Source of the DNA: a virus
Lineage: Duplodnaviria; Caudoviricetes
IMG/VR virus record: IMGVR_UViG_3300044535_001062
Location: 55 to 64,054 of that record
Length of the DNA stretch: 64,000 bases
Direction: 5' to 3' (one strand)
The notes under the pieces were generated by a model that saw only the letters and a program-made list of their open reading frames with translations, searched no databases and had not been told where the DNA came from. The position numbers and the translations under genes were made by a program. Below are positions 1-64,000 of this stretch, piece after piece (position 1 is the first letter of the stretch; every line of letters starts with the position of its first letter).

Positions 1-120
1 AATGGCAGACGAAACTTTATTCGCAGACGGATTCGATGAGGCTATCGTAGGTATAGACTACATCTCTTATCCAGCACGTATCATTTACGACAAAAACAAA
101 ATGGTTGAAATCCTGGTTGA
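1..120. repeat. Terminal direct repeat / circular assembly overlap (copy 1)
   Basis: 1-120 is identical to 63881-64000 except G74 vs C63954. Confidence 0.95.
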
Positions 121-265
121 AAACGATGGCATGTCTCTAGAAGACGCTATCGAGTATCTAGAATACAACACATGGTGTGCATATGTTGGAGAAGGAACAC
201 CTATCTTTGCTCACCTGGGAGGTAAATCCGATATCCAGGAACTGATCGAAATGCACGGTCTATGA
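2..265 (+). CDS. Conserved phage hypothetical protein (ADGFDEAI...YD...AYVGExTP type)
   Basis: 87-aa ORF; A-rich upstream context is visible in the wrapped copy at 63865-63881; motif pattern recalled from aquatic phages. Confidence 0.8.
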   Translation: MADETLFADGFDEAIVGIDYISYPARIIYDKNKMVEILVENDGMSLEDAIEYLEYNTWCAYVGEGTPIFAHLGGKSDIQELIEMHGL

Positions 266-402
266 CATTAGAAGCAACTACAAGAAGCAAACAGTATTGT
301 CCCACTTGTAAAAAAGAAACAATGCACACACCCAAGTTAGGACTTGCAGTTAATAATAAAAGGTTGTGCGAAGTATGTAGAGCAGTAAATGAAGTAAAAT
401 GA
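262..402 (+). CDS. Small zinc-ribbon protein (46 aa, CPTC...CEVC)
   Basis: Read by hand: MTLEATTRSKQYCPTCKKETMHTPKLGLAVNNKRLCEVCRAVNEVK; ATGA overlap with the upstream stop. Confidence 0.65.
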   Translation: MTLEATTRSKQYCPTCKKETMHTPKLGLAVNNKRLCEVCRAVNEVK

Positions 403-483
403 AAATACTCTTGACCATAGTTATATACGAGATAATCAAAACAGCAGCCATGCATTTGTGGTATAAAACAATAAGATAAAACA

Positions 484-657
484 ATGAACAAACGCAAGTC
501 ATATTTATACGAACGTAATACCAGGGAAGCAATCAAAAGAGAACGCAAGCTTCTGGTTGCCTTTCTCAAAATAAACTCTCCTCGCATAAGACAGCTGTTC
601 AAAGAGATCGAATTGATGTCAACCCGGGAAAAACGCTACATTAGCATAATGTTGTAA
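484..657 (+). CDS. Small basic hypothetical protein (57 aa)
   Basis: Read by hand: MNKRKSYLYERN...RYISIML; A-rich upstream context. Confidence 0.5.
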   Translation: MNKRKSYLYERNTREAIKRERKLLVAFLKINSPRIRQLFKEIELMSTREKRYISIML

Positions 658-806
658 ATTACATTTACCTAATGATAATTATATTTACACATTGTAAAGA
701 TATAGCAGAAAGATCGGTATCCTCCCGGTGGATAGTATCCATCGGCCAGCAATCCTAAACTTGTTAATACCGAGAGTTAAGTGGGTTGCTTCTAATAATA
801 CTGATA

Positions 807-896
807 ATGGAGAATGATATCGTACTCGGATTCGGGCTGTTCTTTACCTACGTAGCCGTCCTATTCTTTATATGGGCCTATGTGAAGGACAGGTAA
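807..896 (+). CDS. Small single-TM peptide (29 aa)
   Basis: MENDIVLGFGLFFTYVAVLFFIWAYVKDR. Confidence 0.4.
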   Translation: MENDIVLGFGLFFTYVAVLFFIWAYVKDR

Positions 897-1100
897 CATA
901 TATCTAGCCTATATAATTGCTGCACCCCCTGCAACAAATGGCCCCCCTATTCATTGAACCCCCCGGCTTACTTTTTTGTAAGTTATCTTTCTGTAACACG
1001 ATCCCTGGAAAATAATGTTCGTGCGAGGGCTGGAGCTTTACGTAGCGAAAATCTTTCCGCCCGCCCGCAAAAAAACACCCCCGGGCATGCGTCTGGCCTC

Positions 1101-1599
1101 CCGGCAAGTTCGGAGAACTTGTCGGAGGCTCGTAAGCGTGTCGCAAAATAAAATTCGAACTTCCCCTCTGGGGAATAACGGCCTTTATAGCCACTTCACA
1201 AACATTTGTTGGTGTACTTTGTGCCCTTTGGGCAGAGAAAAGGGCTTGAAATTTATTTCAAAGGGCTGAAAGCCAACGAAACCAAAGGTTTCAAGGTAGA
1301 AAAATGTTCATGTGTTTGATGCAATCAAACACCTCCAAACAACCTCAAAATATTGTCGATTTTAGTTGACAAAAAAAGCATTGTTCTTTAGAACAAACGC
1401 CAAAAAGCTCATACTCAAATACATAAGTATTTGAGAGGGCGATTTGCTGACCGAACCTCGCACGCCCGTCCGCCAGTTTTTCTGGAAAGAAAAACTTTTG
1501 CGGAGACGGAGGGATGTGGCCACGCTACCCCTACGTACGTGCACGCATTTCCTACCGCACATTTAATCTTTTTTTTAAAAAAATTTTACGTAGTAAAAT
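1101..1599. repeat. Array of short inverted repeats in non-coding DNA
   Basis: About 11 palindromes, e.g. 1101-1125, 1161-1175, 1312-1332, 1381-1396, 1414-1435, 1475-1496, 1583-1599. Confidence 0.8.
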
Positions 1600-1624
1600 A
1601 TTTTTAAGGTGGCCTATTAAAAAC

Positions 1625-1652
1625 TTGTAGACCAAACTGCCCTATAACTTTG
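1625..1652 (+). promoter_or_regulatory. Bacteroidota sigma-A promoter, likely the major early promoter
   Basis: TTG at 1625-1627 and TAACTTTG at 1645-1652 match the -33/-7 consensus (TTTG / TAnnTTTG). Confidence 0.75.
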
Positions 1653-1655
1653 TGC

Positions 1656-2005
1656 TGTCGATTTGCCAAAAACGACTCACGATTTCGGCAGACGACAAAC
1701 GTTCTTTCCCACACCGAGACTACACCACTGCAGGATACGGCAAAGCCGCTGTGAAGCGTTCTATCCGAAGTGATTGCCATCACTAAACAGAGTTTAGTCG
1801 GGTTCTTTGACATACATTTCCCTTCGGGAACAAGGGAAATTTGGGGCACTCCTTCGAGGATTGATGTAATCAATGCCAACAGTGCAATCTGTGATACCTT
1901 TGGTATCTGTTCTTATCCCTTGGGATAAGTTATCATCAGCGAAGTGAACCATAAGAAAGCAAACGAAGTTTGGTCTGACACCACAGGCTAAATTTATTTA
2001 GCCAT
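1656..2005 (+). ncRNA. Candidate structured leader / ncRNA of the early transcript
   Basis: Starts just after the promoter; no + strand ORF of 60 aa or more; at least 10 hairpins; two boxA-like motifs. Confidence 0.55.
1802..1814 (+). promoter_or_regulatory. boxA-like antitermination motif GTTCTTTGACATA
   Basis: Resembles rrn boxA (E. coli TGCTCTTTAACA); weaker copy CGTTCTTT at 1700-1707 directly after a hairpin. Confidence 0.5.
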
Positions 2006-2101
2006 GGTCGGTCTATGGTAGCCTTGCAGTGCTTGAGTCCGCTGCATTAAATTTGGGACGGCTCCCAAAGGGAGAGGGTTCGATTCCCTCACCGACCACC
2101 A
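2006..2101 (+). tRNA. Atypical tRNA / tRNA-like element (Leu/Ser type-II-like) with encoded CCA
   Basis: Acceptor stem GGTCGGT/ACCGACC followed by A-CCA; T-arm GAGGG-TTCGATT-CCCTC; long variable arm; degenerate D-arm; 8-nt anticodon loop. Confidence 0.7.
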
Positions 2102-2123
2102 AACCATTAACTAAAGTTAAACC

Positions 2124-2294
2124 ATGAAACTATTCTCATTCTTCATCATGACACTTTGTGTCACCGCATCGTCAATGTCGTTGATTAATCATTTTGATAA
2201 ATCAACCGACCAATCTGTGCTACTCGTGATTCTTTGTCACTTTGTGACAATTGTTACAATCGGCACTATTTCCTCAAACGTAGTCGAAGACTAA
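2124..2294 (+). CDS. Small membrane protein (56 aa, two hydrophobic segments)
   Basis: Read by hand: MKLFSFFIMTLCVTASS...VLLVILCHFVTIVTIGTISSNVVED. Confidence 0.5.
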   Translation: MKLFSFFIMTLCVTASSMSLINHFDKSTDQSVLLVILCHFVTIVTIGTISSNVVED

Positions 2295-2334
2295 TCCATT
2301 CAACCAACAAACCAATTTTTAATACTTAAAAATC

Positions 2335-3057
2335 ATGACAACCAAAAACATCACCACCGCTGAAGCTATTATAGCTTCAATCTCAGACATGAAAGTTTCA
2401 AGCCAAAAGGCTTACATCACCAAAAACATTAATCAGCAAGCTGATTACATTAAAACTATCGAAGATAAGTTTTACAACCGAAAGTGGAAGCACTACTATG
2501 GTGAACCTCTTAATGAAGAGGTTATCCTTAACGAAATTGCTCAACTCGAAGAGTTGGTAGGTGCTAAGGCTCTCCTTAACGGAGAGGACTGGCAAAAGGT
2601 ATCCGCTAAGAAGTCAGCTAAAGCTGTGAAGTCGAAAGCTGTGGTATCTGAAACCCCAAAGCCTACGGCTTCAGAAACGGCACTTGCCGAATTGACGAAG
2701 TCAATGACAAACCTCACCTCTCAACTCACAGAGTTGACCAAGGTAGTTGTAAAGAATTCAGTCGACATTGCTTCTATTCAGAAGCAAATTGAAACAATCA
2801 ATCAGCCCAAAGTTACTAAAGTAACTACACCTGTACGAAAGTCTCAGCCAAAGGCTGTTGCCTCAAAGAAAGCCGAAATTATCGAAGATAAGCCGGCAAT
2901 CAAGAAAACAAGCAAGTCTTTGCTTGAGGAATTGTTCGGTTCTTTCAGAACCGTGAAAGCCGACAAGCCAAAATCAACCAAGCCAAGCCGTAAGGAATAT
3001 AATCCTTACGGCAACAGCTACAAAGCAAAGAAAATGGCTTACATGGAAGTTCGTTAA
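2335..3057 (+). CDS. Early hypothetical protein with coiled coil and Lys/Pro-rich low-complexity C-terminus
   Basis: 240-aa ORF; TTAAAAATC-ATG start context. Confidence 0.8.
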   Translation: MTTKNITTAEAIIASISDMKVSSQKAYITKNINQQADYIKTIEDKFYNRKWKHYYGEPLNEEVILNEIAQLEELVGAKALLNGEDWQKVSAKKSAKAVKSKAVVSETPKPTASETALAELTKSMTNLTSQLTELTKVVVKNSVDIASIQKQIETINQPKVTKVTTPVRKSQPKAVASKKAEIIEDKPAIKKTSKSLLEELFGSFRTVKADKPKSTKPSRKEYNPYGNSYKAKKMAYMEVR

Positions 3058-3096
3058 TTGTAAACAATTAAAATCACCACTAATCAACACAACAAA

Positions 3097-3180
3097 ATGG
3101 AATTTTGTATCTTTTTCGGAACCATCTCATTCATCACCATAACGATTTTATCGTTAGCAACTTACTTTATCGAGAAATAA
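3097..3180 (+). CDS. Small single-TM peptide (27 aa)
   Basis: MEFCIFFGTISFITITILSLATYFIEK; A-rich leader. Confidence 0.45.
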   Translation: MEFCIFFGTISFITITILSLATYFIEK

Positions 3181-3308
3181 ATCTATGATTACACTATGCA
3201 TCATGCCCTCTTTCAGAGGGACTACAATCGAGACATTCAAAGCTTTGCTTACTTGTCTTGCAATCGACAGCACTTATCTTTTACCCATGTTTAACATCAT
3301 CTAAAATC

Positions 3309-3530
3309 ATGCAAAAACACATCCTACATTTTGACGAGTCTAAAGACTTGCTAGTCAGCTACACAATCGAACAAACCGATGAAATCGCTGCTTACACAGA
3401 GTATCTAGTGACGTTATACGTCAATGGCGAAGAAACTTTCAGCGAAAAAGTCCTTTCCGAGGATATGGACTTTGCCCATCGTCATGCTGAAACAATGTAC
3501 GAAGGCTATAAAGAGTATATCAAATCATGA
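3309..3530 (+). CDS. Early hypothetical protein
   Basis: Start moved to the AAAATC-ATG at 3309. Confidence 0.7.
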   Translation: MQKHILHFDESKDLLVSYTIEQTDEIAAYTEYLVTLYVNGEETFSEKVLSEDMDFAHRHAETMYEGYKEYIKS

Positions 3531-3769
3531 AATCAGAAAAAGAAAAACAACTAGAGCATCGCCTTGCAATGGTCAGTGATGACTTGCAATGTATCCGAAG
3601 ATTTATCTTCGAGAATGGCTTAGCGAAAACCTTTGCAAAGCCGACAGATGAATGCGATGAATGTTGGACTCACTTAGTGAACATTGAAATCGCCTGCTGT
3701 TTATCTAGTGACGAGTCACTATCCTGGAAACCATTCAACAAATTAAAACAACCAAATCAATCGAGATGA
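3527..3769 (+). CDS. Early hypothetical protein
   Basis: 80-aa ORF with ATGA coupling at both ends. Confidence 0.7.
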   Translation: MKSEKEKQLEHRLAMVSDDLQCIRRFIFENGLAKTFAKPTDECDECWTHLVNIEIACCLSSDESLSWKPFNKLKQPNQSR

Positions 3770-4482
3770 AAAACGTAGTTTTTAGACAAGGTGATACAAT
3801 CACCCTAGTTACCTTTGGTAAAACTAGTAATGAAAAAATCGCTGACAACAATGAGATTGTTGCTCAGACATTTCACTTCAGCCGGGAACAATACGACATT
3901 GCCCTTGGCAAAACAACCATGAAAGAATTTTTCTCTCATGATGCTAAGGTATGTTTCGATTGTCCCTTTGCTGTAAGCAATGGTGCAAAACTTACGGCTT
4001 GTTATACTCATAAGCCAATGCAATACATGGGGTTTCGTTCCTCTCTCAGAGCTATAGCAAAACGATATCCCGAGTATGGTCTGATACCTCAGCTTTCAGC
4101 TGATATCGTAGCTGATATTGTCAGCAAATGCTACGGACTTTATGTCCGCTTTGGTAGCTATGGTGAGCCAACGCTTATGCCGATTGACGTAGTCAAATCT
4201 ATTGTAGCTGTAGCGAAATCATGGACAGGCTATACTCATCAATGGATGAGTCGTCCAGAATATGCACCATATTTCATGGCATCAACACATAGTGTTGGAC
4301 AAGAAATGCTTGCAAGACAGCTCGGATATCGTAGCTTTGTTGTTACCAACAAATCAATCGATGGACTTGTTTCCTGCCCTGCCTCTAAAGAGATGGGCTT
4401 CAAATCAAATTGCTCGAAGTGCGGACTCTGTTCGGGGACTGAGGGCAAAGGTAAAAAATCAATCGTAATACTAGAACATTAA
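3766..4482 (+). CDS. Cys-rich phage protein, possibly Fe-S / radical-SAM-like
   Basis: CxxCPF...ACY, VRFGSYGEP, WTGYTHQW, CPAS...CxxCxLC. Confidence 0.6.
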   Translation: MKNVVFRQGDTITLVTFGKTSNEKIADNNEIVAQTFHFSREQYDIALGKTTMKEFFSHDAKVCFDCPFAVSNGAKLTACYTHKPMQYMGFRSSLRAIAKRYPEYGLIPQLSADIVADIVSKCYGLYVRFGSYGEPTLMPIDVVKSIVAVAKSWTGYTHQWMSRPEYAPYFMASTHSVGQEMLARQLGYRSFVVTNKSIDGLVSCPASKEMGFKSNCSKCGLCSGTEGKGKKSIVILEH

Positions 4483-4517
4483 TCAATCAATCAACAAACT
4501 AAATTAAATTTAAAATC

Positions 4518-4877
4518 ATGGGACGTTATTATTCTGGAGACATCGAAGGCAAATTTTGGTTTGCCGTACAATCAAGTAACGCTGCTGATAGATTTGGCAG
4601 CACAGGTTATGAACCTAACTACATCGAATACAATTTCTATGAAGAGCACCTCGAAGGTGTTCAAGCCGAACTCAAACGTATCGAAGATAAACTCGGTGAC
4701 AAGATGCTAATCATCACTAAATTCTTTGAAGAGAACAATGGGTACACCGATGAGAAACTTGAGAAGGCAGGTATCACACGTTCAGAACTCAGCGAATACG
4801 CTGACTATGGCTTAGGTAAGAAGATAGAACAATGCATAATCGACAATGGTCAGTGCGAATTCACAGCAGAACTTTAA
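4518..4877 (+). CDS. Conserved phage hypothetical protein (MGRYYxGDIEGKFWF type)
   Basis: 119-aa ORF; TTAAAATC-ATG start. Confidence 0.8.
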   Translation: MGRYYSGDIEGKFWFAVQSSNAADRFGSTGYEPNYIEYNFYEEHLEGVQAELKRIEDKLGDKMLIITKFFEENNGYTDEKLEKAGITRSELSEYADYGLGKKIEQCIIDNGQCEFTAEL

Positions 4878-4887
4878 TCAATATCAT

Positions 4888-5151
4888 ATGAAAAACGTAA
4901 ACGTAACACAGCTCAGAGTCAGAATTCTTAACAAGTTTATTGTTAAGATTGTAGTCAGCGAAAGAACTCCCGAAGGATATTTTCTCGGCACAGCCGAGTT
5001 ATCCCTTTGGGATGCTGTCGGTAATCGTCAGCTATCATGGAAACTTATTCACTTAAGTGACCTTGAGTCAGAAGTTCGGGAAATGCTTCCCGAAAATATG
5101 TTCGATGACGCTTGGCAAGTAATCAAAATCACAATGGACACTAACTATTAA
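4888..5151 (+). CDS. Early hypothetical protein
   Basis: Start moved to ATG 4888, after the upstream stop. Confidence 0.7.
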   Translation: MKNVNVTQLRVRILNKFIVKIVVSERTPEGYFLGTAELSLWDAVGNRQLSWKLIHLSDLESEVREMLPENMFDDAWQVIKITMDTNY

Positions 5152-5162
5152 TAATTAAAATC

Positions 5163-5462
5163 ATGACAAAGACAGAAGTAATCAAGACAATCGACAGCGG
5201 CAAGATATTCTCTTGCCGTTTTGTAAAACAAAATGGTGAGGCTAGATACCTCAAGGGACGAACCGGTGTACGTAAGTACACTGACAAGGACGGCAATGTT
5301 CACGAAGTGAAAGGCGTGGGCATGAAGTTCAAGCCAAAAGAACTGGGCTATCGTGTAGTCTTTGACTTGGGGCTCAGAGAATATCGCATGATCAATTGTA
5401 TTACAATTGTCGAGTTCAACAAACAATCAGTAGGAAACTTTTTTATTCAAGAAACAAAATGA
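5163..5462 (+). CDS. SH3-like beta-barrel protein (DUF2693 / WYL-like)
   Basis: FxKxxGExR...VFDL...YR pattern. Confidence 0.55.
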   Translation: MTKTEVIKTIDSGKIFSCRFVKQNGEARYLKGRTGVRKYTDKDGNVHEVKGVGMKFKPKELGYRVVFDLGLREYRMINCITIVEFNKQSVGNFFIQETK

Positions 5463-5713
5463 AAACAAGACAATCAATTATTGTAGCTGACGTATCGAGA
5501 GATGAACTGAACAGCTCTGTAGACTGGTTCTTTAGAACCTGTGCCGTAGAATGGCACGATGCAACTAACCTTGCCGAGTGTATCTGTCGCATACAAGATG
5601 TCGAAGACATACCCGAGTATGATGATTGGCTGAGTCCCGAGGACAGAGAGTTAATTCAGAAATTAAAAGCATCCGTAAACGAAATCAACGCATGTTACAT
5701 CAGAATAATTTAA
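5459..5713 (+). CDS. Early hypothetical protein
   Basis: ATG coupled to the upstream TGA. Confidence 0.7.
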   Translation: MKTRQSIIVADVSRDELNSSVDWFFRTCAVEWHDATNLAECICRIQDVEDIPEYDDWLSPEDRELIQKLKASVNEINACYIRII

Positions 5714-5721
5714 TTAAAACC

Positions 5722-5994
5722 ATGACACAATTCGAAATCGCACAACAACAAGTTAAAGAAAAGCAATTGCAAGCACCAAAGGTGATGACTGAGGGTAAAC
5801 AAATCGACTACTTCGGCTATCAATTAGCCGTACACCATTTCAATCTTAAGCTAATGGCTAAGGGTATGGCATGCCGAGGTATCAAGTTTACTGACATCAA
5901 GAAGTACTACGGACTTAAAGGTAAGTCCGCTGCTGATTGCTTAGGACAATTCGAAGAGATATTCAACAACTACAAACAAAACTTAAACAACTAA
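5722..5994 (+). CDS. Early hypothetical protein
   Basis: Start moved to AAAACC-ATG at 5722. Confidence 0.7.
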   Translation: MTQFEIAQQQVKEKQLQAPKVMTEGKQIDYFGYQLAVHHFNLKLMAKGMACRGIKFTDIKKYYGLKGKSAADCLGQFEEIFNNYKQNLNN

Positions 5995-5998
5995 TCAC

Positions 5999-6271
5999 AT
6001 GAAAAAAGTAACCATCACCACAAGAGCAGTTTATCACAAAACTGCATCGGTAATTGTCAATGTTCCCGAACACATCCCTGCTGACAAAGTACATGATTGG
6101 ATTTTGGAGAACGACCATCTATTCACAGCTGTGTTAGACAAGAAGTTAAGCGAAGCACCCTACGAATTCGGCTTCGGTCTCAGCGATGATATGGATTGGA
6201 TAGACCAAGAGTCGGAGTCACGATACGATGTAGAAGAAAACGGAAAGATTACATACGGAGGACATTTATAA
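5999..6271 (+). CDS. Early hypothetical protein
   Basis: 90-aa ORF within the operon. Confidence 0.7.
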   Translation: MKKVTITTRAVYHKTASVIVNVPEHIPADKVHDWILENDHLFTAVLDKKLSEAPYEFGFGLSDDMDWIDQESESRYDVEENGKITYGGHL

Positions 6272-6287
6272 ATCAATAAACAAAAAC

Positions 6288-6860
6288 ATGGCAAACAATT
6301 GTTATAACTTCGCAACCTTAATTGGTTCTAAAGAAAGTTTAGACTTGCTCGAAGCAAGACTAATCGAAAGCAAAAAAGAAACACGGCACTTGTGGTATGG
6401 TTCGTTTCACGAAGTCCTCAACATCCCTATCGTAGAGGATGGCAATTCATATCAAGACTTCGGCACACGATGGTTCGATGCGGAATGGAATAGAGAGTCC
6501 GATACCGAAGCTACGCTGAGTGGCGATAGTGCATGGTCTCCACCATCCGAGTTCTTTCGCAAGTTGTCTGATGTATATCAGTTGACTATCGAGTCAGAAT
6601 ACGAAGAACCAGGATGTGACTTTGCCGGATACTACAATTGTAGTAATGGAGATGTACTTCGAGACGATACCTATTCGTACAATATGTTTCATCTACTAGA
6701 GAACAGGCAATACTTTATGGAAAAAATATGCGATGACATAACCTATGGTACATACGATGACTATGAAGACTTTGCCAAGCACAATAAAGACGTAGCTGAA
6801 GTTCTGACACCCCAAGAAATAAATCAAATCAAAGAACATTTTAACGAAGTAAAACCATGA
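6288..6860 (+). CDS. DUF1281 / Api92-like ferredoxin-fold phage protein
   Basis: MANxCxN...GTRW...DSAWSPP...YEEPGCDFAG. Confidence 0.65.
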   Translation: MANNCYNFATLIGSKESLDLLEARLIESKKETRHLWYGSFHEVLNIPIVEDGNSYQDFGTRWFDAEWNRESDTEATLSGDSAWSPPSEFFRKLSDVYQLTIESEYEEPGCDFAGYYNCSNGDVLRDDTYSYNMFHLLENRQYFMEKICDDITYGTYDDYEDFAKHNKDVAEVLTPQEINQIKEHFNEVKP

Positions 6861-7024
6861 ACATCAAAACTAAATTCAACCGACACAACTACACAACTTA
6901 CTTGTTACCAAGTATCTTACTCGTTCACAATCCAAAAACACACTACGCTGCTGAAGATTATGTTTTGCACATCAACTTTCTCAAGCTACATTGGTACATT
7001 GTATTCACACTAAACAAAAAATAA
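6857..7024 (+). CDS. Small hypothetical protein (55 aa)
   Basis: Read by hand; fills the gap between neighbours and is coupled by ATGA. Confidence 0.5.
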   Translation: MNIKTKFNRHNYTTYLLPSILLVHNPKTHYAAEDYVLHINFLKLHWYIVFTLNKK

Positions 7025-7026
7025 CC

Positions 7027-7248
7027 ATGAGCAACAAACAATTCAATGTGCTGAGCCCCGATGGGTTCAGCATTCATCACACCGAGACTTACGACACTAT
7101 CGAACAAGCCTACGAAGCTATGCAACAATGGGCAAAGCGATACAAATCCCAAGGCTACTATAGTAGCGTTAAGTACGGCAGAATTCCAATCCAAGACTTG
7201 GACAGATACTGCAGTATCACCATCGAAATAGAAACAATCAACAACTAA
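7027..7248 (+). CDS. Early hypothetical protein
   Basis: Start moved to ATG 7027. Confidence 0.7.
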   Translation: MSNKQFNVLSPDGFSIHHTETYDTIEQAYEAMQQWAKRYKSQGYYSSVKYGRIPIQDLDRYCSITIEIETINN

Positions 7249-7269
7249 CAATCACCAATCAAAAAAACC

Positions 7270-7866
7270 ATGAGTTATCTAACAACATTTCAAGACCAAT
7301 TACTTTCTGACTTAGAAAAAGAATTCAAAAAGTTAAATTCCACTACACCTGCCAAGGGTAAATTCACAATTGACTCTGTCAAAAAAGACATCGAGGAAAC
7401 GGAAGCATTTAGAAAATCCATACTCGAACACAACAAAGCTATTGCACAGCAATTGCGGATAGAGTACAACTCTCAATTGAATGAATTCAATCGTGAGTTC
7501 AGTCCGGTCAGTCTTGCTTTGCATTGGAGAAGAAGTTCATCCGGTGTTTCGAAGATGTTTGAAGACGAGCACGCTATGAAAAATCCTCACAGCGTAGACT
7601 TGGCTCTTTACTTTGAAGGAGAAGAAGATGTCAACCTACATAGACTTCATGTATTGTACGATTATGAAGCAGTAGAAATCAAAACATCTTGCGATTTAAT
7701 TCGTGGTTTCAAGATCAAAGGATTGCTATGGTCTACTCGTGGCTGGTTACATAGACACGATGCTGGTGGTTACTTCTACAAAACCTTGGACAACTTTATT
7801 CAAGGCACTGAAAACTTCCAACGAACCATCACGCTGAAGTATAAACAATTAACAAGCAATGGATAA
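7270..7866 (+). CDS. Early hypothetical protein with N-terminal coiled coil
   Basis: 198-aa ORF. Confidence 0.75.
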   Translation: MSYLTTFQDQLLSDLEKEFKKLNSTTPAKGKFTIDSVKKDIEETEAFRKSILEHNKAIAQQLRIEYNSQLNEFNREFSPVSLALHWRRSSSGVSKMFEDEHAMKNPHSVDLALYFEGEEDVNLHRLHVLYDYEAVEIKTSCDLIRGFKIKGLLWSTRGWLHRHDAGGYFYKTLDNFIQGTENFQRTITLKYKQLTSNG

Positions 7867-8092
7867 CTACACAATCCAATCCAATCAGTACATACCATTT
7901 CGGGCCGAGAGAGGTCCGAGTGGTATGCCACTGGCTACTACATATTATTATGTAGCCAACAAAAGTGGACAACCTATCAATAAGAATACGTGCAAGTCGT
8001 ATCGTGGCAAACAGATGAAGGAATACGCTTTCCGTTCTGAGGCCGAAGCACAAATATTTTTAAACTATTTAAATCAACATGCAAACAATTAA
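7859..8092 (+). CDS. Early hypothetical protein
   Basis: 77-aa ORF overlapping its neighbours by a few bases. Confidence 0.65.
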   Translation: MDNYTIQSNQYIPFRAERGPSGMPLATTYYYVANKSGQPINKNTCKSYRGKQMKEYAFRSEAEAQIFLNYLNQHANN

Positions 8093-8237
8093 AGTTATCC
8101 CATCTAGTATTGTCAAGGCTTACGTCTCTGGCATCATCGAGTGGAGAGTGTACCACGAGGGACAAATCATTGGTCGCTTTCCTACGGAAGAATGGGCAAA
8201 GAAATTTTACGAACTAATCACAAATCAAAACAACTAA
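8079..8237 (+). CDS. Small hypothetical protein (52 aa)
   Basis: Read by hand: MQTIKVIPSS...FPTEEWAKKFYELITNQNN. Confidence 0.55.
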   Translation: MQTIKVIPSSIVKAYVSGIIEWRVYHEGQIIGRFPTEEWAKKFYELITNQNN

Positions 8238-8264
8238 AATCTAAACAATTAAAAATTAAAAATC

Positions 8265-8786
8265 ATGGGACAGTATTATTCAGCAGCCATTTTAGGCGAC
8301 AACAAAAAGACAGTTAAACATCACGTTTACAGCTGGGATTTCAACAGCGGTTTGAAACTAATGGAACATTCATGGATGGAGAACCCATTCATCAAATCAT
8401 TTGAAACCCTTATCCACAACAATCCTCAGCGAGTAGTGTGGGCAGGGGATTATGCAGATGAATGCCCCGGTAACAAAACGAATGTCTATACAAGATGCAC
8501 CGACAAAAACAAAGTAAAGCCCGAGCGTGAATTATCTTTGCTCGACTCCTTGTATGTTATCAATCACAGCACCAAGCAGTACATAGACAAAACAAAAGTA
8601 CCTAGTCGTGATGGATGGCGTATTCATCCTCTACCTCTCATGACCTGTGAAGGTAACGGCAGAGGCGGTGGTGACTATCGTGGTGACGAAGATTATGTCG
8701 GCTCCTGGGCAAGAGATATAATCTCTGTATCGAATGTAGTTCCAGAGGGATATTCTGAATTTATGTTTAACTTAGTAGAACAATAA
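8265..8786 (+). CDS. Conserved phage hypothetical protein (MGQYY...GLKLMEHS...HPLPL...GNGRGGGDY)
   Basis: 173-aa ORF; recalled motif pattern. Confidence 0.8.
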   Translation: MGQYYSAAILGDNKKTVKHHVYSWDFNSGLKLMEHSWMENPFIKSFETLIHNNPQRVVWAGDYADECPGNKTNVYTRCTDKNKVKPERELSLLDSLYVINHSTKQYIDKTKVPSRDGWRIHPLPLMTCEGNGRGGGDYRGDEDYVGSWARDIISVSNVVPEGYSEFMFNLVEQ

Positions 8787-8787
8787 A

Positions 8788-9189
8788 ATGACTTACAAAA
8801 TTTATCGCAACCTACACAAGAACTGCTTCAGTGTACTGAAGTATGACAAAGAAAAGAAAGGCTATCGTCTATATGCACATGTAGACGAAGCCATCATCTC
8901 TCAAGTTAAGACCAAGGTATCTGAGGCCGGGCGCAGGCGTGTACTCAAAGAGAAGTCAAAGAATGTGCATGCATTTATCCTAGCCAAGTCTTTCTCTCCG
9001 CTTCCCTCCGGTACGTTACGTCTGATACCCCACGCTTATCCGGATGAATTGTACTACAATCCGTACACCACGGAACAATTTATCAACAAGACAAGCGGTC
9101 AACCTGTCATGTCTCATACATCGGTGATGCTCAAGAACTGCAAGGCTTACCTCATTAATGAGACCACCGCAATTGACATCGTAATTTAA
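8788..9189 (+). CDS. Conserved phage hypothetical protein (YRNLHK...VSEAGRxRVLxEKxKNVHAF...YNPY)
   Basis: 133-aa ORF; recalled motif pattern. Confidence 0.8.
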   Translation: MTYKIYRNLHKNCFSVLKYDKEKKGYRLYAHVDEAIISQVKTKVSEAGRRRVLKEKSKNVHAFILAKSFSPLPSGTLRLIPHAYPDELYYNPYTTEQFINKTSGQPVMSHTSVMLKNCKAYLINETTAIDIVI

Positions 9190-9206
9190 AATAACTTCAA
9201 AATAAA

Positions 9207-9239
9207 TTTGGAAAAATCAAAACAATCACATTACATTTG
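9207..9239 (+). promoter_or_regulatory. Bacteroidota sigma-A promoter
   Basis: TTTG at 9207-9210 and TACATTTG at 9232-9239 in an intergenic gap. Confidence 0.75.
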
Positions 9240-9292
9240 CAACAATCAAAAAACTAACTCACAAAAAATTAACAACTAAAAATCAAACTATC

Positions 9293-10267
9293 ATGAACAA
9301 TCAAAATTTTATCAACAACAACTCAACAAACATTTCAAACATGGACGCACCTGCACTGAACCTCGACAACTTCGAGCGCACAATGAACCTGCTCGAAAGA
9401 ACCGGACTTAACTGGGAAGTTAAGAAAGAACAATTCACTCATCCCTCGGGATTGATTACTGACCACTATGGTATCTTCCGATACAACCACGGAGACGATG
9501 CACCAATCGATTGTCTCGGCTCTGTTAAAGGTAGGTACACACCATTCCAAAACTGGGAACTTGCCGACACCGTTGTCCGTGCCACTGAGGGTATCGGTAT
9601 CTCTACTGACAGAGGTGGTACTTTGAATGGCGGTCGCAAAGTTTATCTACAAGCTCAGTTACCGGAAGAGTACATCGGCAAGTCCGGTGTTAAACGCTGG
9701 GTGACTTGTATCAACAGCCACGATGGTAGCAGTTCAATTGCTTTTGGTTCTACCAACACCGTTATCGTATGTCAGAATACTTTCTATCGTGCTTACAAAG
9801 AAAGCAGTAGGTTCAGACATACTGAGTCAGCCAAGTCACGTATCGAGATTGCTATTCAGCAATTCCAAGAAACGATTAACGCTGACAAGAATCTGTTCGA
9901 TACATTCAAACGGATGAGCGAGATGGCTCCGAACGAAAATCTTGTACAGGCTGTATTGAATTCTATCTTCGAGGTAGATGTACTCAAGACAAAAGCCGAT
10001 GACATATCTACTCGTAAAGCTAATCAGATGAAGCAATTCGCTTCAGCGTACAGCATTGAGAGAGACTTGGAAGGCGATACTGTATGGGGACTATTCAACG
10101 CAGTAACTCGTTACACTAACCACATCACAGCCCCTGCTACAGCAGACCGCAAGACGGACTACATCATGGGTGGTACTGGTTACACGATAAACAATAATGC
10201 ATATGATACTATCATGGCATGGATTGAAGAGAACACACAACCTAAGTCAATGGTTTTTGTTGGTTAA
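9293..10267 (+). CDS. DUF932/DUF945-family protein
   Basis: GLNWEV...YTPFQN...GGRKVY...NSHDGS...CQNT...TVWGLFNAVT. Confidence 0.85.
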   Translation: MNNQNFINNNSTNISNMDAPALNLDNFERTMNLLERTGLNWEVKKEQFTHPSGLITDHYGIFRYNHGDDAPIDCLGSVKGRYTPFQNWELADTVVRATEGIGISTDRGGTLNGGRKVYLQAQLPEEYIGKSGVKRWVTCINSHDGSSSIAFGSTNTVIVCQNTFYRAYKESSRFRHTESAKSRIEIAIQQFQETINADKNLFDTFKRMSEMAPNENLVQAVLNSIFEVDVLKTKADDISTRKANQMKQFASAYSIERDLEGDTVWGLFNAVTRYTNHITAPATADRKTDYIMGGTGYTINNNAYDTIMAWIEENTQPKSMVFVG

Positions 10268-10279
10268 GTTTCATGGTTT

Positions 10280-10308
10280 GCACCTCGGTCTTTGACCGGG
10301 GTGCTTTT
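10280..10308 (+). terminator. Intrinsic terminator
   Basis: GCACCTCGGTC-TTT-GACCGGGGTGC followed by TTTT. Confidence 0.75.
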
Positions 10309-10347
10309 AATTTTACATCATCACAATTCACAATTAATAAATAAAAA

Positions 10348-10551
10348 ATGGAATCAGAAAAAACATTCAGAGAAATGTCAGAGCATGACCGCAGGGTTTA
10401 CATCACGCACATTATTCAACACATCCTTTACGATGACACAAAGTTCAAACAGATGACTAATCTGTTAGATGACTGGCGTATGATAGATGTCCTAAAAGAA
10501 GGTGTATCAATAGTTAATATCGGTGCATATGGAGATCAACTTGACGCTTGA
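10348..10551 (+). CDS. Hypothetical protein
   Basis: 67-aa ORF with A-rich leader. Confidence 0.65.
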   Translation: MESEKTFREMSEHDRRVYITHIIQHILYDDTKFKQMTNLLDDWRMIDVLKEGVSIVNIGAYGDQLDA

Positions 10552-10619
10552 AGATTATCTTCTGTCACTGGGAGTAGCTACAATTTGTGCACAAATATTT
10601 TACCACTTAATAAATTAAT

Positions 10620-10973
10620 ATGACACAGCAAACTAATCAACTGGACCTATTCGAAGGAATCTCAAACAAGGACTTCTTAGAGTATCACAAAACAAATCCA
10701 CATCTCTACGCAGCATTCAAGAACATTGCGCTTAGAGCCATTCGTCTCGGCTTCACCAACTATGGTGCAAAGGGTATCTTTGAAATCATACGATGGGAGA
10801 GAGCAGAGAGAGGCGATGGTGAATTCAAAATCAATAACAACTTCGCACCATTATTCACCCGGTTGTTTGAGAACGAATTCCCTCAGCACAAGAACTTCTT
10901 TCGGAAGAGAAGAAGTGCGTTCGATAACTACGTGGACAAAGATTCAAGGAAGGAGTCCGAAGTCACCTCATAA
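10620..10973 (+). CDS. Conserved phage hypothetical protein (HxxNP...IRW...FKINNN)
   Basis: 117-aa ORF; recalled motif pattern. Confidence 0.75.
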   Translation: MTQQTNQLDLFEGISNKDFLEYHKTNPHLYAAFKNIALRAIRLGFTNYGAKGIFEIIRWERAERGDGEFKINNNFAPLFTRLFENEFPQHKNFFRKRRSAFDNYVDKDSRKESEVTS

Positions 10974-11021
10974 TGCTTGCATTAATCTTGTCCTTAAACT
11001 ATATTGCACAACGAAATGTGT

Positions 11022-11183
11022 ATGCTAAATGTTTATGACATATTCGAGATGGAGTCCGACATGGGAACCGTGTTCATGGTTGTCCTGTCGGACAACATTC
11101 TCGGGTATTTTGATACTCTTGCAGAAGCTGATGAGTGTGTAAAGAAGCATATGGACCAAGCCGAAAAAATTTTATTAAATTAA
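11022..11183 (+). CDS. Small hypothetical protein (53 aa)
   Basis: Read by hand: MLNVYDIFEM...GYFDTLAEADECVKKH. Confidence 0.5.
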   Translation: MLNVYDIFEMESDMGTVFMVVLSDNILGYFDTLAEADECVKKHMDQAEKILLN

Positions 11184-11271
11184 ACTATGACAACATTTCT
11201 AATTGACTGCGGTCCGATTACCTATTACGGAACTGCCACCCATTTCGCCATCATAAGATACGTTTATACTC

Positions 11272-11427
11272 ATGAATACAATTAAAAAACTCAGACAAAA
11301 AATCAAAAACATTCTCGAATGCATCGATGGTCCTGTTGACGAACAATACCTAGACTATGTCTTGGTGGGCATTGTTTATTTCATTCTCTGGGCTATCATC
11401 TACATCATCTACCGGGTAGTATTGTAA
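11272..11427 (+). CDS. Small membrane protein (51 aa, C-terminal TM)
   Basis: ...YVLVGIVYFILWAIIYIIYRVVL. Confidence 0.5.
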   Translation: MNTIKKLRQKIKNILECIDGPVDEQYLDYVLVGIVYFILWAIIYIIYRVVL

Positions 11428-11436
11428 TCTTCAATC

Positions 11437-11814
11437 ATGCGAGCCAAAAAGAAACGAGACAACATCGTGCAGTTGTTTGTTCGTGTCAGTGCTAATCAAC
11501 GACAGGCGATAAAAGACATCAGTAAGCAATACGGATACCAGGAGTATAGTCTATTGATTGATGATTTGGTTCACACGTATCTCAACAAGAGAAGACGAAG
11601 TATGGCAAAATCTATCAAAGAATTTACTGAAGGAGATACAGCAGTTCCGGTACAATTGGCACGAAACAACCACAGGTTATTGGTGGAGTATTGTTCAGCA
11701 ATGGACTTGTCTCCAAACATCGTAATACTTTCGATAATACGAGAGTCAGTTAACAAAATCAACAAACTTAAAAACACTAACATTGAAAATGAAGACACAA
11801 CCGAATCAGATTAA
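11437..11814 (+). CDS. Putative DNA-binding regulator with tandem ribbon-helix-helix-like units
   Basis: VQLFVRVSANQRQAIKDIS...LIDDLV and VPVQLARNNHRLLVEYC...VILSII. Confidence 0.55.
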   Translation: MRAKKKRDNIVQLFVRVSANQRQAIKDISKQYGYQEYSLLIDDLVHTYLNKRRRSMAKSIKEFTEGDTAVPVQLARNNHRLLVEYCSAMDLSPNIVILSIIRESVNKINKLKNTNIENEDTTESD

Positions 11815-12499
11815 ACGAGCTGTGTATTACACTAGGGTTTCTCACGAAAACCAAGTAGATGACGGCTCGTCTCTGGACAACCAACAAGACAGGATCGAAG
11901 CATTCTGTAAAATTCACAACTACGAAATCGTAAAGTCTTTTTCAGATCCCGGGGTATCCGGCAGAAAATTCGAGAACCGGCCACAGTTTATGCAAATGAT
12001 GGACATGGTAAAGAAAAAGCAAGTCGACATCGTTGTAGTTTACAGCCTATCTCGTTTCGGTCGTAACACCAAAGACACACTGAAATGGATTTCTTTTCTC
12101 GAGAACCACGGAGTATCTTTCTACACTCTAGACTTTCAGTTCGACACATCGACATCTCACGGCAAACTGATGCTCCAGATGATAGCAGCATTCGCTGAGT
12201 TCGAATCAAACCAGAGGGGTGAACTGATATCCTCAGTTATGAAGTATCTCAAGAAAGAAGAGAAAGTGTACTGCGGTCCGGTTCCTATCGGATTTGACAA
12301 GATAGATGGTAAACTCAAGGTCAACGAAAACGAAATGCAACTTGTGAGAAAAATTTATCTCTGGAACAAATCATTCGGACCTTTCAAAACCGCCATGCAT
12401 GCTAACGAAAACGGATACAGGTCAAAGAAAGGAGGCAAGTTTCACACCACAACAATTCAAAAAATTGTTAATAATGACCTTTATTCTAAGTATCTTTGA
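11789..12499 (+). CDS. Serine recombinase (catalytic domain plus recombinase DNA-binding domain)
   Basis: YTRVS...Q...SLDNQ, DPGVSG...RP, SLSRFGRN, AEFES, PIGF. Confidence 0.93.
   Translation: MKTQPNQIKRAVYYTRVSHENQVDDGSSLDNQQDRIEAFCKIHNYEIVKSFSDPGVSGRKFENRPQFMQMMDMVKKKQVDIVVVYSLSRFGRNTKDTLKWISFLENHGVSFYTLDFQFDTSTSHGKLMLQMIAAFAEFESNQRGELISSVMKYLKKEEKVYCGPVPIGFDKIDGKLKVNENEMQLVRKIYLWNKSFGPFKTAMHANENGYRSKKGGKFHTTTIQKIVNNDLYSKYL
12491..12498 (+). promoter_or_regulatory. Possible -7 promoter element for the replication operon
   Basis: TATCTTTG ending 19 nt before the ATG at 12518. Confidence 0.5.
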
Positions 12500-12517
12500 A
12501 CCCTAATTTAAAAAAAT

Positions 12518-12739
12518 ATGCCACCAATTCAATTAACCCACACCCAAAAAGTCCAGTACCTCATCATGGCTCTGGCATTACAGCAAGTTCAAGTTAACGA
12601 GGTAGTAGCTGATGCTATTGTAACCACTTACGAAGGTATCCTTGAAAAAGGTGGTGAGTACAGCCTCAACGATATCGCAAAAGTATTTGTCGATGTATCA
12701 GAAAGAAACAAACCAGAACAAACCGAAAAGCAGTCGTAA
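12518..12739 (+). CDS. Hypothetical protein
   Basis: 73-aa ORF with A-rich leader. Confidence 0.65.
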   Translation: MPPIQLTHTQKVQYLIMALALQQVQVNEVVADAIVTTYEGILEKGGEYSLNDIAKVFVDVSERNKPEQTEKQS

Positions 12740-13076
12740 AAATCCTGTCGCCCGTATCCGGATCTACACTCCGCATGGATTTGTGTTTGACATACCCTTT
12801 GACTGGGTTTATGCTTCGATGAAGGACATCGACATAGACCAGGTTCCATACAATGTGCCAAACCACAACATCTACGATACAATCGAATACTTGAGGAAAA
12901 TGTCTTGGTGTGAAATCCAAGATAAACTACAGTTTGTCGGCATCATCGATAGTCCAATGATAGACTCTCTGGCTTCCTCGGTATTCGATTTACCGGATAG
13001 ACCATTCAATTACCCATTAACCGAACACAAAAATTTCAAATTATTCCTAAGTAAAAAACAAAAAGATGAAGACTAA
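12693..13076 (+). CDS. Hypothetical protein
   Basis: ORF within the operon; start position uncertain. Confidence 0.6.
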   Translation: MYQKETNQNKPKSSRKNPVARIRIYTPHGFVFDIPFDWVYASMKDIDIDQVPYNVPNHNIYDTIEYLRKMSWCEIQDKLQFVGIIDSPMIDSLASSVFDLPDRPFNYPLTEHKNFKLFLSKKQKDED

Positions 13077-13401
13077 CTCAGCATTAATCCGGGCCATTGC
13101 AGAAGCAATCATTCAACTAAACGATGTGCCTTACGAAACAAAACAAAACATTGCTACACTTTTAAACCAAACTGAAAAGGAACCCCGGGAGAAATTCATA
13201 GAGCCTGCTCCCGAAGAAGTAGAGCAGATATTCTTTGAATATAATGTTCTGAACCCCCGGGACAACGCAATTAAATTTACCACGTTCTACGGCTCGAAAG
13301 GATGGATGGTAGGCAAAAACAAAATGAAATCTTGGAAACTAGCAGCTATCCGGTGGGCACTCGACTTACCAAAAGCTGTGGCTAAAGCTCCGGTAGTATG
13401 A
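13066..13401 (+). CDS. Phage replication-associated protein (initiator C-terminal-like)
   Basis: FYGSKGWMVGKNKMKSWKLA motif; directly upstream of the primase-helicase. Confidence 0.65.
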   Translation: MKTNSALIRAIAEAIIQLNDVPYETKQNIATLLNQTEKEPREKFIEPAPEEVEQIFFEYNVLNPRDNAIKFTTFYGSKGWMVGKNKMKSWKLAAIRWALDLPKAVAKAPVV

Positions 13402-15137
13402 GTTATCAGAGCGAGCTATCCAGAATTGGAATTGACACCAAAGGATATTTTTCTGGACTACACAAGTTTAAGTGTCCGAGGTGTTCACATTCAAGAAAGA
13501 AAACGAGCGATCCATGTTTGTCCGTAAACATTGACAGCGGTGAGTACAAATGCCACCATTGCAACTGGAAGGGTAATGTGAGAAACGAAAAGCAATACGT
13601 TAAACCACAGATAAAGGCTGCGGAAATTGACAATGCGATTGTTCAGTATTTTGCAGCCCGGGGCATCAACGAACAAACGATACGCCACTTCGGTATTACA
13701 CAGAGCATCGAAGTAATGCCACAGGACAGGAAACAGCACAAGACTATCAACTTCAACTACTGGAAAGGTAGCGAACTGGTAAACGTAAAGTTTAAAACCA
13801 GAGAGAAGTATTTCAAGATGGTCACCGATGCCGAAAAGATTCCGTACAACTATAATTCTATTCTCCAATCAGACAAGATAATTATCTGTGAAGGCGAAGA
13901 GGAAACAATGTGCTGGCATCAAGCCGGGTATCCGTTCGCAGTATCGTGTCCTAGCGGAGCGAGCAAAGGCAACAACAATCTTGAATGGCTAGACGGAGTC
14001 TATTACACGTTCGAGAACAAAAAGATATTCCTTGCCACTGACAACGATGTTCCCGGTAAGAAACTTGCCGAAGATATTGCACGTAGATTTGAACCGGAGA
14101 ATCTTTTCAAAATAGATTTCGGTGAATTCAAAGATGCAAACGATGTACTGAAGGCTCACGGAGAGACAGCCCTGCAGGATTTGTACAACGCAGCAAAGCC
14201 TTTACCTATCCCGGAAGTATCTAGCGTAGCTGATTTCAGAGATGAACTTGTCAACATTTACAATAGTAACTATCCAAAGGGTAGCGTAATCGGATACCCC
14301 GAGCTAGACAAATTGATTTCATGGAAACGTGGTCAGTTCGTTATTGGTTCGGGCATCCCAGGTCACGGTAAAACTACGTTCGTAGATCAAGTCTGCATAC
14401 GATTGGCCTTTAGAGAAAACTGGAAGTTCGCAATCTTTTCACCGGAAAACGACAATGTCCTAAAAAGTGTACGCATGGCAGAACAGATATCCGGAAAGCC
14501 ACTTCATGGTTACAACCGGATGACTAAAGATCAGTTCGATAGATGCCTGTCCATGATAGATAGTCATTTCAGTTTCTTTGATACTGACAATCTCGAGGAT
14601 TACAAAATCGACAACCTTTTAAGAATAGCCAAGAGTCTGGTAAGACAGAAGGGAATCGATGCGGTTATCTTCGATCCATTCAACTACATAGACAATGACT
14701 CTGAGTCTGATTCTGGTAACGAAAGGATTGGTAAGATGCTTGTGAAACTCAAGAAGTTTGCGAAGGTTAACAACGTGCTTGTGATTTTGATTGCACATCC
14801 ACGTAAGATGCAGAGAGACAAATCGACCGGGGAGTACGAGATACCCAGGTTATACGATATTTCCGGTAGCCATCACTTTGCAAACGTAGCAGATAACGGT
14901 TTTGTCGTTCATCGTGACTTCAAAAGTGGACTTGTGGATATCTATGTGCAAAAGATTAAGCACTATTTCATGGGTAAAGTCGGATTTGTTACTATGGAAT
15001 TCGATCCCATTACCGGAAGATACAAAGAACAGGAGCAGGATTGGGAGACAGAGTTTTATACAAGAGTGAGTGAAGATTTATTTGACACTCCAGAGCAGGA
15101 TATTAATAGTTGGACTAATTTACAAATCGGACAATAA
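13398..15137 (+). CDS. Bifunctional DNA primase-helicase (T7 gp4 / Twinkle-like)
   Basis: Zn finger CPRC...CHHC, TOPRIM ICEGE / DND, Walker A GIPGHGKT, FDPFN, AHPRK. Confidence 0.95.
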   Translation: MSYQSELSRIGIDTKGYFSGLHKFKCPRCSHSRKKTSDPCLSVNIDSGEYKCHHCNWKGNVRNEKQYVKPQIKAAEIDNAIVQYFAARGINEQTIRHFGITQSIEVMPQDRKQHKTINFNYWKGSELVNVKFKTREKYFKMVTDAEKIPYNYNSILQSDKIIICEGEEETMCWHQAGYPFAVSCPSGASKGNNNLEWLDGVYYTFENKKIFLATDNDVPGKKLAEDIARRFEPENLFKIDFGEFKDANDVLKAHGETALQDLYNAAKPLPIPEVSSVADFRDELVNIYNSNYPKGSVIGYPELDKLISWKRGQFVIGSGIPGHGKTTFVDQVCIRLAFRENWKFAIFSPENDNVLKSVRMAEQISGKPLHGYNRMTKDQFDRCLSMIDSHFSFFDTDNLEDYKIDNLLRIAKSLVRQKGIDAVIFDPFNYIDNDSESDSGNERIGKMLVKLKKFAKVNNVLVILIAHPRKMQRDKSTGEYEIPRLYDISGSHHFANVADNGFVVHRDFKSGLVDIYVQKIKHYFMGKVGFVTMEFDPITGRYKEQEQDWETEFYTRVSEDLFDTPEQDINSWTNLQIGQ

Positions 15138-16987
15138 TGGAGACAGTAGTTTATGACGTGGAAAACTTTCCGAACTTTATTAGTTATTATGATGTAAACA
15201 TCGATACCGGAGAAGAACATGAATTTGTAATTCACGAAAGCAGAAATGATTACGATGAATTGTACAAGTATCTTTCAACTCCACGATATTACGTAGGATA
15301 TAACAATGCGTTCTACGACCGGGAAGTCAAAGAAAGGCTCGTGGATAATTATCACACGAACAAAAAGATGCCGATCAAAATGTTCTTGAATCACTTTCAC
15401 CGGGGCATGCAGGAATACATTGCAAACGATGAGAGAGTGTTCTACAATGGCGAAGAAGAAATTGATTTGTATCTCATTAATCACTTCAACAATAAAGCCA
15501 GAAGCACATCGCTGAAAGCTTTACAGGTATCTATCTTCTGGCCAAACGTACAGGATATGCCAATCGGACATAATTCCATAATCACAGAAGATATGATTCC
15601 GATGATTCTGGAGTACAATCGAAACGATGTATTGAGTACCAAGGCTTTTTATGAACTGTGCTTGAAGCAAATTGAGTTTCGTGTACAACAAGGTAAAGCA
15701 TACAAGAAAAACCTTATCAACAAACCGGATACAGCAATCGGTGAGGAAATCTTCATGCACTATCTTTATGAGAAATCCGGACTGACCAAAAAGAAACTCA
15801 AAGAGATGGTCAAAGAGGATCACAACATCGAGCTATCGAAGTGTATTCTACCATACGTTAAATTCAAAAGCCACGAATTCAACAGACTTCTTGACCAGGT
15901 AAGATGGACTGTAGTCAATCAGAATCAGAAACTGATTTACTCAGTGAATTACAAAGGCTTCAAGTATGATTATGGTGTAGGCGGTATTCACGGATGCGTT
16001 AGCCCGGGGATCTATGATTCAACAATCGACAAAGTTATTATTGACTTCGATGTGAAGTCATACTATCCTAACCTAGCTATCGAGAATGGCCTGCATCCAA
16101 AGCATATCCCAAAAGATGTATTCATTGATACGTACAAAAAAATATTTTTAGAACGTGTAGAATCTCAAAAGAAAAAAGACAAGACCAAGGATGCCGGATT
16201 GAAACTGGCTTTGAATGGTATCTTTGGAAAGACCGGAGAACAAACGAGTGCATTTTATGACAGATATTACTTCTATTCGATTACACTGAACGGTCAATTA
16301 CTCTTGTCCATGCTTGCCGAGAGATACTCAGATGAAGTCGATGGGCTTCAGATTCTCCAAATCAATACCGATGGTATTACAATCCGAGTCCCCAGGCGCA
16401 ATTTGAAGCAGGTCATGGACATCAACGATCGCTGGATGAAAGTCACCAATCTGATACTCGAACACAAAGAGTACAAGAAGATGGTAATTCGTGATGTAAA
16501 TAATTATTTAGCGGTCGATATTGATGGAGATGTCAAGAAAAAAGGTATCTTTGAAACCGTAAAACAATACCACAAAGACAACAGTTTTCTAGTGGTTCCA
16601 ATGGCTCTTGAAAAATTTTATCTTGACGGCACTCCGGTGGAAGAAACGATACGCAGCAACAAAAACATTTACGATTTTTGCGGTAGGTACAAAGCATACA
16701 AAGGATGGCATGCTCAGTACAACTACTCTAAAGAGGGAGAAGTAATAACCGAGAATCACGGCAGGATATTGCGTTTCTTTCCGATAACGATTGGTGGAGG
16801 GGTATCATTCAAAATCAATCAAGATGGAAGAATACATCATCTTCTAGCCGGACAAAGAACAATGATCTTTAACAGATACTTCGAAGTAGATAAGTTCGAG
16901 AATTACAATGTAAACTACGACTTCTACGTGGAAGAGTGCAGAAAAATAATGGACGAAATAGAACCTAAACAACTAACCTTTTTTTAA
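15137..16987 (+). CDS. Family B DNA polymerase
   Basis: Exonuclease YDVE / YN..FYD / YNRNDV; polymerase DFDVKSYYP, KLALNGIFGK, INTDG. Confidence 0.95.
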   Translation: METVVYDVENFPNFISYYDVNIDTGEEHEFVIHESRNDYDELYKYLSTPRYYVGYNNAFYDREVKERLVDNYHTNKKMPIKMFLNHFHRGMQEYIANDERVFYNGEEEIDLYLINHFNNKARSTSLKALQVSIFWPNVQDMPIGHNSIITEDMIPMILEYNRNDVLSTKAFYELCLKQIEFRVQQGKAYKKNLINKPDTAIGEEIFMHYLYEKSGLTKKKLKEMVKEDHNIELSKCILPYVKFKSHEFNRLLDQVRWTVVNQNQKLIYSVNYKGFKYDYGVGGIHGCVSPGIYDSTIDKVIIDFDVKSYYPNLAIENGLHPKHIPKDVFIDTYKKIFLERVESQKKKDKTKDAGLKLALNGIFGKTGEQTSAFYDRYYFYSITLNGQLLLSMLAERYSDEVDGLQILQINTDGITIRVPRRNLKQVMDINDRWMKVTNLILEHKEYKKMVIRDVNNYLAVDIDGDVKKKGIFETVKQYHKDNSFLVVPMALEKFYLDGTPVEETIRSNKNIYDFCGRYKAYKGWHAQYNYSKEGEVITENHGRILRFFPITIGGGVSFKINQDGRIHHLLAGQRTMIFNRYFEVDKFENYNVNYDFYVEECRKIMDEIEPKQLTFF

Positions 16988-16988
16988 A

Positions 16989-17501
16989 ATGATAACCATA
17001 AAAGAATACACCGAAGAAGTAGTCAAGACGATTACTAAAAAACTAAAACTTGATTCGTTTCAGAGACTGGAATTACTCAAAGAAGTTCGCAACTTGGAAA
17101 ACTACAAAATCTATCGCAACAAAATCGTCAGCCCTACGGTCAAGTACAATCCAAACAAGAACCGCAAAAAATCCTCACATATCAATATGTATTCGTTAAT
17201 CGAAGCCGACAGAAAGCTTATGGAAGATGCGGTGCGAATCAGTCATCTGGACATTGATAAATATGTGATCAATAGCCGGGAAGGTGAATACGTAGATTGT
17301 CGCAGAATGATTATGGCTGTGATGAGAATACACCTTGGTTACTCTCTGAGTAAAGTCGGAAAAATATTTAACAAGGATCACTCGAGTATCATCCACAATG
17401 TTAAAAAGCACAATGACTTTTTGATTACCGATAAAGTATACTCAAGGAGATTTCAAAAATATTTGGATTGCGTTAAAGAAAGCAGTCCGGTTTTCATGTG
17501 A
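16989..17501 (+). CDS. Protein with DnaA C-terminal (domain IV) HTH-like domain
   Basis: R...YSLSKVGKIFNKDHSSIIH resembles the DnaA C-terminal signature. Confidence 0.75.
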   Translation: MITIKEYTEEVVKTITKKLKLDSFQRLELLKEVRNLENYKIYRNKIVSPTVKYNPNKNRKKSSHINMYSLIEADRKLMEDAVRISHLDIDKYVINSREGEYVDCRRMIMAVMRIHLGYSLSKVGKIFNKDHSSIIHNVKKHNDFLITDKVYSRRFQKYLDCVKESSPVFM

Positions 17502-17516
17502 TTTGTTGGTTTGAAG

Positions 17517-17545
17517 TGGAGAGGTTGGTTACCTCTCCATTTTTA
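17517..17545 (+). terminator. Terminator at the convergence of the replication and late blocks
   Basis: TGGAGAGGT-TGGTT-ACCTCTCCA followed by TTTTT. Confidence 0.6.
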
Positions 17546-19367
17546 TTTCTTTCCAAACACGCACTGCCTTGCCATCAACCATTTCAATCATAGGAATCTT
17601 TTTGGTTACCGTTTCCGGTCCTACATCACGTTTACCCTTTTCAATTATCTGGCGGTGATATATTTCACACGATACCATTGCATCCACGATGTCAGTGTTA
17701 TCTGCTAGATAATTTTTAGCCTCTTCGATCATCTCAATAAAGTACACTGAGTCATAATACTTTCTGAAGTAATCAATAATATAAGCATTTGCCCTTTCGC
17801 CTGTGTGGTCATTCTTGTACCAACCAAATCCTTTGTCACCAGAATAGAAAGACTTTCCTAAGAGGGACGGTTTTGGAGCCAGCAAATCAAGTCTGTTCTG
17901 TGACTTGTATTGATCAAGTATCACACCTCCCCGGTTAACTTCTATCATGACTTTTGCTCTTCCGTAGTAATCCTGCAGCAAGATATTGTTACGCATGATT
18001 ATATCCGGATCCAGGGCCCTTTCTTTATAGAAAGCCACGTATCGATTTGTATCAATGTTCTTGATGGTTATGCAGTTATCGGAGCCGTCATTCAGTTTAG
18101 AAGACACGAATGGAATTGGATCCATTCCGGCAACATACTTGTGCAATGGATTGTATCTTTCAAGAATATAAATTTTACCGCCTTTCATGGGGGTAACATC
18201 AATTTTTTCTGTATTTATATTTCTGACCAATTCGCATTTCTCAATTGGCGGTGGATTGCCCAATAATATTCTTTCCTGGTGCTGAAGCTTACTCATTACA
18301 TCTGCCGGCATAGCACCCTTGGCATTCGCACTAAACACCTCTTGGATATCCAAAGGATACTGTTTGATAAATGATTCCAGATGCGACTTATCTTCGAGCT
18401 TGTCGAGGTTTTCTCTGGTTCTCATTATCCATTCAGTAGCCATCTTTTCATCGCTGTGTCCATTGGGACAGAGATTTAGTATGTTTCCTGTCTCTTTACC
18501 TTTTTCGTCTAGCTCTGGAGCAGCAGTAATACCCATCCATCCCGGAAGAAAAACAGTGAGCATCTTAATGATCTCTGCGTTCTTCCATAGTTCAGAACCT
18601 TTTTTCTGACCAATAACCGAAGATTCCCCGGCACTTCCCCCCATTACAATGGGAGCCACTTTCATAAAACCCTTTTTAGTAGAAGCCTGTGCTGACCTAT
18701 GAACTACGTCTGCTTTCGGATGCAAAAAGAACTCATCTAAGAAGATATGCATCGCACGGAATGCTTCCAGTGATTGAGGTGAATCTACCGTGTCCCTGGT
18801 GATAATCTTTGAGTCCAATCCGGATATCGTTCCGGTTTTTGTATCCAGTCGCCCCATGTGCAGATAACCGCTCTGTCTAGTAGAGATAATAGCCGGACGG
18901 ATAAACTCATCCAGTCCGTCAAAGATTACCCTTGTCTTATCTTTATACATTTCCTCCAGACGTGTTTTGTCTGCCGAGGTAAGAAGTGAAGTCGAGCCGG
19001 GGTTTGTCAGAGCGATCCAGACGGGTATCACGCCTCCGAATGTCAATGACAACCCGGCTTCCCTTCGTTTTGTTACCATTAAATCCCAAAAAGTTTTTCT
19101 AGCGTTCTCATAAGAACCATAGATCAAATCATCTAAATCACGCCACTGCGGTCTCATCCTACGACCAGTAGCATCTTTGATAATAGCCTGTGTTAAAAAG
19201 AAGTAGTGTGCTCCGGTCAGACCGAACTTACCTTCTATCCAATGCTCGTTTGTCTCTCTTCCCCACCAAAGTTCTTTTTCTTTTCTGGTAGCGTTCGGAT
19301 CGAGAGCATGCTTTGCAGCCCACTTTTCATAGACAAACTTAGATGAATTTGATTTTTCTAGAATCAT
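17529..19367 (-). CDS. terL: Terminase large subunit
   Basis: Walker A-like KRREAGLS, Walker B IFLDE, coupling GGSA, QYP...EVF, nuclease AGMDP, IEVN, DIVDA. Confidence 0.88.
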   Translation of the reverse strand: MILEKSNSSKFVYEKWAAKHALDPNATRKEKELWWGRETNEHWIEGKFGLTGAHYFFLTQAIIKDATGRRMRPQWRDLDDLIYGSYENARKTFWDLMVTKRREAGLSLTFGGVIPVWIALTNPGSTSLLTSADKTRLEEMYKDKTRVIFDGLDEFIRPAIISTRQSGYLHMGRLDTKTGTISGLDSKIITRDTVDSPQSLEAFRAMHIFLDEFFLHPKADVVHRSAQASTKKGFMKVAPIVMGGSAGESSVIGQKKGSELWKNAEIIKMLTVFLPGWMGITAAPELDEKGKETGNILNLCPNGHSDEKMATEWIMRTRENLDKLEDKSHLESFIKQYPLDIQEVFSANAKGAMPADVMSKLQHQERILLGNPPPIEKCELVRNINTEKIDVTPMKGGKIYILERYNPLHKYVAGMDPIPFVSSKLNDGSDNCITIKNIDTNRYVAFYKERALDPDIIMRNNILLQDYYGRAKVMIEVNRGGVILDQYKSQNRLDLLAPKPSLLGKSFYSGDKGFGWYKNDHTGERANAYIIDYFRKYYDSVYFIEMIEEAKNYLADNTDIVDAMVSCEIYHRQIIEKGKRDVGPETVTKKIPMIEMVDGKAVRVWKEIKMER

Positions 19368-19687
19368 TTTTTAGTTTTTGAAGCTGTCCTGTCTAGAAAC
19401 GAACCTTCTTTTTCGTCTGGCTCATCATCCGGATATGCTTCTAGAAGTGCTAGCTTGAGAGATTTATTTATTTTGTCACCAGCCTGTAGCAACTGAAACA
19501 ATGCTTTGAAGTACGGATCGTCCAGATCAATTGTTTTTGTTTTTACACCATCCATCAACTGCTTGGAAGCAGATACTAGAGTAGCATAAAAATCCTTTGC
19601 CGGATCAAACATTTGAACCTGCAGACGGTCAATTGCTTCCTGTTCAGATATTCCTTCAGTCTGTAGGAATTTTTTAAGCTTGTCCAT
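19364..19687 (-). CDS. Hypothetical protein, possible terminase small subunit
   Basis: Helical 107-aa protein coupled directly upstream of terL. Confidence 0.5.
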   Translation of the reverse strand: MDKLKKFLQTEGISEQEAIDRLQVQMFDPAKDFYATLVSASKQLMDGVKTKTIDLDDPYFKALFQLLQAGDKINKSLKLALLEAYPDDEPDEKEGSFLDRTASKTKK

Positions 19688-19841
19688 TCTTCAGTGACTT
19701 AATGTACTTCTTTTGATTTTCGATTTCTTTCTGTGTCTTGTTGGCTTCGATAGGATTATCGCTAGCTTTGTAATACTCGTGCCAACAAATTAACTGTTCG
19801 AGTTTTTTAAACTCATCATCGATCTTCTTTTTGTTGCTCAT
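19674..19841 (-). CDS. Small hypothetical protein (55 aa)
   Basis: Read by hand: MSNKKKIDDEFKKLEQLICWHEYY... Confidence 0.55.
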   Translation of the reverse strand: MSNKKKIDDEFKKLEQLICWHEYYKASDNPIEANKTQKEIENQKKYIKSLKNGQA

Positions 19842-19851
19842 GCTTAGAAAC

Positions 19852-20163
19852 TTATTTGATTTGTTTTACCTTCAATAAAATTAAATATCCGATTAAATCG
19901 GTAATCGTGTCTTCTGCGTCATCTGATTGCTGATTCATTAAACGATTCAGCTTGTCATCGATTCTTACCTTCAATTGTTCTTCGCTGCTGGATTTACTGA
20001 AAACCCTAACCGGGTTCAGTGCAGAATTTCCGTACTTTCTGTTCTTTTCCAACAGAAGTTCTTTGATGTTATCACAAACAAGTGCGATTTTTTCTTTGGT
20101 AGTGTCTACCTCTTCCTGTTTAGAATCAGTCCTAGAACTAACCCTACTATCAAAATAATCCAT
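19852..20163 (-). CDS. DUF1599 / nucleotide-modification-associated domain protein
   Basis: KNRKYGNSA...VRIDDKLNRL...DTITDLIGYLIL. Confidence 0.75.
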   Translation of the reverse strand: MDYFDSRVSSRTDSKQEEVDTTKEKIALVCDNIKELLLEKNRKYGNSALNPVRVFSKSSSEEQLKVRIDDKLNRLMNQQSDDAEDTITDLIGYLILLKVKQIK

Positions 20164-20522
20164 AATAAACTCCAATTTGTCTTTGAAACATAAACTACCT
20201 TCCCGGGAACCGGCACGTTTAATTTTAATGTATCTCTGTACAGTAATGTGTCGGCCTTGTAAATAACTTTGAATTTGTCCTTGTATTTGGTTACAATGAA
20301 ACGCTTGGTTTCAATAACAGTGTCTCTGTCGATTATAAATGAGTCCCGGTATTCCGGAACGATGATTTTCTTTTCGATGTAAAACGTATCTCTGAACCAA
20401 GTTGTATCACGCTCTATGAACTCCGGATGCTTTTTCACAATTCTATCGAAACGCTTTCTCGCATCACACGAAACGAGTATCAATAGCGTTGATAGTAGAA
20501 TGAAAAATCTAGAAAAATTCAT
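20106..20522 (-). CDS. Lipoprotein with C-terminal TM helix, candidate unimolecular spanin
   Basis: N-terminal signal ending LILVS-C; beta-rich DT-repeat middle; C-terminal TM WSLLWIILIVGLVLGLIL followed by NRKR. Confidence 0.65.
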   Translation of the reverse strand: MNFSRFFILLSTLLILVSCDARKRFDRIVKKHPEFIERDTTWFRDTFYIEKKIIVPEYRDSFIIDRDTVIETKRFIVTKYKDKFKVIYKADTLLYRDTLKLNVPVPGKVVYVSKTNWSLLWIILIVGLVLGLILNRKR

Positions 20523-20564
20523 GCACAAATATATTGAATAATGATGAGTGTGGAAAGAAAAGAT

Positions 20565-20840
20565 TTATTTTTTTGTTGATTTTCCGTTTGCTCCCTGGCG
20601 TGCACGGTTTGTTTTTCTTTTCTCTAAGACCATCTTTCCGTCCTTAGTATGACTTAAGTCTTTTCCGGCAGCGTGACGCTTGCCATAAATGCCACGTTTT
20701 CTTGCTTCTCTGTTTAATTCTACTCTACGGTCTACTTCTTCTGACTTTTTATTGTATTCTTTCTGATACCCCAGATCACGCCCAGTAGCTTTGTTCGAGC
20801 CCGGACGTTTATTTTTTCCTACGATTGCGTTCTTTGCCAT
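20565..20840 (-). CDS. Small basic protein, degenerate HNH-like
   Basis: GKDLSH...TNRAR; Lys/Arg-rich. Confidence 0.65.
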   Translation of the reverse strand: MAKNAIVGKNKRPGSNKATGRDLGYQKEYNKKSEEVDRRVELNREARKRGIYGKRHAAGKDLSHTKDGKMVLEKRKTNRARQGANGKSTKK

Positions 20841-20901
20841 TTGTTATTACAAACATAATCCCGGAAATGAACAATATGATAACAATTCCGGACAACTCAT
20901 A

Positions 20902-21288
20902 CTATTTTCTAAATTTTGCCACCTTCTTTGCAATTGTTTTTGGTTGCGATACAAATTGCTTTCCGGCTTTATTTCCTGCGGCCTTAACTCTATTGGTCGC
21001 AGCCTTTTCTCCTGCGCTCAGTGATTTCCAAGCTGCATCTGGAAGATATCTTTTCTTGCCTTTGCTTGGTGTGTTGTCTGATGTGCGCCATTTTTCTTTT
21101 GTCCACTTGGATAAAGATGTTTCTGATTTTGGACCAGAGTAACTTCCTCCGGACTTTTTATATTTCTGAACTGCGAGCTGTGCTTTGCGAGCTGACCATT
21201 CACCAGGATCACCGCCTTTACTACTGGCCTTCACTTCGGAAACAATACGTTTCCATTTTGCCGGATCCTTTTTTACTGCGGTTTTCAT
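20902..21288 (-). CDS. Basic protein, DUF5872-like
   Basis: WSARKAQL...SLSKWTKEKW...RYLP...GKQFV. Confidence 0.7.
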   Translation of the reverse strand: MKTAVKKDPAKWKRIVSEVKASSKGGDPGEWSARKAQLAVQKYKKSGGSYSGPKSETSLSKWTKEKWRTSDNTPSKGKKRYLPDAAWKSLSAGEKAATNRVKAAGNKAGKQFVSQPKTIAKKVAKFRK

Positions 21289-21431
21289 CGACCTTGACCT
21301 CGATAAGCTTTTTTGTAGTTCTTGCTGCTCTTCAGTGAGCTATTTTTCTTTTTGGAAACAACCCCCGGTCTTTTAACCGAGGGCTTTGGTTTCCATTTAC
21401 TTAGTTCTTTTGTGGCTTTAGCTTTAGCCAT
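21285..21431 (-). CDS. Small Lys-rich protein (48 aa)
   Basis: MAKAKATKELSKWKPKPSVKRPGVVSKKKNSSLKSSKNYKKAYRGQGR; coupled to both neighbours. Confidence 0.65.
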   Translation of the reverse strand: MAKAKATKELSKWKPKPSVKRPGVVSKKKNSSLKSSKNYKKAYRGQGR

Positions 21432-21432
21432 T

Positions 21433-21717
21433 TTATTTCTTTTTCTTCTTGCCTATTGGAATTCTGACACCTACTTCAGCACTGTATCCACCATACGAAC
21501 CATAACCATCTTTACCGAAATTGCTACCCAGTTTTACATCTACGTTTTTCTTAACTGGTATAGTTACGTTCATTCCACCACCCATTTCTTTCCTACCACC
21601 GGAACCATAGATTTCAGCCTGGGGCTTTGGTTTAGAAGATTTGGATTTTGGACCGTCTTCGGTAAAAATCTTCTTCATGTACTTTTCAGTAGATTTTATA
21701 GATTTGCTATTTTTCAT
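21433..21717 (-). CDS. Small basic Gly-rich protein
   Basis: Start moved to ATG 21717, coupled to the upstream TGA. Confidence 0.65.
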   Translation of the reverse strand: MKNSKSIKSTEKYMKKIFTEDGPKSKSSKPKPQAEIYGSGGRKEMGGGMNVTIPVKKNVDVKLGSNFGKDGYGSYGGYSAEVGVRIPIGKKKKK

Positions 21718-21887
21718 TTCTCTTTGATTTTCTTGATGTAGTAAATTGCTGCCAACGTACCGGAAATAATTGCGATAAATGCAGCACACATAGAAAATAC
21801 TGGAAGCCAAGTCGTAGCAAAGTGTATCATTGCTGATGTACCGGATACAACTACCAGTGAATTTGCCGTGGTGTCAGACTGATACAT
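21714..21887 (-). CDS. Small membrane protein, holin-like (57 aa)
   Basis: MYQSDTTANSLVVVSGTSAMIHFATTWLPVFSMCAAFIAIISGTLAAIYYIKKIKEK. Confidence 0.55.
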   Translation of the reverse strand: MYQSDTTANSLVVVSGTSAMIHFATTWLPVFSMCAAFIAIISGTLAAIYYIKKIKEK

Positions 21888-22111
21888 CACTTCTTACTTC
21901 CTTTTTTCTTGGTTAAAGCTGTCCACATTTGTTTTGCTGCGGTAGCTTTTCCAATTTCTTCTGCCTTCTTAGCAGATACACCTTTCTTCTTGTAAGAAGC
22001 AGCAACTTTAGAGGCAACAGTTTTAAACTCTTTGCCTTTCCCTTGAAGATCCTTACCAGCTACTGCTTTCTTAACAATAGCACTGCGCTGTTTTTTAGTT
22101 CCGAATGCCAT
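21887..22111 (-). CDS. Small Lys/Ala-rich protein
   Basis: 74-aa ORF. Confidence 0.7.
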   Translation of the reverse strand: MAFGTKKQRSAIVKKAVAGKDLQGKGKEFKTVASKVAASYKKKGVSAKKAEEIGKATAAKQMWTALTKKKGSKK

Positions 22112-22115
22112 GCTA

Positions 22116-22439
22116 TTACTTAATGTATCTTCCTATGCCGAGACCAGTTTTCTTTTCGGCCTTCTCGATAGTTTTCTGAGCTTTGTTTTGGGCTCTCATT
22201 TTAACACCACCTGTTGCAGTAGCACCTCTTTTTTCAATTTTAAAAGCTTTAGAAGTAGCTTTTTCCATGATCTTATTTGCTCTTTTATATGGCTTTTCAA
22301 TGGCTTTAACAGCTTTTTTCTGTGAGGATAATTTCACGCCTCCAGTTGCAGTAGCACCTCTTTTTTCAATTTTATCAGCTTTGGCAATAGCTTTAGACAT
22401 AATTGATTTGGGCTTAACAGGTTTCATCATATTTTTCAT
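22116..22439 (-). CDS. Lys-rich protein with internal 44-aa repeat
   Basis: KIEKRGATATGGVK occurs twice; start moved to ATG 22439. Confidence 0.7.
   Translation of the reverse strand: MKNMMKPVKPKSIMSKAIAKADKIEKRGATATGGVKLSSQKKAVKAIEKPYKRANKIMEKATSKAFKIEKRGATATGGVKMRAQNKAQKTIEKAEKKTGLGIGRYIK
22213..22374. repeat. 30-bp exact direct repeat, 132 bp apart
   Basis: GTTGCAGTAGCACCTCTTTTTTCAATTTTA at 22213-22242 and 22345-22374. Confidence 0.9.
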
Positions 22440-22453
22440 ACTCAAATATAAAA

Positions 22454-22567
22454 TTATTTTTTCTTTTTTGCAACTTTCTTCATCATGGCCTTTTTGCTGC
22501 CATACATTTCCATACCACCGTACTCAGACATTTTCTTTCCGGCAGCTTTTTTCATTGGTTTTTTCAT
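22454..22567 (-). CDS. Tiny Lys/Met-rich peptide (37 aa)
   Basis: MKKPMKKAAGKKMSEYGGMEMYGSKKAMMKKVAKKKK. Confidence 0.6.
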   Translation of the reverse strand: MKKPMKKAAGKKMSEYGGMEMYGSKKAMMKKVAKKKK

Positions 22568-22580
22568 GTAATCTTTAACT

Positions 22581-23045
22581 TTAAAAATTTTGATCACCTT
22601 GTCTTGTTTTACAAGCTTTTGCACTTCCTCCGCAACCAGTTAGCCGTGCACTCATAACTTTATGAGTTTTCTTAAATGCTTCTTTCACATCTCTTTTAAC
22701 TCTTCTGAGTTTTGCTCCTGTTTTAGTAGGAGAAGTTGCACGAACTCTTTTTTTACTCTGTTCTGTAGCTGCAGCTGCCATCTTCACACGTTGTGCTCTA
22801 CTATAACCAGTTTCTTGACGCATTTCTTTTGTAGATTTGCCTAACTTACCCCCGACAATTCCTATGGTAGTGCCACCTTTGTTCATTCTTGTTGCACCAA
22901 GGGTAGCATCTTTTGAATTCGCCTTATACTTAATAAGACTATTTCCGCTCTGTGGGTTCAGCTTCTGATTGAAAGAAGCTCTTTTTTCAAATTTGCTAGG
23001 TTTAGGTTCACCAGACAATTTTTTATTTGATTTCATTGATTTCAT
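22581..23045 (-). CDS. Lys/Arg-rich protein
   Basis: 154-aa ORF. Confidence 0.7.
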   Translation of the reverse strand: MKSMKSNKKLSGEPKPSKFEKRASFNQKLNPQSGNSLIKYKANSKDATLGATRMNKGGTTIGIVGGKLGKSTKEMRQETGYSRAQRVKMAAAATEQSKKRVRATSPTKTGAKLRRVKRDVKEAFKKTHKVMSARLTGCGGSAKACKTRQGDQNF

Positions 23046-23404
23046 AACGGTCTCTTTTTTGTTTTATGTTTAATATCAACAAGGACAGTTCCGGCAGTAG
23101 CAGCAAGCCCACCAGCTAGCATCGCAAGATTTTCTCTGCGGTTTCTTTTTTTAGCAGCTTTTCTTTCTTTACTGGCAGCAATACTCCTTTCTACCATTTT
23201 ACCTGTATTCAATTTCTTGGGCAAAGGTTTATCCATTTTAGCTGCTTTAGCAATACCCATTGGTTTAATGTTTTCAGATTTTTTAGAAACAAGTGTCGAT
23301 GTGTATTTTTTCATTTTCATCGCAGGTTTCATGTCTTTCATGGTAGACTTTTTCATGTCTTTCATCATGGACTTTGGTTTACCGGGGCCAGTTATCTTTT
23401 TCAT
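23042..23404 (-). CDS. Lys/Met-rich protein with hydrophobic C-terminal segment
   Basis: 120-aa ORF with MKDMK repeats. Confidence 0.7.
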   Translation of the reverse strand: MKKITGPGKPKSMMKDMKKSTMKDMKPAMKMKKYTSTLVSKKSENIKPMGIAKAAKMDKPLPKKLNTGKMVERSIAASKERKAAKKRNRRENLAMLAGGLAATAGTVLVDIKHKTKKRPL

Positions 23405-23435
23405 ATTTCAAATATAATTAATTATTATTAAACTT

Positions 23436-23744
23436 TCACCATTTAACTTTGTCAGCCCACCATGCAGCTGACATCTTACCTTTAGCTATGTTCTTGGCGT
23501 GGCGTGCTTTGAATGAAGCTCTTTTTGCTTTCATACGATCTGACTCCCCAGCCTTTGGTTTTCCGGCAGTTCCTGTTACAGAACCAACTTTTTTACCCTG
23601 TTGACCAAAACGAATAGTTTTAATCTTGTCACCCTCTTTGGCAACAACGATGTGACTCTTCTTGGGATGGTCTGGGGTTGCCTTGGGTTTATTGTAACCG
23701 GATACCCCAGCCTTAGTTAATCTGCTGTCCTTCTTTATCGGCAT
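23436..23744 (-). CDS. Basic protein, DUF6321-like
   Basis: GVSGYNKPK.TP.HP.KSH...IRFGQQG...SFKARH...SAAWWADKVKW; start moved to ATG 23744. Confidence 0.7.
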   Translation of the reverse strand: MPIKKDSRLTKAGVSGYNKPKATPDHPKKSHIVVAKEGDKIKTIRFGQQGKKVGSVTGTAGKPKAGESDRMKAKRASFKARHAKNIAKGKMSAAWWADKVKW

Positions 23745-23937
23745 ACTTCTTAGCAAATTTTTCTGCAACAGTTCCCAGGCCGTAAGCAATGGTAACATAT
23801 TCCACTGCCTCGACTGCTCTATCGCACTTACAAACAAACATATAAATCAATAGGCTTATAAAGCCCATTGCTCCAAGAACTCTCTTGTGAGAAATGCCCT
23901 CAGACGAGGAGAACATATCTACGAGAAACTTTTTCAT
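23713..23937 (-). CDS. Holin-like membrane protein
   Basis: ISHKRVLG followed by two hydrophobic segments and a charged tail. Confidence 0.5.
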   Translation of the reverse strand: MKKFLVDMFSSSEGISHKRVLGAMGFISLLIYMFVCKCDRAVEAVEYVTIAYGLGTVAEKFAKKYADKEGQQIN

Positions 23938-24185
23938 TCAAATGGCGGTGCTGGTTTTGGATTGTAGGGAATAAGCGGTAAGTTTTGCACCCACATAAAA
24001 TCAGGGTTAACGCACTGACTGATTTCTTCAACGGAAATCACCCACCTATCGTCATTGTCCTGAATGGGGTTAAAATAGCTGTCATCCATGTACCATTGGC
24101 CGACAATCAAATCTTTGTCAGTTTCAGTTAACAGCCCAACATAAAGGGCATACTCTTCGGGTGCTATTTCGGATAGTTTATACAT
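23934..24185 (-). CDS. Conserved hypothetical protein (possible tail-fibre chaperone)
   Basis: FNPIQD.DD.WVISVEEI...LPLIPY.PKP; follows a fibre-like gene. Confidence 0.65.
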   Translation of the reverse strand: MYKLSEIAPEEYALYVGLLTETDKDLIVGQWYMDDSYFNPIQDNDDRWVISVEEISQCVNPDFMWVQNLPLIPYNPKPAPPFE

Positions 24186-24996
24186 TTCGTGAAAGGGTTG
24201 TTTGGTATGCTTGTACTGCGGTATAAAGATTGGCTGCTTCGGTGTCGGTTAGGCCAGAACCGATGGATGAGAAAGCGCACTCTCTATTTGAATAGATAAA
24301 AAGTACATTATCCGTGAAAGCACCTATTCGAATTTGTCCATTACTTGGCAAACTACTTGTGATTGTATTTGTATTTGTTGAACCAATTTGTCCCGAATTT
24401 CTATATGCTTTTTGTAGATTGTTTGCTGTTCTACTTGTAAGAAATAATCCTGTTGAATTAGTTGATGCCATTGAAAAAGTTATCCTTCCATTTGTATTAT
24501 TATTTTGGTCATAAAAGGCAGTTCCTGAAGATTTTATGCCCATAACTATTCTACTTGTAGCAGGACCAAAACCCATTTCAAAATAAGGACCATCATTGTT
24601 TGTTCTTGAATAATAACTTAAATGTGTGCTAAATTGTGATAAAGTATTAGGAACAATAAAAGTATTTGCAATACCATTTGTTCCATTTGGTGTTGCACCA
24701 TTTGAACTATGTGTCCACCCACCTGAAAACACCAACCTGAATGCAGCATCCAAATCTCTTGGGTCTTTCAAGTTCCATTTGTGAGTTGTAGCAGTTCCAC
24801 CAACAAAAGGATATATGGCTTTCATTTTTGTCCAAATGCCGTATGTTTTGAGGTCAACCACCAAAGTATTGATTGCACTCTGTTGGGTGGCATCAGTTAT
24901 ACCAGCGGCTGTGATAAATGCAGTTGCATCGGGATCAAGCGGTGCTGCACCACTACCGAAAAATTTCGGCCTTATATTTACTCCGATTCCTATCAT
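24178..24996 (-). CDS. Putative virion / receptor-binding protein (lectin-like beta sandwich)
   Basis: Thr/Ser/Gly/Asn-rich; IWTKM.AIYPFVGG, GLTDTEA..LYTAVQ.YQT.L.R. Confidence 0.55.
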   Translation of the reverse strand: MIGIGVNIRPKFFGSGAAPLDPDATAFITAAGITDATQQSAINTLVVDLKTYGIWTKMKAIYPFVGGTATTHKWNLKDPRDLDAAFRLVFSGGWTHSSNGATPNGTNGIANTFIVPNTLSQFSTHLSYYSRTNNDGPYFEMGFGPATSRIVMGIKSSGTAFYDQNNNTNGRITFSMASTNSTGLFLTSRTANNLQKAYRNSGQIGSTNTNTITSSLPSNGQIRIGAFTDNVLFIYSNRECAFSSIGSGLTDTEAANLYTAVQAYQTTLSRNV

Positions 24997-25274
24997 TTAA
25001 AGTATGCAATAACGCTACCACTTGTTAATGTAATTGAAGAAAAATGAGAACCTTTAGCGGCACTAATAAGCATACCTTGTTTGATAGTTACACTTGTTAA
25101 TCCAATTGCTGATGTAATATCAACGCCAGCTGGATCTAAAACTTGTGCTACAACGGCATCTGCGTTAACAACAAAACCTTGAAAACCACCGGTAACTGCT
25201 GAAACACCACTTATAACTCTGCAACCTGTAAGGCCACTATTAAAATCCAAACTTCTTGAGAATATTTCTTGCAT
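24993..25274 (-). CDS. Small virion structural protein
   Basis: C-terminal FSSITLTSGSVIAY. Confidence 0.55.
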   Translation of the reverse strand: MQEIFSRSLDFNSGLTGCRVISGVSAVTGGFQGFVVNADAVVAQVLDPAGVDITSAIGLTSVTIKQGMLISAAKGSHFSSITLTSGSVIAYFK

Positions 25275-25302
25275 AATTCAAATATACAAAATTTTTTTTG
25301 AT

Positions 25303-26544
25303 TTACCTAATCTCTCTGAATTTTACAGCACCATAGACTATGGGAGTTCCTGTAAGAGAAGTGAGCTTAAGTGTAAGTGAACCTAATATTCTATTATTAC
25401 CAGCAGCATCTAATGTCATTGGGTATCGAGATATAACTGCTGTATTTATTACTGTGGATGTATTAGCACCAACTGAGGCCCAACCAGCATCAATTACAAT
25501 CGCAGGAGAGCCGGATAAAGTTCCTCCTGTATTTACTTCTACCCCAGAATAGGTAGTATTCACATCAGCCCAGGTTCCACCTGTAATGGCTTGTCCTATA
25601 CATAAATCCCACCTAACGTGTTGGTTAGTAGATCCTGTATTGAAAATTTCAACATCGATGTACGCCACACGCATTCTATTGGTTATCCCATTGAACGTAA
25701 GTTTGGGCCTCAGAGTCATTAGCTGAACCCCAGCCGTAGAAGTAGTAACACTTGCAGCAGTTTGAAAGGTATATCCAAATACGTTTATATCTTCACTACC
25801 ACCCTCTGATATTACAGCAGAGCATATAAAGTCCATTGTTGTACTAGATAGTGCTGAACACGTCATACCACACCTCACAGGCAAATTAGCAGATTGAATA
25901 TAAGGATGAGTCTCGTTATTGGCGTGTTTAAACTCGTGAGCATAAATAATTTGACCGCCCAAATCAAAACCTATACGAACACGACCTACATAAAGAGCTT
26001 GAATATCTATAACTAAAATCTGAGTCTTGGTAATATCAAGCGTAATTCCGCTCGGTCCTGTACCATCCAATTTATCTAGGTTCCAAGATGATTGCGTAAC
26101 GGTCTCATTGCCTGCTCCACTTCCAGAATAAATGTGGAATTGTTTAGTTGTTCCGTTAAGTTGAAATTCTATACCATTAACACCATCTGAGTATCCGGCA
26201 AATTTAACTACGTTTGCTACAGCCGCAATCATATTGAATGTTACGAATATGAGCTGAGACCGCCCCGGTTGGTACGGCAAATACTCATAGCTCTGCATAA
26301 AACTCTTACCTCCTGCTCCTGTTCCGGCAAAAGTTAAAGTAGCACATCTATTGGTTGCGTCATGCGCTATAACAGCCCCGGCTCCATTTGTAATTTGCTC
26401 AAATAGAATCGGATTAAGATCGTAAGTAAATTGGCTATTAAACAGAATCAAAGGATTGCTCACACGCAAACGGCTAAATGCATCTAAATTAGCCGAATCT
26501 TTAATCGTTACTGCGTCTGATGGTTTGGTAAATCCTTGTGCCAT
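25303..26544 (-). CDS. Putative tail fibre / spike protein
   Basis: DAFSRLRVSNP, YQPG.S, Q..WN.D.LDG.GPSG, GRVR.GF; beta-rich. Confidence 0.55.
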   Translation of the reverse strand: MAQGFTKPSDAVTIKDSANLDAFSRLRVSNPLILFNSQFTYDLNPILFEQITNGAGAVIAHDATNRCATLTFAGTGAGGKSFMQSYEYLPYQPGRSQLIFVTFNMIAAVANVVKFAGYSDGVNGIEFQLNGTTKQFHIYSGSGAGNETVTQSSWNLDKLDGTGPSGITLDITKTQILVIDIQALYVGRVRIGFDLGGQIIYAHEFKHANNETHPYIQSANLPVRCGMTCSALSSTTMDFICSAVISEGGSEDINVFGYTFQTAASVTTSTAGVQLMTLRPKLTFNGITNRMRVAYIDVEIFNTGSTNQHVRWDLCIGQAITGGTWADVNTTYSGVEVNTGGTLSGSPAIVIDAGWASVGANTSTVINTAVISRYPMTLDAAGNNRILGSLTLKLTSLTGTPIVYGAVKFREIR

Positions 26545-26545
26545 A

Positions 26546-26875
26546 TTATGATATTTCTGAACCGAATAAATTAAAACTTAAATCTGCTGTAGTTGCATAC
26601 ACTCTTACAACATCTGTGTTTCCCAAGGTAATACCTACAGTAGCAACAAAAGTGTCTCCTGTACCAATGGGAACATTATAATAAATGTAATCTTTATTAG
26701 CCGTAGCTGCTCCAGATGCAGAAACACTAATTCTAAAAGTAGCAGATGAAGTGCCTCTATTACATACCATAATTGAGCTGGCGATTGTAGAAGTAGAAAC
26801 TGGAACAGTATACAGAACAGTTTCTGTAGTTGCCACCGGGCTTGATTGTGCTAATATTTTATAACTTGTTGCCAT
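26546..26875 (-). CDS. Small virion structural protein
   Basis: LYTVP...CNRG...GITL...DV..VY...FG.EI pattern. Confidence 0.6.
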   Translation of the reverse strand: MATSYKILAQSSPVATTETVLYTVPVSTSTIASSIMVCNRGTSSATFRISVSASGAATANKDYIYYNVPIGTGDTFVATVGITLGNTDVVRVYATTADLSFNLFGSEIS

Positions 26876-27240
26876 TATGCTCCCATTAATAAGAAAGGAT
26901 TAACTATTTCTGCACTAGATGCAGTTAAATACGTATTGTTATCTACACTTCCATCGGCTTTTAAAAACTGAGTAGATACTCCGTCAAGTCGTATGAAAGC
27001 ATTTGCTGTTATATTATTACTAATAGTTACAGCGTTTGTTGTAGTAGCTCCGTTATCAGTTACATCTTGAAGATCCTGGTCTACAACATCTGCAGAAAAC
27101 TGCGTAAAATTTACTGCGAGTCTACGCAGATAAACTTCACGTTGTTTGTATAACATGTTTTTAGTCGTGGCATATAGTTTTGCATTGTCAATTGCCAAAT
27201 CCAAAATAGCAGTTATTATATTTTCAGATACAGTAGCCAT
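26875..27240 (-). CDS. Tail-fibre-like protein
   Basis: LQDVTDNGATTTN and QFLKADGSVD.N.Y fibre-repeat motifs. Confidence 0.6.
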   Translation of the reverse strand: MATVSENIITAILDLAIDNAKLYATTKNMLYKQREVYLRRLAVNFTQFSADVVDQDLQDVTDNGATTTNAVTISNNITANAFIRLDGVSTQFLKADGSVDNNTYLTASSAEIVNPFLLMGA

Positions 27241-27857
27241 TAAATCAGAATCAAATTTACTTCATCTCCGTTAATAAAGTGAGAACAAACTTTTTCCCAG
27301 ATTGGTCTTGGGGCAACAAAGCATCCGGCAGACCATCTGTCTATGATAGTTCCAAAACCAGCGTGGTGGAAGTTTATACCATACATGCCTTTGGTTATAA
27401 TGTCGGTGTCTATCTTATCGTCTTTGGTTCCGTCTCTGTAGATTTCTATTGGTCGTATCTGCTGAAAGTACGGAGCCCCCAGCCACAAGGTTTTCCAGTT
27501 AGAAGATGTCACAAACCTGTGAGAAGCTGTGACAAATTGTTTTTTAGCTACAGCAGTACCAGTTATTCCACCAACCGTAATCGGATTGTACACATAAAAG
27601 TTTCCGGCTGTAGTGCTACAACCAAAAACCATCTGAGCCACAGACTTGTTAAACACAACAGCGAAGTCATCAAAAGTGTTTGTCAACTTCTCGTCTGTTC
27701 TAACCCAAATAATTCCTTTTGCCGGAACCCTCAAGCCCATTGAATTACACTTGGTTACAACATATTCTCTAGCTGCAGTCAGTGTCTTTGGACCAAGAAC
27801 TCCGTCTTCAACAAGTCCGTATCCATGTTTGTTCAAAAATGTCTGTATGTGCTTCAT
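27240..27857 (-). CDS. Endolysin: peptidoglycan-binding domain plus L,D-transpeptidase-like catalytic domain
   Basis: DGVLGPKT; NTFDD; YRD; GINFH...WSAGC. Confidence 0.7.
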   Translation of the reverse strand: MKHIQTFLNKHGYGLVEDGVLGPKTLTAAREYVVTKCNSMGLRVPAKGIIWVRTDEKLTNTFDDFAVVFNKSVAQMVFGCSTTAGNFYVYNPITVGGITGTAVAKKQFVTASHRFVTSSNWKTLWLGAPYFQQIRPIEIYRDGTKDDKIDTDIITKGMYGINFHHAGFGTIIDRWSAGCFVAPRPIWEKVCSHFINGDEVNLILI

Positions 27858-28060
27858 GAATGTGGAAATAATGTGCAAAAATAATCATAAATCTGATCGA
27901 CTTGTTCTTGCTCTTTGTCGGTCATTTCTTCATACTTGTGTTTTTTTCTAAGAAAGTTGCGAAACTCTTCTATGTTACAATAACTTTCCATAGCTTTCGA
28001 GAATATTTCAAACTCTTCGTTTTCTTCCGGCAGATTAAATTCAAAAGTTACTTTGCTCAT
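27854..28060 (-). CDS. Conserved small phage protein (FEFNLPEE)
   Basis: 68-aa ORF coupled to both neighbours. Confidence 0.7.
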   Translation of the reverse strand: MSKVTFEFNLPEENEEFEIFSKAMESYCNIEEFRNFLRKKHKYEEMTDKEQEQVDQIYDYFCTLFPHS

Positions 28061-28911
28061 ATTGCTCTGTATGTATATGCGTCCATTTGTTTATCAGATA
28101 AGGTAGATTGATCTCTTCTGCAGTTTATTGTCAACCATCTACCACCCAGTGTTTTTGGAGAAGCACCTCGTTCTACATGCCATCCGCCTTTACCTTCATT
28201 GTACTCTTCTTTGTAGGTAGAGGTTCTAACCATGAGAATGTTCTTAAGCTCTACATTATGTCTATGCGTCAAACTTTCAGTCACATAAACAACCTCATTG
28301 TCTTCATGAACGTGTCCCATCCAAATCATATCAGCATGCTCTACAAAGGTAGCCATACGATTGAACTGTATCACACCCTTCGTTACTGGTCCGCCACCAC
28401 CGCTTCCGTGGAAGTACTTGATTCTAAAGCATCCGGTGGTTCTGTCCGGATCATTTTTCCTATGGAAAGAATAAACAATCCAACCACCGTATCCACCGGC
28501 TTTGATGTCAGTTCCGCACTCTCTGTTTAATCCAAATACAAACCTTTCAATTAAGTCTGTTTCTTGATATTTCAGAATGGCTGTCTCGTGGTTTCCGTAG
28601 CCAACTACCTTGATGATACCTGCGTATGGTTTGAACCAGTCGATTGCATCGTTTACCACTGCATCGAAGTAGTTGTCTTTCTGATGCTCCGGCCTTACGG
28701 TTGACTTCGTTCCTCGTCTATCGGCTTTTCCGCCCATGACACAAAACAAATCACCATTGATCAAAACATCTGCATTGATTTCCAATGCTTCGTCCAGGTG
28801 TTTTTTGAGTAACTTCCTGTCACAATGCGGATTATCCCAATGGATATCACTGATTAATAGTACCTTTTTTTCTCCTTCGGGTACATTAAAAATGTGTACG
28901 TTATTGTTCAT
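28057..28911 (-). CDS. Calcineurin-like metallophosphoesterase
   Basis: SDIH, NGDL, GNHE, FHG, GHVH. Confidence 0.9.
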   Translation of the reverse strand: MNNNVHIFNVPEGEKKVLLISDIHWDNPHCDRKLLKKHLDEALEINADVLINGDLFCVMGGKADRRGTKSTVRPEHQKDNYFDAVVNDAIDWFKPYAGIIKVVGYGNHETAILKYQETDLIERFVFGLNRECGTDIKAGGYGGWIVYSFHRKNDPDRTTGCFRIKYFHGSGGGGPVTKGVIQFNRMATFVEHADMIWMGHVHEDNEVVYVTESLTHRHNVELKNILMVRTSTYKEEYNEGKGGWHVERGASPKTLGGRWLTINCRRDQSTLSDKQMDAYTYRAI

Positions 28912-28914
28912 AAA

Positions 28915-29271
28915 TTAATTTACAGCTTCAACGATGTCTGGAATACCGTCAGCGTCTGCATCTACCAAGAACTCCTGTCCAGCGTTACTGTGTATGAAAG
29001 CAATTCTTTCTGCTTCTGTTACATAGTATCCGGAACCACAAACGCTAAATACTTTACCCAGTAGTTCATTTACTTGGTCAGAAGAGAAGTATCCTACGTG
29101 CTGAATAGCGAATAGATATTCAATAGCTAGTTTTTGATTGTTTAATTTTCCTTCACACGGAGCATCGTACTGCGATTCTATAATCAGTTCGTTTCCGCTA
29201 GTAGATAAATACTTGCGGAGAATGATGTAAGCATCAATCAGTTTGGTCAGTTGAAAGGTTGTCATTGCCAT
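28915..29271 (-). CDS. Hypothetical virion-associated protein
   Basis: 118-aa ORF; C-terminal DADADGIPD (Ca-binding-like). Confidence 0.65.
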   Translation of the reverse strand: MAMTTFQLTKLIDAYIILRKYLSTSGNELIIESQYDAPCEGKLNNQKLAIEYLFAIQHVGYFSSDQVNELLGKVFSVCGSGYYVTEAERIAFIHSNAGQEFLVDADADGIPDIVEAVN

Positions 29272-29810
29272 TAGCAGCTACATCCTCCGCTTAAACCTGT
29301 AGGTCCACAGCCTGCTACGTAGTTATTGAAGTCTGTAAGTAGTGCCTGTGCCAGTGTAAAGTTTTCAGCATCCTCTGCGTAAACCATTTTGTCGAAAATG
29401 AATTTTGCCTCCTGGAACTTATCGCTGTTTTCAAGAGCTAGTCCAGCTAGGGTTTTCTTTGCGTCTTCGTAACGCAGGAAATAAAACGTATCAACAAACT
29501 GGCTACCACCAGGATTGAATGTTACCGTAACAGTGTACAGACCATCTACTATTGCAGGAAGCTGAGTGAATATGTCTGTTTGACGATACGCTGCAGTCCA
29601 GAAAGTAGATGTGTACAATCCTGTGATGGTGTTAGCAACTGTTTGAGATGGACGCAATACAGTACAGTCAATTGCTGTTACAGATGCTCTAGTCGTGTTC
29701 GGAGAACCCCAGCCTTCGGGATTCGTGGTTGCGTTATAGTCACCAGTAAAATCAGACAGCAACATCTGAAACTGATTATTAATAACGTCCAACTTTAAAT
29801 TCAGTGCCAT
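29271..29810 (-). CDS. Putative tail-hub / structural protein
   Basis: D.TG.Y...NP.GWG.PN, DGLY, terminal GCSC; synteny. Confidence 0.55.
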   Translation of the reverse strand: MALNLKLDVINNQFQMLLSDFTGDYNATTNPEGWGSPNTTRASVTAIDCTVLRPSQTVANTITGLYTSTFWTAAYRQTDIFTQLPAIVDGLYTVTVTFNPGGSQFVDTFYFLRYEDAKKTLAGLALENSDKFQEAKFIFDKMVYAEDAENFTLAQALLTDFNNYVAGCGPTGLSGGCSC

Positions 29811-29846
29811 ATTTCAAAATTAATGATTATTTTTCTTTGTTCCAAA

Positions 29847-32800
29847 TTATTCGTACTCTAGAATGTAGCCATCGAGACCAGTATTACTCTGACCAGCTTC
29901 TTTTTTCTGTTCGATTACCTTCTGCTGAACCTTTGTTGGCTTTTTTCCTTTTCCTTCATAATCTAGATCATACTGCTCTAGAATATTGGAATCATTCATG
30001 TTACTTTGATTATTAGGTGTAATAATAGCTGTACTGGGGTTTTCATTGAATTTTTTCATTTCTTCAATTAGACCAGTACTAAACTGAGCAAAGTAATTAG
30101 GATCTTTGAGTATTTTAGAAACAATATCCATGTCAATTTTATATGGAGTTTCGACCTGACCATTTCTTTGTTTTCTAACAAAGTTTTCATAATCCTCTCC
30201 GGTTTCTTGACCACCATAAGTAGCAGCAGGCAATTCACTCATGATACTACGCATTTCAACTTCCTGCATAGCAAAGAATCTATCCTTGTCTTCGGTATAC
30301 ATCTTGTATCTCTCTTTATCAATAAGAGTCCATGTACCAAGCATTGTTATTGCATCCGCAGCCGAGTAAATCTTAGACAACAAAGAACCAAGCTGTTCGT
30401 ATCCAAACAAAATATTAGGATTATTCATGCCACCAATAGGTGTTTTTTTATCTGCATCATAGTTTAGTTCAGAGTCCATATCAATGAACTTTTTGTAAAT
30501 ACCATTATCAATTATATACTTTTGAACTAAATCTCTACGAACGTTTGCATTGAATATCAAAAAATTATTGTATTCTTCTGTTCCAAGTTTATACTGGTTT
30601 CCGGATCTATCGACCAACATCTTGGGCAATTGAGTAGGAAGTGCTTGCCATGCATCGCCTTTTTTACAAGCCAAGTACACCAATGCTTCCCAGTCTGGGG
30701 TTTCATATCCGGCTACACCACGAGTTGCCCTGGTAATGTCGAATGTGTTGTATAAGAATTTGCCAAACATTGCTCCTTCCGGTGTCTGCAACACAGGCTT
30801 ACCAAACGCATCAACTTTTACTGGCATTTTATCGAGTTCTGCTTCAACAAACGGAAGATCAACCATCTTGTCCGGATCACCAATTGGCCAGCGTTCTGAC
30901 ATTTTAATACCCAATTTAGTAAAGAATGTGGTCAAGAATGGACTTTCTACTTTTTGACCAAACGCTTTGAATGGAGCGGCATCTTTCGCATCGTAATCAA
31001 CCACATATTTACGATTCATTTTGTCAATAAACGACAGTGAGTTAGGAAGTATTCCAGAAGATAGCGTGGTAACCAAATCTCCTAAACCAGTAGCTAACTT
31101 GTTATCATCTTCTGCATCTGCGATTGTTTTGGCAAAAGATTGTATACCACGTACAAACGTTTGGTCTAAGATGTAGCTACCAGCGGATCCATAGTTACCA
31201 AATATTGAGAAACCACCATCTTCCATAGCATCTTCAATAATCCCACGATTAACAAATCGATTTTTCTTATTGCCTTCTTTTTCTTTATACTCTCTGAACT
31301 GAACATATGTAGCAGCACCGAATACACCAAACCCACGATAGTCAATAATCAAATCGTTTTTCATATCCCACAATCCGCTCTGACGATTCTGATCACCTCT
31401 CAACATAGCTCTTAACAATGTGATGTTTATTGAGTACGGTCTTTCTAAAGAATATACGTAAGTATTTGATTTCTTTTTGTCTTCCTCATTTTCATCAGAT
31501 GGAGAACCGGTTGCTGCACCTGCTCTTGCGATAAGAGATGCGACATACTGAACACCAATTCCGACCAAGGCCCTAGCTAGGATTCTATCCATATCCCTGG
31601 AGTTAACTCTTGCTCTTTCAGACATTTCTGCACCTTCGATTGCCTTTCCGGAAACTTTTCTTTTTACAGACTTTGCTCCAATCACAGCCAATTTAGCAAG
31701 AGCATATTCCGGCATCAAAAATTCCATAAGTTCGATTGCATAGTTAGATGGAATTCTTGTGAACGGAACTACACCTGTTCCAATAAGTCTAAACATTCTA
31801 CTAATCAACTTACCATTGCCTTCATCTACCTTTGTTACTCTTTTTACACGACTCATCCAGTCAGTAATGGCGTTGTCATTAGAGTAAACAAAACGAAGTG
31901 CTTCTGTATTTGCATTAGCATTTCCATAATCAGAATTGATTTTGATGTATGCATCACGCATAGCATCCATCTCCTTTTTGATTGCAGCTTTTTCAGCAGA
32001 AGAGACAGCATTTGCCATTTTCTTTTTGAGATTCAAATAAGTAGGAGTGAATTTGAAATCTTCTGAAACCGCAGAGTAATAAGCGAAATCACGGAAAACA
32101 GCATCCACGGAAGACAAAGCTCTGAAAATAATATCCGGAATCACACCAAACGTACCCTGCATACCAGAAATCAACTGACCTTTTTTGCTGATTTTTCCAA
32201 CTTCATTCAATTTATATCCGTACTTGTCAGCAATTTCTTCATTTGTGAAATTGTTATAACCCAAACTTCTAGCAGCCAACGTAGTCCAAAGCTGTACAGA
32301 TTTTGACATTGCTTTAAATGAATTGAATCCCATCGCATAGTTTTGTGGAGTCTGATACGACTGAACAAGTGTTCCGTCCTTCAGAATACGGTAAGCTGTT
32401 GCAAATCCCTTTGGCATGCCATATGTAACTCCAGTCCAGAAATCACGGAGATTTTTCTTCGTGGTCGGTTCCATTTTGACACCAGTTACCAGTGATTTTA
32501 CTTTTGCAGGAACCCAGCTTATCGCAGAACTCAACGGATCTGTAACCAAGGTAACCATGAATTTAACAATGTTAGAGAGGTTGTTTACAGCCAATGACGA
32601 TGGTGTCATCAAACCGCCTTTTACGAAACTTATATACGTTTCTGTAACAGAATCATCTCCTTCGAATCTAGAACGCTCATTTACGTAGTTTTCGGCAGCT
32701 TGCATGTACTGATTGTACATGTCCTGGTTATACTCTAGATTTGTTTTGTTTGGGTTAAATCTAGATACTCCATATGGATTGGCTTCTGCATCAGCTTTAG

Positions 32801-35800
32801 ATAGTTTATACTGTTCTTTTGCGTTGTCGAGCTGACTCGCCAGATCAAGAATTCTCTTTTTTGCTTCCTCCGGGATAGTAAGTCCTTTTTTCTCGGCTCT
32901 ATTAAACAAGGCTCTAGTGCTAGATAAGAAACTATCTTTAGTCAGTTGTCTAAACAACTGAAGCATCCTACCAATATCAGTACCGGCTTTTAGAATTTTA
33001 GCATATTGATTTCTAACAAACTCTGGATCATCGTTTCTTTGTTTGGCATCAATCAAATCTTTGATAGCCATTGCCAACGGAACATCTCCGTTTTCAATTT
33101 GGTCAAACAGCGTCTGAAGAATTACCGGGTAATCAATAGGATCGATGTTCTCGATTTCGTCCATCAGTGCCTTCTGGTCTCTGACAACACGGATTGCTTC
33201 TTGTTCATTTTCAAGCACATCAGCTTCTTCTTTGAACATTCCACCCATTCTCTGCTGCTTTTCGATATTTGCACGCTGTCTCAGAGAGAAATAATCCTGC
33301 AAATCAACCGGATCAAAGCCAGTTTTCAGTAGAGCAGAATACAGCTCATCATCGGTTATTCCTTTGAATTCTGGATTAGCTTTAGTTTCATCGATAAATT
33401 TAGCAATTTCATCAAAGATATTCTGTGCCGGACTTTGTTTCTTAGGTGCTGCGGTGGTCTTTGCTTCACCCAACATTGAATCGTAGATTCTACGCATACC
33501 ATCACTCAGAGGTACATCAATTTCACTTCCTTGAATATACTGATAAATGTAGTACATCCATTTTTTAAAGTCTTCAAATATCTTCTGAAGCTTGCTGCTC
33601 GGAGCTTTGCCTTCTGCTAGGTATCTTTCAAATCCACGAGCAAACAACTCAGATGTTTCTCTTGTCCAAACATCATGACCTACACTTTGTAAAAATTCCA
33701 AACGTTCATCCGGTGTCAAGAACTTCTCACGAACGTGAGCTAATTCGTGCATAGCCGTAAATACGTTTGGATTGGTAAGTGCAAACATGATTGTTTTACC
33801 GGTATCCATATTCACAGTTGCACCATGAGCTCCAGTTGCGTTTCGACTAAACATTGCCATACCTTCAGCGACAATGCGATTGGTCTGAGGTGTCAAATCT
33901 ATGGCCAGAAAATCTGGATTAGGAACTATGAACTTAAGCTTTTCTTTTTCGTAAAAACTATCCTTTATTTTGTCAAATTCAGAAGAAAGAAAACTAGTTT
34001 CCTGTGAAGATAAAGATGTCAATTGACTGATATCTTTTAGTTTAAAATAAATATCTATTTCATTTTTATCAAATCCGCTTTTTTCTAATTCACTCACTAA
34101 CGATTCTTTACTCAGTCCTCTATAATTAGGATTTTCGTTTTTATTTTTAGTGTTTATTTCTTTAACCCTATTTGATACTTTACGGTATTCAGCAGATTCT
34201 TTTTTAACAATATTCACTACGTTTTGCACTCCTGCTTCAGAAACATAGCTATCGAAACTACCCATTTGATTCATGTAATTGAACAAAGGCTGTATTGCAG
34301 GATTCAAAGAATCTACAAAAGGCTGGTATCCAGTAATTTTAGTTCTGCTTGTCTGAAACCCAAGTTTTTGTTTTAAAGCTTCAATTCTTTTAGGTATAGT
34401 TTCATTATAAAATCTATTCAATCCGCTAACTTGTTTTTGAACATCTTCTTCACGTGAATCTGGTGTCATTTGTAAAACAACAGGAGCAATATTTGCCGGA
34501 TCGGTTATAATTATTCTTGACAATCCTTTATCGGCAGCAACTTTTAATAGTTGTTTTACAACCAAATCTGTAAATTTTTCTGTGTCTGAAAATGGAGTGC
34601 TTTCTTTTAATGCTGTTCTAATTTCTCTTGATATTTTTTCATAATCAGCTTTTTCATTTTCTGTCAAAACTATATCTTTATCAAAATAATCAACTATTAT
34701 TTCTCGAATATCAGAATTCTGCTGACTCGAACGATTCTTATAATAGTTCAATACACTTTTTATTTCTTTTGCGGTAGCTCCTCTTTCTTTCAATTCTTTT
34801 TTGTGTCTTTCTTGAATTGCATCAAGCATGCCCCACAAGGTATATCCGGGATAAAAATTTATTTTTATATAATCTAATTTTTGTTTAGTCTCTTTGTTTC
34901 GTATTTCCTGCGTCTGATCTGACTGCAGTTCATGTACAAACAAAGCCAAATTACCATTTTCATCTACTACAATTTCTGTTCTTGCGTGAGCCAATACATG
35001 TCTTGGATTTTTAGTGAAGTGTTTTCGATCTACATATTTCTGAACAAATGAATTTCTTTGTTCAACCAATGTCTGTAAAGCCCTATTAAGCTGTTCGTTT
35101 TCTTTTACAGCACTCGTGTATTCAGTTCTGAAGTTTCCATTTTCATCCAAAAGTTGGTCTTGAGGAATTTCAGCCGTAATCGACATCTTTTCTAGCAGTT
35201 TATTTATCATGCTATTAAGATTTTTGATATACGGATGATTTGTTACCGGAATAGTCAAAAGATGTTCTTGATATGTATTTGGTAATGCTGCATTATTAAT
35301 AAAGCCTTTGAAACCTTCAAATTCCTGTCCAAAATCAGCTTTGTAAAAATCTTTTCTATCGAGTTCTTCTTTTAATTCAACGTATATTTTTATTAATTTT
35401 TCAAGAGATTTTTTATTTTCGCTGTCTAAATTTAAAACTTGTCCGTCTTTTCCTATTGAATTTTTTATATCATTAATAGTTTTAGCTAATTCAGCATATT
35501 TGGCAGGATCCGAAGCAACATATTTGCTGTAAACCTCGAGTTCTTCGCTAGATATATCTGTCAAGTCTATAAGCCTGTAATTACCATCAGAAAAGTAAAC
35601 AAATACCCCTGCCATGCTAACACCTTCTGTTTCTTGTGTTAAGTCTAAAGCAACTTCTTTTGAAAGGTTTATAGCAGCAGAGTTTATATTTATATTATTA
35701 AGTATGAATACTTTTTCTACATTCCTAACCTGGGCTTCTGAAAACCTATCGTAAGAAACAAGTTCCGGTCTCGTAGTAGCCCAATCTAACAGTTCCTGTT

Positions 35801-38800
35801 TACTTATCGTTGTTACTGGATTTCCATCTATATCAACTCTAGAACGCATAGTTTCAATAAAGGCATCCAGTCCCATGAATTTAAGTTCCACTTCCTTTGC
35901 ACCTGCGGTAAGCAGTTCTTTTTTCAAGTTGTTTAGCTCTATTGGCTTATCGTTTCTAAACTTATCTAATATTGCAACATCAACATTATTATAAAACGCA
36001 GTACCCAAATTCTTAGCGTAGTTGTTACGCATCTGAATGGCTATGAACTGTTTCTTTTGCAAATCAGCCATTTGTTTAGCATTCATGTTCTTTGGCAATA
36101 CGTTCTGATCCAAAAATATACTAGCAGCAGATTTGTTATTAAGTTCTGGTTTGTTTTGATATTCAGAATATCTTTCTTCGAATTGTTGTTTAGATATTAA
36201 ATTTTGACCAACGAATGCGTCTTCAAGTTCTTGTTTTGTGAATTCTGAAACTGGCTTATACGAATCAAATACGCCACCCATATATTTTTCAATCCCTGGG
36301 AACATTTGATAGTATATTTGTCTAGCTTCATTATCTGATGAAACATCCTCTTGTAATCCGGCTAATGTTTTATCGACATCCAAACGACTCATTTCGTCAA
36401 CAATGTCAACCACACTAGATAAATAATTAGAAAGTTCACCGGCATCAAAAGTAAGCGTTTCTGGATCTCTATAAAGAGTATTTATTACGTTACCATACTC
36501 ATCTTCTACATCTACAGAACCATATCCAATTACATCCGAAATAGCATCCTGCAACTCGTTTGCACTTTGTAAAACTTCTAAAGCACTATTGTAATCAAAG
36601 CCGCCATTGAAATATTTTTCATCAGCAATTGACTGTTTTAAATCTTGGAGCATATTTACAACTTTTAGTGCTTTTGCTTTTTCCTCTTTGCTAAAATTAG
36701 GATCGTTACTTAGATTTTCAAGCCTAGTAATAGATATGTCAATAGCTTCCGATATGTCAGTTTTGTTGTTTTCAACATAATCAATTACAGCGTTAACAAC
36801 AGTAGCTTTATCCGGAACAACTACAGATTTAGTAACTAACTTAGGATCAAAATTATATGCAAAATTTTCATCTAGCATTTGTGATTCGTCTAGATTTGCT
36901 AGTCTCAAAGCAGTAGAGAAAAATATATTAACATTTTCTCCATTGCTTTTCATATCATCAATATGCTTGAATATTTTATTTTTGAATTCTTGAATTTCTT
37001 GATCTGACAAACCATATGTATATCCAATGTCATCAACAACGGTAGTGCTATTCAAATCTTTTGAATTCGAATAAAATAGAATTCTAGCCAAGTCAGAAAA
37101 TACACTCTTATACTGAGCATACTGGAATATGTTTTTGTCTTTGTAAAAATCTATCATATCGCCGATAGCATTTACTTGTGCCTCAGTTAATTTACCATTA
37201 GCTTGTAATTCCAAAGATGCAGAAAGAAGCGTGGATGGAGAAACAAAAGTATCCGCAGTAGCTGGAATATATTCGTTTTCAATAAACTGTGCACCCTTGC
37301 GAACAGCTCTTGTAAGACCAGGAAGTAAATCGTTTTGGTCTTTTATCGTAGCCATGTTAATTACGATATCTCCCGGGCGAGATACTTCGGTTTCTTTTGC
37401 GCCACGAGAGTAAGCAAAATTAGGAACAAACTGAAACGCAGGTGTTCCGGGTTCATATACAATCCTTACGTTAGCTAACTGTAAATCCGGATATCTCTTT
37501 ATAATTCTGTCGTCTCCAACAAGTTCCGATAATTTATATATAAAGTTCTTTTGATCAAATCCTTCTGCTTTATATGCTCTTCCCAAGAATGTACCAAAAA
37601 CTTTGACTACTTTATTGTCAATGAATATTGATTTTCCTGCACTACCTTTTACAGTATATCGTGACGAAAAAAAGTTTTTTTGCATGTTTCCAAATTCACC
37701 ACTAACTTCAAGCATGGGCGAAGTGGGAATAGGGTTACCAAACGCATCGAAGCTAATACCAGTGAGTAGCTCAATTCGATAAGTATCGATGCCTTTTTTC
37801 TGAAGTTCGAGTGCTTTGTTTAGATCAGCAGCAAGCTGTGCAGGAGTAAGTGAATTTTGAAAGAATGGAACCAAGCCTGGATTCTCAGACAACCACACGT
37901 TGAATTGCTCTTCGGTCATCTTCTTGGTTTCAATCATGTTGTTCATGTAATCATCCAGAGTCATTCCTGCTCTCTGTGCGTTAGCTTCAAATGCACGTAT
38001 AGCAATCTCAGCATTTGCTTTTCTTTCTTTTCTTGCTTTGATAGATTTAAAGGGATTCATGGACTTGAAGCCCCAGATATTACCTGCGTCACGATTCAAT
38101 TTTCTCTTCCACTTTGTACGAACCAAATCATTAGCTGCTTTTCTTTCAAGAGCTTCGCTATACTTCTGCATATCAACAGCATTTTCAGATTTAGTTTTTG
38201 CTTCACTTGCAATCTGTTGCTGTGTCATATTGGTCAAATCTACTCCAGTATTTTCAAGATATTCCACCGGAGTAATCTCACCTAGAATAAGTCGAACTGC
38301 ATCAACTTGTTCAGCATCAATTTTTTGGCCAGTAGCATCCAATATCGTAGCTACTTCGTTTCTTCTCATCTGTTCTTTAGTTACAGCTTCTGCTGTTTTG
38401 GCCATGTCAGCTTTACGGTTTTTTGCCGTAGTTTTTGACATCATCGTGCCTGTAAGAAACTTTTCAGTTTTTCCAAATGACTGAGAGCCAGTATATTTAA
38501 CTGCAACAAAGTTGTTGAAGTCGTTTCGCAGGTCACGGAACGATTGTATAGCCTCAGTATCGTTACCAAAGACTTCTTTGATTTTGTCAAGTTTATTTAG
38601 CAAAAAACTGGACACCAAGTTATCAATGGCATCTTCCTGTGTCACCTTGCCTTCGTCAACAAGTTTCTTCATTGTCTCGTTATAGAAATTAGAACGAGCA
38701 ACCGCTGCACGGAATTTATCTAGATTGTTTGTTTTTCTTTCACTAATAGACTGTCCAGTATTTGGATCGGTGTCTGTTTTTGTGAACAAACTTGAGTCGT

Positions 38801-41800
38801 AATCTTTAAGAAGAGGTGCGATATAATCAGCAATTTTTGCTGCTTTATTCCTAACGTTATTTGTAATCAAAGCTTTTCCGTTTAAGAAAAACGATGATAA
38901 ATTTATTTTAATCCTAGAGCCAATATTCCTAGATAGATCAAATGCTGCGTTTTTTACTTCGTCTGTAGTTTCATCTACGTTCTCGGCAATTCCAGTAAAC
39001 AATGCGATGCTTTGTGTGGCGTTTTCATTTAGAGTTCTTTTGAACTTAGCTTGGCTAGAAGCCGTTGCTTTGTCAACACGTTCTTTCTTTCTTCTAGAAG
39101 ATTCGTTCTGCGTAGTTTGATATACTACCTTTCCGTCACGTTCGTTTATCTTTTCTTCGGTCTCGGTGATACCAAGATTTTTACGAGCAATGGTCTCAGC
39201 TTTTTGTCTTGATACAATACCATTGTTCTTTGCTTTAGTTTCTACGTAATCTCTGGTTCTATCGTTTAATGGAACAAATTCATCAGTAGTTGATGTGAGT
39301 CCCCGGGCTTGAAGAACACCAGTCTCAGAATCGTATCGATAAACAACTTTATTATCTACAACACCATTCTTGTCTGCTACATAAAACTCTTCTCCTAAAT
39401 TACCTGTTCTTTTTTCTACTTTTACTTGATCGTTTCCAACTGAGCCATCTACCGAACTTCCGGTGGTAGTCTTCATGTTGTTTGGAGCATCTGCTTCTGT
39501 CATATTAACTGCGTATTCAACAGGAACAGTAGCTCTAGCTGTATTCTGATTTATGTTGACAGGAGCAGCAGCCACGGTCATGCCAGACGGTGTTGAGTTA
39601 TTTGCATTGGTATTTTTAATAGTATTATCCAAAAGGCGAATAATTTCTTCGTCTGTACTAGATGTATTTTCTCCATATACTTTGTCAAGATGCGCTTGAA
39701 ACTTTTGTCGTGTTGCATACAAAAGATTTAGATTTTCAAAATTTAAAGTAGAAAAAGTAAAACACATCAAAGCAGTAGCTCTCAAATTCAATAATCGTTC
39801 ATCTGTTGTAGTTCCATATGAATTCTTAGTTGCATCTACAAAATCATATCCATTTTGTTTTGCATATTCCCAAACATTAGAAAAAGTCTCTTCTGTCAAA
39901 CTAGCTGTACCCATGGACAGCTTTTTACCCATCACATATAAAAGAGCACCAATTTTATTCGATGGAATCAATTTTCCGAGCTTTAGTACTCCTGTAGTTT
40001 TATCAAATACCTTCGATCCAATTTTTTCTGCAACACCCATTCCTCCAGGTTGGCCAGATACTTCATAAGCAAAGAAAGGAACACCATAATCAACAACAGC
40101 TTTTTCAATTACATTAAATACTCCAATACCTGTTTTTCCATATCTATCAGCCATGTAGGACCTAACCGCTACTGCGGACTTTCCTGTGAAAAGTTGTTGT
40201 AAGTTCTTTGTCGCACCACTACCTCTCATGCTAATCAAAAATCCTATTTTCATAGATTCCAGTATTCCGTCTGAAATACTTTGGTTCTCTATGATTTTTT
40301 GTTGTGCATTTAGAACTTCCGGATTTACATACAATCCGTTTTCTCCTAAGAACTTTGCTGCACGAACAATTTCTTCATTGGGTGTAAGATATACATCATC
40401 TGAAAAAATGTTTTTTGTTTCATTGATTGTCTTTGAAAACGCACCGGAAAATACACCTTCAGATTCGCCCTTGGTCAAATCAACATTCAAATGAATAAGC
40501 GTATTTGCAGCTTTTAACTGAGCATCTACTTCGGTCATTTGTTGATTAAGTTTCATCAACTTATACGCATATATCTTTTGACCAAGCGAACGCATATCAG
40601 GTTGACCTAGCTGACCGAGCGTATTAGCATATAAATTAAACCAGAAGCCACGATTTTGTTCCAGTGCTGCATCTATATCGTCTTCTGTCATACCTGCCGG
40701 AAGAATAGCAGGTTGATCTAAAGATTGTAATCCAGAAGTCGATCCTAGTTTCGATATTTGATTTTCAATCCAATCTCTCTTTTCAAAAAGGACGTTTCGC
40801 TTTTCTTTGATTATGGCTAAATCTGTTTTCTTTTCAGCAGCTAACGTAGAGTTATATACTTTTTGTGCGAAATCTTTTTGTTCTCCTTCGTATCTTTTGC
40901 CGGAAGCATCGTAAAATTCTATACCTGATACCCCAAGCTCTTTTTTCAATTGTTCAATCTGGGATTTCAGACTATTAATTTGAGCCAAACTCTGTGGAGA
41001 TATCGCTGTCTTCTTTTTGTCTTTGGTTTGGGCAGTAGCCATGATATCACCAATCTGTTTGTACAAAGTAGCTATCTTCTGTTCTTTTGGTGACAGACTT
41101 GATATAGCTCTTTGATCCATGGCTTGATCATACTTGGAATATTCTATTCCAGTTGTAGGATCAACAAAGAAACCCTGTTTAAGTCTCTTTTCATTGTATT
41201 TTCCCTGTGTTACTTTAGTTAGATACTTGGTCTTATAGTATTCTAATCTTTCTGGAATCTCATCTCCTTCTAAACCAGATTGTTCTAGTTTTTTAACGAG
41301 TTGATCATAGTCAAAACTACCGTATCTAACCGTAGAATATTCTAGGTTTGGAGTGGTCGATCCAGCAAGGTCAACATCGTAGCTAACGTAGTTACCAACT
41401 TCTTGTTCCCAAACCAATTTACCAAGGTTTTCTTCTTCTATGCTAGCGATCGATTTGTTTTCACCATCGTTAAAAACAGTAGCTGCATTACCAATTAAGT
41501 CCTGGGCTATCAGATCATCTGCCTTGGCAATACGCATGTTTGTCTGATCTTCAGCACGAGCCAAACCAGCACCAAGAGCAGCATCGATGAATATGTTACT
41601 GTCCTTTAAAATCTTTTGTGCGCTTTCTAATCCGGCAGCTTTTATCTCTTTATTGTACTTTCTACCATAAGCATCACGATTAATAGGATCCAAAATGTAA
41701 TCGTAATACTTTTTGTAATCACTTATATTTTCGCCATAAGCAGTTTTGTTCAATCCCTTCTGAACAACCATGTCGAACATCTGTCTAGCTTGATAGTCTC

Positions 41801-42560
41801 TTTGAGCTATTTTGTATTTCTGAGACACTGGATCGACATTCATCTTGTCAAACTCTGGTCTATAGCCGGGCATTCCAACACCTACTTCTTTGCCGTAGTA
41901 TGTCTCATATTTTCTAGTAAATTCTGGATCAAATATAGTTCTACCTACACCACCTTCTGCAGCAGTTCTAAATGCACCTTTGTCGTACATGCTGACACCA
42001 CCGGACAAAACATTCTGAAAATCAGAATCGTTTGCTATTTTAAAGTACTGGCCAATTTTGTCTTTGTACTGAAAAAACAGCGGTCTTATATTCCCGGGGT
42101 TCTGAAGATAAGAATCCAATTCTTCAGAACTTCTTATACGTGAACCACCACCTAAATCAATCTGACCTGTTTCATCGTTTTTCAGAACCGTGTAAAGATT
42201 TTCCACGTTCATGTAACCCAACTCGCTTATTTTGGAAAGTTCTGTTTCTCGTTCCAGTTGACGAGCTTCTGCTTCCTTTATACCTTTTTTGAATTCTTGA
42301 GGTGTACCAAACAATTCAGTTGTTTTGGTACTGGTTTTTGTCAATAAAGATTTTTGCTCTGATGTGAGAGGTTTTACTTTAGCCTCTTCCTTGAATCCAC
42401 CTCCAGTCGTTATCCTGGGTTTAGGCTTAAGTTCATCTTCAGTGGTACTAGTGCCAACAGCACCACCGGTAAATCTCTTTAAAATGGCTTCTTGTTCTGG
42501 AGTAGTTTTTTTATTTGCAGAAACGATAGGTTTCGGTTGAGGTTTTTTATCTTCTGGCAT
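29847..42560 (-). CDS. Giant polyvalent virion / ejection protein (4237 aa) with zincin-like metallopeptidase domain
   Basis: HELAH...ELFARGFERY; HF...LAH.R...V.ELQSD; directly follows the ejection-type genes. Confidence 0.8.
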   Translation of the reverse strand: MPEDKKPQPKPIVSANKKTTPEQEAILKRFTGGAVGTSTTEDELKPKPRITTGGGFKEEAKVKPLTSEQKSLLTKTSTKTTELFGTPQEFKKGIKEAEARQLERETELSKISELGYMNVENLYTVLKNDETGQIDLGGGSRIRSSEELDSYLQNPGNIRPLFFQYKDKIGQYFKIANDSDFQNVLSGGVSMYDKGAFRTAAEGGVGRTIFDPEFTRKYETYYGKEVGVGMPGYRPEFDKMNVDPVSQKYKIAQRDYQARQMFDMVVQKGLNKTAYGENISDYKKYYDYILDPINRDAYGRKYNKEIKAAGLESAQKILKDSNIFIDAALGAGLARAEDQTNMRIAKADDLIAQDLIGNAATVFNDGENKSIASIEEENLGKLVWEQEVGNYVSYDVDLAGSTTPNLEYSTVRYGSFDYDQLVKKLEQSGLEGDEIPERLEYYKTKYLTKVTQGKYNEKRLKQGFFVDPTTGIEYSKYDQAMDQRAISSLSPKEQKIATLYKQIGDIMATAQTKDKKKTAISPQSLAQINSLKSQIEQLKKELGVSGIEFYDASGKRYEGEQKDFAQKVYNSTLAAEKKTDLAIIKEKRNVLFEKRDWIENQISKLGSTSGLQSLDQPAILPAGMTEDDIDAALEQNRGFWFNLYANTLGQLGQPDMRSLGQKIYAYKLMKLNQQMTEVDAQLKAANTLIHLNVDLTKGESEGVFSGAFSKTINETKNIFSDDVYLTPNEEIVRAAKFLGENGLYVNPEVLNAQQKIIENQSISDGILESMKIGFLISMRGSGATKNLQQLFTGKSAVAVRSYMADRYGKTGIGVFNVIEKAVVDYGVPFFAYEVSGQPGGMGVAEKIGSKVFDKTTGVLKLGKLIPSNKIGALLYVMGKKLSMGTASLTEETFSNVWEYAKQNGYDFVDATKNSYGTTTDERLLNLRATALMCFTFSTLNFENLNLLYATRQKFQAHLDKVYGENTSSTDEEIIRLLDNTIKNTNANNSTPSGMTVAAAPVNINQNTARATVPVEYAVNMTEADAPNNMKTTTGSSVDGSVGNDQVKVEKRTGNLGEEFYVADKNGVVDNKVVYRYDSETGVLQARGLTSTTDEFVPLNDRTRDYVETKAKNNGIVSRQKAETIARKNLGITETEEKINERDGKVVYQTTQNESSRRKKERVDKATASSQAKFKRTLNENATQSIALFTGIAENVDETTDEVKNAAFDLSRNIGSRIKINLSSFFLNGKALITNNVRNKAAKIADYIAPLLKDYDSSLFTKTDTDPNTGQSISERKTNNLDKFRAAVARSNFYNETMKKLVDEGKVTQEDAIDNLVSSFLLNKLDKIKEVFGNDTEAIQSFRDLRNDFNNFVAVKYTGSQSFGKTEKFLTGTMMSKTTAKNRKADMAKTAEAVTKEQMRRNEVATILDATGQKIDAEQVDAVRLILGEITPVEYLENTGVDLTNMTQQQIASEAKTKSENAVDMQKYSEALERKAANDLVRTKWKRKLNRDAGNIWGFKSMNPFKSIKARKERKANAEIAIRAFEANAQRAGMTLDDYMNNMIETKKMTEEQFNVWLSENPGLVPFFQNSLTPAQLAADLNKALELQKKGIDTYRIELLTGISFDAFGNPIPTSPMLEVSGEFGNMQKNFFSSRYTVKGSAGKSIFIDNKVVKVFGTFLGRAYKAEGFDQKNFIYKLSELVGDDRIIKRYPDLQLANVRIVYEPGTPAFQFVPNFAYSRGAKETEVSRPGDIVINMATIKDQNDLLPGLTRAVRKGAQFIENEYIPATADTFVSPSTLLSASLELQANGKLTEAQVNAIGDMIDFYKDKNIFQYAQYKSVFSDLARILFYSNSKDLNSTTVVDDIGYTYGLSDQEIQEFKNKIFKHIDDMKSNGENVNIFFSTALRLANLDESQMLDENFAYNFDPKLVTKSVVVPDKATVVNAVIDYVENNKTDISEAIDISITRLENLSNDPNFSKEEKAKALKVVNMLQDLKQSIADEKYFNGGFDYNSALEVLQSANELQDAISDVIGYGSVDVEDEYGNVINTLYRDPETLTFDAGELSNYLSSVVDIVDEMSRLDVDKTLAGLQEDVSSDNEARQIYYQMFPGIEKYMGGVFDSYKPVSEFTKQELEDAFVGQNLISKQQFEERYSEYQNKPELNNKSAASIFLDQNVLPKNMNAKQMADLQKKQFIAIQMRNNYAKNLGTAFYNNVDVAILDKFRNDKPIELNNLKKELLTAGAKEVELKFMGLDAFIETMRSRVDIDGNPVTTISKQELLDWATTRPELVSYDRFSEAQVRNVEKVFILNNININSAAINLSKEVALDLTQETEGVSMAGVFVYFSDGNYRLIDLTDISSEELEVYSKYVASDPAKYAELAKTINDIKNSIGKDGQVLNLDSENKKSLEKLIKIYVELKEELDRKDFYKADFGQEFEGFKGFINNAALPNTYQEHLLTIPVTNHPYIKNLNSMINKLLEKMSITAEIPQDQLLDENGNFRTEYTSAVKENEQLNRALQTLVEQRNSFVQKYVDRKHFTKNPRHVLAHARTEIVVDENGNLALFVHELQSDQTQEIRNKETKQKLDYIKINFYPGYTLWGMLDAIQERHKKELKERGATAKEIKSVLNYYKNRSSQQNSDIREIIVDYFDKDIVLTENEKADYEKISREIRTALKESTPFSDTEKFTDLVVKQLLKVAADKGLSRIIITDPANIAPVVLQMTPDSREEDVQKQVSGLNRFYNETIPKRIEALKQKLGFQTSRTKITGYQPFVDSLNPAIQPLFNYMNQMGSFDSYVSEAGVQNVVNIVKKESAEYRKVSNRVKEINTKNKNENPNYRGLSKESLVSELEKSGFDKNEIDIYFKLKDISQLTSLSSQETSFLSSEFDKIKDSFYEKEKLKFIVPNPDFLAIDLTPQTNRIVAEGMAMFSRNATGAHGATVNMDTGKTIMFALTNPNVFTAMHELAHVREKFLTPDERLEFLQSVGHDVWTRETSELFARGFERYLAEGKAPSSKLQKIFEDFKKWMYYIYQYIQGSEIDVPLSDGMRRIYDSMLGEAKTTAAPKKQSPAQNIFDEIAKFIDETKANPEFKGITDDELYSALLKTGFDPVDLQDYFSLRQRANIEKQQRMGGMFKEEADVLENEQEAIRVVRDQKALMDEIENIDPIDYPVILQTLFDQIENGDVPLAMAIKDLIDAKQRNDDPEFVRNQYAKILKAGTDIGRMLQLFRQLTKDSFLSSTRALFNRAEKKGLTIPEEAKKRILDLASQLDNAKEQYKLSKADAEANPYGVSRFNPNKTNLEYNQDMYNQYMQAAENYVNERSRFEGDDSVTETYISFVKGGLMTPSSLAVNNLSNIVKFMVTLVTDPLSSAISWVPAKVKSLVTGVKMEPTTKKNLRDFWTGVTYGMPKGFATAYRILKDGTLVQSYQTPQNYAMGFNSFKAMSKSVQLWTTLAARSLGYNNFTNEEIADKYGYKLNEVGKISKKGQLISGMQGTFGVIPDIIFRALSSVDAVFRDFAYYSAVSEDFKFTPTYLNLKKKMANAVSSAEKAAIKKEMDAMRDAYIKINSDYGNANANTEALRFVYSNDNAITDWMSRVKRVTKVDEGNGKLISRMFRLIGTGVVPFTRIPSNYAIELMEFLMPEYALAKLAVIGAKSVKRKVSGKAIEGAEMSERARVNSRDMDRILARALVGIGVQYVASLIARAGAATGSPSDENEEDKKKSNTYVYSLERPYSINITLLRAMLRGDQNRQSGLWDMKNDLIIDYRGFGVFGAATYVQFREYKEKEGNKKNRFVNRGIIEDAMEDGGFSIFGNYGSAGSYILDQTFVRGIQSFAKTIADAEDDNKLATGLGDLVTTLSSGILPNSLSFIDKMNRKYVVDYDAKDAAPFKAFGQKVESPFLTTFFTKLGIKMSERWPIGDPDKMVDLPFVEAELDKMPVKVDAFGKPVLQTPEGAMFGKFLYNTFDITRATRGVAGYETPDWEALVYLACKKGDAWQALPTQLPKMLVDRSGNQYKLGTEEYNNFLIFNANVRRDLVQKYIIDNGIYKKFIDMDSELNYDADKKTPIGGMNNPNILFGYEQLGSLLSKIYSAADAITMLGTWTLIDKERYKMYTEDKDRFFAMQEVEMRSIMSELPAATYGGQETGEDYENFVRKQRNGQVETPYKIDMDIVSKILKDPNYFAQFSTGLIEEMKKFNENPSTAIITPNNQSNMNDSNILEQYDLDYEGKGKKPTKVQQKVIEQKKEAGQSNTGLDGYILEYE

Positions 42561-42564
42561 ATTA

Positions 42565-42572
42565 CAAATATA
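42565..42572 (-). promoter_or_regulatory. -7 promoter element 4 nt before the ATG of the giant gene
   Basis: TATATTTG-TAAT-ATG. Confidence 0.65.
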
Positions 42573-42609
42573 CTACCTAAAAATAAAAATTCACAATGCT
42601 CAACTATAA

Positions 42610-44175
42610 TTACTGAGGAACAATTGCTTCATTGGAATCTCGAACAGGAGCCATCAATTTCTGATACGCTTCTCTCCATCTGATTATTTCTGTTTTATCG
42701 AGTTTTTGATTCTGGAACAATGCACCTAAAATCAAAGAAGCACCTTCAATTTTATCTCCTGTGCGATATTCTTTTGGAATAATTATTTTAGTTTTTCCAT
42801 CTTCAACAGTGGGTTCAAACAATGGAATCGCATACGTAGCCTTTCCAATTGTAGGAAGAGTGCTGATATTTAATTGCTGTTCGTCAGCTAAAGCCCAAGG
42901 TAAATAAACAATTTTCGCTCTTGCATTTTTGAACGCTGCCACTTCCTTTTCCCCAATAGGTTTAAATGTTCCATCTGCGGTCTGTGCGCTGGGCATAACT
43001 GCTACAGTAGAGATATAGAAATTAGCTTGAGTAGCATCAGTTGCCTTGAATGCACTTTTACCAGTTTCCATGTTAATTATGTACTTGTTCTTGGGTATCA
43101 GAACTTTTGTTCCAGATGGATCTTTTGAAAGGACCGTTGCTCTTTTAGCTACTACATTATCTCCACCGGAATAATTGATTGTGTATTTGTCTGCAACCTG
43201 GAAGCTAGATGGAGTAGATGCAGCCGGAACATTAAATACATTTATGCTTCTTCCTCCTACGTACTGGGTTCCGGTTTTGTCGTAACTAGGTATATTTGGA
43301 AGAACATAGTCCTTATAAAAACTTTCATATAACTCCGCTGGAGTTTTATCAATTGCAGTTGCGTCACCTTGATCAAGCTTGATTGCAGCGTATTGTGAAA
43401 CAGCAGTAGGGTTATTTACAAACCAGTTATATCCTAAATCATATGCATTGTCAACATTTTGAAGATTCTCTCCGGTTCTTTTTCTATGAAGTTCCTTTAA
43501 TGACTCAGCTTCTATTCTATTAGCAGGTATTGTAGTAATTGTAACAGTTCTTTGAATTTTTGTAACAGGATCTGGCTCCCCAATCGATTCAGCTGATACT
43601 TTTGCCTTGTCTTTTGTGAGAATTTCTTTTCTCATGTAACTTTCAAAATCAAGAGCTTTTTCTAACCTAGGAACTATCATTCCAGTATTTTGATCTACAG
43701 TAACATATCCATCAATAAGAAGTTGTGGATTTTTACTAAGTTTATCTTTTAGGTCAGCTTCGCTTTTTGCATTTTTAGTTAAATTCGAAGCAAAGATTAC
43801 TGACTGCGGTACAAAAAACCCTTTGCTTCTTCCTTCGCTTGCTAGTTCTTCGAGTGCAAATAAATTCTTACTTTTTGAGACAAGTAAATCTGTATTTTCA
43901 TCCCAATTGTTTTTATCCATGTATGTAGATTCAACGATATTGGGATCTCTTTGTCTGGCTCTATCAAAATAACTTTTGTAAAACGCAGCAGTAGTATTTT
44001 TTACATCGTTCAAATAAGCACTATGATAGAGCTTTTTATCTGCTGCTACCATACCTTTTAAACGATCTAATTCGCCTCTGTCTTTTTCGTCAAAAGCTTC
44101 TTTTTGTTCGGGTGCGGTATATTTTGGAAATTTACCTGTTGCCCCTATTGCTGCGCCTAATGAAAATTCTGCCAT
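42610..44175 (-). CDS. Putative internal virion (ejection) protein
   Basis: 521 aa; lies between the tail genes and the giant gene. Confidence 0.6.
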   Translation of the reverse strand: MAEFSLGAAIGATGKFPKYTAPEQKEAFDEKDRGELDRLKGMVAADKKLYHSAYLNDVKNTTAAFYKSYFDRARQRDPNIVESTYMDKNNWDENTDLLVSKSKNLFALEELASEGRSKGFFVPQSVIFASNLTKNAKSEADLKDKLSKNPQLLIDGYVTVDQNTGMIVPRLEKALDFESYMRKEILTKDKAKVSAESIGEPDPVTKIQRTVTITTIPANRIEAESLKELHRKRTGENLQNVDNAYDLGYNWFVNNPTAVSQYAAIKLDQGDATAIDKTPAELYESFYKDYVLPNIPSYDKTGTQYVGGRSINVFNVPAASTPSSFQVADKYTINYSGGDNVVAKRATVLSKDPSGTKVLIPKNKYIINMETGKSAFKATDATQANFYISTVAVMPSAQTADGTFKPIGEKEVAAFKNARAKIVYLPWALADEQQLNISTLPTIGKATYAIPLFEPTVEDGKTKIIIPKEYRTGDKIEGASLILGALFQNQKLDKTEIIRWREAYQKLMAPVRDSNEAIVPQ

Positions 44176-44177
44176 GT

Positions 44178-44825
44178 TTATGCTACTTCTTTTGCTCCAC
44201 CTAATATCATTGCTGACTTAGCTAGATTTTCTGTTCCAGATTTAATCGCTGCCCCTGCTGCTTTTTGAGCTAGGAGTTTATATTCACGCTGTTCTGATAT
44301 GTCTTTGAGTCCCAACGAAGTCAATCCAGCTCTGATTCTCTCGAGTCCGGTTAATGCCTGTTGCTTTGCTTGGATGTCTGCTTGAACGATTCCTTGTTCA
44401 GCCTGTAATCCACTGAGTCCAGCAGTACGAGAAACAAACTGAGACGCTTGTGGTGATCTTTCTGATACGTTACGCATTGCTTGTGAAAACTGCGTAGCTG
44501 CGTTCGATCTCATGATTCCTTCCATTTCACTACCAATTCCCATTTGATATTGTCTAGCGTATATGTCTTCCAATGTTTCGAGAGGTTTCGCTGCTTCTCG
44601 ATAACTAGGAAAAGGAAGTCTTTTGGCTTTTTTCAACTGGTTCAATCCTACTGCCATTTGGACTAAACCAAGTCCGCCTGCAGCTGCTGCACCAACTCCT
44701 GTGAGTTTGTCAATTCCCTGCGAAGTAGATTGATTTCCAGTAGCTGCACTAATCAAATCCGCAATATCGCCAGATTGTCCATATGCGCTAAACGGTGTAG
44801 TTTTATCTTGTATTGGTCCTGCCAT
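44178..44825 (-). CDS. Putative ejection / pilot protein (paralog B)
   Basis: Gly/Ala-rich hydrophobic segment plus Gln-rich helices. Confidence 0.65.
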   Translation of the reverse strand: MAGPIQDKTTPFSAYGQSGDIADLISAATGNQSTSQGIDKLTGVGAAAAGGLGLVQMAVGLNQLKKAKRLPFPSYREAAKPLETLEDIYARQYQMGIGSEMEGIMRSNAATQFSQAMRNVSERSPQASQFVSRTAGLSGLQAEQGIVQADIQAKQQALTGLERIRAGLTSLGLKDISEQREYKLLAQKAAGAAIKSGTENLAKSAMILGGAKEVA

Positions 44826-44827
44826 AA

Positions 44828-45409
44828 TTAACCTGTTGTATAACCTCCTAAAATTTGACCGGCTCTCATGACGTTTTCACTTCCGGTTTTGATTGCTTCT
44901 CCTGCTGCCATCTCAGCCTGTGTTTTATATTGTCTCTTGGCTGCAATGTCTGTTTTTAAAATATCAGATATCTCTGCACCTGTTCTAGTCAATCCTCCCA
45001 ACTGAGATTGTCTGTAAGAGTAATCCATCTGAGCTAATGCTTTTTCTGTGTTTATTCTATCCAGTGCAGTAACTCTTCCATATGAGCTTGCTAACTGGGG
45101 TGCATTTTCAAATACGTTTCTGTAATTCTGTATGCTCTGAGCCCCCACGTTACGCCTCATCATGTCCATTTTTTCTTGACCAAGTCCCTTTTCAAAATTC
45201 TCTTTGTAGAGACGATTTGTGTCTTGTGCGTACTTCAGTCCTTCACTGTAGTTAGGAAACGGAAGCTTGTTTGCTTTGCGTAATTGACTAAGACCAGTAG
45301 CCAACTGAAGAACACCACCGAGTGCGGCAGTGGCTCCACCAATGACTTTGCCGGATGCGAGTAATCCGAGAATAGCAGCCGGAATAACTAAAATGGTACT
45401 TATTATCAT
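44828..45409 (-). CDS. Putative ejection / pilot protein (paralog A)
   Basis: N-terminal hydrophobic Gly/Ala helices; similar to the downstream ORF. Confidence 0.65.
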   Translation of the reverse strand: MIISTILVIPAAILGLLASGKVIGGATAALGGVLQLATGLSQLRKANKLPFPNYSEGLKYAQDTNRLYKENFEKGLGQEKMDMMRRNVGAQSIQNYRNVFENAPQLASSYGRVTALDRINTEKALAQMDYSYRQSQLGGLTRTGAEISDILKTDIAAKRQYKTQAEMAAGEAIKTGSENVMRAGQILGGYTTG

Positions 45410-45438
45410 ATCGTAAACATTACAAAGTTAACGCATTA

Positions 45439-48400
45439 TCACTTATTATACAATCGGTGATTTGGTCTATACTTGATTATGTAGTTAAACAACTTCTGAA
45501 ATATACCAGCTTGGAATTTCAGCTTTATCTTCATGTACTTACCCCACAATCTACTTGTGTCGGAACTATTCACTCCACTGACAGTAGAATCGTTTTTAAC
45601 CGGGGCGTAGTAATAATCTTCAAGTTCTTCAAACTCAACATCATCCAGATACGAAATGTGGTCTCTCGTTCCAAAATCAATTCGTTTTGGAGTAGTGTGA
45701 GTTACAGCTTGTACTGCCTCATAAGTCTTGGAAAGGTTTGGATCGATGTTTACAACACCTTCGATATATCCATCGTACCCTGTTCCATAAAACGTATTGT
45801 ATGAGCCAGTATTCTGAACATAAATTTTGTTCTGTTCGTTTGGCTTACTCGAGTAGAAAGTATTTGTGCGAGTGGTCATGATGTTTGGCCACATACTCAA
45901 CTTACTTATGAATCCGTTTTTAACCTCGTCATAAACAAGAGAAAACATCGTATAGTATTGAGGATGAGTCTCTGGGGTAAGTTGCTCCCAGTAAGTAGGC
46001 CAGAAGAATCCCATACCCGGAATGTCGGTTCCAGAAGAAGTGTGATTTACTTTACAACGATAAACGTAGCTCATACCACTAACGTGCCTAGGGGCAACGA
46101 GATTGTTTCCTGGATAAAGAGTAGTATTCACATCACCAAGAAAATTATTTATCACCAAGTTACCAACAGTATAAGAAGTTCCAAGTGTATGTTGCTGTAA
46201 AGTAGGATCGATTCCCTTGAACGCAAAGATTACTTCGTAAAACTGATTGTTAAATCCAGCGCATACACCGTATCCTGTGATTGGCTGAATCCCCAGGTTA
46301 ACCCATTTAGCATTGTTTAGAAGAAACGACAGCATGCCTTTGTCGGAAATAACACTAACTCCGTTTCCACTGAGTCGCACTACCTTGCGTATTTCAGAGT
46401 TATACCAATAAAGATTTTCGTCTCCGGTAAAAGTCTTTCCTTTAACAACAGCGAATTTATCTGTAGCACCGTAGCCACTTAACTGTGGACCTGGAATTTT
46501 TAGAACATCCCCACTACCAAGAACAATATCAGTTCCTGCGCTAGTAGTAAACAACTGACCTTCGTTGATAAACTGTCTTCTAACTGAATATGGTTGCAGT
46601 GTATACAAACTACCATTAATAACTTCCATTTCTGTTATTTCTCCTTGATTGGTATCAAGATCAACAACATCAATAGGCTTGAATATTCGATAATTGTCTT
46701 TTTGTGATCCGGTGGTCTTTACTTGAGACCAGCGTATAGATGCTGGTCTTTTTCCATCCCATTCGTTTGCTTCATCGTAACCATTTTCTAAAATCGTATT
46801 GTCAATAATACTATACTGAGAATCGTAATTATTTTGATTTTCAATTTCGGGCCACTGCTCAAGCCAAGAAATCAATCCTGTCGCAAGGCTTCCTGCGGCA
46901 AGTAATCTGGGTGAGTTAGCAATACTCCAATCTCGAATATAAACATCGAAAGTACCTTTTTTTGCATTTTTGTCTACGTACTGAGGATAAATGTAGCCAG
47001 AACCTGTTTCAGATCCATCGTAATCAACAGTGTAAAACATTTGAGTATTAGAAACGTTCTGAGAATAAAAAGAAAACCCTAAACCAAAACCATTCGTTCT
47101 ACCAAATCCATCTGCTTGTTGATTATTGGTCGATCTAATTTTCATGTGTGTTTTTTGTGTAAACACATCTCCACCAAAAACATCATCGGTTAATGTTTGT
47201 CTATCACCGGAACCAAGTATTCTAATGTGACCAGTTGATTCATACAAAGTTTCGTTTTTGTTTTTAGCGTATTTTAAATTAGCACCGAGGTTTCTAAATA
47301 TCTGACCATAAACACAACCCTCTCTCAAAAACGTACCAGAACCTGTTGCCGGAAATGTGCCAACAGCTCCTTGAATAGTTGGGTAAAGTTTAGTGGAAAG
47401 TTTAAATATATGACAATTGAGATTATTGCTATAAAACTGATTCACTGTTCCAACAGTTCTTCCCGATGGCGGAACAGAAATTCCATTTTTTATAACAGTA
47501 GTACCACCCCAACCAGACAGCAATTCTCCAGTGACAAATGGTCTAGAATCGGTTATATTAAAATTAGTGTAATTAATAAGGGAAGATCCAAACCAACCTG
47601 TATATTCTTGATGTACGGATTCATATTCTCCGACAACATGACCTTGTATAGTATACTCGTCATACGGAAGAGGAACACTAAGAACTTTGATAATATCTGT
47701 ATTAGAATAATTATACTGAGTAGTGTTGAAATAAATATCCGGAGAATAAAAATAAACAAATTCCGATCTATCTGCTGATCCCAATTGTACACTAATCTGC
47801 GGTTGGCCGGTATTACCGTCTCTTCTACATTGATTGTTGGGATAAACACTAAATACATACGGATTAAATGTAATGTCCTTGTTGTATGGTATTACATTGT
47901 TATCAGTAGACGGCACTGTATCTTCTTTGACACCAGCTAAAAAAATACCAGTAGCTAAAACCTCGGGTATTCTTTCTGCTCTAACGATTCTATATGATTT
48001 TACTAAATCAAATAAAGACTGTCCGTTTACGACATATTGTAAATTGATGTTTGAAAATTTTGGATAAACAATATTTACATATTCTGAATCAAAATCAGTA
48101 AAGTTTGTTGTCGTTATATTATTTGCGGTTCTCCTATTGGGCAACGTAACATTGTCAACAGCAGTATCAAATCTAATATCATCAAGCCAATATGCATTAC
48201 TCCATTTTCCTGTGGTTTTCCACTGAACTTGAATACCGAAACGATAGGTATCGTTCATCATGTATCCAACATAATTATTAACATTTTTTGGATCTTGATA
48301 TTCTCCATAACGATACGAAGGATATTGCTTAGCTATGTCATTCCAACCAAATCTGTTTCCTCTCCAGATACTTGGTATTTGTCTTATTTCTAAACTATGT

Positions 48401-50148
48401 GTAATTTGCGAAGCCCATTCTGATAAATCTTCATCTATCTTTTCGTCAAAATTAGACACGAAGAGTCTATTCGATACTATTTTTAAATTTTTTGCCTTGG
48501 TTACTTTTGCGGTCAAAGCCAGTATGTCAGCAGGAGCAAGTGTTATGTTGTCCTCTCCTACTCCAGTGTGAGAAATATTTAATTCAGTTTCATCTCCTAT
48601 TTTAAATCTTTGAACCAATTTCGCAGTAAATGTTTCTCCCTCATATTCAATTGCAACCAATTCAAAATAAGCAAATTCTCCACTAGGTATCGAAGTTAAT
48701 TTTAAATTCACACCTTTACCTGTAATTGTTCCAGGAGCATCTCCTCGAACTTCGCTAGGAGTTGATATTTTTTTGCTAAATATATTTATTGGGCTAGTGG
48801 GATATAAATAATCCGTTCCTATGAAATCATCTGTCAAAAATCTACCAGTATATCTTTTGTTTCCACAAGTCAAAGTTCCACCGCCCTCAGCAATGCTAAC
48901 AAATTCAATTTTTGCTGCCGGATTCTCAACAAATAACGATGTTTGCCTATCTACATCAGACAAATCAATAGATCCTCCGTTAATAGTTAAAACGTTATCT
49001 TGTGAATATGGATACGGTATTGTAAGAGTTCTTGGTTTATTGAAATCATCGGTCCAGTATATATTTACATCTTGCCCTCTTTTTTCAACTACACACTGCA
49101 CTTGATGCGATTTATCGAAGCCAAGAAGCTTAGAACGAAGTATTCTAGTATAAGTGTATGCATTCGTACTGTCATTGTATTGAACAACACCAATTTCACT
49201 TATAGTTCTAGTCGGAGTCCCCGAAACAATTTTTGCAGTAGTAGAAAAAACAACAGTATCCGTACCAACACTTTCCATTCCGATAATCTGAAAAGGCTGA
49301 ACGTCATCGATGAATTCTGAAACCTTTACAATACTTTCAACTAAATCTAACGTGCCCGGTGTAGTTGTTGTGTTTCCACTGCTGAAAATAGAAAAATCAT
49401 TATCAAGAGCAGTAGCCGGAGTTTTAACTACTTCTAAATATCCAGTGGTAGCTGATGTACGATAAAGAACACTTGATGTCAAATTTGCAGACAATGTTGT
49501 CAAAGTAGAAACAACCGTATTGTACAAATTGATTAAGGTAACAGCTGCAAATCCATTTATTCCAGCACCTGCAGATGTAAGATTTATCTTATATAAAGGA
49601 TCGAATGTAACACTAGGAGAAGGACTAGTAACGTAAGTTACTTGTGAATATAACTCTATGATTGTAGGAGAAATGACTCTTATATAATAAAAGTTGGTAT
49701 TTACTAGTCCTCCAATGGCAGTACCACCAAATGTAACAACATAGTTTACATATTCCCCATCTGTAAAACCATGAGGAGCAGTCGTAGTAATACGATCATT
49801 CAAGGTATCTACTGATGCTACTATTGCTGAAGTTCCTGCTGTACCAAGAGTTACTGTTTGTTGTGTAATAGTACTGAAGTTCTGCAGATAAAGAGTTCCG
49901 TTGTAATTTGCAGTAGGTTTAGCTGGACATTCCAGATTCACACGAAACTTTGCTACAGATAGATCCGGATTCGGAATGGTTACTTTCAAATCGTTTCCAT
50001 TCACCGGAGAAATTGCTACCATGTTATTTCCAGCAGAATCTCTGTGTCTTATGTTAAGAGCGTCAATATAGTTACCCTGACCAACCGCTTGTAGGTCAGA
50101 GTCAGAGTCCATTATTCCATTTTGAAGTAATCTTACGAATTGAGACAT
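45439..50148 (-). CDS. Tail stabilization / muzzle (nozzle) protein, crAss-like
   Basis: 1569 aa; G.MD.D...Y.DALN.R, IYWTD.FN.PR, Y.FGI, VFGGD.F, C-terminal RLWGKY.KI. Confidence 0.75.
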   Translation of the reverse strand: MSQFVRLLQNGIMDSDSDLQAVGQGNYIDALNIRHRDSAGNNMVAISPVNGNDLKVTIPNPDLSVAKFRVNLECPAKPTANYNGTLYLQNFSTITQQTVTLGTAGTSAIVASVDTLNDRITTTAPHGFTDGEYVNYVVTFGGTAIGGLVNTNFYYIRVISPTIIELYSQVTYVTSPSPSVTFDPLYKINLTSAGAGINGFAAVTLINLYNTVVSTLTTLSANLTSSVLYRTSATTGYLEVVKTPATALDNDFSIFSSGNTTTTPGTLDLVESIVKVSEFIDDVQPFQIIGMESVGTDTVVFSTTAKIVSGTPTRTISEIGVVQYNDSTNAYTYTRILRSKLLGFDKSHQVQCVVEKRGQDVNIYWTDDFNKPRTLTIPYPYSQDNVLTINGGSIDLSDVDRQTSLFVENPAAKIEFVSIAEGGGTLTCGNKRYTGRFLTDDFIGTDYLYPTSPINIFSKKISTPSEVRGDAPGTITGKGVNLKLTSIPSGEFAYFELVAIEYEGETFTAKLVQRFKIGDETELNISHTGVGEDNITLAPADILALTAKVTKAKNLKIVSNRLFVSNFDEKIDEDLSEWASQITHSLEIRQIPSIWRGNRFGWNDIAKQYPSYRYGEYQDPKNVNNYVGYMMNDTYRFGIQVQWKTTGKWSNAYWLDDIRFDTAVDNVTLPNRRTANNITTTNFTDFDSEYVNIVYPKFSNINLQYVVNGQSLFDLVKSYRIVRAERIPEVLATGIFLAGVKEDTVPSTDNNVIPYNKDITFNPYVFSVYPNNQCRRDGNTGQPQISVQLGSADRSEFVYFYSPDIYFNTTQYNYSNTDIIKVLSVPLPYDEYTIQGHVVGEYESVHQEYTGWFGSSLINYTNFNITDSRPFVTGELLSGWGGTTVIKNGISVPPSGRTVGTVNQFYSNNLNCHIFKLSTKLYPTIQGAVGTFPATGSGTFLREGCVYGQIFRNLGANLKYAKNKNETLYESTGHIRILGSGDRQTLTDDVFGGDVFTQKTHMKIRSTNNQQADGFGRTNGFGLGFSFYSQNVSNTQMFYTVDYDGSETGSGYIYPQYVDKNAKKGTFDVYIRDWSIANSPRLLAAGSLATGLISWLEQWPEIENQNNYDSQYSIIDNTILENGYDEANEWDGKRPASIRWSQVKTTGSQKDNYRIFKPIDVVDLDTNQGEITEMEVINGSLYTLQPYSVRRQFINEGQLFTTSAGTDIVLGSGDVLKIPGPQLSGYGATDKFAVVKGKTFTGDENLYWYNSEIRKVVRLSGNGVSVISDKGMLSFLLNNAKWVNLGIQPITGYGVCAGFNNQFYEVIFAFKGIDPTLQQHTLGTSYTVGNLVINNFLGDVNTTLYPGNNLVAPRHVSGMSYVYRCKVNHTSSGTDIPGMGFFWPTYWEQLTPETHPQYYTMFSLVYDEVKNGFISKLSMWPNIMTTRTNTFYSSKPNEQNKIYVQNTGSYNTFYGTGYDGYIEGVVNIDPNLSKTYEAVQAVTHTTPKRIDFGTRDHISYLDDVEFEELEDYYYAPVKNDSTVSGVNSSDTSRLWGKYMKIKLKFQAGIFQKLFNYIIKYRPNHRLYNK

Positions 50149-50150
50149 AT

Positions 50151-50642
50151 TTAAAAATTAGCTGCTCTTTGAAATTGAAATTCTTTTCTGTAACTTTCCA
50201 TTATTGCACCGTAGCGATCGAAGTGTCTGCGACAATACTTCCAGCCAACATAAGCAACAAGCATTCTTTCCCATTCTTGCTTTAAGTAAACGTGACCATC
50301 TTCTGTGATAGGAAAGCCTTTGTACTGAACTTGGAATCTGGTGTTATCTGTAATATTCAAAGCACTCTTGAAGATTATGTAATCGTTCTGGATTTCAAAA
50401 TCAATTCCCTCGCAATATCTATCACCGTCACAAAGCTTTACAATTTTCACAGACATTACACCTTCCGGCAGTTTTAGACGTGAGTCCTCAGCCTCTAAAA
50501 CAACATCGTAAAATCTCTGCACACTAGCAGCACGAAAGGTTTTCAGTGCTTGGTTTACCAAGACTTTAAACCACAGAGCATTCTCAGAATAACTAGCTTG
50601 TAATTCTTCGCATGCTGCAGATATAACGTCTTCAATTTTCAT
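50151..50642 (-). CDS. Tail ring / adaptor protein
   Basis: LP....V...Y.GFP...DG pattern; synteny. Confidence 0.6.
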   Translation of the reverse strand: MKIEDVISAACEELQASYSENALWFKVLVNQALKTFRAASVQRFYDVVLEAEDSRLKLPEGVMSVKIVKLCDGDRYCEGIDFEIQNDYIIFKSALNITDNTRFQVQYKGFPITEDGHVYLKQEWERMLVAYVGWKYCRRHFDRYGAIMESYRKEFQFQRAANF

Positions 50643-50645
50643 TTA

Positions 50646-51302
50646 TTATTGTGGTTTATTTGGAATGGTATCCTGGGAATCAGAAATAGCATCTGCTACT
50701 CTAACCGCTTTTCTCAAAAGATCAGTGCTAATAGCTTCAACGATTTCGTTTTCCATTGCTGCGTCAATTGGATATTGATCCACATCAATACGATAGTTTG
50801 GTACATCCGTTGGATCGTTAAATATCGCACGCACCAAAAGTTTTCTTAGCTTGGTGTTTTTGTAAACATTGATGTAGCTGTAGCCATCGTAATCTACAAT
50901 GTAATCCCACACAACCTCTTTTTCTTTTTGAAAAATAGAATGCATAGACAAAGCCGTAAAGTTTGATCTAAGACGAATAAATGGTTTCTGTTGGTTAACG
51001 TGCCCAACATAAATAAAACCGTCTTGTCTATCGTCAAGTCTAATAACAGAAGGACATGGAAAACGAACCACGTCACAATCAGTCTGTATGTCATCATCGA
51101 GTATTTCAACACTAATTGCCTGTACACATGCTTCGTTTATTCTGTCGCTGTAAGGTTGTTTGTAACCTGCTGACAATATGGATGCTCTGGCCGTATGAAT
51201 CTTTGATTCTATAAATGCATCGTCATATCTAACTTCATCTGTGGTTATTCCACCACTCACGTTAGATATGATTCGCTGTGTAATTTCTCTGAGCGTGCTC
51301 AT
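50646..51302 (-). CDS. Tail ring / adaptor protein
   Basis: TL.EI...AIF.DP...YPID; synteny. Confidence 0.65.
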   Translation of the reverse strand: MSTLREITQRIISNVSGGITTDEVRYDDAFIESKIHTARASILSAGYKQPYSDRINEACVQAISVEILDDDIQTDCDVVRFPCPSVIRLDDRQDGFIYVGHVNQQKPFIRLRSNFTALSMHSIFQKEKEVVWDYIVDYDGYSYINVYKNTKLRKLLVRAIFNDPTDVPNYRIDVDQYPIDAAMENEIVEAISTDLLRKAVRVADAISDSQDTIPNKPQ

Positions 51303-51305
51303 CTA

Positions 51306-52133
51306 TTAGGGGTTAATTGCAATATCCTGTGCAGAACTGTTTCGTAATTCATTATCACGAACCTGTCCGGCATATGTAAATACACATTCGTCAACTAAAC
51401 GGTAAAGAAACTTTTCCGTGTAAGCTGTGATTTGTGTCGAACCAGTTGACGTAAATATCTGTCCGTTTGTAGAAGTCGGCTGTGCCATGTAATCTACTTT
51501 TATAGACTTGGGTGTCGGAAACAAATACAATGATTTGGTGTTGCCTGTTCCAAGAATACGATTCTGTAGCTGATACTTCGGGCTGAAAATTGTAGGAGTA
51601 TGATAAACATCAATTTTTCTATCTGAAAAATACGGCTTAGCTTCTCTTTCAATAACTATTCTAACAGGCTCTCCGGTGTTCATCGTGAGATTGCTAGATA
51701 CTGTAAAAGTAGTACGTGTTACTTTTGTGCATGTTCCAACCTGTCCTGCAAAATCGGAAATTGAATCACCTTTTCTAACCACATGACCAGGAGCTACGAA
51801 TACGTAAACATACGGCCCAACACCGGTAAATGTAACACTGTCAAAAGATTGTAGTTTGTGGAACGTAAACGCAACTCTAAACAAGTGCATGTAAGTCCTA
51901 TCTAATCCAACTAAGTCATAGTATGGATTACTCACCGGCTTTACTTCGTCTTTTATCAAAAGACTCCAAAGCTCATCGTATTCTTTCTGCAAGTCCAAAT
52001 CTCTGTAAATTTTTTCACAGAGTCTGTAAATAGTTTCCTCAATAATTCGGTCGGCTTTTCCGGTATCGATATACGCACTGTAAGCCTTATCTATCTTTTG
52101 CTGAAGAAGTGTATAAAATTGTGCGCCAGTCAT
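51306..52133 (-). CDS. Tail ring / head-tail connector protein
   Basis: KIDK...DY...P...LVD..V; synteny. Confidence 0.6.
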   Translation of the reverse strand: MTGAQFYTLLQQKIDKAYSAYIDTGKADRIIEETIYRLCEKIYRDLDLQKEYDELWSLLIKDEVKPVSNPYYDLVGLDRTYMHLFRVAFTFHKLQSFDSVTFTGVGPYVYVFVAPGHVVRKGDSISDFAGQVGTCTKVTRTTFTVSSNLTMNTGEPVRIVIEREAKPYFSDRKIDVYHTPTIFSPKYQLQNRILGTGNTKSLYLFPTPKSIKVDYMAQPTSTNGQIFTSTGSTQITAYTEKFLYRLVDECVFTYAGQVRDNELRNSSAQDIAINP

Positions 52134-52157
52134 TAATACAAATATACGAAAATTAAA

Positions 52158-52748
52158 TCAATCCCATATATTTTTACTCTTCCTCAAAAATTGAACGTGA
52201 TCTTCAGTTTCATGTATTTTTTCCAGTAGTTCGTCAGCAGTAAATTTTGTTATGACTTTTGATAACGAAACAATCTCATCAGCCATGCCTTTTCCATATC
52301 GTGCATCTAATCTTTTGCCGTATTCATACTGCATTCCACTCATACCAACATTACAAGCATAACACTGAGGAGCACAATTTCCAACGTGAAACCGGGTTGA
52401 CATGAATCTTCTTGACTGAAAATGACCATTTTGTATCTTTCTCCAGTATTCCAGTCTGTCGCAAGTAAAACATTTTACCATGCCATTGTTATCTGCATGC
52501 AACAAACGAATGTAAACTGAAAACACGGTGTCCAGTTTTTTGGTCAAAGACGATATACTTAGTTTCTTTTTTGTTTTTAGGATTTCGGCTCGTTCCTTCT
52601 TTTTTTGAAGATTATATTTTTTTAAACAAGTTATGCACAGTTTTTTTGTCTTGTTGGCAAACGGTCTATTTCTACCACAAGAAGAACAAGTGGTTACTTT
52701 TTCAACCGGTTCTTTTTTCGATGCTGTAAATTTTTTTCTGGGTAACAT
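52158..52748 (-). CDS. ninG: NinG / Rap-family recombination endonuclease
   Basis: LD.VFS.YIR...CFTC...NGHF.SR...TRF...NC..QC..CN; start moved to ATG 52748. Confidence 0.85.
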   Translation of the reverse strand: MLPRKKFTASKKEPVEKVTTCSSCGRNRPFANKTKKLCITCLKKYNLQKKKERAEILKTKKKLSISSLTKKLDTVFSVYIRLLHADNNGMVKCFTCDRLEYWRKIQNGHFQSRRFMSTRFHVGNCAPQCYACNVGMSGMQYEYGKRLDARYGKGMADEIVSLSKVITKFTADELLEKIHETEDHVQFLRKSKNIWD

Positions 52749-52758
52749 AGATAAAAAC

Positions 52759-52789
52759 AAAAACCCCCTCCGATTTCTCGAAGGGGGAA
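52759..52789 (-). terminator. Intrinsic terminator
   Basis: CCCCCT.CGA / TCG.AGGGGG hairpin followed by a T run on the - strand. Confidence 0.6.
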
Positions 52790-52801
52790 ACAAAATGAAT
52801 A

Positions 52802-53665
52802 TTACGGAACTAATTTATCAACGAGCTCTTTCTTTCTTGCTCTTTTCTCTCTAACTGATTTCAACTTATCGTTAATGATGTTTGTCACATCTTTCGAGTC
52901 AAAATCATTTAAGTCTTCTGATGGATCAACGATGTGTTTGTCACACTCCGGAACGATGAAGCCATAGAAGAAGTCTTTATCGCTGTTGCACATGTCAACA
53001 ACATCTCTTTCCTGGGATCCAAGTGTACGACCACCAACACGGAAGTATCCATTTTCCTGCTTGATGATACCCAGAGAAATTGCTTTATTTACATAAACTT
53101 TGACTTTGCGATCGGTGTCGATAGAATCATAATAATGTTCAAAAACATTTTTACGAGTAATCGCATCTCCTGCCAAGTTTGCACCAATCAAACGACTGAT
53201 CAGTTCCCGGTGAGTCATGCCTCTAGCATCAATACCTAAAGCAAATGCTAGGTCATGCTTTTCCTCAAACGACAACGATAAACACTTGAGTGCAATATCA
53301 AGGTTTTCGTTCATTGCTTCGATTTCATTGTCAATCACTTTATGCTGAAGCACCAGTGTAAACAAAGGGCTGATAGAATTAGGATTGGTGTGACCAACAC
53401 AATAAACCAATGGGTGATTGATGTAGAAATCAACTACAGCCAATTCGTCTTTACTGTTGTCATCGTATTCCAACGTGTACATTGCACCATCGGAAAGAAG
53501 AACATCGAACTGTTTGTAGGAGCCATCATTCTCAAAATCTGAAATAACACGCTTACCGTTTTCTACAACGTACAAGTGCTTTCTGCTAACCTTGTCATAG
53601 TAACTCCCCTGGAGCGTGTAAGTACCTTTAGGGGATTTTGCTGATAATAGAATTTTACGAATCAT
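52802..53665 (-). CDS. Conserved capsid-module protein of unknown function
   Basis: 287 aa; KA...GII......Y...G..LG motif; position after the capsid genes. Confidence 0.7.
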   Translation of the reverse strand: MIRKILLSAKSPKGTYTLQGSYYDKVSRKHLYVVENGKRVISDFENDGSYKQFDVLLSDGAMYTLEYDDNSKDELAVVDFYINHPLVYCVGHTNPNSISPLFTLVLQHKVIDNEIEAMNENLDIALKCLSLSFEEKHDLAFALGIDARGMTHRELISRLIGANLAGDAITRKNVFEHYYDSIDTDRKVKVYVNKAISLGIIKQENGYFRVGGRTLGSQERDVVDMCNSDKDFFYGFIVPECDKHIVDPSEDLNDFDSKDVTNIINDKLKSVREKRARKKELVDKLVP

Positions 53666-53701
53666 ATATTTTTCTTTGGCGAATATAGTTCTAATTTAGG
53701 G

Positions 53702-53731
53702 AAAAAAGAAAGGGGAGGACGAATCCTCCCC
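53702..53731 (-). terminator. Intrinsic terminator after the capsid genes
   Basis: AGGGGAGGA-TTCG-TCCTCCCCT-TTCTTTTTT on the - strand. Confidence 0.85.
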
Positions 53732-53745
53732 TAAAAAGTAACGAA

Positions 53746-54486
53746 TTACAGGTTGTAAGCAGCAGGTGAAGTGAACGGAGCAGCGATGAATGCGTCAATA
53801 GCAGTAATCAAAGTCGATTGAGTTGTGTTAACCCAAACGGTCTGTTCCATTAAGTTGTCACCAGCACCAGCAAAACCAGAGTTAGTGCTAGCTTTTACTT
53901 TGAAAACATACTGAGTGTACAGGTTTCCAGCGATAGCTGAAGTGTAACCCAGAGCAGTCAAGTAAGAAGCAAGACCGTAAGGCTTTGTGAAAGCTACAGT
54001 CTGAGCAATAGCCAGAGTACCAGCACCGCTACTAACGATGTTGATGTTCTGAGGAATTGTGGTGTTAGAAGTAACAGTAACCAGAGTAGTACCATCGGTA
54101 GCAGTTACACCGAAAGCAGCACCAATTGCATTGATTGAAGCGGTCAAGCCGGCAGTAATCTCAGCAACAGTAGCAGTAGCATCAGAAGTGTAAGAAGCAG
54201 TGAAGGTAACCAGCTGAGGACCGAAGTAGCCCCAATCAGACTCTTTGTACACACTAACAGTTACACTGTAATCAGTGTTGTTAGCAGCAGTAGGAGTGAT
54301 AGTCATAGAACGGCTCGCACCAGCTTGTCCAGCCTGTTTGGTCACGGTAAAGATACCGGGGATCTCCATAGGTACATACTTAAGAGCATCGATGTTGGTA
54401 ATATCCACACCAACTTTGGTGAAGAATAATTTACCTTGGTCAACGGCCAAAGTAGAAGCACCATTAAAAACACATGTAGTTTGCAT
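53746..54486 (-). CDS. Auxiliary capsid / decoration protein
   Basis: Thr/Ala-rich; directly after the MCP; strongly biased codon usage. Confidence 0.65.
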   Translation of the reverse strand: MQTTCVFNGASTLAVDQGKLFFTKVGVDITNIDALKYVPMEIPGIFTVTKQAGQAGASRSMTITPTAANNTDYSVTVSVYKESDWGYFGPQLVTFTASYTSDATATVAEITAGLTASINAIGAAFGVTATDGTTLVTVTSNTTIPQNINIVSSGAGTLAIAQTVAFTKPYGLASYLTALGYTSAIAGNLYTQYVFKVKASTNSGFAGAGDNLMEQTVWVNTTQSTLITAIDAFIAAPFTSPAAYNL

Positions 54487-54507
54487 TGTTGTAATCTCCT
54501 TTTAAAA

Positions 54508-55869
54508 TTAAGCGATAAGTTCGATCAGTCCCATACGCTCAGAAGCGCAATAAAGACCGCAGTCAGACAAAATGTGGAAATCCACACCATCAACGTCACT
54601 TGAAGCAAGTGAACCGCTGAGGCCATTAGCAAGAGCTTGCTTAACGCTAGAAGGATTGCTGTCCTGCAGACCAATCAGACCAGGTACGTAAGCAGCAAGC
54701 AGCTCGTCACTGTTAAAGTGATACTTCTGCAGAGGAGACAGGTTTCCGCTACCGTCAGCAGCAGGAATAGCAGTCAAGTCAACTACGTAGATAGAGTGAG
54801 ACATACGAGGCTTACCAGTAACGCTAGAAAGATCACCTTTGAAAGCATCGTCATCGAGCAGAGCCCAACGAACGAAATCGATCTTCATACCAGCGTAGCT
54901 GTAAGTCATAACGTTCAAACCTTCAACGCTAACACCACCCAAGGTGTTATTACTACCACCGTACTGGATGTAAGGAGACAGCAGAGTCTGAAGACGAGCC
55001 ATAGCAGCAGTACCCATAAGAGCAACCAGGTTACGTCCGTTTTCAGCACTCTTGCGAACCAGATTTTCCAGGAAGTCGTTGAACTGAGACTGAGTGAACT
55101 CAGTAGTCATAGGCAGGTAAGTACCACCATTGTTGATGATAGACCAACGCAGACCACCGGTAGTGTAAGCTTCGCCTTGAGGACCAGCTACAACAGCACG
55201 CTCAGAGAAAGCATATTTGAACTCCAAGCTCTTAGAGAACTTACGCAGAGCCAAATCATCATAGCTACGATACCAGAAATCACCCTGCCACTTTACGAAA
55301 GAAGCAGTGCGGTCACGCCTAGCTTGGCTAGAGCTTTCACGAGTGATAGCAGTGTAGGTATAGTCGGTCTGAGGAACGATGCTCAGAGGACTTTTACCAT
55401 TGCTATAGCGGTTAGCAGAAGAGTCAAACAGAACCTTAGCGATGCTTCCACTCAAGAAGTGAGTAGCAGTGCTAAGAGAAACGCTTACACGCTTGATAAC
55501 TACCAAATTTCCACCACCAGAAGGTTTGTCTACGATGATACCTTGAACCAGGTTAGCATCAGCGATGATATCACCGATACGGAAGTTAGAGGCATCGTCC
55601 AGAGTCAGCAACAGGGCTTCGCCAGTTGCATAGCCGGTAGGAACGGTAGGAGCTGCAGCAATACGAGAATATACGCTGAAGTTACCAAGGGCACTGATTT
55701 CTACTTTGGGTTGGTTGGTAGAAATTGAAGATGCCAGCTTGGAAGTCAACTGCGTCAATACATTGTACCCATAATCTTGGGCATAAACCATCGCCATTTT
55801 GTTAGGCAGGCTCAACCCCCGGAGGAGGAGCGACTGGTTTAAATCGAGGTTAGTAATTGGACTTGCCAT
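54508..55869 (-). CDS. Major capsid protein
   Basis: 453 aa; follows portal and scaffold; TTGGL...I...G motif; high-expression codon bias. Confidence 0.85.
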   Translation of the reverse strand: MASPITNLDLNQSLLLRGLSLPNKMAMVYAQDYGYNVLTQLTSKLASSISTNQPKVEISALGNFSVYSRIAAAPTVPTGYATGEALLLTLDDASNFRIGDIIADANLVQGIIVDKPSGGGNLVVIKRVSVSLSTATHFLSGSIAKVLFDSSANRYSNGKSPLSIVPQTDYTYTAITRESSSQARRDRTASFVKWQGDFWYRSYDDLALRKFSKSLEFKYAFSERAVVAGPQGEAYTTGGLRWSIINNGGTYLPMTTEFTQSQFNDFLENLVRKSAENGRNLVALMGTAAMARLQTLLSPYIQYGGSNNTLGGVSVEGLNVMTYSYAGMKIDFVRWALLDDDAFKGDLSSVTGKPRMSHSIYVVDLTAIPAADGSGNLSPLQKYHFNSDELLAAYVPGLIGLQDSNPSSVKQALANGLSGSLASSDVDGVDFHILSDCGLYCASERMGLIELIA

Positions 55870-55881
55870 TGTTTAATTTGT

Positions 55882-56865
55882 TTATCTTTTTTTGGCGTTG
55901 AGGTAGGATGAGAACGCATCGTCAGCAGTTAAGCCTTGGAAACCATTATTGGTGTTTGATGGTCCTCTTCCATCGGACGGATTTGTTGTCGCCTCCAACA
56001 TTTCTCTCCGTCCGCTATTTTTTGCCTTGGTCACATTGGTACGCACGATATCTTTACCGTACAGTCTCCATAATGCAAAGTCAGCAAGTAAGTCGGCATC
56101 GATGGATCCATCGTTGCGATTAAGATTAATTTCGCTTGTCAAAAAGTTCTTAATCTTGGAAGACATTTCGTCTGTAACCTTAAGACCGTAAACTTCTTTA
56201 CCCGAAAGTTCTTTCGCAATAGAATCTACTTCAGCCTGAAAACGCATCAGAGTCTGTGTCGTTTCTTCTTTCTGTTTCGCTGGTGCTGAGGTTAACCGTT
56301 TCAGTTTATCCTCGTTCCTTGAAATAAAAGCATTTCGATACTCCGATACAAGTTTTTTCCTTTGGAAAAGACTCATTTGATTGAACTCTTCAACGGCTGC
56401 GTTATAGTCGTCACCAGTGAATCCTTCTAATTCTTTGAGTCCCATTTCAATGATACTAACTTCGTCAAGGTTGGCATAATCTGGAAGATCAAACTCCTTA
56501 ACGAACTCTTTCAAAGTCTTTCCGGACTTCTTGAATTCTTTCAGCAGTTTAACGTCTTCGTCATCATCTTCCTTAACTTCTTCTAAAGTAGGCTTTGTCT
56601 CAGCAGCTTTTTCACCGGGCTTAGCTTCTTCATCAAGTTCGTACCATTCTTTTTCTAGTTTCTGTTCTTCGTTGTTTTGATTTTCCTCTTTTGTAGTTTG
56701 AACATTTTGTTCTTTGTTTTCTTCTGCAGGGGTTTCTGAAACCACAGGTTTGGCTTCTTGCTTCTCTACAGGAGTTTCTGGTTTGGCTTCTTCGGCCGGT
56801 TTAACGTTAGTTTTAGCAAGTTTGTCGTCCTGCTCTTTTAACTGTTGTTCGATTTGATCGTACAT
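55882..56865 (-). CDS. Capsid scaffolding protein
   Basis: Acidic, low-complexity protein between portal and MCP; start moved to ATG 56865. Confidence 0.7.
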   Translation of the reverse strand: MYDQIEQQLKEQDDKLAKTNVKPAEEAKPETPVEKQEAKPVVSETPAEENKEQNVQTTKEENQNNEEQKLEKEWYELDEEAKPGEKAAETKPTLEEVKEDDDEDVKLLKEFKKSGKTLKEFVKEFDLPDYANLDEVSIIEMGLKELEGFTGDDYNAAVEEFNQMSLFQRKKLVSEYRNAFISRNEDKLKRLTSAPAKQKEETTQTLMRFQAEVDSIAKELSGKEVYGLKVTDEMSSKIKNFLTSEINLNRNDGSIDADLLADFALWRLYGKDIVRTNVTKAKNSGRREMLEATTNPSDGRGPSNTNNGFQGLTADDAFSSYLNAKKR

Positions 56866-56897
56866 ATTTTGCAAATTTAGTGATTTTTATTCTAATT

Positions 56898-59150
56898 TTA
56901 AAGAGCACCAGCTGCTTCTGGTCCGGCAACTACTTCGTCACCAGGCTGAGGTTCTTCTGCCACGGCCTGATTGGCAGCTTCTTCCATAGCTCCTGGGGTT
57001 TCCGGAACACCTTGTTCAATTGGACTAGCATTTTTAACTGCCTCAGAAGCGGCCTTGAGTTCTTGACGATAGTTCGAACCTTCTTGTGCAACTTGTGCTT
57101 GTTGCATTTGAGCTTGCATCATGGCTTCTTGTTGAGCAGCCTGCATGATCTGTTGTCTACGCATCTCTTCTTTTTTCTCCATATCTTTCTTAGCCATAGA
57201 GTATTCAAGTTCTTTGAGAAGTTCTGTGTAAGACTTAGATGTTTCGATCTTAATATAATCACGCATGTCAATAAGACCGTTCTGCATTGCAGCTTGTGCG
57301 ATAGCGAGTAATCTTTCTTTTGCCTGTTCGTCCAAAAAGTCTTTTACCTTTATGTATACACCAAAATCTTCGAACTTAACTTCATCGGTAATTTCTAAGA
57401 AGTCATATCCTCTGTCGTCAAGTAATCCAACTCCCTCTTCTTTGAGAGAAAGAAGAGAAACTTTATATTGATTCAATGCGTACTGAAGATCCTTTTCAAT
57501 GAAACGAATAAAACCTTGGTAAAGGTAAGCTGTACCTAGGTTTGACTGGGCAATGGAACCTGCCTGTGTTTTAGCACCAAGATAGCCTTGCTGCTGTCCC
57601 ATAGCTATTTTTGGAACGTTAACAATCTCTTCCATGATACGTTCTTCTTCTCTCTTCAAGTTGATAAGTTCACGAACGTTTGGATCAAGTGTCATGTCAA
57701 CTACTTCTACAATACGGTTATTGTCATTGTTATTGTAATCTTCACCTGTGGCGTTTCCGTCTGTAATATGAATACCCATTCTCTCAAAGTCGTTGAGAAC
57801 TTCTTGGGGGGTAGCAGAGCCAAGTTTGTGTTTGTTTAGAATAAACACTTTTCCCTTGGCCCGGTCAGTAGCTTTTGTGATTTCGTAGTTCAGATAGTCA
57901 ATTCTATCCTGGTGTTTATGAAGCCTCGATGCAATAGAACGTGTTTCGCCCATAACCATGTTAGGAAGAAACACACTAATTGGAAGTTCAACTTCATTCT
58001 TATCATCAAAGTTTCTAACGATGTTATTTGTTTCACCCCAATTGACCATATACTTGTTGGCTATGAGGGTTCCTTTATAAACAGTCTTAACCCAGTATTG
58101 AGAGTTACTTCTCTTTCTAGTTTTAGAGAAGTGTTCATTGCCATACTGATCTTTGGTTTTTTCGTAACGTAGTTCTTTGTAGCCAACCCAGTAACCGGTA
58201 ACACATGCCATCTTAGGTACACCGCTCCAGTTATACCACCAGCGAAGTTGGTTTGAACTGATGTATTCTTCTCCGAGCATTTTGTCGATTGTCTGAGTAT
58301 TTACAGTTTTAATCTCTTCTATATCTGCCGGAGAAAGATAAGCCATGAAGTCAGGATTAGAAAGAATTTCACCTGGTGTGTACCAGTCAACTTTTCCTAC
58401 AAACTGAGCTCTTGAATTATAATCATCATCGACTGTGTTATCCCAAATCAAGTTGTAAGGAAGGATAACTTCTTTGATCTGTCTTCCTTTTTTAATGTAG
58501 TTCTCAATACCAATTACACCACCAAGAGTTAAATACAGGAAAGCCTGTTTGTATTTCTCGATAAACTTGTTTCTGTAAAGAATGTCTTCAGCCAACCTTT
58601 GAGCAATTTCTTCTGAGTACTCTTTGTAATCATACGTCATGTACTTCTGAAGATCCTGTTCGTTTTCAAAATTAACCATTCCGGTAGGATTGAATTCAAC
58701 GCCTTTTTCTGACATTGCATCTGCAATTTCTTTAAGAATGATTTTACTCAAAGCCATTTGATAGATTTCATTTTTCTTTGAAATCAAAGCTTTGGATGTA
58801 CCACGAACTGTAGGCTCGATATTTTCAATCATTTTGATAGCACTTCCTAACATGAAGTCTATCATTGAAGTTAATTTTTGACCGTTTATCCAGACGTGAG
58901 GTAACTTGCAGTTATCAGCGTCTTGTGTTGAATAGTAGTAATCACGGTTTTCTTGTTTACCTAGGTAGTAGGTAAACATGCGGATCATTTCATCTATTGG
59001 TTTGTCCCAAGATTGAGGTGTCCGATACCCCAGCTGATTTTGTTGTGTATTATACTTTTCGGCTATGTATTGTATGTTCTCTTTGAACCAAATAGCGTTC
59101 TTGTCTTTCTCGGGTACAAATTGTTTTGGTTGGTCTTTTATTGATAACAT
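56898..59150 (-). CDS. Portal protein
   Basis: 750 aa; P.Q.VP...K...W start, Gln-rich C-terminal barrel helix; synteny. Confidence 0.85.
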   Translation of the reverse strand: MLSIKDQPKQFVPEKDKNAIWFKENIQYIAEKYNTQQNQLGYRTPQSWDKPIDEMIRMFTYYLGKQENRDYYYSTQDADNCKLPHVWINGQKLTSMIDFMLGSAIKMIENIEPTVRGTSKALISKKNEIYQMALSKIILKEIADAMSEKGVEFNPTGMVNFENEQDLQKYMTYDYKEYSEEIAQRLAEDILYRNKFIEKYKQAFLYLTLGGVIGIENYIKKGRQIKEVILPYNLIWDNTVDDDYNSRAQFVGKVDWYTPGEILSNPDFMAYLSPADIEEIKTVNTQTIDKMLGEEYISSNQLRWWYNWSGVPKMACVTGYWVGYKELRYEKTKDQYGNEHFSKTRKRSNSQYWVKTVYKGTLIANKYMVNWGETNNIVRNFDDKNEVELPISVFLPNMVMGETRSIASRLHKHQDRIDYLNYEITKATDRAKGKVFILNKHKLGSATPQEVLNDFERMGIHITDGNATGEDYNNNDNNRIVEVVDMTLDPNVRELINLKREEERIMEEIVNVPKIAMGQQQGYLGAKTQAGSIAQSNLGTAYLYQGFIRFIEKDLQYALNQYKVSLLSLKEEGVGLLDDRGYDFLEITDEVKFEDFGVYIKVKDFLDEQAKERLLAIAQAAMQNGLIDMRDYIKIETSKSYTELLKELEYSMAKKDMEKKEEMRRQQIMQAAQQEAMMQAQMQQAQVAQEGSNYRQELKAASEAVKNASPIEQGVPETPGAMEEAANQAVAEEPQPGDEVVAGPEAAGAL

Positions 59151-59173
59151 TTCAGCCTGTTAGTAAAGTTGTA

Positions 59174-59181
59174 CAAATATA
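59174..59181 (-). promoter_or_regulatory. -7 promoter element for the portal operon
   Basis: TATATTTG on the - strand in the intergenic gap. Confidence 0.65.
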
Positions 59182-59217
59182 GTGAAATAAGTTTATAAAA
59201 AACAAATTCACATTTTC

Positions 59218-59487
59218 TCAGCTCATGCAGTCTTTGATTTTTTGAGATAGTTCCATTTTGGAACACTTTACAAGATAATGTTCTAAACCAATGCAGATTA
59301 CTGTAAGTGGTTTGTTGAAGGTACTCCTCTCATCTGAAAAGTAATAGTCGATTCTCCAAAAGTGAATAGGAAAAGTTGGCGAATCATAAATATCTGAGAA
59401 GCCATTATCTTCTAGATATTCTTTGTTGTCCTCGTCTTCATCTGGATCGAGAGCCAGCACTTCTAGAATAAGTGGTTTTTTCAGCAT
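59218..59487 (-). CDS. Hypothetical protein
   Basis: 89-aa ORF preceded by TAAATTTG-TTTT-ATG. Confidence 0.7.
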   Translation of the reverse strand: MLKKPLILEVLALDPDEDEDNKEYLEDNGFSDIYDSPTFPIHFWRIDYYFSDERSTFNKPLTVICIGLEHYLVKCSKMELSQKIKDCMS

Positions 59488-59501
59488 AAAACAAATTTAA
59501 T

Positions 59502-59542
59502 AAAAAAAAGAATACAAAAAAAAGAATACGAAGTATTCTTTT
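59502..59542 (-). terminator. Intrinsic terminator closing the candidate ncRNA
   Basis: AAAAGAATAC-TTC-GTATTCTTTTTTTT; the GTATTC-T8 unit is duplicated. Confidence 0.65.
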
Positions 59543-59849
59543 AATACACATAAGAGTGTATTTGTATTATCCAATATGCATCTTTGGGGTGTTCTCCGGC
59601 ATACAGTGAGCTATCCCGATAAAAGTCTATCGAGTTAGTCACCGTTGCTGTGGGTACATCTTCGTACACGCCCCCCAACATACACCAATAAGTCGTGCTT
59701 GCTTATTGGCTTGAGATCCACTTTCGAGAGTTTTGCACCTCCCTTTCAGTCCTACGGCTCATCTCTTTGTGCCACCGCTGCGCTTTGCTGAAATCCCATG
59801 GTAACGCTTTACACCGGAACGCCATCGTTATTTTTCCGCCCATTCCGAC
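59516..59849 (-). ncRNA. Candidate stand-alone structured ncRNA (about 330 nt)
   Basis: Own promoter (59854-59861) and terminator; GC-richer than its flanks; several stems; no ORF of 60 aa or more. Confidence 0.55.
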
Positions 59850-59853
59850 ACCG

Positions 59854-59861
59854 CAAATATA
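59854..59861 (-). promoter_or_regulatory. -7 promoter element for the candidate ncRNA
   Basis: TATATTTG on the - strand, with TTTTTG upstream at about -30. Confidence 0.7.
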
Positions 59862-59878
59862 AAGTCAGTTTTCAAAAA

Positions 59879-60298
59879 TCAAAACGTTCCTACGAAATTT
59901 TTTTTCTCAAGGTAGTCCAAACGATATAAGATAAGGTCCAGAAAGCTTATGTTGAAAGTGAATCCGAACGCCATGGCAAACTTTAGAATGTTGTGCGTAT
60001 TGTAGTGTTCTGGATTGTACAGCTGATAGTCGCTGAACGCATAATCAAATATTCCGGTTTTATCATAAACCCTGGCGTGAAGCATGCCCTTTACGATGTT
60101 ATGCTTCTTGACTAAGTAGTCTAGATTGAAAGCAAGGTTCTTAGCCATGAGTGAAAATCTTTTATCTACCATTTCGTAGTAGTACCCTTTCTTCAACTCG
60201 CTAATTTTCTTGTTTTCTACGGCTAGAAAAAACTCTTGTGACTTGATCTCAGAAATTTTTTTATCGATTTCTTCTAAAGAAATTTTGTTTTTCGACAT
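59879..60298 (-). CDS. Hypothetical protein
   Basis: Start moved to ATG 60298. Confidence 0.7.
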   Translation of the reverse strand: MSKNKISLEEIDKKISEIKSQEFFLAVENKKISELKKGYYYEMVDKRFSLMAKNLAFNLDYLVKKHNIVKGMLHARVYDKTGIFDYAFSDYQLYNPEHYNTHNILKFAMAFGFTFNISFLDLILYRLDYLEKKNFVGTF

Positions 60299-60305
60299 AA
60301 AGTTG

Positions 60306-60321
60306 TATATTTGCAAAGGTA
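60306..60321. promoter_or_regulatory. Abutting opposed -7 promoter elements at the strand switch
   Basis: TATATTTG (+, 60306-60313) abuts TACCTTTG (-, 60314-60321). Confidence 0.65.
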
Positions 60322-60358
60322 AGGATACTAAAAGAAAAAACACTAAAACTATATATTA

Positions 60359-61033
60359 ATGGCACTTGGTAACAATTCGTCTGCGATCTACGTGGACATT
60401 CGTAACGGAAAGGTTTTCCGTTATTCGAAAACAGAACAGGACGGCACTACAGCGGTTCTAAATTCAAAAGGAGAAAAGAAACACTATTTCATCTACGACT
60501 TCATTGAAGGTAACGTAACCGGTTTCTCTACTCGTGAAGAAGACATGCAAGGTAACAAGAAACTTGTGTTTCAGATTCACATGACAGACGGTAATGACAA
60601 TTACATTGTTAAGATGGGAGTTGAGACAGCTTACTTCCGTATGTTTTGCTCGGTAGTTCCGAACATCGACTTTAATTACACTGTGAGGCTCATTCCTCGT
60701 TTGAAAGAAGAGAACGGAGTTAAAAAGTCGAGCATGATCGTAGTAAATAAGGATCTTCCTATGAAGTTTGCGTTTACTGCTGACAATCCCAACGGAAAAC
60801 CTCAAATTCAAATTACCAAAAACAAGAAAGGTGAGATCGTTGACATCGATCGTGAAGAAGAAACACAGTTTTTCATGAACCTGATCAACCAGACCAGACA
60901 AAAACTTGTTCATCCGGCTGTATCACTGTCTACTACAGTGGACACATCAGTTGAAGAAAAAGTAAAATCTCCTAAAAAATCAATTACGGTACTTGACGAA
61001 GAGCCATTGGGTTCTGATGATCTGCCGTTCTAG
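60359..61033 (+). CDS. Putative single-stranded DNA-binding protein
   Basis: Beta-rich body and acidic DDLPF C-terminus; next to the YqaJ nuclease. Confidence 0.65.
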   Translation: MALGNNSSAIYVDIRNGKVFRYSKTEQDGTTAVLNSKGEKKHYFIYDFIEGNVTGFSTREEDMQGNKKLVFQIHMTDGNDNYIVKMGVETAYFRMFCSVVPNIDFNYTVRLIPRLKEENGVKKSSMIVVNKDLPMKFAFTADNPNGKPQIQITKNKKGEIVDIDREEETQFFMNLINQTRQKLVHPAVSLSTTVDTSVEEKVKSPKKSITVLDEEPLGSDDLPF

Positions 61034-61061
61034 TCTCACATTTTTTAATTCAAGCTGAGTA

Positions 61062-61337
61062 ATGTCAAAAATCGCTAATCCCAAGTTAGCAAGCGTGATT
61101 GCTGATGGGATTGTAAAAACAAAAGCTGAGATGTCAGCCCTTTCTAAGAAAGAAACAGACGTTGTATATGAACATATGCAACATCACTACGACAAAGAGG
61201 AAAAAATCATCCGTCAGAGTTGTATGAAAGCTGCTGCGTCTTGCTACAATCCTCCGTTCGGAGAACAGCCAAAGGAAATTGCTTCTAAAATTATCGAAAT
61301 ATCTGAAATCCTTTTCTCATGGGTGACTTCAAAATAG
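61062..61337 (+). CDS. Hypothetical protein
   Basis: IIRQSCMKAA...WV motif. Confidence 0.7.
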   Translation: MSKIANPKLASVIADGIVKTKAEMSALSKKETDVVYEHMQHHYDKEEKIIRQSCMKAAASCYNPPFGEQPKEIASKIIEISEILFSWVTSK

Positions 61338-62317
61338 TATCGATAGACAAGAACACCGATTACCAGGGTTGGCTTGACTTCAGACAGAATGGAATAGGAG
61401 CATCTGAGATTGGTACATTACTCGGCTTGAATCCTTACAAGTCCAAGATAGAACTTTTCTATCAGAAGCTTGGTGTTATTCCTCAGATGCAAGAGGAGAA
61501 CGTGGTTATGTTTTACGGAAACCGTCTCGAAGATTTCGTTGCTTCGATGTGGGAGTACTATTCTGGAACCCCGGAGTCAATTGTTTCGAATTTTAATTCC
61601 GGCTCCAAGCAAAGACATGCCAAGTCGGTTAGTGGATATATACTAAATAGTGATTATCCGGAAATGTTCTTTTCCCCGGATAGACTCATTGTATCCAAAG
61701 ATACAGATAAAGTTTTGTATAAAGAAAAGCTTGTCGCAAAAAACATCAAAGGTATTTTAGAGATCAAGACTATTTCCGGATTTGCTTCCAAGCAGTGGGA
61801 CGGTGGTATACCTCCTAGCTACATCATACAGGTAACCGCATATATGATCGGTCTTGAACAGAACTACGCTGAGATAGCATTGTTTGAAGACGGAAGAAAG
61901 TTCAGCGTTCTGCCGGTAGAAAGAAATCCCTCGCTGGTTGATAAGATACTGCGAGAGGTAAGAGACTTTACTGATAGGGTTCAAGCAGCCAAGAATGATA
62001 TGGCAAACGTACACCTGTACGAACCGGAACCAGATGGAACACAGGCATTCGAACAGTTCTTGAACAAGAAGTACGCACTGTCCGAAGACAAGACAATACA
62101 GGGAAACAAAGAACTTCTTGAGTTGGCTATCCGACACAAGATGTTGTCCGAAACGATAAAGGAAAGCGAATCGCAACTTCGTGAGTACACGAACATGCTC
62201 AAGAATTACATGAAAGAGTTTGAAGCAATTGATTTTGGAGATACCGGTAAGGTAGTGTGGAGAACAGACTCTCGTGGAATAAGGGCTCTGAAAAATAACA
62301 TCACACTAAAAAAATAA
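61319..62317 (+). CDS. YqaJ-like (lambda exonuclease family) viral recombinase nuclease
   Basis: WL..R..GIGASE...GLNPY.S, GN.LE, SPD, LEIKT, P..Y..Q...YM. Confidence 0.92.
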   Translation: MGDFKIVSIDKNTDYQGWLDFRQNGIGASEIGTLLGLNPYKSKIELFYQKLGVIPQMQEENVVMFYGNRLEDFVASMWEYYSGTPESIVSNFNSGSKQRHAKSVSGYILNSDYPEMFFSPDRLIVSKDTDKVLYKEKLVAKNIKGILEIKTISGFASKQWDGGIPPSYIIQVTAYMIGLEQNYAEIALFEDGRKFSVLPVERNPSLVDKILREVRDFTDRVQAAKNDMANVHLYEPEPDGTQAFEQFLNKKYALSEDKTIQGNKELLELAIRHKMLSETIKESESQLREYTNMLKNYMKEFEAIDFGDTGKVVWRTDSRGIRALKNNITLKK

Positions 62318-62319
62318 TC

Positions 62320-62505
62320 ATGGCAAAAAAAGACATCGCTGTTAAAACCTCTATCGAGAATCTTGAACAGCAACTCTGGTTGGATCCTAGCTTGTTTCAT
62401 TACATTTACAATGCACTGTATGAAATGTACGAAGCCGGATATAACGACCGAATCGAAGAAGAAAAAGCACAATTTAAACCAATCGTAAATGAGCAACAAG
62501 ACTAA
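62320..62505 (+). CDS. Hypothetical protein
   Basis: 61-aa ORF within the operon. Confidence 0.65.
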   Translation: MAKKDIAVKTSIENLEQQLWLDPSLFHYIYNALYEMYEAGYNDRIEEEKAQFKPIVNEQQD

Positions 62506-62731
62506 AGTAATCGCAAAATTATCGGCAAGAATGAATTTGTCTGAAACCGATCCATTCGCCAGCACATCGGACTTTGTTGAAGTGACAGAGTGGGCGAAAG
62601 AAGAAGGTTTCGATATTTGCATTCATACTGAAATCGGAACACAAACGTTCTCTCTTACCCACTGCGAACTTCAGACAATCAAAAAACTGATCAAAACACT
62701 CAAAGATTTCAAACAAGATGAGCCAGAATAA
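62489..62731 (+). CDS. Hypothetical protein
   Basis: DFVEVTEW...GFDI.I pattern. Confidence 0.7.
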   Translation: MSNKTKVIAKLSARMNLSETDPFASTSDFVEVTEWAKEEGFDICIHTEIGTQTFSLTHCELQTIKKLIKTLKDFKQDEPE

Positions 62732-62939
62732 TAAAGTTGGAAGAGAAGTCCGCAGGATTTTAAACTATCGAAACGACATTGCCTTGTACTTGGTTAAGCA
62801 TGACCGCACGCTGGCTGAAGAACATGCGTTGATATTGGAAAAGAAATCCAATCTTACGTTATCACAACGTAATTACATTTTGACCTATTACGAAGAACTA
62901 GAAAACACGGAGGCTGAGGTTTCAGATACAGAACAATGA
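62718..62939 (+). CDS. Hypothetical protein
   Basis: 73-aa ORF. Confidence 0.65.
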   Translation: MSQNNKVGREVRRILNYRNDIALYLVKHDRTLAEEHALILEKKSNLTLSQRNYILTYYEELENTEAEVSDTEQ

Positions 62940-63307
62940 AAGGATATCTATACAAAGTAAACACTTCTTGGGTTATGGAATACTTCCACGAAGAAGACAC
63001 TCCGGAAGGAACCGTAATGAACTGGAAGACAACTGCTGTTATGCCTGAGTTTAGCCACGTACTTGATAGTACCTTTGATCCCAATGGAAACAAAGATGTT
63101 GAATTTACTGAAGTTACAGTAAAGACTGAACTGTCAACACAGAGATACGCATTCATTGATCTCACCACCATTACACAAAAGGTAAAGCTCTCACCACTTG
63201 ACTGGAAAGAAGTCTGGAGTAAGTGGGAAGAAGACAGGGGTTTCTTTGATGGATTCTGGGAACTGAAGAACTGGCTCAAAAAGAACTTTCTACTTTATAA
63301 AATTTAA
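62936..63307 (+). CDS. Hypothetical protein
   Basis: 123-aa ORF with ATGA coupling. Confidence 0.7.
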   Translation: MKGYLYKVNTSWVMEYFHEEDTPEGTVMNWKTTAVMPEFSHVLDSTFDPNGNKDVEFTEVTVKTELSTQRYAFIDLTTITQKVKLSPLDWKEVWSKWEEDRGFFDGFWELKNWLKKNFLLYKI

Positions 63308-63318
63308 AACACATTCTA

Positions 63319-63864
63319 ATGAAAAGCATAAACTCTAGATCGCTACCTATTATCGAAAAGGCAACAAATCACTTCTATGACGAGTTGGTACAAATACCGT
63401 CATACACAGACATGATTCTGATCAGAAACAAAAGCCACGCATCAAGTGAGATGACTGATGTGTTGTACATTCCGGACTTGTCTAGAAACGAACAGGACAC
63501 GTATTACTATCCGGTTATCTGTAACTCGTATCCGAGCGAGCGTCATTTGTTGATTCCAGGCAAGTATGATTATAGGCTGGGGATGAAGTACGGAGCCATC
63601 TATGGTCAGCAGATGTCCTTGGCTTTCATATATGACTCAGAAACAGATATTACCAATAGCGACTTTGGAAAACAAAAGCTGTCCGGTTTTAGCCTGTTGT
63701 TCAATCCGATTCACCGGTTGTTGAAACCCACGTCACCCATAAGCAATCACTCTCCCGGATCCATAAAAGTTTCCAAAGATGGATACTTTATTATAGAAAG
63801 AATGTGGGAAGAGCATCGCACCGAGTTTACATTATTCATTGCAAACATCAATCACCTTATTTAA
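63319..63864 (+). CDS. Hypothetical protein, possible degenerate homolog of the endolysin catalytic domain
   Basis: LIPGKY...IH...HSPGS aligns by eye to GINFH...WSAGC. Confidence 0.55.
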   Translation: MKSINSRSLPIIEKATNHFYDELVQIPSYTDMILIRNKSHASSEMTDVLYIPDLSRNEQDTYYYPVICNSYPSERHLLIPGKYDYRLGMKYGAIYGQQMSLAFIYDSETDITNSDFGKQKLSGFSLLFNPIHRLLKPTSPISNHSPGSIKVSKDGYFIIERMWEEHRTEFTLFIANINHLI

Positions 63865-63880
63865 TTTAAAAACAATTCAA

Positions 63881-64000
63881 AATGGCAGACGAAACTTTAT
63901 TCGCAGACGGATTCGATGAGGCTATCGTAGGTATAGACTACATCTCTTATCCACCACGTATCATTTACGACAAAAACAAAATGGTTGAAATCCTGGTTGA
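63881..64000. repeat. Terminal direct repeat / circular assembly overlap (copy 2)
   Basis: Matches 1-120 with one mismatch. Confidence 0.95.

Follow-up and report, generated by a model that had tools for sequence, protein, structure and literature searches.

Processing signals shaped like tRNAs are well known from eukaryotic long non-coding RNAs, from mitochondria and from plant viruses with RNA genomes. For example, mascRNA, found at the end of MALAT1 and MEN-beta, is a tRNA-like 3'-end processing module, and the arrangement of mitochondrial transcripts is referred to as 'tRNA punctuation'. What RNase P, the enzymes of 3' processing and the CCA-adding enzyme recognize in a substrate is its acceptor/T stack, together with the T loop and the elbow. 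For DNA phages, to the best of our knowledge, accounts of such signals are scarce once true tRNA clusters and a few small RNAs are set aside. The available text of one account lists phage M3 RNA, the precursor of the P1/P7 C4 RNA and plant-virus tRNA-like structures among the substrates of RNase P, adds mRNAs and riboswitches, and describes dimeric T4 precursors that are processed by RNase P and have spacers of less than 5 nt (PMC11143913). Large structured RNAs form another point of comparison, among them GOLLD, which was first seen in lake metagenomes according to the accessible portions of two reports (bioRxiv 10.1101/2024.12.08.627333; PMC5737381). Here we describe a tRNA-shaped element that lies between a conserved structured leader and the first early gene of a phage from lake water. 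We tentatively read it as a punctuation signal, recognized by RNase P and 3' processing enzymes, that would separate a structured leader RNA from the early mRNA, and we assign this reading a rough probability of 45%.

The window analyzed here, a stretch of 64,000 nt, is nearly all of a 64,054-nt virus record rated 94% complete. Its first 120 bases recur at 63881-64000, so that the genome, judged by its ends, is circularly permuted or terminally redundant, with a length of about 63.9 kb. Encoded are a primase-helicase, a family A DNA polymerase, a portal protein and virion proteins, along with a 4,237-aa open reading frame (ORF) without a Pfam match and a small serine recombinase gene at 11783-12499. 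The top match of the DNA polymerase among 50,697 phage records is only 34% identical and, by this measure, the phage is without a close cultured relative. Searching the phage collection in distant mode with positions 1500-3500 of the window returned 0 matches. Exact DNA patterns of the element and its leader likewise had 0 matches in viral_contigs, where a protein-anchored search with the upstream gene (63319-63864) returned nothing. A Shine-Dalgarno-like core precedes only 2 of 52 gene starts, and the sequence ahead of the genes is A-rich, which points to a host of Bacteroidota type. At least half of the sampled words of positions 1300-2400 were contained in 20 of 24 listed sequencing runs, all 20 of them lake or freshwater metagenomes, deposited under 19 study codes; 7 of the runs with such words may be the source of the phage DNA itself. 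As RNA, the stretch is absent from the listed runs. In the one metatranscriptome compared with 1300-2400, only 42 A/T-rich nucleotides (1564-1605) matched, leaving the tRNA-like element uncovered.

The element closes an ORF-poor region that spans 658-2123. All parts named in the initial annotation (acceptor stem, T arm, discriminator A with CCA, both hairpins, the 8-nt loop and the missing D stem) are present where it had placed them (Table 1). There are 0 mismatches in any stem of the window element, and a 4-nt linker joins hairpin 2 to the T arm.

Table 1. Features of the locus, in window coordinates
Feature	Position	Strand	Details
Candidate promoter	1620-1652	+	predicted; TAACTTTG at 1645-1652, TTG upstream, A/T-rich stretch before it
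Conserved structured non-coding leader	1655-2005	+	about 350 nt, ends at the element
Hairpin ending 2 nt before the element	1986-2003	+	read from the sequence and the L019 alignment
U at position -1	2005	+	read from the sequence
Acceptor stem, 5' strand	2006-2012	+	GGTCGGT; pairs with 2091-2097, 7 Watson-Crick pairs; same in L018 and L019
GG-containing linker in place of the D arm	2013-2024	+	CTATGGTAGCCT; 12 nt, unpaired in the centroid fold
Hairpin 1 ('anticodon arm')	2025-2046	+	7-bp stem including one G-U pair; 8-nt loop CTTGAGTC
Linker TTAAA	2047-2051	+	TTAAAT starting here is invariant in window, L018 and L019
Hairpin 2 ('variable arm')	2052-2069	+	7-bp stem, loop CGGC
T arm	2074-2090	+	GAGGG / TTCGATT / CCCTC; 5-bp stem, TTCRANN-type loop, G-C closing pair
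Acceptor stem, 3' strand; discriminator A; CCA	2091-2097; 2098; 2099-2101	+	read from the sequence
A-rich spacer	2102-2123	+	small hairpin TTAAC-TAAA-GTTAA at 2107-2120
ATG of the first early ORF	2124	+	22 nt past the element

RNAfold returned the cloverleaf-like fold as both the minimum free energy (MFE) and the centroid structure (-37.0 kcal/mol, z = -2.18), and 4 of 200 shuffles folded as well. A strict search for a 7-bp Watson-Crick acceptor stem beside a 5-bp T stem with a TTCRANN loop found 1 site in the window, whereas at least one such site occurred in only 2 of 300 simulated 64-kb sequences. Together, the folding result and the simulations establish that the fold of the element is real and unlikely to have arisen by chance. 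When G-U pairs were allowed, this looser search gave 4 matches in the window, of which the 3 besides the element are weak, with one or more of them inside a gene. A loose 'T-arm plus acceptor' match at 12932-13002 was put down to chance, as it falls in coding sequence and its fold is no more stable than those of shuffles (z = -0.83).

Programs that detect tRNAs do not recognize the element. ARAGORN, which the initial annotation had suggested as a check, called 0 tRNA or tmRNA genes across the whole window and 0 genes in the relatives L018 and L019, and the element had no match in Rfam at gathering scores. With the Rfam tRNA model (RF00005) it reaches 18.9 bits against a gathering score of 29 (E = 0.23). 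Infernal aligns the T arm to this model with high posterior probability, and it is hairpin 2 rather than hairpin 1 that it seats where the anticodon arm belongs. Which hairpin deserves the name 'anticodon arm' and which 'variable arm' is therefore ambiguous. Whichever way the two are named, a 7-nt anticodon loop on a 5-bp stem is absent. What the element shares with canonical tRNAs is the 7-bp acceptor stem with its discriminator and the T arm with a G-C closing pair. What it lacks is a D arm with a 3-4-bp stem, an anticodon arm of 5 bp and 7 nt, and a family score above threshold. The initial annotation had doubted that the element decodes like a normal tRNA. Its missing D stem, the sub-threshold scores and a hairpin 1 loop that is not conserved among relatives (8 vs 6 nt) bear this out: on the features compared, the element is no decoding tRNA.

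Informative homologs of the element amount to three sequences in two diverged lineages. These are the window itself, a metagenome contig that is 97% identical to it overall (L018), and a syntenic relative with about 80% nucleotide identity, whose shared proteins are 36-82% identical (L019). In addition, contigs of three DNA runs from lake metagenomes (X14, X19 and X20) were compared over 1300-2400. Those of X19 and X20 cover the element with 0 differences inside it, and that of X14 differs at exactly two positions, 2054 T>C and 2067 A>G. The two positions form one pair of hairpin 2, which is U-A in the window and C-G in both X14 and L018, and this compensatory exchange accounts for the only changes inside the element across the three runs. 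The T arm of L018 carries a single difference at loop position 2084, which is a position that varies in real tRNAs.

In L019, the copy of the element at 3555-3647 is identical to the window at its two ends, namely over 2006-2019 (14 nt: acceptor strand and CTATGGT) and over 2072-2099 (28 nt: T arm, acceptor strand and discriminator). The 52 nt between these ends have diverged, with indels in L019, and still form two hairpins. Hairpin 1 of L019 has a 5-bp stem and a 6-nt loop, AAGTCA, in place of the 8-nt loop of the window and L018; read by eye, two of its pairs have changed on both sides and one on one side. In hairpin 2, 5 of 7 pairs are kept and the pair 2053-2068 has changed from U-A to C-G. 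At the 3' end CTA replaces CCA, so an encoded CCA is present in 2 of the 3 sequences. The L019 copy folds into an acceptor stem, a T arm and a hairpin (-31.5 kcal/mol, z = -2.65), and its best Rfam score is 21.4 bits for tRNA-Sec against 47.

Overall, the 12-bp acceptor/T stack and the T loop are invariant in all three sequences, bar the one T-loop base of L018. With the middle of L019 drifted to a 5-bp stem and a 6-nt loop, no anticodon loop is conserved in the sequences available. The absence of a D stem is common to the window, L018 and L019; thus, of the two traits that the initial annotation had singled out for comparison among homologs, the D-arm deletion is retained and the 8-nt loop is lost in L019. 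As far as these lineages tell, the element is a natural 'minimal tRNA', with acceptor stem, T arm and GG linker frozen and the anticodon region drifting. Simple decay of an ordinary tRNA, or an assembly error, had been the doubts attached to the element at the outset. L018 and L019 keep the D-stem-less form and neither has an ordinary tRNA, and in three lake metagenome runs the element is either unchanged or altered by one compensatory pair. Judged by these comparisons, the element is neither an assembly error nor simple decay and is conserved under selection.

A near-identical IMG/VR contig (L002) begins within the last 12 nt of the element and does not cover its body. Six more distant relatives (L003-L008), 63-65% identical in the ORF at 3766-4482, have a non-coding stretch at the same place without a tRNA-like element, which is therefore not essential to the phage group. 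ARAGORN found 0 genes at the loci of more distant relatives (7 of 7), the Rfam tRNA model matched 0 of 5 relatives' records at E up to 1, and a motif scan of L003-L008 revealed nothing tRNA-like. Similarly, nhmmer with alignments of the leader found nothing below E = 2 in the six. A 21-nt match to hairpin 2 in three of them (L003, L004 and L007) was dismissed as chance, as it lies in an apparent coding region (by eye, possibly a methyltransferase).

Conservation extends upstream of the element. Positions 1640-2005 are 82.6% identical to L019 (308 of 373 columns), while the four flanking ORFs reach only 60.8-74.1% nucleotide identity. Indels in the leader alignment measure 1, 2 or 5 nt and not multiples of three, so that the leader is not a conserved reading frame. 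On a 612-column alignment (A1), we assembled a structure from RNAalifold helices in the A/T-rich stretch and the leader together with the acceptor stem, hairpin 2 and the T stem, leaving out hairpin 1. In this structure, 97.9% of 419 cells are paired. Of its 142 pairs, 13 have changed on both sides, compared with 4.4 +/- 1.7 in shuffles (0 of 500 reach 13) and 0-1 in slid controls, counts that refer to a structure derived from the same three sequences on which it is scored, with two informative lineages. A second conserved block, with a covarying 12-16-bp hairpin, lies further upstream at 1008-1340.

On either strand, the fold of the leader is more stable than those of its shuffles (z of -2.6 and -3.7), and folding energy therefore does not fix its strand. 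Three observations indicate the + strand: the element is oriented that way, G-U pairs occur, and the downstream genes run in the same direction. Directly before the element, the hairpin at 1986-2003 and a 12-bp hairpin spanning 1966-1995 are mutually exclusive. The latter is part of the MFE structure in the window and in L019, and both are invariant in the three sequences, which leaves covariation without a choice between them. Searching Rfam with window positions 650-2200 gave no family match, GOLLD and ROOL included, at gathering score or at E up to 10, and L019 2020-3680 gave no GOLLD or ROOL match at E up to 5. No family, those of tmRNA, RNase P RNA and self-cleaving ribozymes included, matched the region in the window or in L019. 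A weak hairpin-ribozyme match at 1934-1975 was rejected (14.9 bits vs 65), as was a tmRNA-like tag frame read by eye from 1960, which has no typical ending, no G3-U70 and no ARAGORN call. By these searches, the leader is a structured phage RNA outside the RNA family library. That the element forms the 3' end of such a conserved, folded region had escaped the initial annotation, a description made from the sequence alone.

The candidate promoter upstream of the leader contains a motif that is identical in L019, flanks included. We take the consensus used in the scan, TAnnTTTG, to be the Bacteroidota -7 box; positions 1645-1652 fit it as a consensus match only. From this predicted box, RNA would start near 1657, where strong conservation begins. 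Downstream of the element, the spacer and start codon are identical to L019 at 27 of 29 positions (93%). The ORF that follows differs in L019 and L002 with the spacer kept, and in L002 the spacer motif is duplicated around an extra ORF. The 22 nt that separate the element from the ATG at 2124 leave no room for a promoter. A pattern scan reported a single terminator-like site here, namely hairpin 1 with the T-rich stretch after it.

These features can be combined into the following scheme. The promoter near 1620-1652 would start one transcript that runs from the leader through the tRNA-like element into the early genes. Host RNase P would then cut at 2005/2006 and give the leader a defined 3' end without stopping transcription; this end would consist of the hairpin 1986-2003 plus two bases, or of the 12-bp hairpin with a 10-nt tail. 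Processing of the 3' side after 2098-2101 would yield an early mRNA with a short (22-nt), A-rich and unstructured leader. The GG linker could pair with the T loop and thereby close the elbow. Transcription, the promoter and both cleavages are predicted in this scheme, whereas the structure, the conservation pattern and the position of the element are observed.

Decoding and most synthetases read the part of a tRNA that drifts here. It is because the middle drifts whereas the acceptor stem, the GG linker and the T arm stay invariant that we favor a processing signal, which had been among the functions suggested initially and of these fits the conservation pattern best, the cleavage itself being predicted. 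In bacterial RNase P substrates, U(-1), G1-C72, A73 and RCCA act as positive determinants, and the element offers a similar context at the proposed site (U at -1, G1-C72, A73 and CCA, the last being CTA in L019) next to its 12-bp acceptor/T stack and intact T loop. The scarcity of Shine-Dalgarno cores, together with the A-rich upstream regions, also suggests that initiation in the host would suffer from a long structured leader. Against cutting, the proposed site may have a stable hairpin only 2 nt before it, in the place where the RNase P protein normally contacts a single-stranded leader according to the available text of one source; the T4 dimers described in the same text, with their spacers below 5 nt, argue that structured RNA beside the cut is tolerated (PMC11143913). 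The reading is further weakened by the occurrence of the element in only three sequences of two lineages, by the lack of an encoded CCA in L019, by the terminator-like pattern of hairpin 1 and by a candidate promoter that is a consensus match only.

A different view treats leader and element as one molecule. Here the element would be an integral, attached domain of a new large structured phage RNA of about 450 nt, possibly reaching up to 1008, with elbow and acceptor serving assembly, docking or stability and not only cutting. We consider this unlikely, yet of the alternatives it is the one of most interest, and it overlaps with the processing-signal reading. In its favor, the leader shows conservation and structure and abuts the element directly, the block at 1008-1340 with its covarying hairpin could belong to the same RNA, and the phage comes from lake water. 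The accessible portions of two reports place GOLLD and ROOL often near tRNAs, with tRNAs sometimes in the GOLLD linker (bioRxiv 10.1101/2024.12.08.627333; PMC5737381). On the other hand, neither GOLLD, ROOL nor any other Rfam family matched even at E up to 10, two informative lineages give no reliable global fold, and a cis-regulatory 5' UTR, or in part a DNA-level element, would explain the leader equally well. That the leader, perhaps with 1008-1340, and the element represent a new class in which the 'tRNA' is reduced to an acceptor/T-arm/elbow module appears similarly doubtful.

Drift without function in a decaying class II (Leu/Ser/Tyr-like) tRNA gene that has lost its D arm would account for the failure of the tRNA detectors, the quick divergence of the middle, the loss of CCA in L019 and the absence of the element from more distant relatives. 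It would not account for a D-stem-less state common to lineages about 20% apart, for stems without a mismatch in the window and with compensatory changes elsewhere, or for ends identical over 14 and 28 nt beside flanking genes that are 61-74% identical. Nor do L018 and L019 have an intact tRNA at the site, and we regard decay as improbable.

Phages are known to counter tRNA-cleaving defences with tRNAs of their own, as described in the available text of two studies (PMC10264068, PMC11555353), and the element lies where the early region begins. A role as a decoy or trigger-blocker for tRNA-directed host defences (anticodon nucleases or tRNA-sensing systems), or for another tRNA-binding host factor, seems still less probable to us. 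A decoy for anticodon nucleases, as put forward in the initial annotation, should keep its loop, whereas the hairpin 1 loops of relatives differ in length as well as in sequence. Moreover, scanning 33 of the 85 predicted ORFs with Pfam or PHROGs turned up no tRNA-related protein or enzyme.

A feature that acts as DNA, such as an attachment site that stems from a tRNA gene of the host, or a reduced tmRNA-like domain, seems very improbable. The small serine recombinase gene would suit an attachment site, but both tRNA halves are present and not the 3' part alone. The 22-nt 3' end of the element has 8 matching stretches in species-representative genomes, 5 of which were checked; 4 of the 5 lie in tRNA-Phe genes from MAGs of Myxococcota or Proteobacteria and the fifth in a tRNA-Val gene of a cyanobacterium; these tRNAs belong to unrelated phyla and all lack a long extra arm. 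A D loop without a stem, as seen in the element, is typical of the tRNA-like domain of tmRNA, but the pair 3-70 is U-A and not G-U, and ARAGORN called no tmRNA.

Finally, a working tRNA, either a Ser(UGA) or Leu(GAG) decoder or a four-base +1 frameshift suppressor as once envisaged from the 8-nt loop, is the least credible of all, for although this loop contains U-U-G-A-G with a U at a position-33-like place and the element has a discriminator A and a long extra arm, the D stem is missing, the hairpin stem has 7 bp, the loop changes in sequence and shrinks to 6 nt in L019, the normal tRNA body and conserved 8-nt loop of a frameshift suppressor are lacking, and the large phage genes are open under the standard code.

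The element offers a way to separate, by experiment, what the host needs for processing from what it needs for decoding. Read as a processing signal, it also suggests a route by which one promoter could supply both a stable non-coding RNA and an unstructured early mRNA in a host without Shine-Dalgarno-led initiation. Were leader and element to form a new RNA class, it would follow that GOLLD and ROOL need the processing or docking module of the neighboring tRNAs and not their decoding.

How does the locus compare with known systems? With class II tRNAs (Leu, Ser, Tyr) and tRNA-Sec, the element shares a long extra arm and the 7/5 acceptor/T stack, and its discriminator A is that of bacterial Leu and Tyr tRNAs. 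It differs from them in having no D stem, a 7-bp 'anticodon' stem, a loop of 8 or 6 nt and sub-threshold scores. The tRNA-like domain of tmRNA, including reduced mitochondrial forms, has in common with it an acceptor stem, a T arm and a D loop without a D stem. In contrast to tmRNA, the pair 3-70 is not the G-U of alanine identity, ARAGORN detected no set of tag frame and pseudoknots, and the only match to the tmRNA model is a 12.1-bit fragment over the T arm.

GOLLD and ROOL resemble the locus in that a large structured phage RNA is physically linked to a tRNA-type element, as far as the accessible portions of the two reports describe them (bioRxiv 10.1101/2024.12.08.627333; PMC5737381). They differ in that our leader has no match to their models, is shorter (about 350 nt), occurs in two lineages only and is linked to an element that is no functional tRNA. 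The phi80 M3 RNA, the P1/P7 C4 precursor and the T4 dimers are likewise phage transcripts that present an acceptor/T-like stack to RNase P, and the available text describes some such substrates with structured RNA a few nucleotides upstream (PMC11143913). As described there, they are small RNAs or true tRNAs, whereas the element is a four-way tRNA-like junction behind a leader of about 350 nt and appears to have no anticodon function.

Parallels in arrangement are offered by mascRNA and mitochondrial punctuation. The Rfam mascRNA model gives the element 14.3 bits against a gathering score of 42.5, and as in mascRNA, strong tRNA likeness is confined to the acceptor/T-arm part. In mascRNA and in mitochondria, as at this locus, a tRNA-shaped module stands right after a long non-coding RNA whose 3' end would be made by an RNase P cut, which is predicted in our case. 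What sets the locus apart is its setting, a DNA phage of bacteria, in which protein genes follow the module.

Just upstream of the tRNA-like element, two hairpins are predicted that share a common segment and are mutually exclusive (see the table below). One is of 12 bp with three G-U pairs, the other is a perfect 8 bp stem, and both are invariant in 3/3 sequences, namely the window, the 97% identical metagenome contig L018 and the syntenic relative L019. This pair may form a structural switch directly 5' of the proposed RNase P cut.

On the other side of the element, a spacer motif of about 20 nt with a small A/T hairpin precedes the first early ATG, and it is the motif that is conserved while the gene downstream varies. 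The near-identical contig L002 carries an additional small ORF between two copies of the motif, and a different ORF of 95 aa lies behind it in L019. The site directly after the tRNA-like element thus looks like a hot spot of gene swapping.

Further upstream, a second non-coding block is under conservation between the window and L019. Its first ~80 nt are almost the same in both, and a long hairpin follows whose shape is kept with a different sequence (16 bp in the window versus 12 bp in L019). A cluster of 4–5 C runs, each of at least 5 C, falls within ~160–200 nt of the + strand, only 13 such runs being present in the entire window. Every relative has the cluster in its non-coding region, approximately 1 kb 5' of the first early ORF, and it could represent an origin or a protein-binding array. 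Separately, a 42 nt A/T-rich stretch matches short contigs of lake runs, including a metatranscriptome. These contigs are much deeper (depth ~110–134), and there the match has another context, adjoining what appears to be the end of another organism's tRNA gene.

Coordinates of the features described, in the window and in relatives
Feature	Window	Relatives
C-run cluster	925-1082	L019 2555-2662; L007 3617-3785; L004 2729-2928; L003 3046-3225; L006 148-346
Conserved block	1008-1340	L019 2588-2912
Nearly identical part	1008-1090	
Long hairpin	1095-1130	
A/T-rich stretch	1564-1605	
Exclusive hairpins	1966-2003	
Their common segment	1986-1995	
Spacer motif	2102-2123	L002 13-36 and 221-245; L019 3648-3670
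4,237-aa ORF (- strand)	29847-42560	
Overlapping ends	1-120 and 63881-64000	

At the genome scale, the ends of the record overlap with 99% identity, which indicates a circularly permuted or terminally redundant genome, despite the classification of the record as linear. Pfam returned no match for an ORF of 4,237 aa, and its sole PHROG match is short and of unknown function; since this ORF lies among virion genes, its product may be a giant virion protein. Finally, a Shine-Dalgarno-like core precedes only 2 of the 52 gene starts in the window, and the sequences upstream of the starts are A-rich and G-poor, a pattern that suggests a Bacteroidota-like host.

Follow-up and report, generated by a model that had tools for sequence, protein, structure and literature searches.

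A structured RNA gene upstream of a crAss-distant phage portal gene and its probable kinship with the orphan motif RF02932

Large, deeply conserved RNAs of undefined function are rare, and earlier examples have yielded new biochemistry. The packaging RNA (pRNA) of phi29 is a phage-encoded structured RNA, while paired identical recognition sequences are known from the CI RNA of phage P4 (seqA and seqC), the c4 RNA of phages P1 and P7, nutL and nutR of the lambdoid phages, and the template repeats of the DRT2 ncRNA. The orphan motif RF02932 (Betaproteobacteria-1), known only from Betaproteobacteria, is said to come from the work of Weinberg et al. in 2017 (NAR 45:10811; PMC5737381). A full-text literature search for the name 'Betaproteobacteria-1' returned nothing relevant, as did literature searches combining crAss-like phages with noncoding RNA and portal, or Crassvirales with structured RNA; a term search of the main text of PMC5737381 gave 0 mentions of RF02932. 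PMC5737381 also treats ROOL and GOLLD, orphan RNAs of large size and ornate fold that occur in bacteria and prophages, and the same RNAs are the subject of 10.1101/2024.12.08.627333.

Here, we describe an RNA gene from a 64,000-nucleotide stretch of viral DNA (IMGVR_UViG_3300044535_001062:55-64054), referred to in its entirety as the window. Its 5' domain probably connects RF02932 to islands of Bacteroidetes and to phages of fresh and marine waters that have not been cultured; the comparison more than doubles the apparent size of the RF02932 motif, whose fold can now be drawn as a double pseudoknot.

A candidate RNA gene between replication and structural modules

The window covers nearly the whole of an IMG/VR virus record of 64,054 bp, about 94% complete, and encodes a primase-helicase, a DNA polymerase, a RecE-like exonuclease, a 4,237-aa ORF, and a portal protein (56898-59150, minus strand; phrog_6547 portal, E = 1.5e-50). 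Among deposited phages, the portal protein finds only those of crAss-like phages, at 21-22% identity; the window represents a freshwater phage distantly related to the crAss phages. A tRNA search of the window found none, neither an integrase nor a reverse transcriptase is present in its genome, and Rfam at the gathering threshold matched 0 families across the whole window. The RNA is flanked by the replication/recombination genes on one side and the structural genes on the other, the two blocks being transcribed divergently. On its upstream side lies a minus-strand 154-aa ORF (59879-60343), which matched no Pfam or PHROG family and whose homologue directly precedes the RNA in 22 of the 34 metagenome loci considered below; on its downstream side, an 89-aa ORF (59218-59487) separates it from the portal gene.

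The minus-strand core of the RNA runs from 59850 to 59572 (~280 nt, or ~335 nt if counted to the T-runs) through an ORF-poor stretch with a GC content of 0.48-0.53 over 59600-59850, against 0.25-0.41 in the flanks. Both edges can be read directly from the minus strand: a Bacteroidetes-type -7 promoter box, TATATTTG (TAnnTTTG; 59861-59854), marks the 5' edge, and the likely intrinsic terminator (59502-59561) combines a pair of AT-rich hairpins with one T8 run at 59523-59516 and another at 59509-59502. A generic terminator scan of this region gave 0 sites, its rule calling for more G-C pairs than these hairpins contain; at the equivalent place, the relative L025 has a different hairpin followed by a T9 run. 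Across 26 family members examined, the TAnnTTTG box precedes the model start by 7-11 nt in 15 and by 28-59 nt in four, and is absent by a strict regular expression in seven. Boxes of the same type precede the portal gene and, in the window, the 89-aa ORF.

The original prediction had pictured a self-contained ncRNA gene with a promoter of its own, followed by a gene likewise equipped with its own promoter. The boxes abutting the 5' end in 15 of the 26 members favor the first part and those before the downstream genes bear out the second; the promoter, the GC-rich stretch, four named stems, a short ORF, and the T8 tail of that prediction are all found where it had placed them on the minus strand. 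The short ORF is not a gene: this 46-codon frame within the RNA (59703-59843, minus strand) is open only in the window and L025, that is, in two of 14 members, the other 12 having no start codon or containing in-frame stops. A search for RNA sequencing runs containing the stretch gave none, and in metatranscriptome contigs from three sets of the same study, coverage was confined to the A/T run at 59488-59528, through low-complexity matches. We consider it very probable that the locus is a real structured ncRNA gene, independently transcribed, non-coding, and highly structured, upstream of the portal gene.

Fold of the RNA and its relationship to RF02932

The 360-nt stretch folds with a minimum free energy of -103.8 kcal/mol (z = -2.96), and 0 of 100 shuffled sequences fold as well. 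Two alignments were used for covariation, namely A4, a plain MAFFT alignment of 14 distinct sequences, and A7, which leans towards structure because it was fitted to the covariance model. For A4, the share of paired cells is 97.5% (31-53% in slid controls) and compensatory changes are seen at 17 of 26 pairs, values that 0 of 500 shuffles reach; for A7, the figures are 95.2% and 24 of 33. As the sequences are related, the shuffle controls overstate significance; the many independent pair types, together with the slid controls, nevertheless make the fold secure. These pair counts span P1-P5 and both pseudoknots, whereas P6 and P7 come from single-sequence folding.

On the minus strand, P1 (59812-59850) is a 10-bp stem (59850-59841 with 59821-59812) that closes a conserved 19-nt loop, GGGCGG...ACGAUGG, with eight of 10 pairs compensatory and 93.5% of cells paired (A7). 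The P2 hairpin (59780-59807; 59807-59803 with 59784-59780) has two of five pairs compensatory and 91-99% of cells paired (A4, A7), and its loop contains the conserved CCAUGGGA as well as the 5' strand of pseudoknot 1 (59744-59793), in which UUUCAG (59793-59788) pairs with CUGAAA (59749-59744; four of five compensatory, 100% paired, A4). The 5-bp P3 hairpin (59754-59778; three of five compensatory, 97% paired, A4) presents a conserved 15-nt loop, GGCACAAAGAGAUGA, from which GAGAU (59765-59761) reaches AUCUC (59717-59713) to form pseudoknot 2 (59713-59765), with three of five pairs compensatory and 100% of cells paired (A4). P4 (59726-59743) is the hairpin GGGAG-GUGCAAAA-CUCUC (GGGAG-GTGCAAAA-CTCTC as DNA; five of six compensatory, 98.8% paired, A4), and P5 (59685-59709) pairs CCAAUAAG with CUUAUUGG (CCAATAAG/CTTATTGG as DNA; six of seven compensatory, 90.4% paired, A7). 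The wobbles are asymmetric: G-U pairs occur on the RNA strand only, for example in P1, P4, and P5, where the opposite strand would have A-C mismatches. As judged from covariation, the 5' domain is a set of five helices locked by two pseudoknots, which bring together three strongly conserved purine-rich loops. P4 and P5 were among the stems of the original prediction and are now seen to covary in relatives; P1, P2, P3, and both pseudoknots are additional to it.

The predicted 3' domain would consist of P6, P7, and a tail. P6 (59646-59680, minus strand) is a variable hairpin, TGTTGGGG/CCACAGCA, around GTAC/GTAC, whose loop holds the first copy of a twin motif discussed below; in single-sequence folds, a P6-type hairpin is predicted in most of the 14 members (untallied). 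P7 (59604-59644, minus strand) is a composite hairpin with a conserved internal loop, GGGAUAGCUCAC (family consensus GGGAUA(A/G)CUCAC), and an inner stem, CUCGAUAG/UUAUCGGG (CTCGATAG/TTATCGGG in DNA letters; 59634-59615). It is predicted in 14 of 14 members, with differing inner-stem sequences, as read by eye from the dot-bracket strings of single-sequence folds. The minus-strand 3' tail (59572-59603) carries the second copy of the twin motif.

When the Rfam threshold is relaxed, RF02932 emerges on the first 89 nt of the RNA with 31.8 bits (E = 3.8e-4; cut-off 49.4) and a per-genome E-value of 8.2e-6 for the window, in which it is the only meaningful Rfam match at E <= 10. Four of the eight relatives scanned score 30.3-34.4 bits, all below the cut-off, and the other four (L071, L031, L032, and L036) gave no match at E <= 0.1. 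In the other direction, a pattern built on the shared loops recovered 50 bacterial loci, of which 17 were scanned with Rfam and nine proved to be bona fide RF02932, mostly from Burkholderiales; the 33 loci outside the scanned set looked, by eye, like chance matches in GC-rich coding DNA. R1, a covariance model of the 5' domain built from phage RNAs only, reciprocally matches two of eight RF02932 loci over the full model and at the Rfam coordinates (L147, 16.8 bits, E = 7.9e-4; L137, 16.5 bits, E = 9.7e-4); a third (L134) is matched only partially (E = 0.62), and five of the eight (L126, L145, L149, L123, and L130) gave no match at E <= 1.

Eight RF02932 RNAs fit the same P1-P2-P3-PK1-PK2 arrangement: paired cells amount to 87.1%, compensatory changes are present at 19 of 31 pairs, and 0 of 500 shuffles do as well; for PK1, three of four pairs are compensatory, and for PK2, 97.9% of cells are paired. 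Set against the Rfam consensus, its two hairpins are P1 and P2, GGGU...GCCC is P3, PK1 is formed by 'ggugc', a variable part of the P2 loop, with 'gcacc', and the third Rfam hairpin is PK2. The correspondence extends to the loops. P1 of RF02932 is a 10-bp stem with the loop GGuCGG...ACggCAGC, the phage RNA having UGUCGGAAUG/CGUUCCGGUG and GGGCGG...ACGAUGG; the P2 loop of RF02932 opens with CUGuGGGaa, that of the phage RNA having CCAUGGGAU; GGUGGC(G/A), which opens the P3 loop in RF02932, is common to both; and the RF02932 segment GGUGGCGAAG, the 3' part of which is paired downstream, is the equivalent of the phage PK2. In all, the two share a double-pseudoknot topology and ~25 unpaired nucleotides conserved between Bacteroidetes-phage and betaproteobacterial RNAs, and both have a twin motif before the 3' end and exist as standalone genes with no conserved protein neighbor. 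They differ in that the phage RNA has the P4 hairpin between its pseudoknot strands, which RF02932 RNAs lack, and a distinct 3' domain (P5-P7); further, unlike the betaproteobacterial RF02932, it has a Bacteroidetes-type promoter and occurs in phages and Bacteroidetes islands. Although the Rfam RF02932 model measures 120 nt, sequence conservation in the RF02932 loci continues for ~130 nt beyond it.

Given the sub-threshold match, the reciprocal R1 matches to two of eight loci, and the common topology, we therefore regard the phage RNA as a likely distant and longer variant of the orphan family RF02932, not as a member of it by Rfam's criterion; that the two are homologous is, in our estimation, probable. 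The original prediction had called the RNA undescribed, a label that no longer wholly applies, its 5' domain being a probable distant relative of RF02932.

The genomic surroundings of RF02932 in Betaproteobacteria are diverse. No neighboring gene is common to the eight loci, near which H-NS, HipA/HTH, and DUF4123 genes are found and no portal gene lies. A link to integrases in this lineage was considered and rejected, with an integrase within ~10 kb of the RNA in only one of four genomes. The motif is also sporadic, occurring in two of 151 Burkholderiales genomes sampled, one of which is the centre genome.

Distribution, the type 2 element, and the twin motif

Using an alignment of 26 portal proteins, we gathered 79 viral loci, and iterated nhmmer searches detected the RNA in 16 of them, in every case upstream of the portal start and no more than a few hundred bases from it; it is on the same strand as the portal gene in 15 and inverted in one (L036). 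The presence of homologs ahead of related portal genes, which the original prediction had proposed as a check, is thereby established, with the stems conserved and covarying. The portal of the closest relative is 84% identical to that of the window. Between the window and L025, the 5' 140 nt of the RNA are ~93% conserved versus ~60-65% for the flanking ORFs (estimates by eye), and several stems are changed on both sides. R1 finds one copy each in 14 of 50 whole records; among the 12 records at least 90% complete, seven have the RNA and five encode homologous portals without it.

A motif pattern run over IMG/VR yielded no additional records, and over metagenomes it yielded 34 contigs, all 34 of which are matched by R1; 28 of these have a portal homologue downstream of the RNA, in the same orientation. 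An exact 16-mer scan of IMG/VR returned 22 loci, of which only that of L017, a relative found before, has the RNA; the other 21 were rejected as matches inside coding sequences of unrelated phages. DNA searches of cultured and deposited phages with the RNA and with a 3.4-kb region gave no match.

The metagenomic loci also extend beyond phages. In four contigs, the RNA is found downstream of homologous tyrosine integrases (that of L194 matches PF00589), either directly or after up to three small genes, and the gene that follows it codes in one case for a secreted protein with a T9SS tail and in another for a DUF4268 protein. These four integrase-bearing contigs are islands of Bacteroidetes, not phages. 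One contig has the RNA among glycosyltransferase-like and glycoside-hydrolase genes, and in L173, L194, and L167 the genes downstream of it are unrelated. No att-type flanking direct repeats were found in the islands, and no protein beside the RNA is common to the islands and the phage. The idea of a host core gene was rejected, as R1, under stricter filters, had 0 matches in 151 Bacteroidota genomes sampled. As it now stands, the family is most simply read as a scattered superfamily carried by mobile elements, which spans freshwater and marine crAss-distant phages, Bacteroidetes islands, and, in the form of RF02932, Burkholderiales.

In relatives lacking the RNA, an unrelated, RNA-like conserved element, termed type 2, occupies the same pre-portal slot (50 of the 79 viral loci). 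Its 5' end bears a promoter, and it further contains a hairpin with the loop AAUGGGGGUA and an invariant GAAAGGGGGGAAAGGGGGGUAUGG; an Rfam scan of one type 2 locus (L083) gave no meaningful match. One RNA type or the other is present in 66 of the 79 loci, such that the pre-portal slot in this phage group would almost always hold an RNA gene, of which there are at least two kinds.

A second unexpected finding is a short variable motif that appears twice in each RNA. In the window, copy 1, CGAAGAUG (59664-59657, minus strand), lies in the P6 loop after ACGA, and copy 2, CAAAGAUG (59586-59579, minus strand), lies in the 3' tail after CCAA. The motif reads AGAUG in the window and ACAGA in its closest relative. 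The regions were first spotted by eye and the permutation test itself was run on fixed windows: for the phage RNA family, the summed self score of 116 (17 members) corresponds to 0 of 5000 permutations, with 0 of 5000 for type 2 and 29 of 5000 for RF02932. It is only this cross-family test that is significant, the repeat within single sequences being non-significant in most members. In six complete phage genomes, a search for the complement of the motif found only the trivial opposite-strand site and chance-level, G-U-rich matches, and no internal complement is consistent across members; by eye, the P5 loop can pair with the motif in some members, though not in the window or L025. The spacing of the repeats is not consistently a multiple of three. 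The three groups, phage RNA, type 2, and RF02932, appear to have in common a rigid fold combined with two copies of a fast-changing motif, one internal and one in the 3' tail. This covarying pair offers a concrete handle for mutation.

Possible modes of action and comparison with known systems

We propose that the RNA acts in trans as a folded RNA and not as a leader of the portal operon. The double-pseudoknot core would serve as a scaffold, whether as a platform for binding or as a catalytic core, for a partner that very different hosts have in common, while the twin motif, lineage-specific, single-stranded, and 6-10 nt long, would be the specificity element recognizing a nucleic-acid or protein partner. 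The distribution described above fits trans-acting cargo of mobile elements. As a whole, the view of a structured RNA gene of mobile elements that is kin to RF02932 and acts in trans with a twin motif strikes us as the best explanation and as reasonably probable; its more specific component, a trans-acting scaffold with the twin motif conferring specificity, we put forward tentatively. More speculative still, and to be entertained with some doubt, is the notion that these are programmable mobile-element RNAs in which the twin motif is a guide-like or immunity-like determinant, or else two equivalent ribozyme substrate sites, with a core that works without any protein encoded nearby. Should the motif indeed set specificity, this could be a new kind of programmable element; otherwise, a well-defined family for study would still have been delineated.

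A role in cis for the virion-gene operon needs to be weighed against this proposal. The HK022 put RNA and the short late transcript of lambda, which stops before the late genes, furnish models in which attenuation or processive antitermination at the RNA and its terminator would control read-through into the head and portal genes. The RNA does head the minus-strand structural module and ends in hairpins followed by T-runs, it immediately precedes a same-strand portal gene in 28 of 34 metagenome and 15 of 16 viral loci, and 50 of 79 relatives have another RNA-like element in its place. Yet, the portal gene and the 89-aa ORF each have their own TAnnTTTG box, RNA and portal lie on opposite strands in L036, the copies in Bacteroidetes islands have no portal downstream, and RF02932 has no conserved neighbor in eight Burkholderiales loci; the family as a whole does not keep the fixed place and orientation, ahead of one gene in the same transcription unit, that mark a leader or riboswitch. 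A packaging RNA analogous to the phi29 pRNA, docking on the portal and aiding the packaging motor, would likewise explain the tight linkage to the portal gene in this phage group and the fact that 66 of 79 relatives have an RNA gene of either type in the slot, and pRNAs are known to differ in sequence between phi29 relatives. Against it, the window has no Rfam pRNA match (on the assumption that the library holds a pRNA model), the family is present in integrase islands and Burkholderiales chromosomes that have no portal genes, five of 12 near-complete relatives lack the RNA, and no intermolecular loop-loop complementarity was noticed in an unsystematic look. The likeness to pRNA suggested by the original prediction thus finds no support. 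The occurrence of the RNA beside tyrosine integrases without a portal, and once in inverted orientation, therefore makes both roles unlikely for the family, the leader being improbable and the packaging RNA more improbable still. As copies just ahead of the portal on its own strand predominate, the phage members may nonetheless have a role in cis or one linked to the portal.

The possibility of a ribozyme or RNA-only machine, in which the three loops form an active site or assembly interface and the twin motif provides two substrate or processing sites, is of a different nature, as it overlaps with the trans-acting explanation and is not exclusive of it. The ~25 unpaired nucleotides conserved from Bacteroidetes phages to Betaproteobacteria, the compact double-pseudoknot topology, and the lack of a conserved protein neighbor all speak for such a machine, while the failure to match any Rfam ribozyme family and the want of a consistent internal guide complementary to the twin motif speak against it; we see it as unlikely, if somewhat less so than a leader. 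The remaining reading denies that the RNA is the functional entity and invokes either a DNA-level element, such as a replication origin, pac, or attachment site, or a small protein gene. It draws on the position between the divergent replication/recombination and structural genes, the adjoining integrases in the four Bacteroidetes contigs, and the existence of the 46-codon ORF. However, this ORF is intact in only two of 14 members, neither an integrase nor a reverse transcriptase is encoded in the window's genome, and the islands have no flanking direct repeats. Moreover, the pseudoknots covary and G-U wobbles are found on one strand only, and a DNA-level element is largely refuted because the covariation is strand-specific. 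We thus accord this reading the smallest probability of all and return to the trans-acting RNA of mobile elements as the frame for comparison with described systems.

With the phi29 pRNA, this RNA shares the condition of being a phage-encoded structured RNA, its gene being linked here to the portal; it differs in having no sequence or structure match to it by Rfam, in belonging to a family that is also found where there is no portal, and in not being universal among phages with homologous portals. The resemblance to ROOL and GOLLD lies in their being large, highly structured, standalone RNA genes, often on phages, and in slots that also hold tRNA genes: a tRNA lies beside a degenerate inverted copy of our RNA in L094 (by eye), and an Rfam tRNA match is located ~600 nt upstream of the RNA in L091. 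By contrast, the phage RNA has no Rfam match to either and is about half as large as they are or less. As for the P4 CI, c4, nut, and DRT2 systems with their paired recognition sequences, the phage RNA departs from them in that no complementary partner of its motif was found in six genomes, in that its phage encodes no reverse transcriptase and its repeat spacing is not consistently a multiple of three, and in that, unlike in that set, both copies of the motif reside on one RNA. What it has in common with all of them is a conserved scaffold joined to short duplicated sequences, the two copies of which vary in concert from one lineage to the next.

Elements occupying the portal slot

In 50 of the 79 related portal-anchored viral loci, the slot just upstream of the portal gene holds not the phage RNA, the double-pseudoknot non-coding RNA gene of the window, but a second conserved non-coding element, here termed type 2, which takes its place near the portal. 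In the slot homologous to window 59500-59860, this element spans 2729-2943 in L076, 2724-2949 in L083 and 2666-2879 in L093, and the set is completed by 47 more portal-anchored loci. Its 5' end is marked by a TAnnTTTG box, its 5' hairpin covaries and carries the loop AAUGGGGGUA, the sequence GAAAGGGGGGAAAGGGGGGUAUGG is invariant across the type 2 elements, and a long-range helix is also present. An Rfam scan of L083, the sole type 2 locus scanned, returned no meaningful match.

In nhmmer searches, neither RNA type was found in 13 of the 79 relatives. Three of these were inspected (L034, L035 and L087), and in each the portal gene is preceded by a long stretch that is poor in ORFs and in part richer in GC (about 2546-3000, 2440-2990 and 2560-3000, respectively); these stretches could be home to further RNA types. 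Close to the RNA slot, tRNA genes were observed in two other relatives: a tRNA match in Rfam (36.6 bits, with a 69-nt insert) at 1903-2027 (-) of L091 and, at about 2710-2785 (-) of L094, a sequence that by eye resembles a tRNA with the anticodon CAU and adjoins a copy of the P1-loop motif that is inverted and degenerate. A tRNA search of the window found none.

A twin motif common to the three RNA groups

A lineage-specific sequence of 6-10 nt occurs twice per RNA, with one copy at an internal site and the other in the 3' tail, and the two copies covary. They lie at window 59664-59657 and 59586-59579 (-), in the P6 loop and 3' tail of the phage RNA, and at homologous sites in each of the three RNA groups, namely the phage RNA, type 2 and the distantly related Rfam motif RF02932. 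The observed twin-motif score was reached in none of 5000 permutations for the phage RNA or for type 2, and in 29 of 5000 for RF02932. A search of six complete phage genomes found no complementary target of the motif.

Copies in other genomic settings

A lower-GC subgroup of the phage RNA sits downstream of homologous tyrosine integrases in four metagenome contigs (L173, L184, L194 and L197), settings that are chromosomal islands of Bacteroidetes. A T9SS-tailed protein adjoins the RNA in one of them; flanking repeats around the RNA were sought in these islands and none were found.

Truncated 5' copies of RF02932 were detected at 61-160 of L137, 5755-5874 of L130 and 190-272 of L140. In L137 a full copy lies 3.6 kb downstream of the fragment, and the L140 fragment stops at the start of an ORF that, by eye, encodes a putative transposase. 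These fragments hint at rearrangement or insertion inside the RF02932 RNA gene. Separately, the Rfam model 5_ureB_sRNA scored 94-129 bits in two Betaproteobacteria MAGs (L131 4792-5081 and L145 756-1040), where the matched sequence is GC-rich and coding in appearance.

A giant ORF in the structural module

The structural module of the window holds a 4,237-aa ORF (29847-42560, -); in crAss-like phages, the virion RNA polymerase resides in giant proteins of a similar kind.
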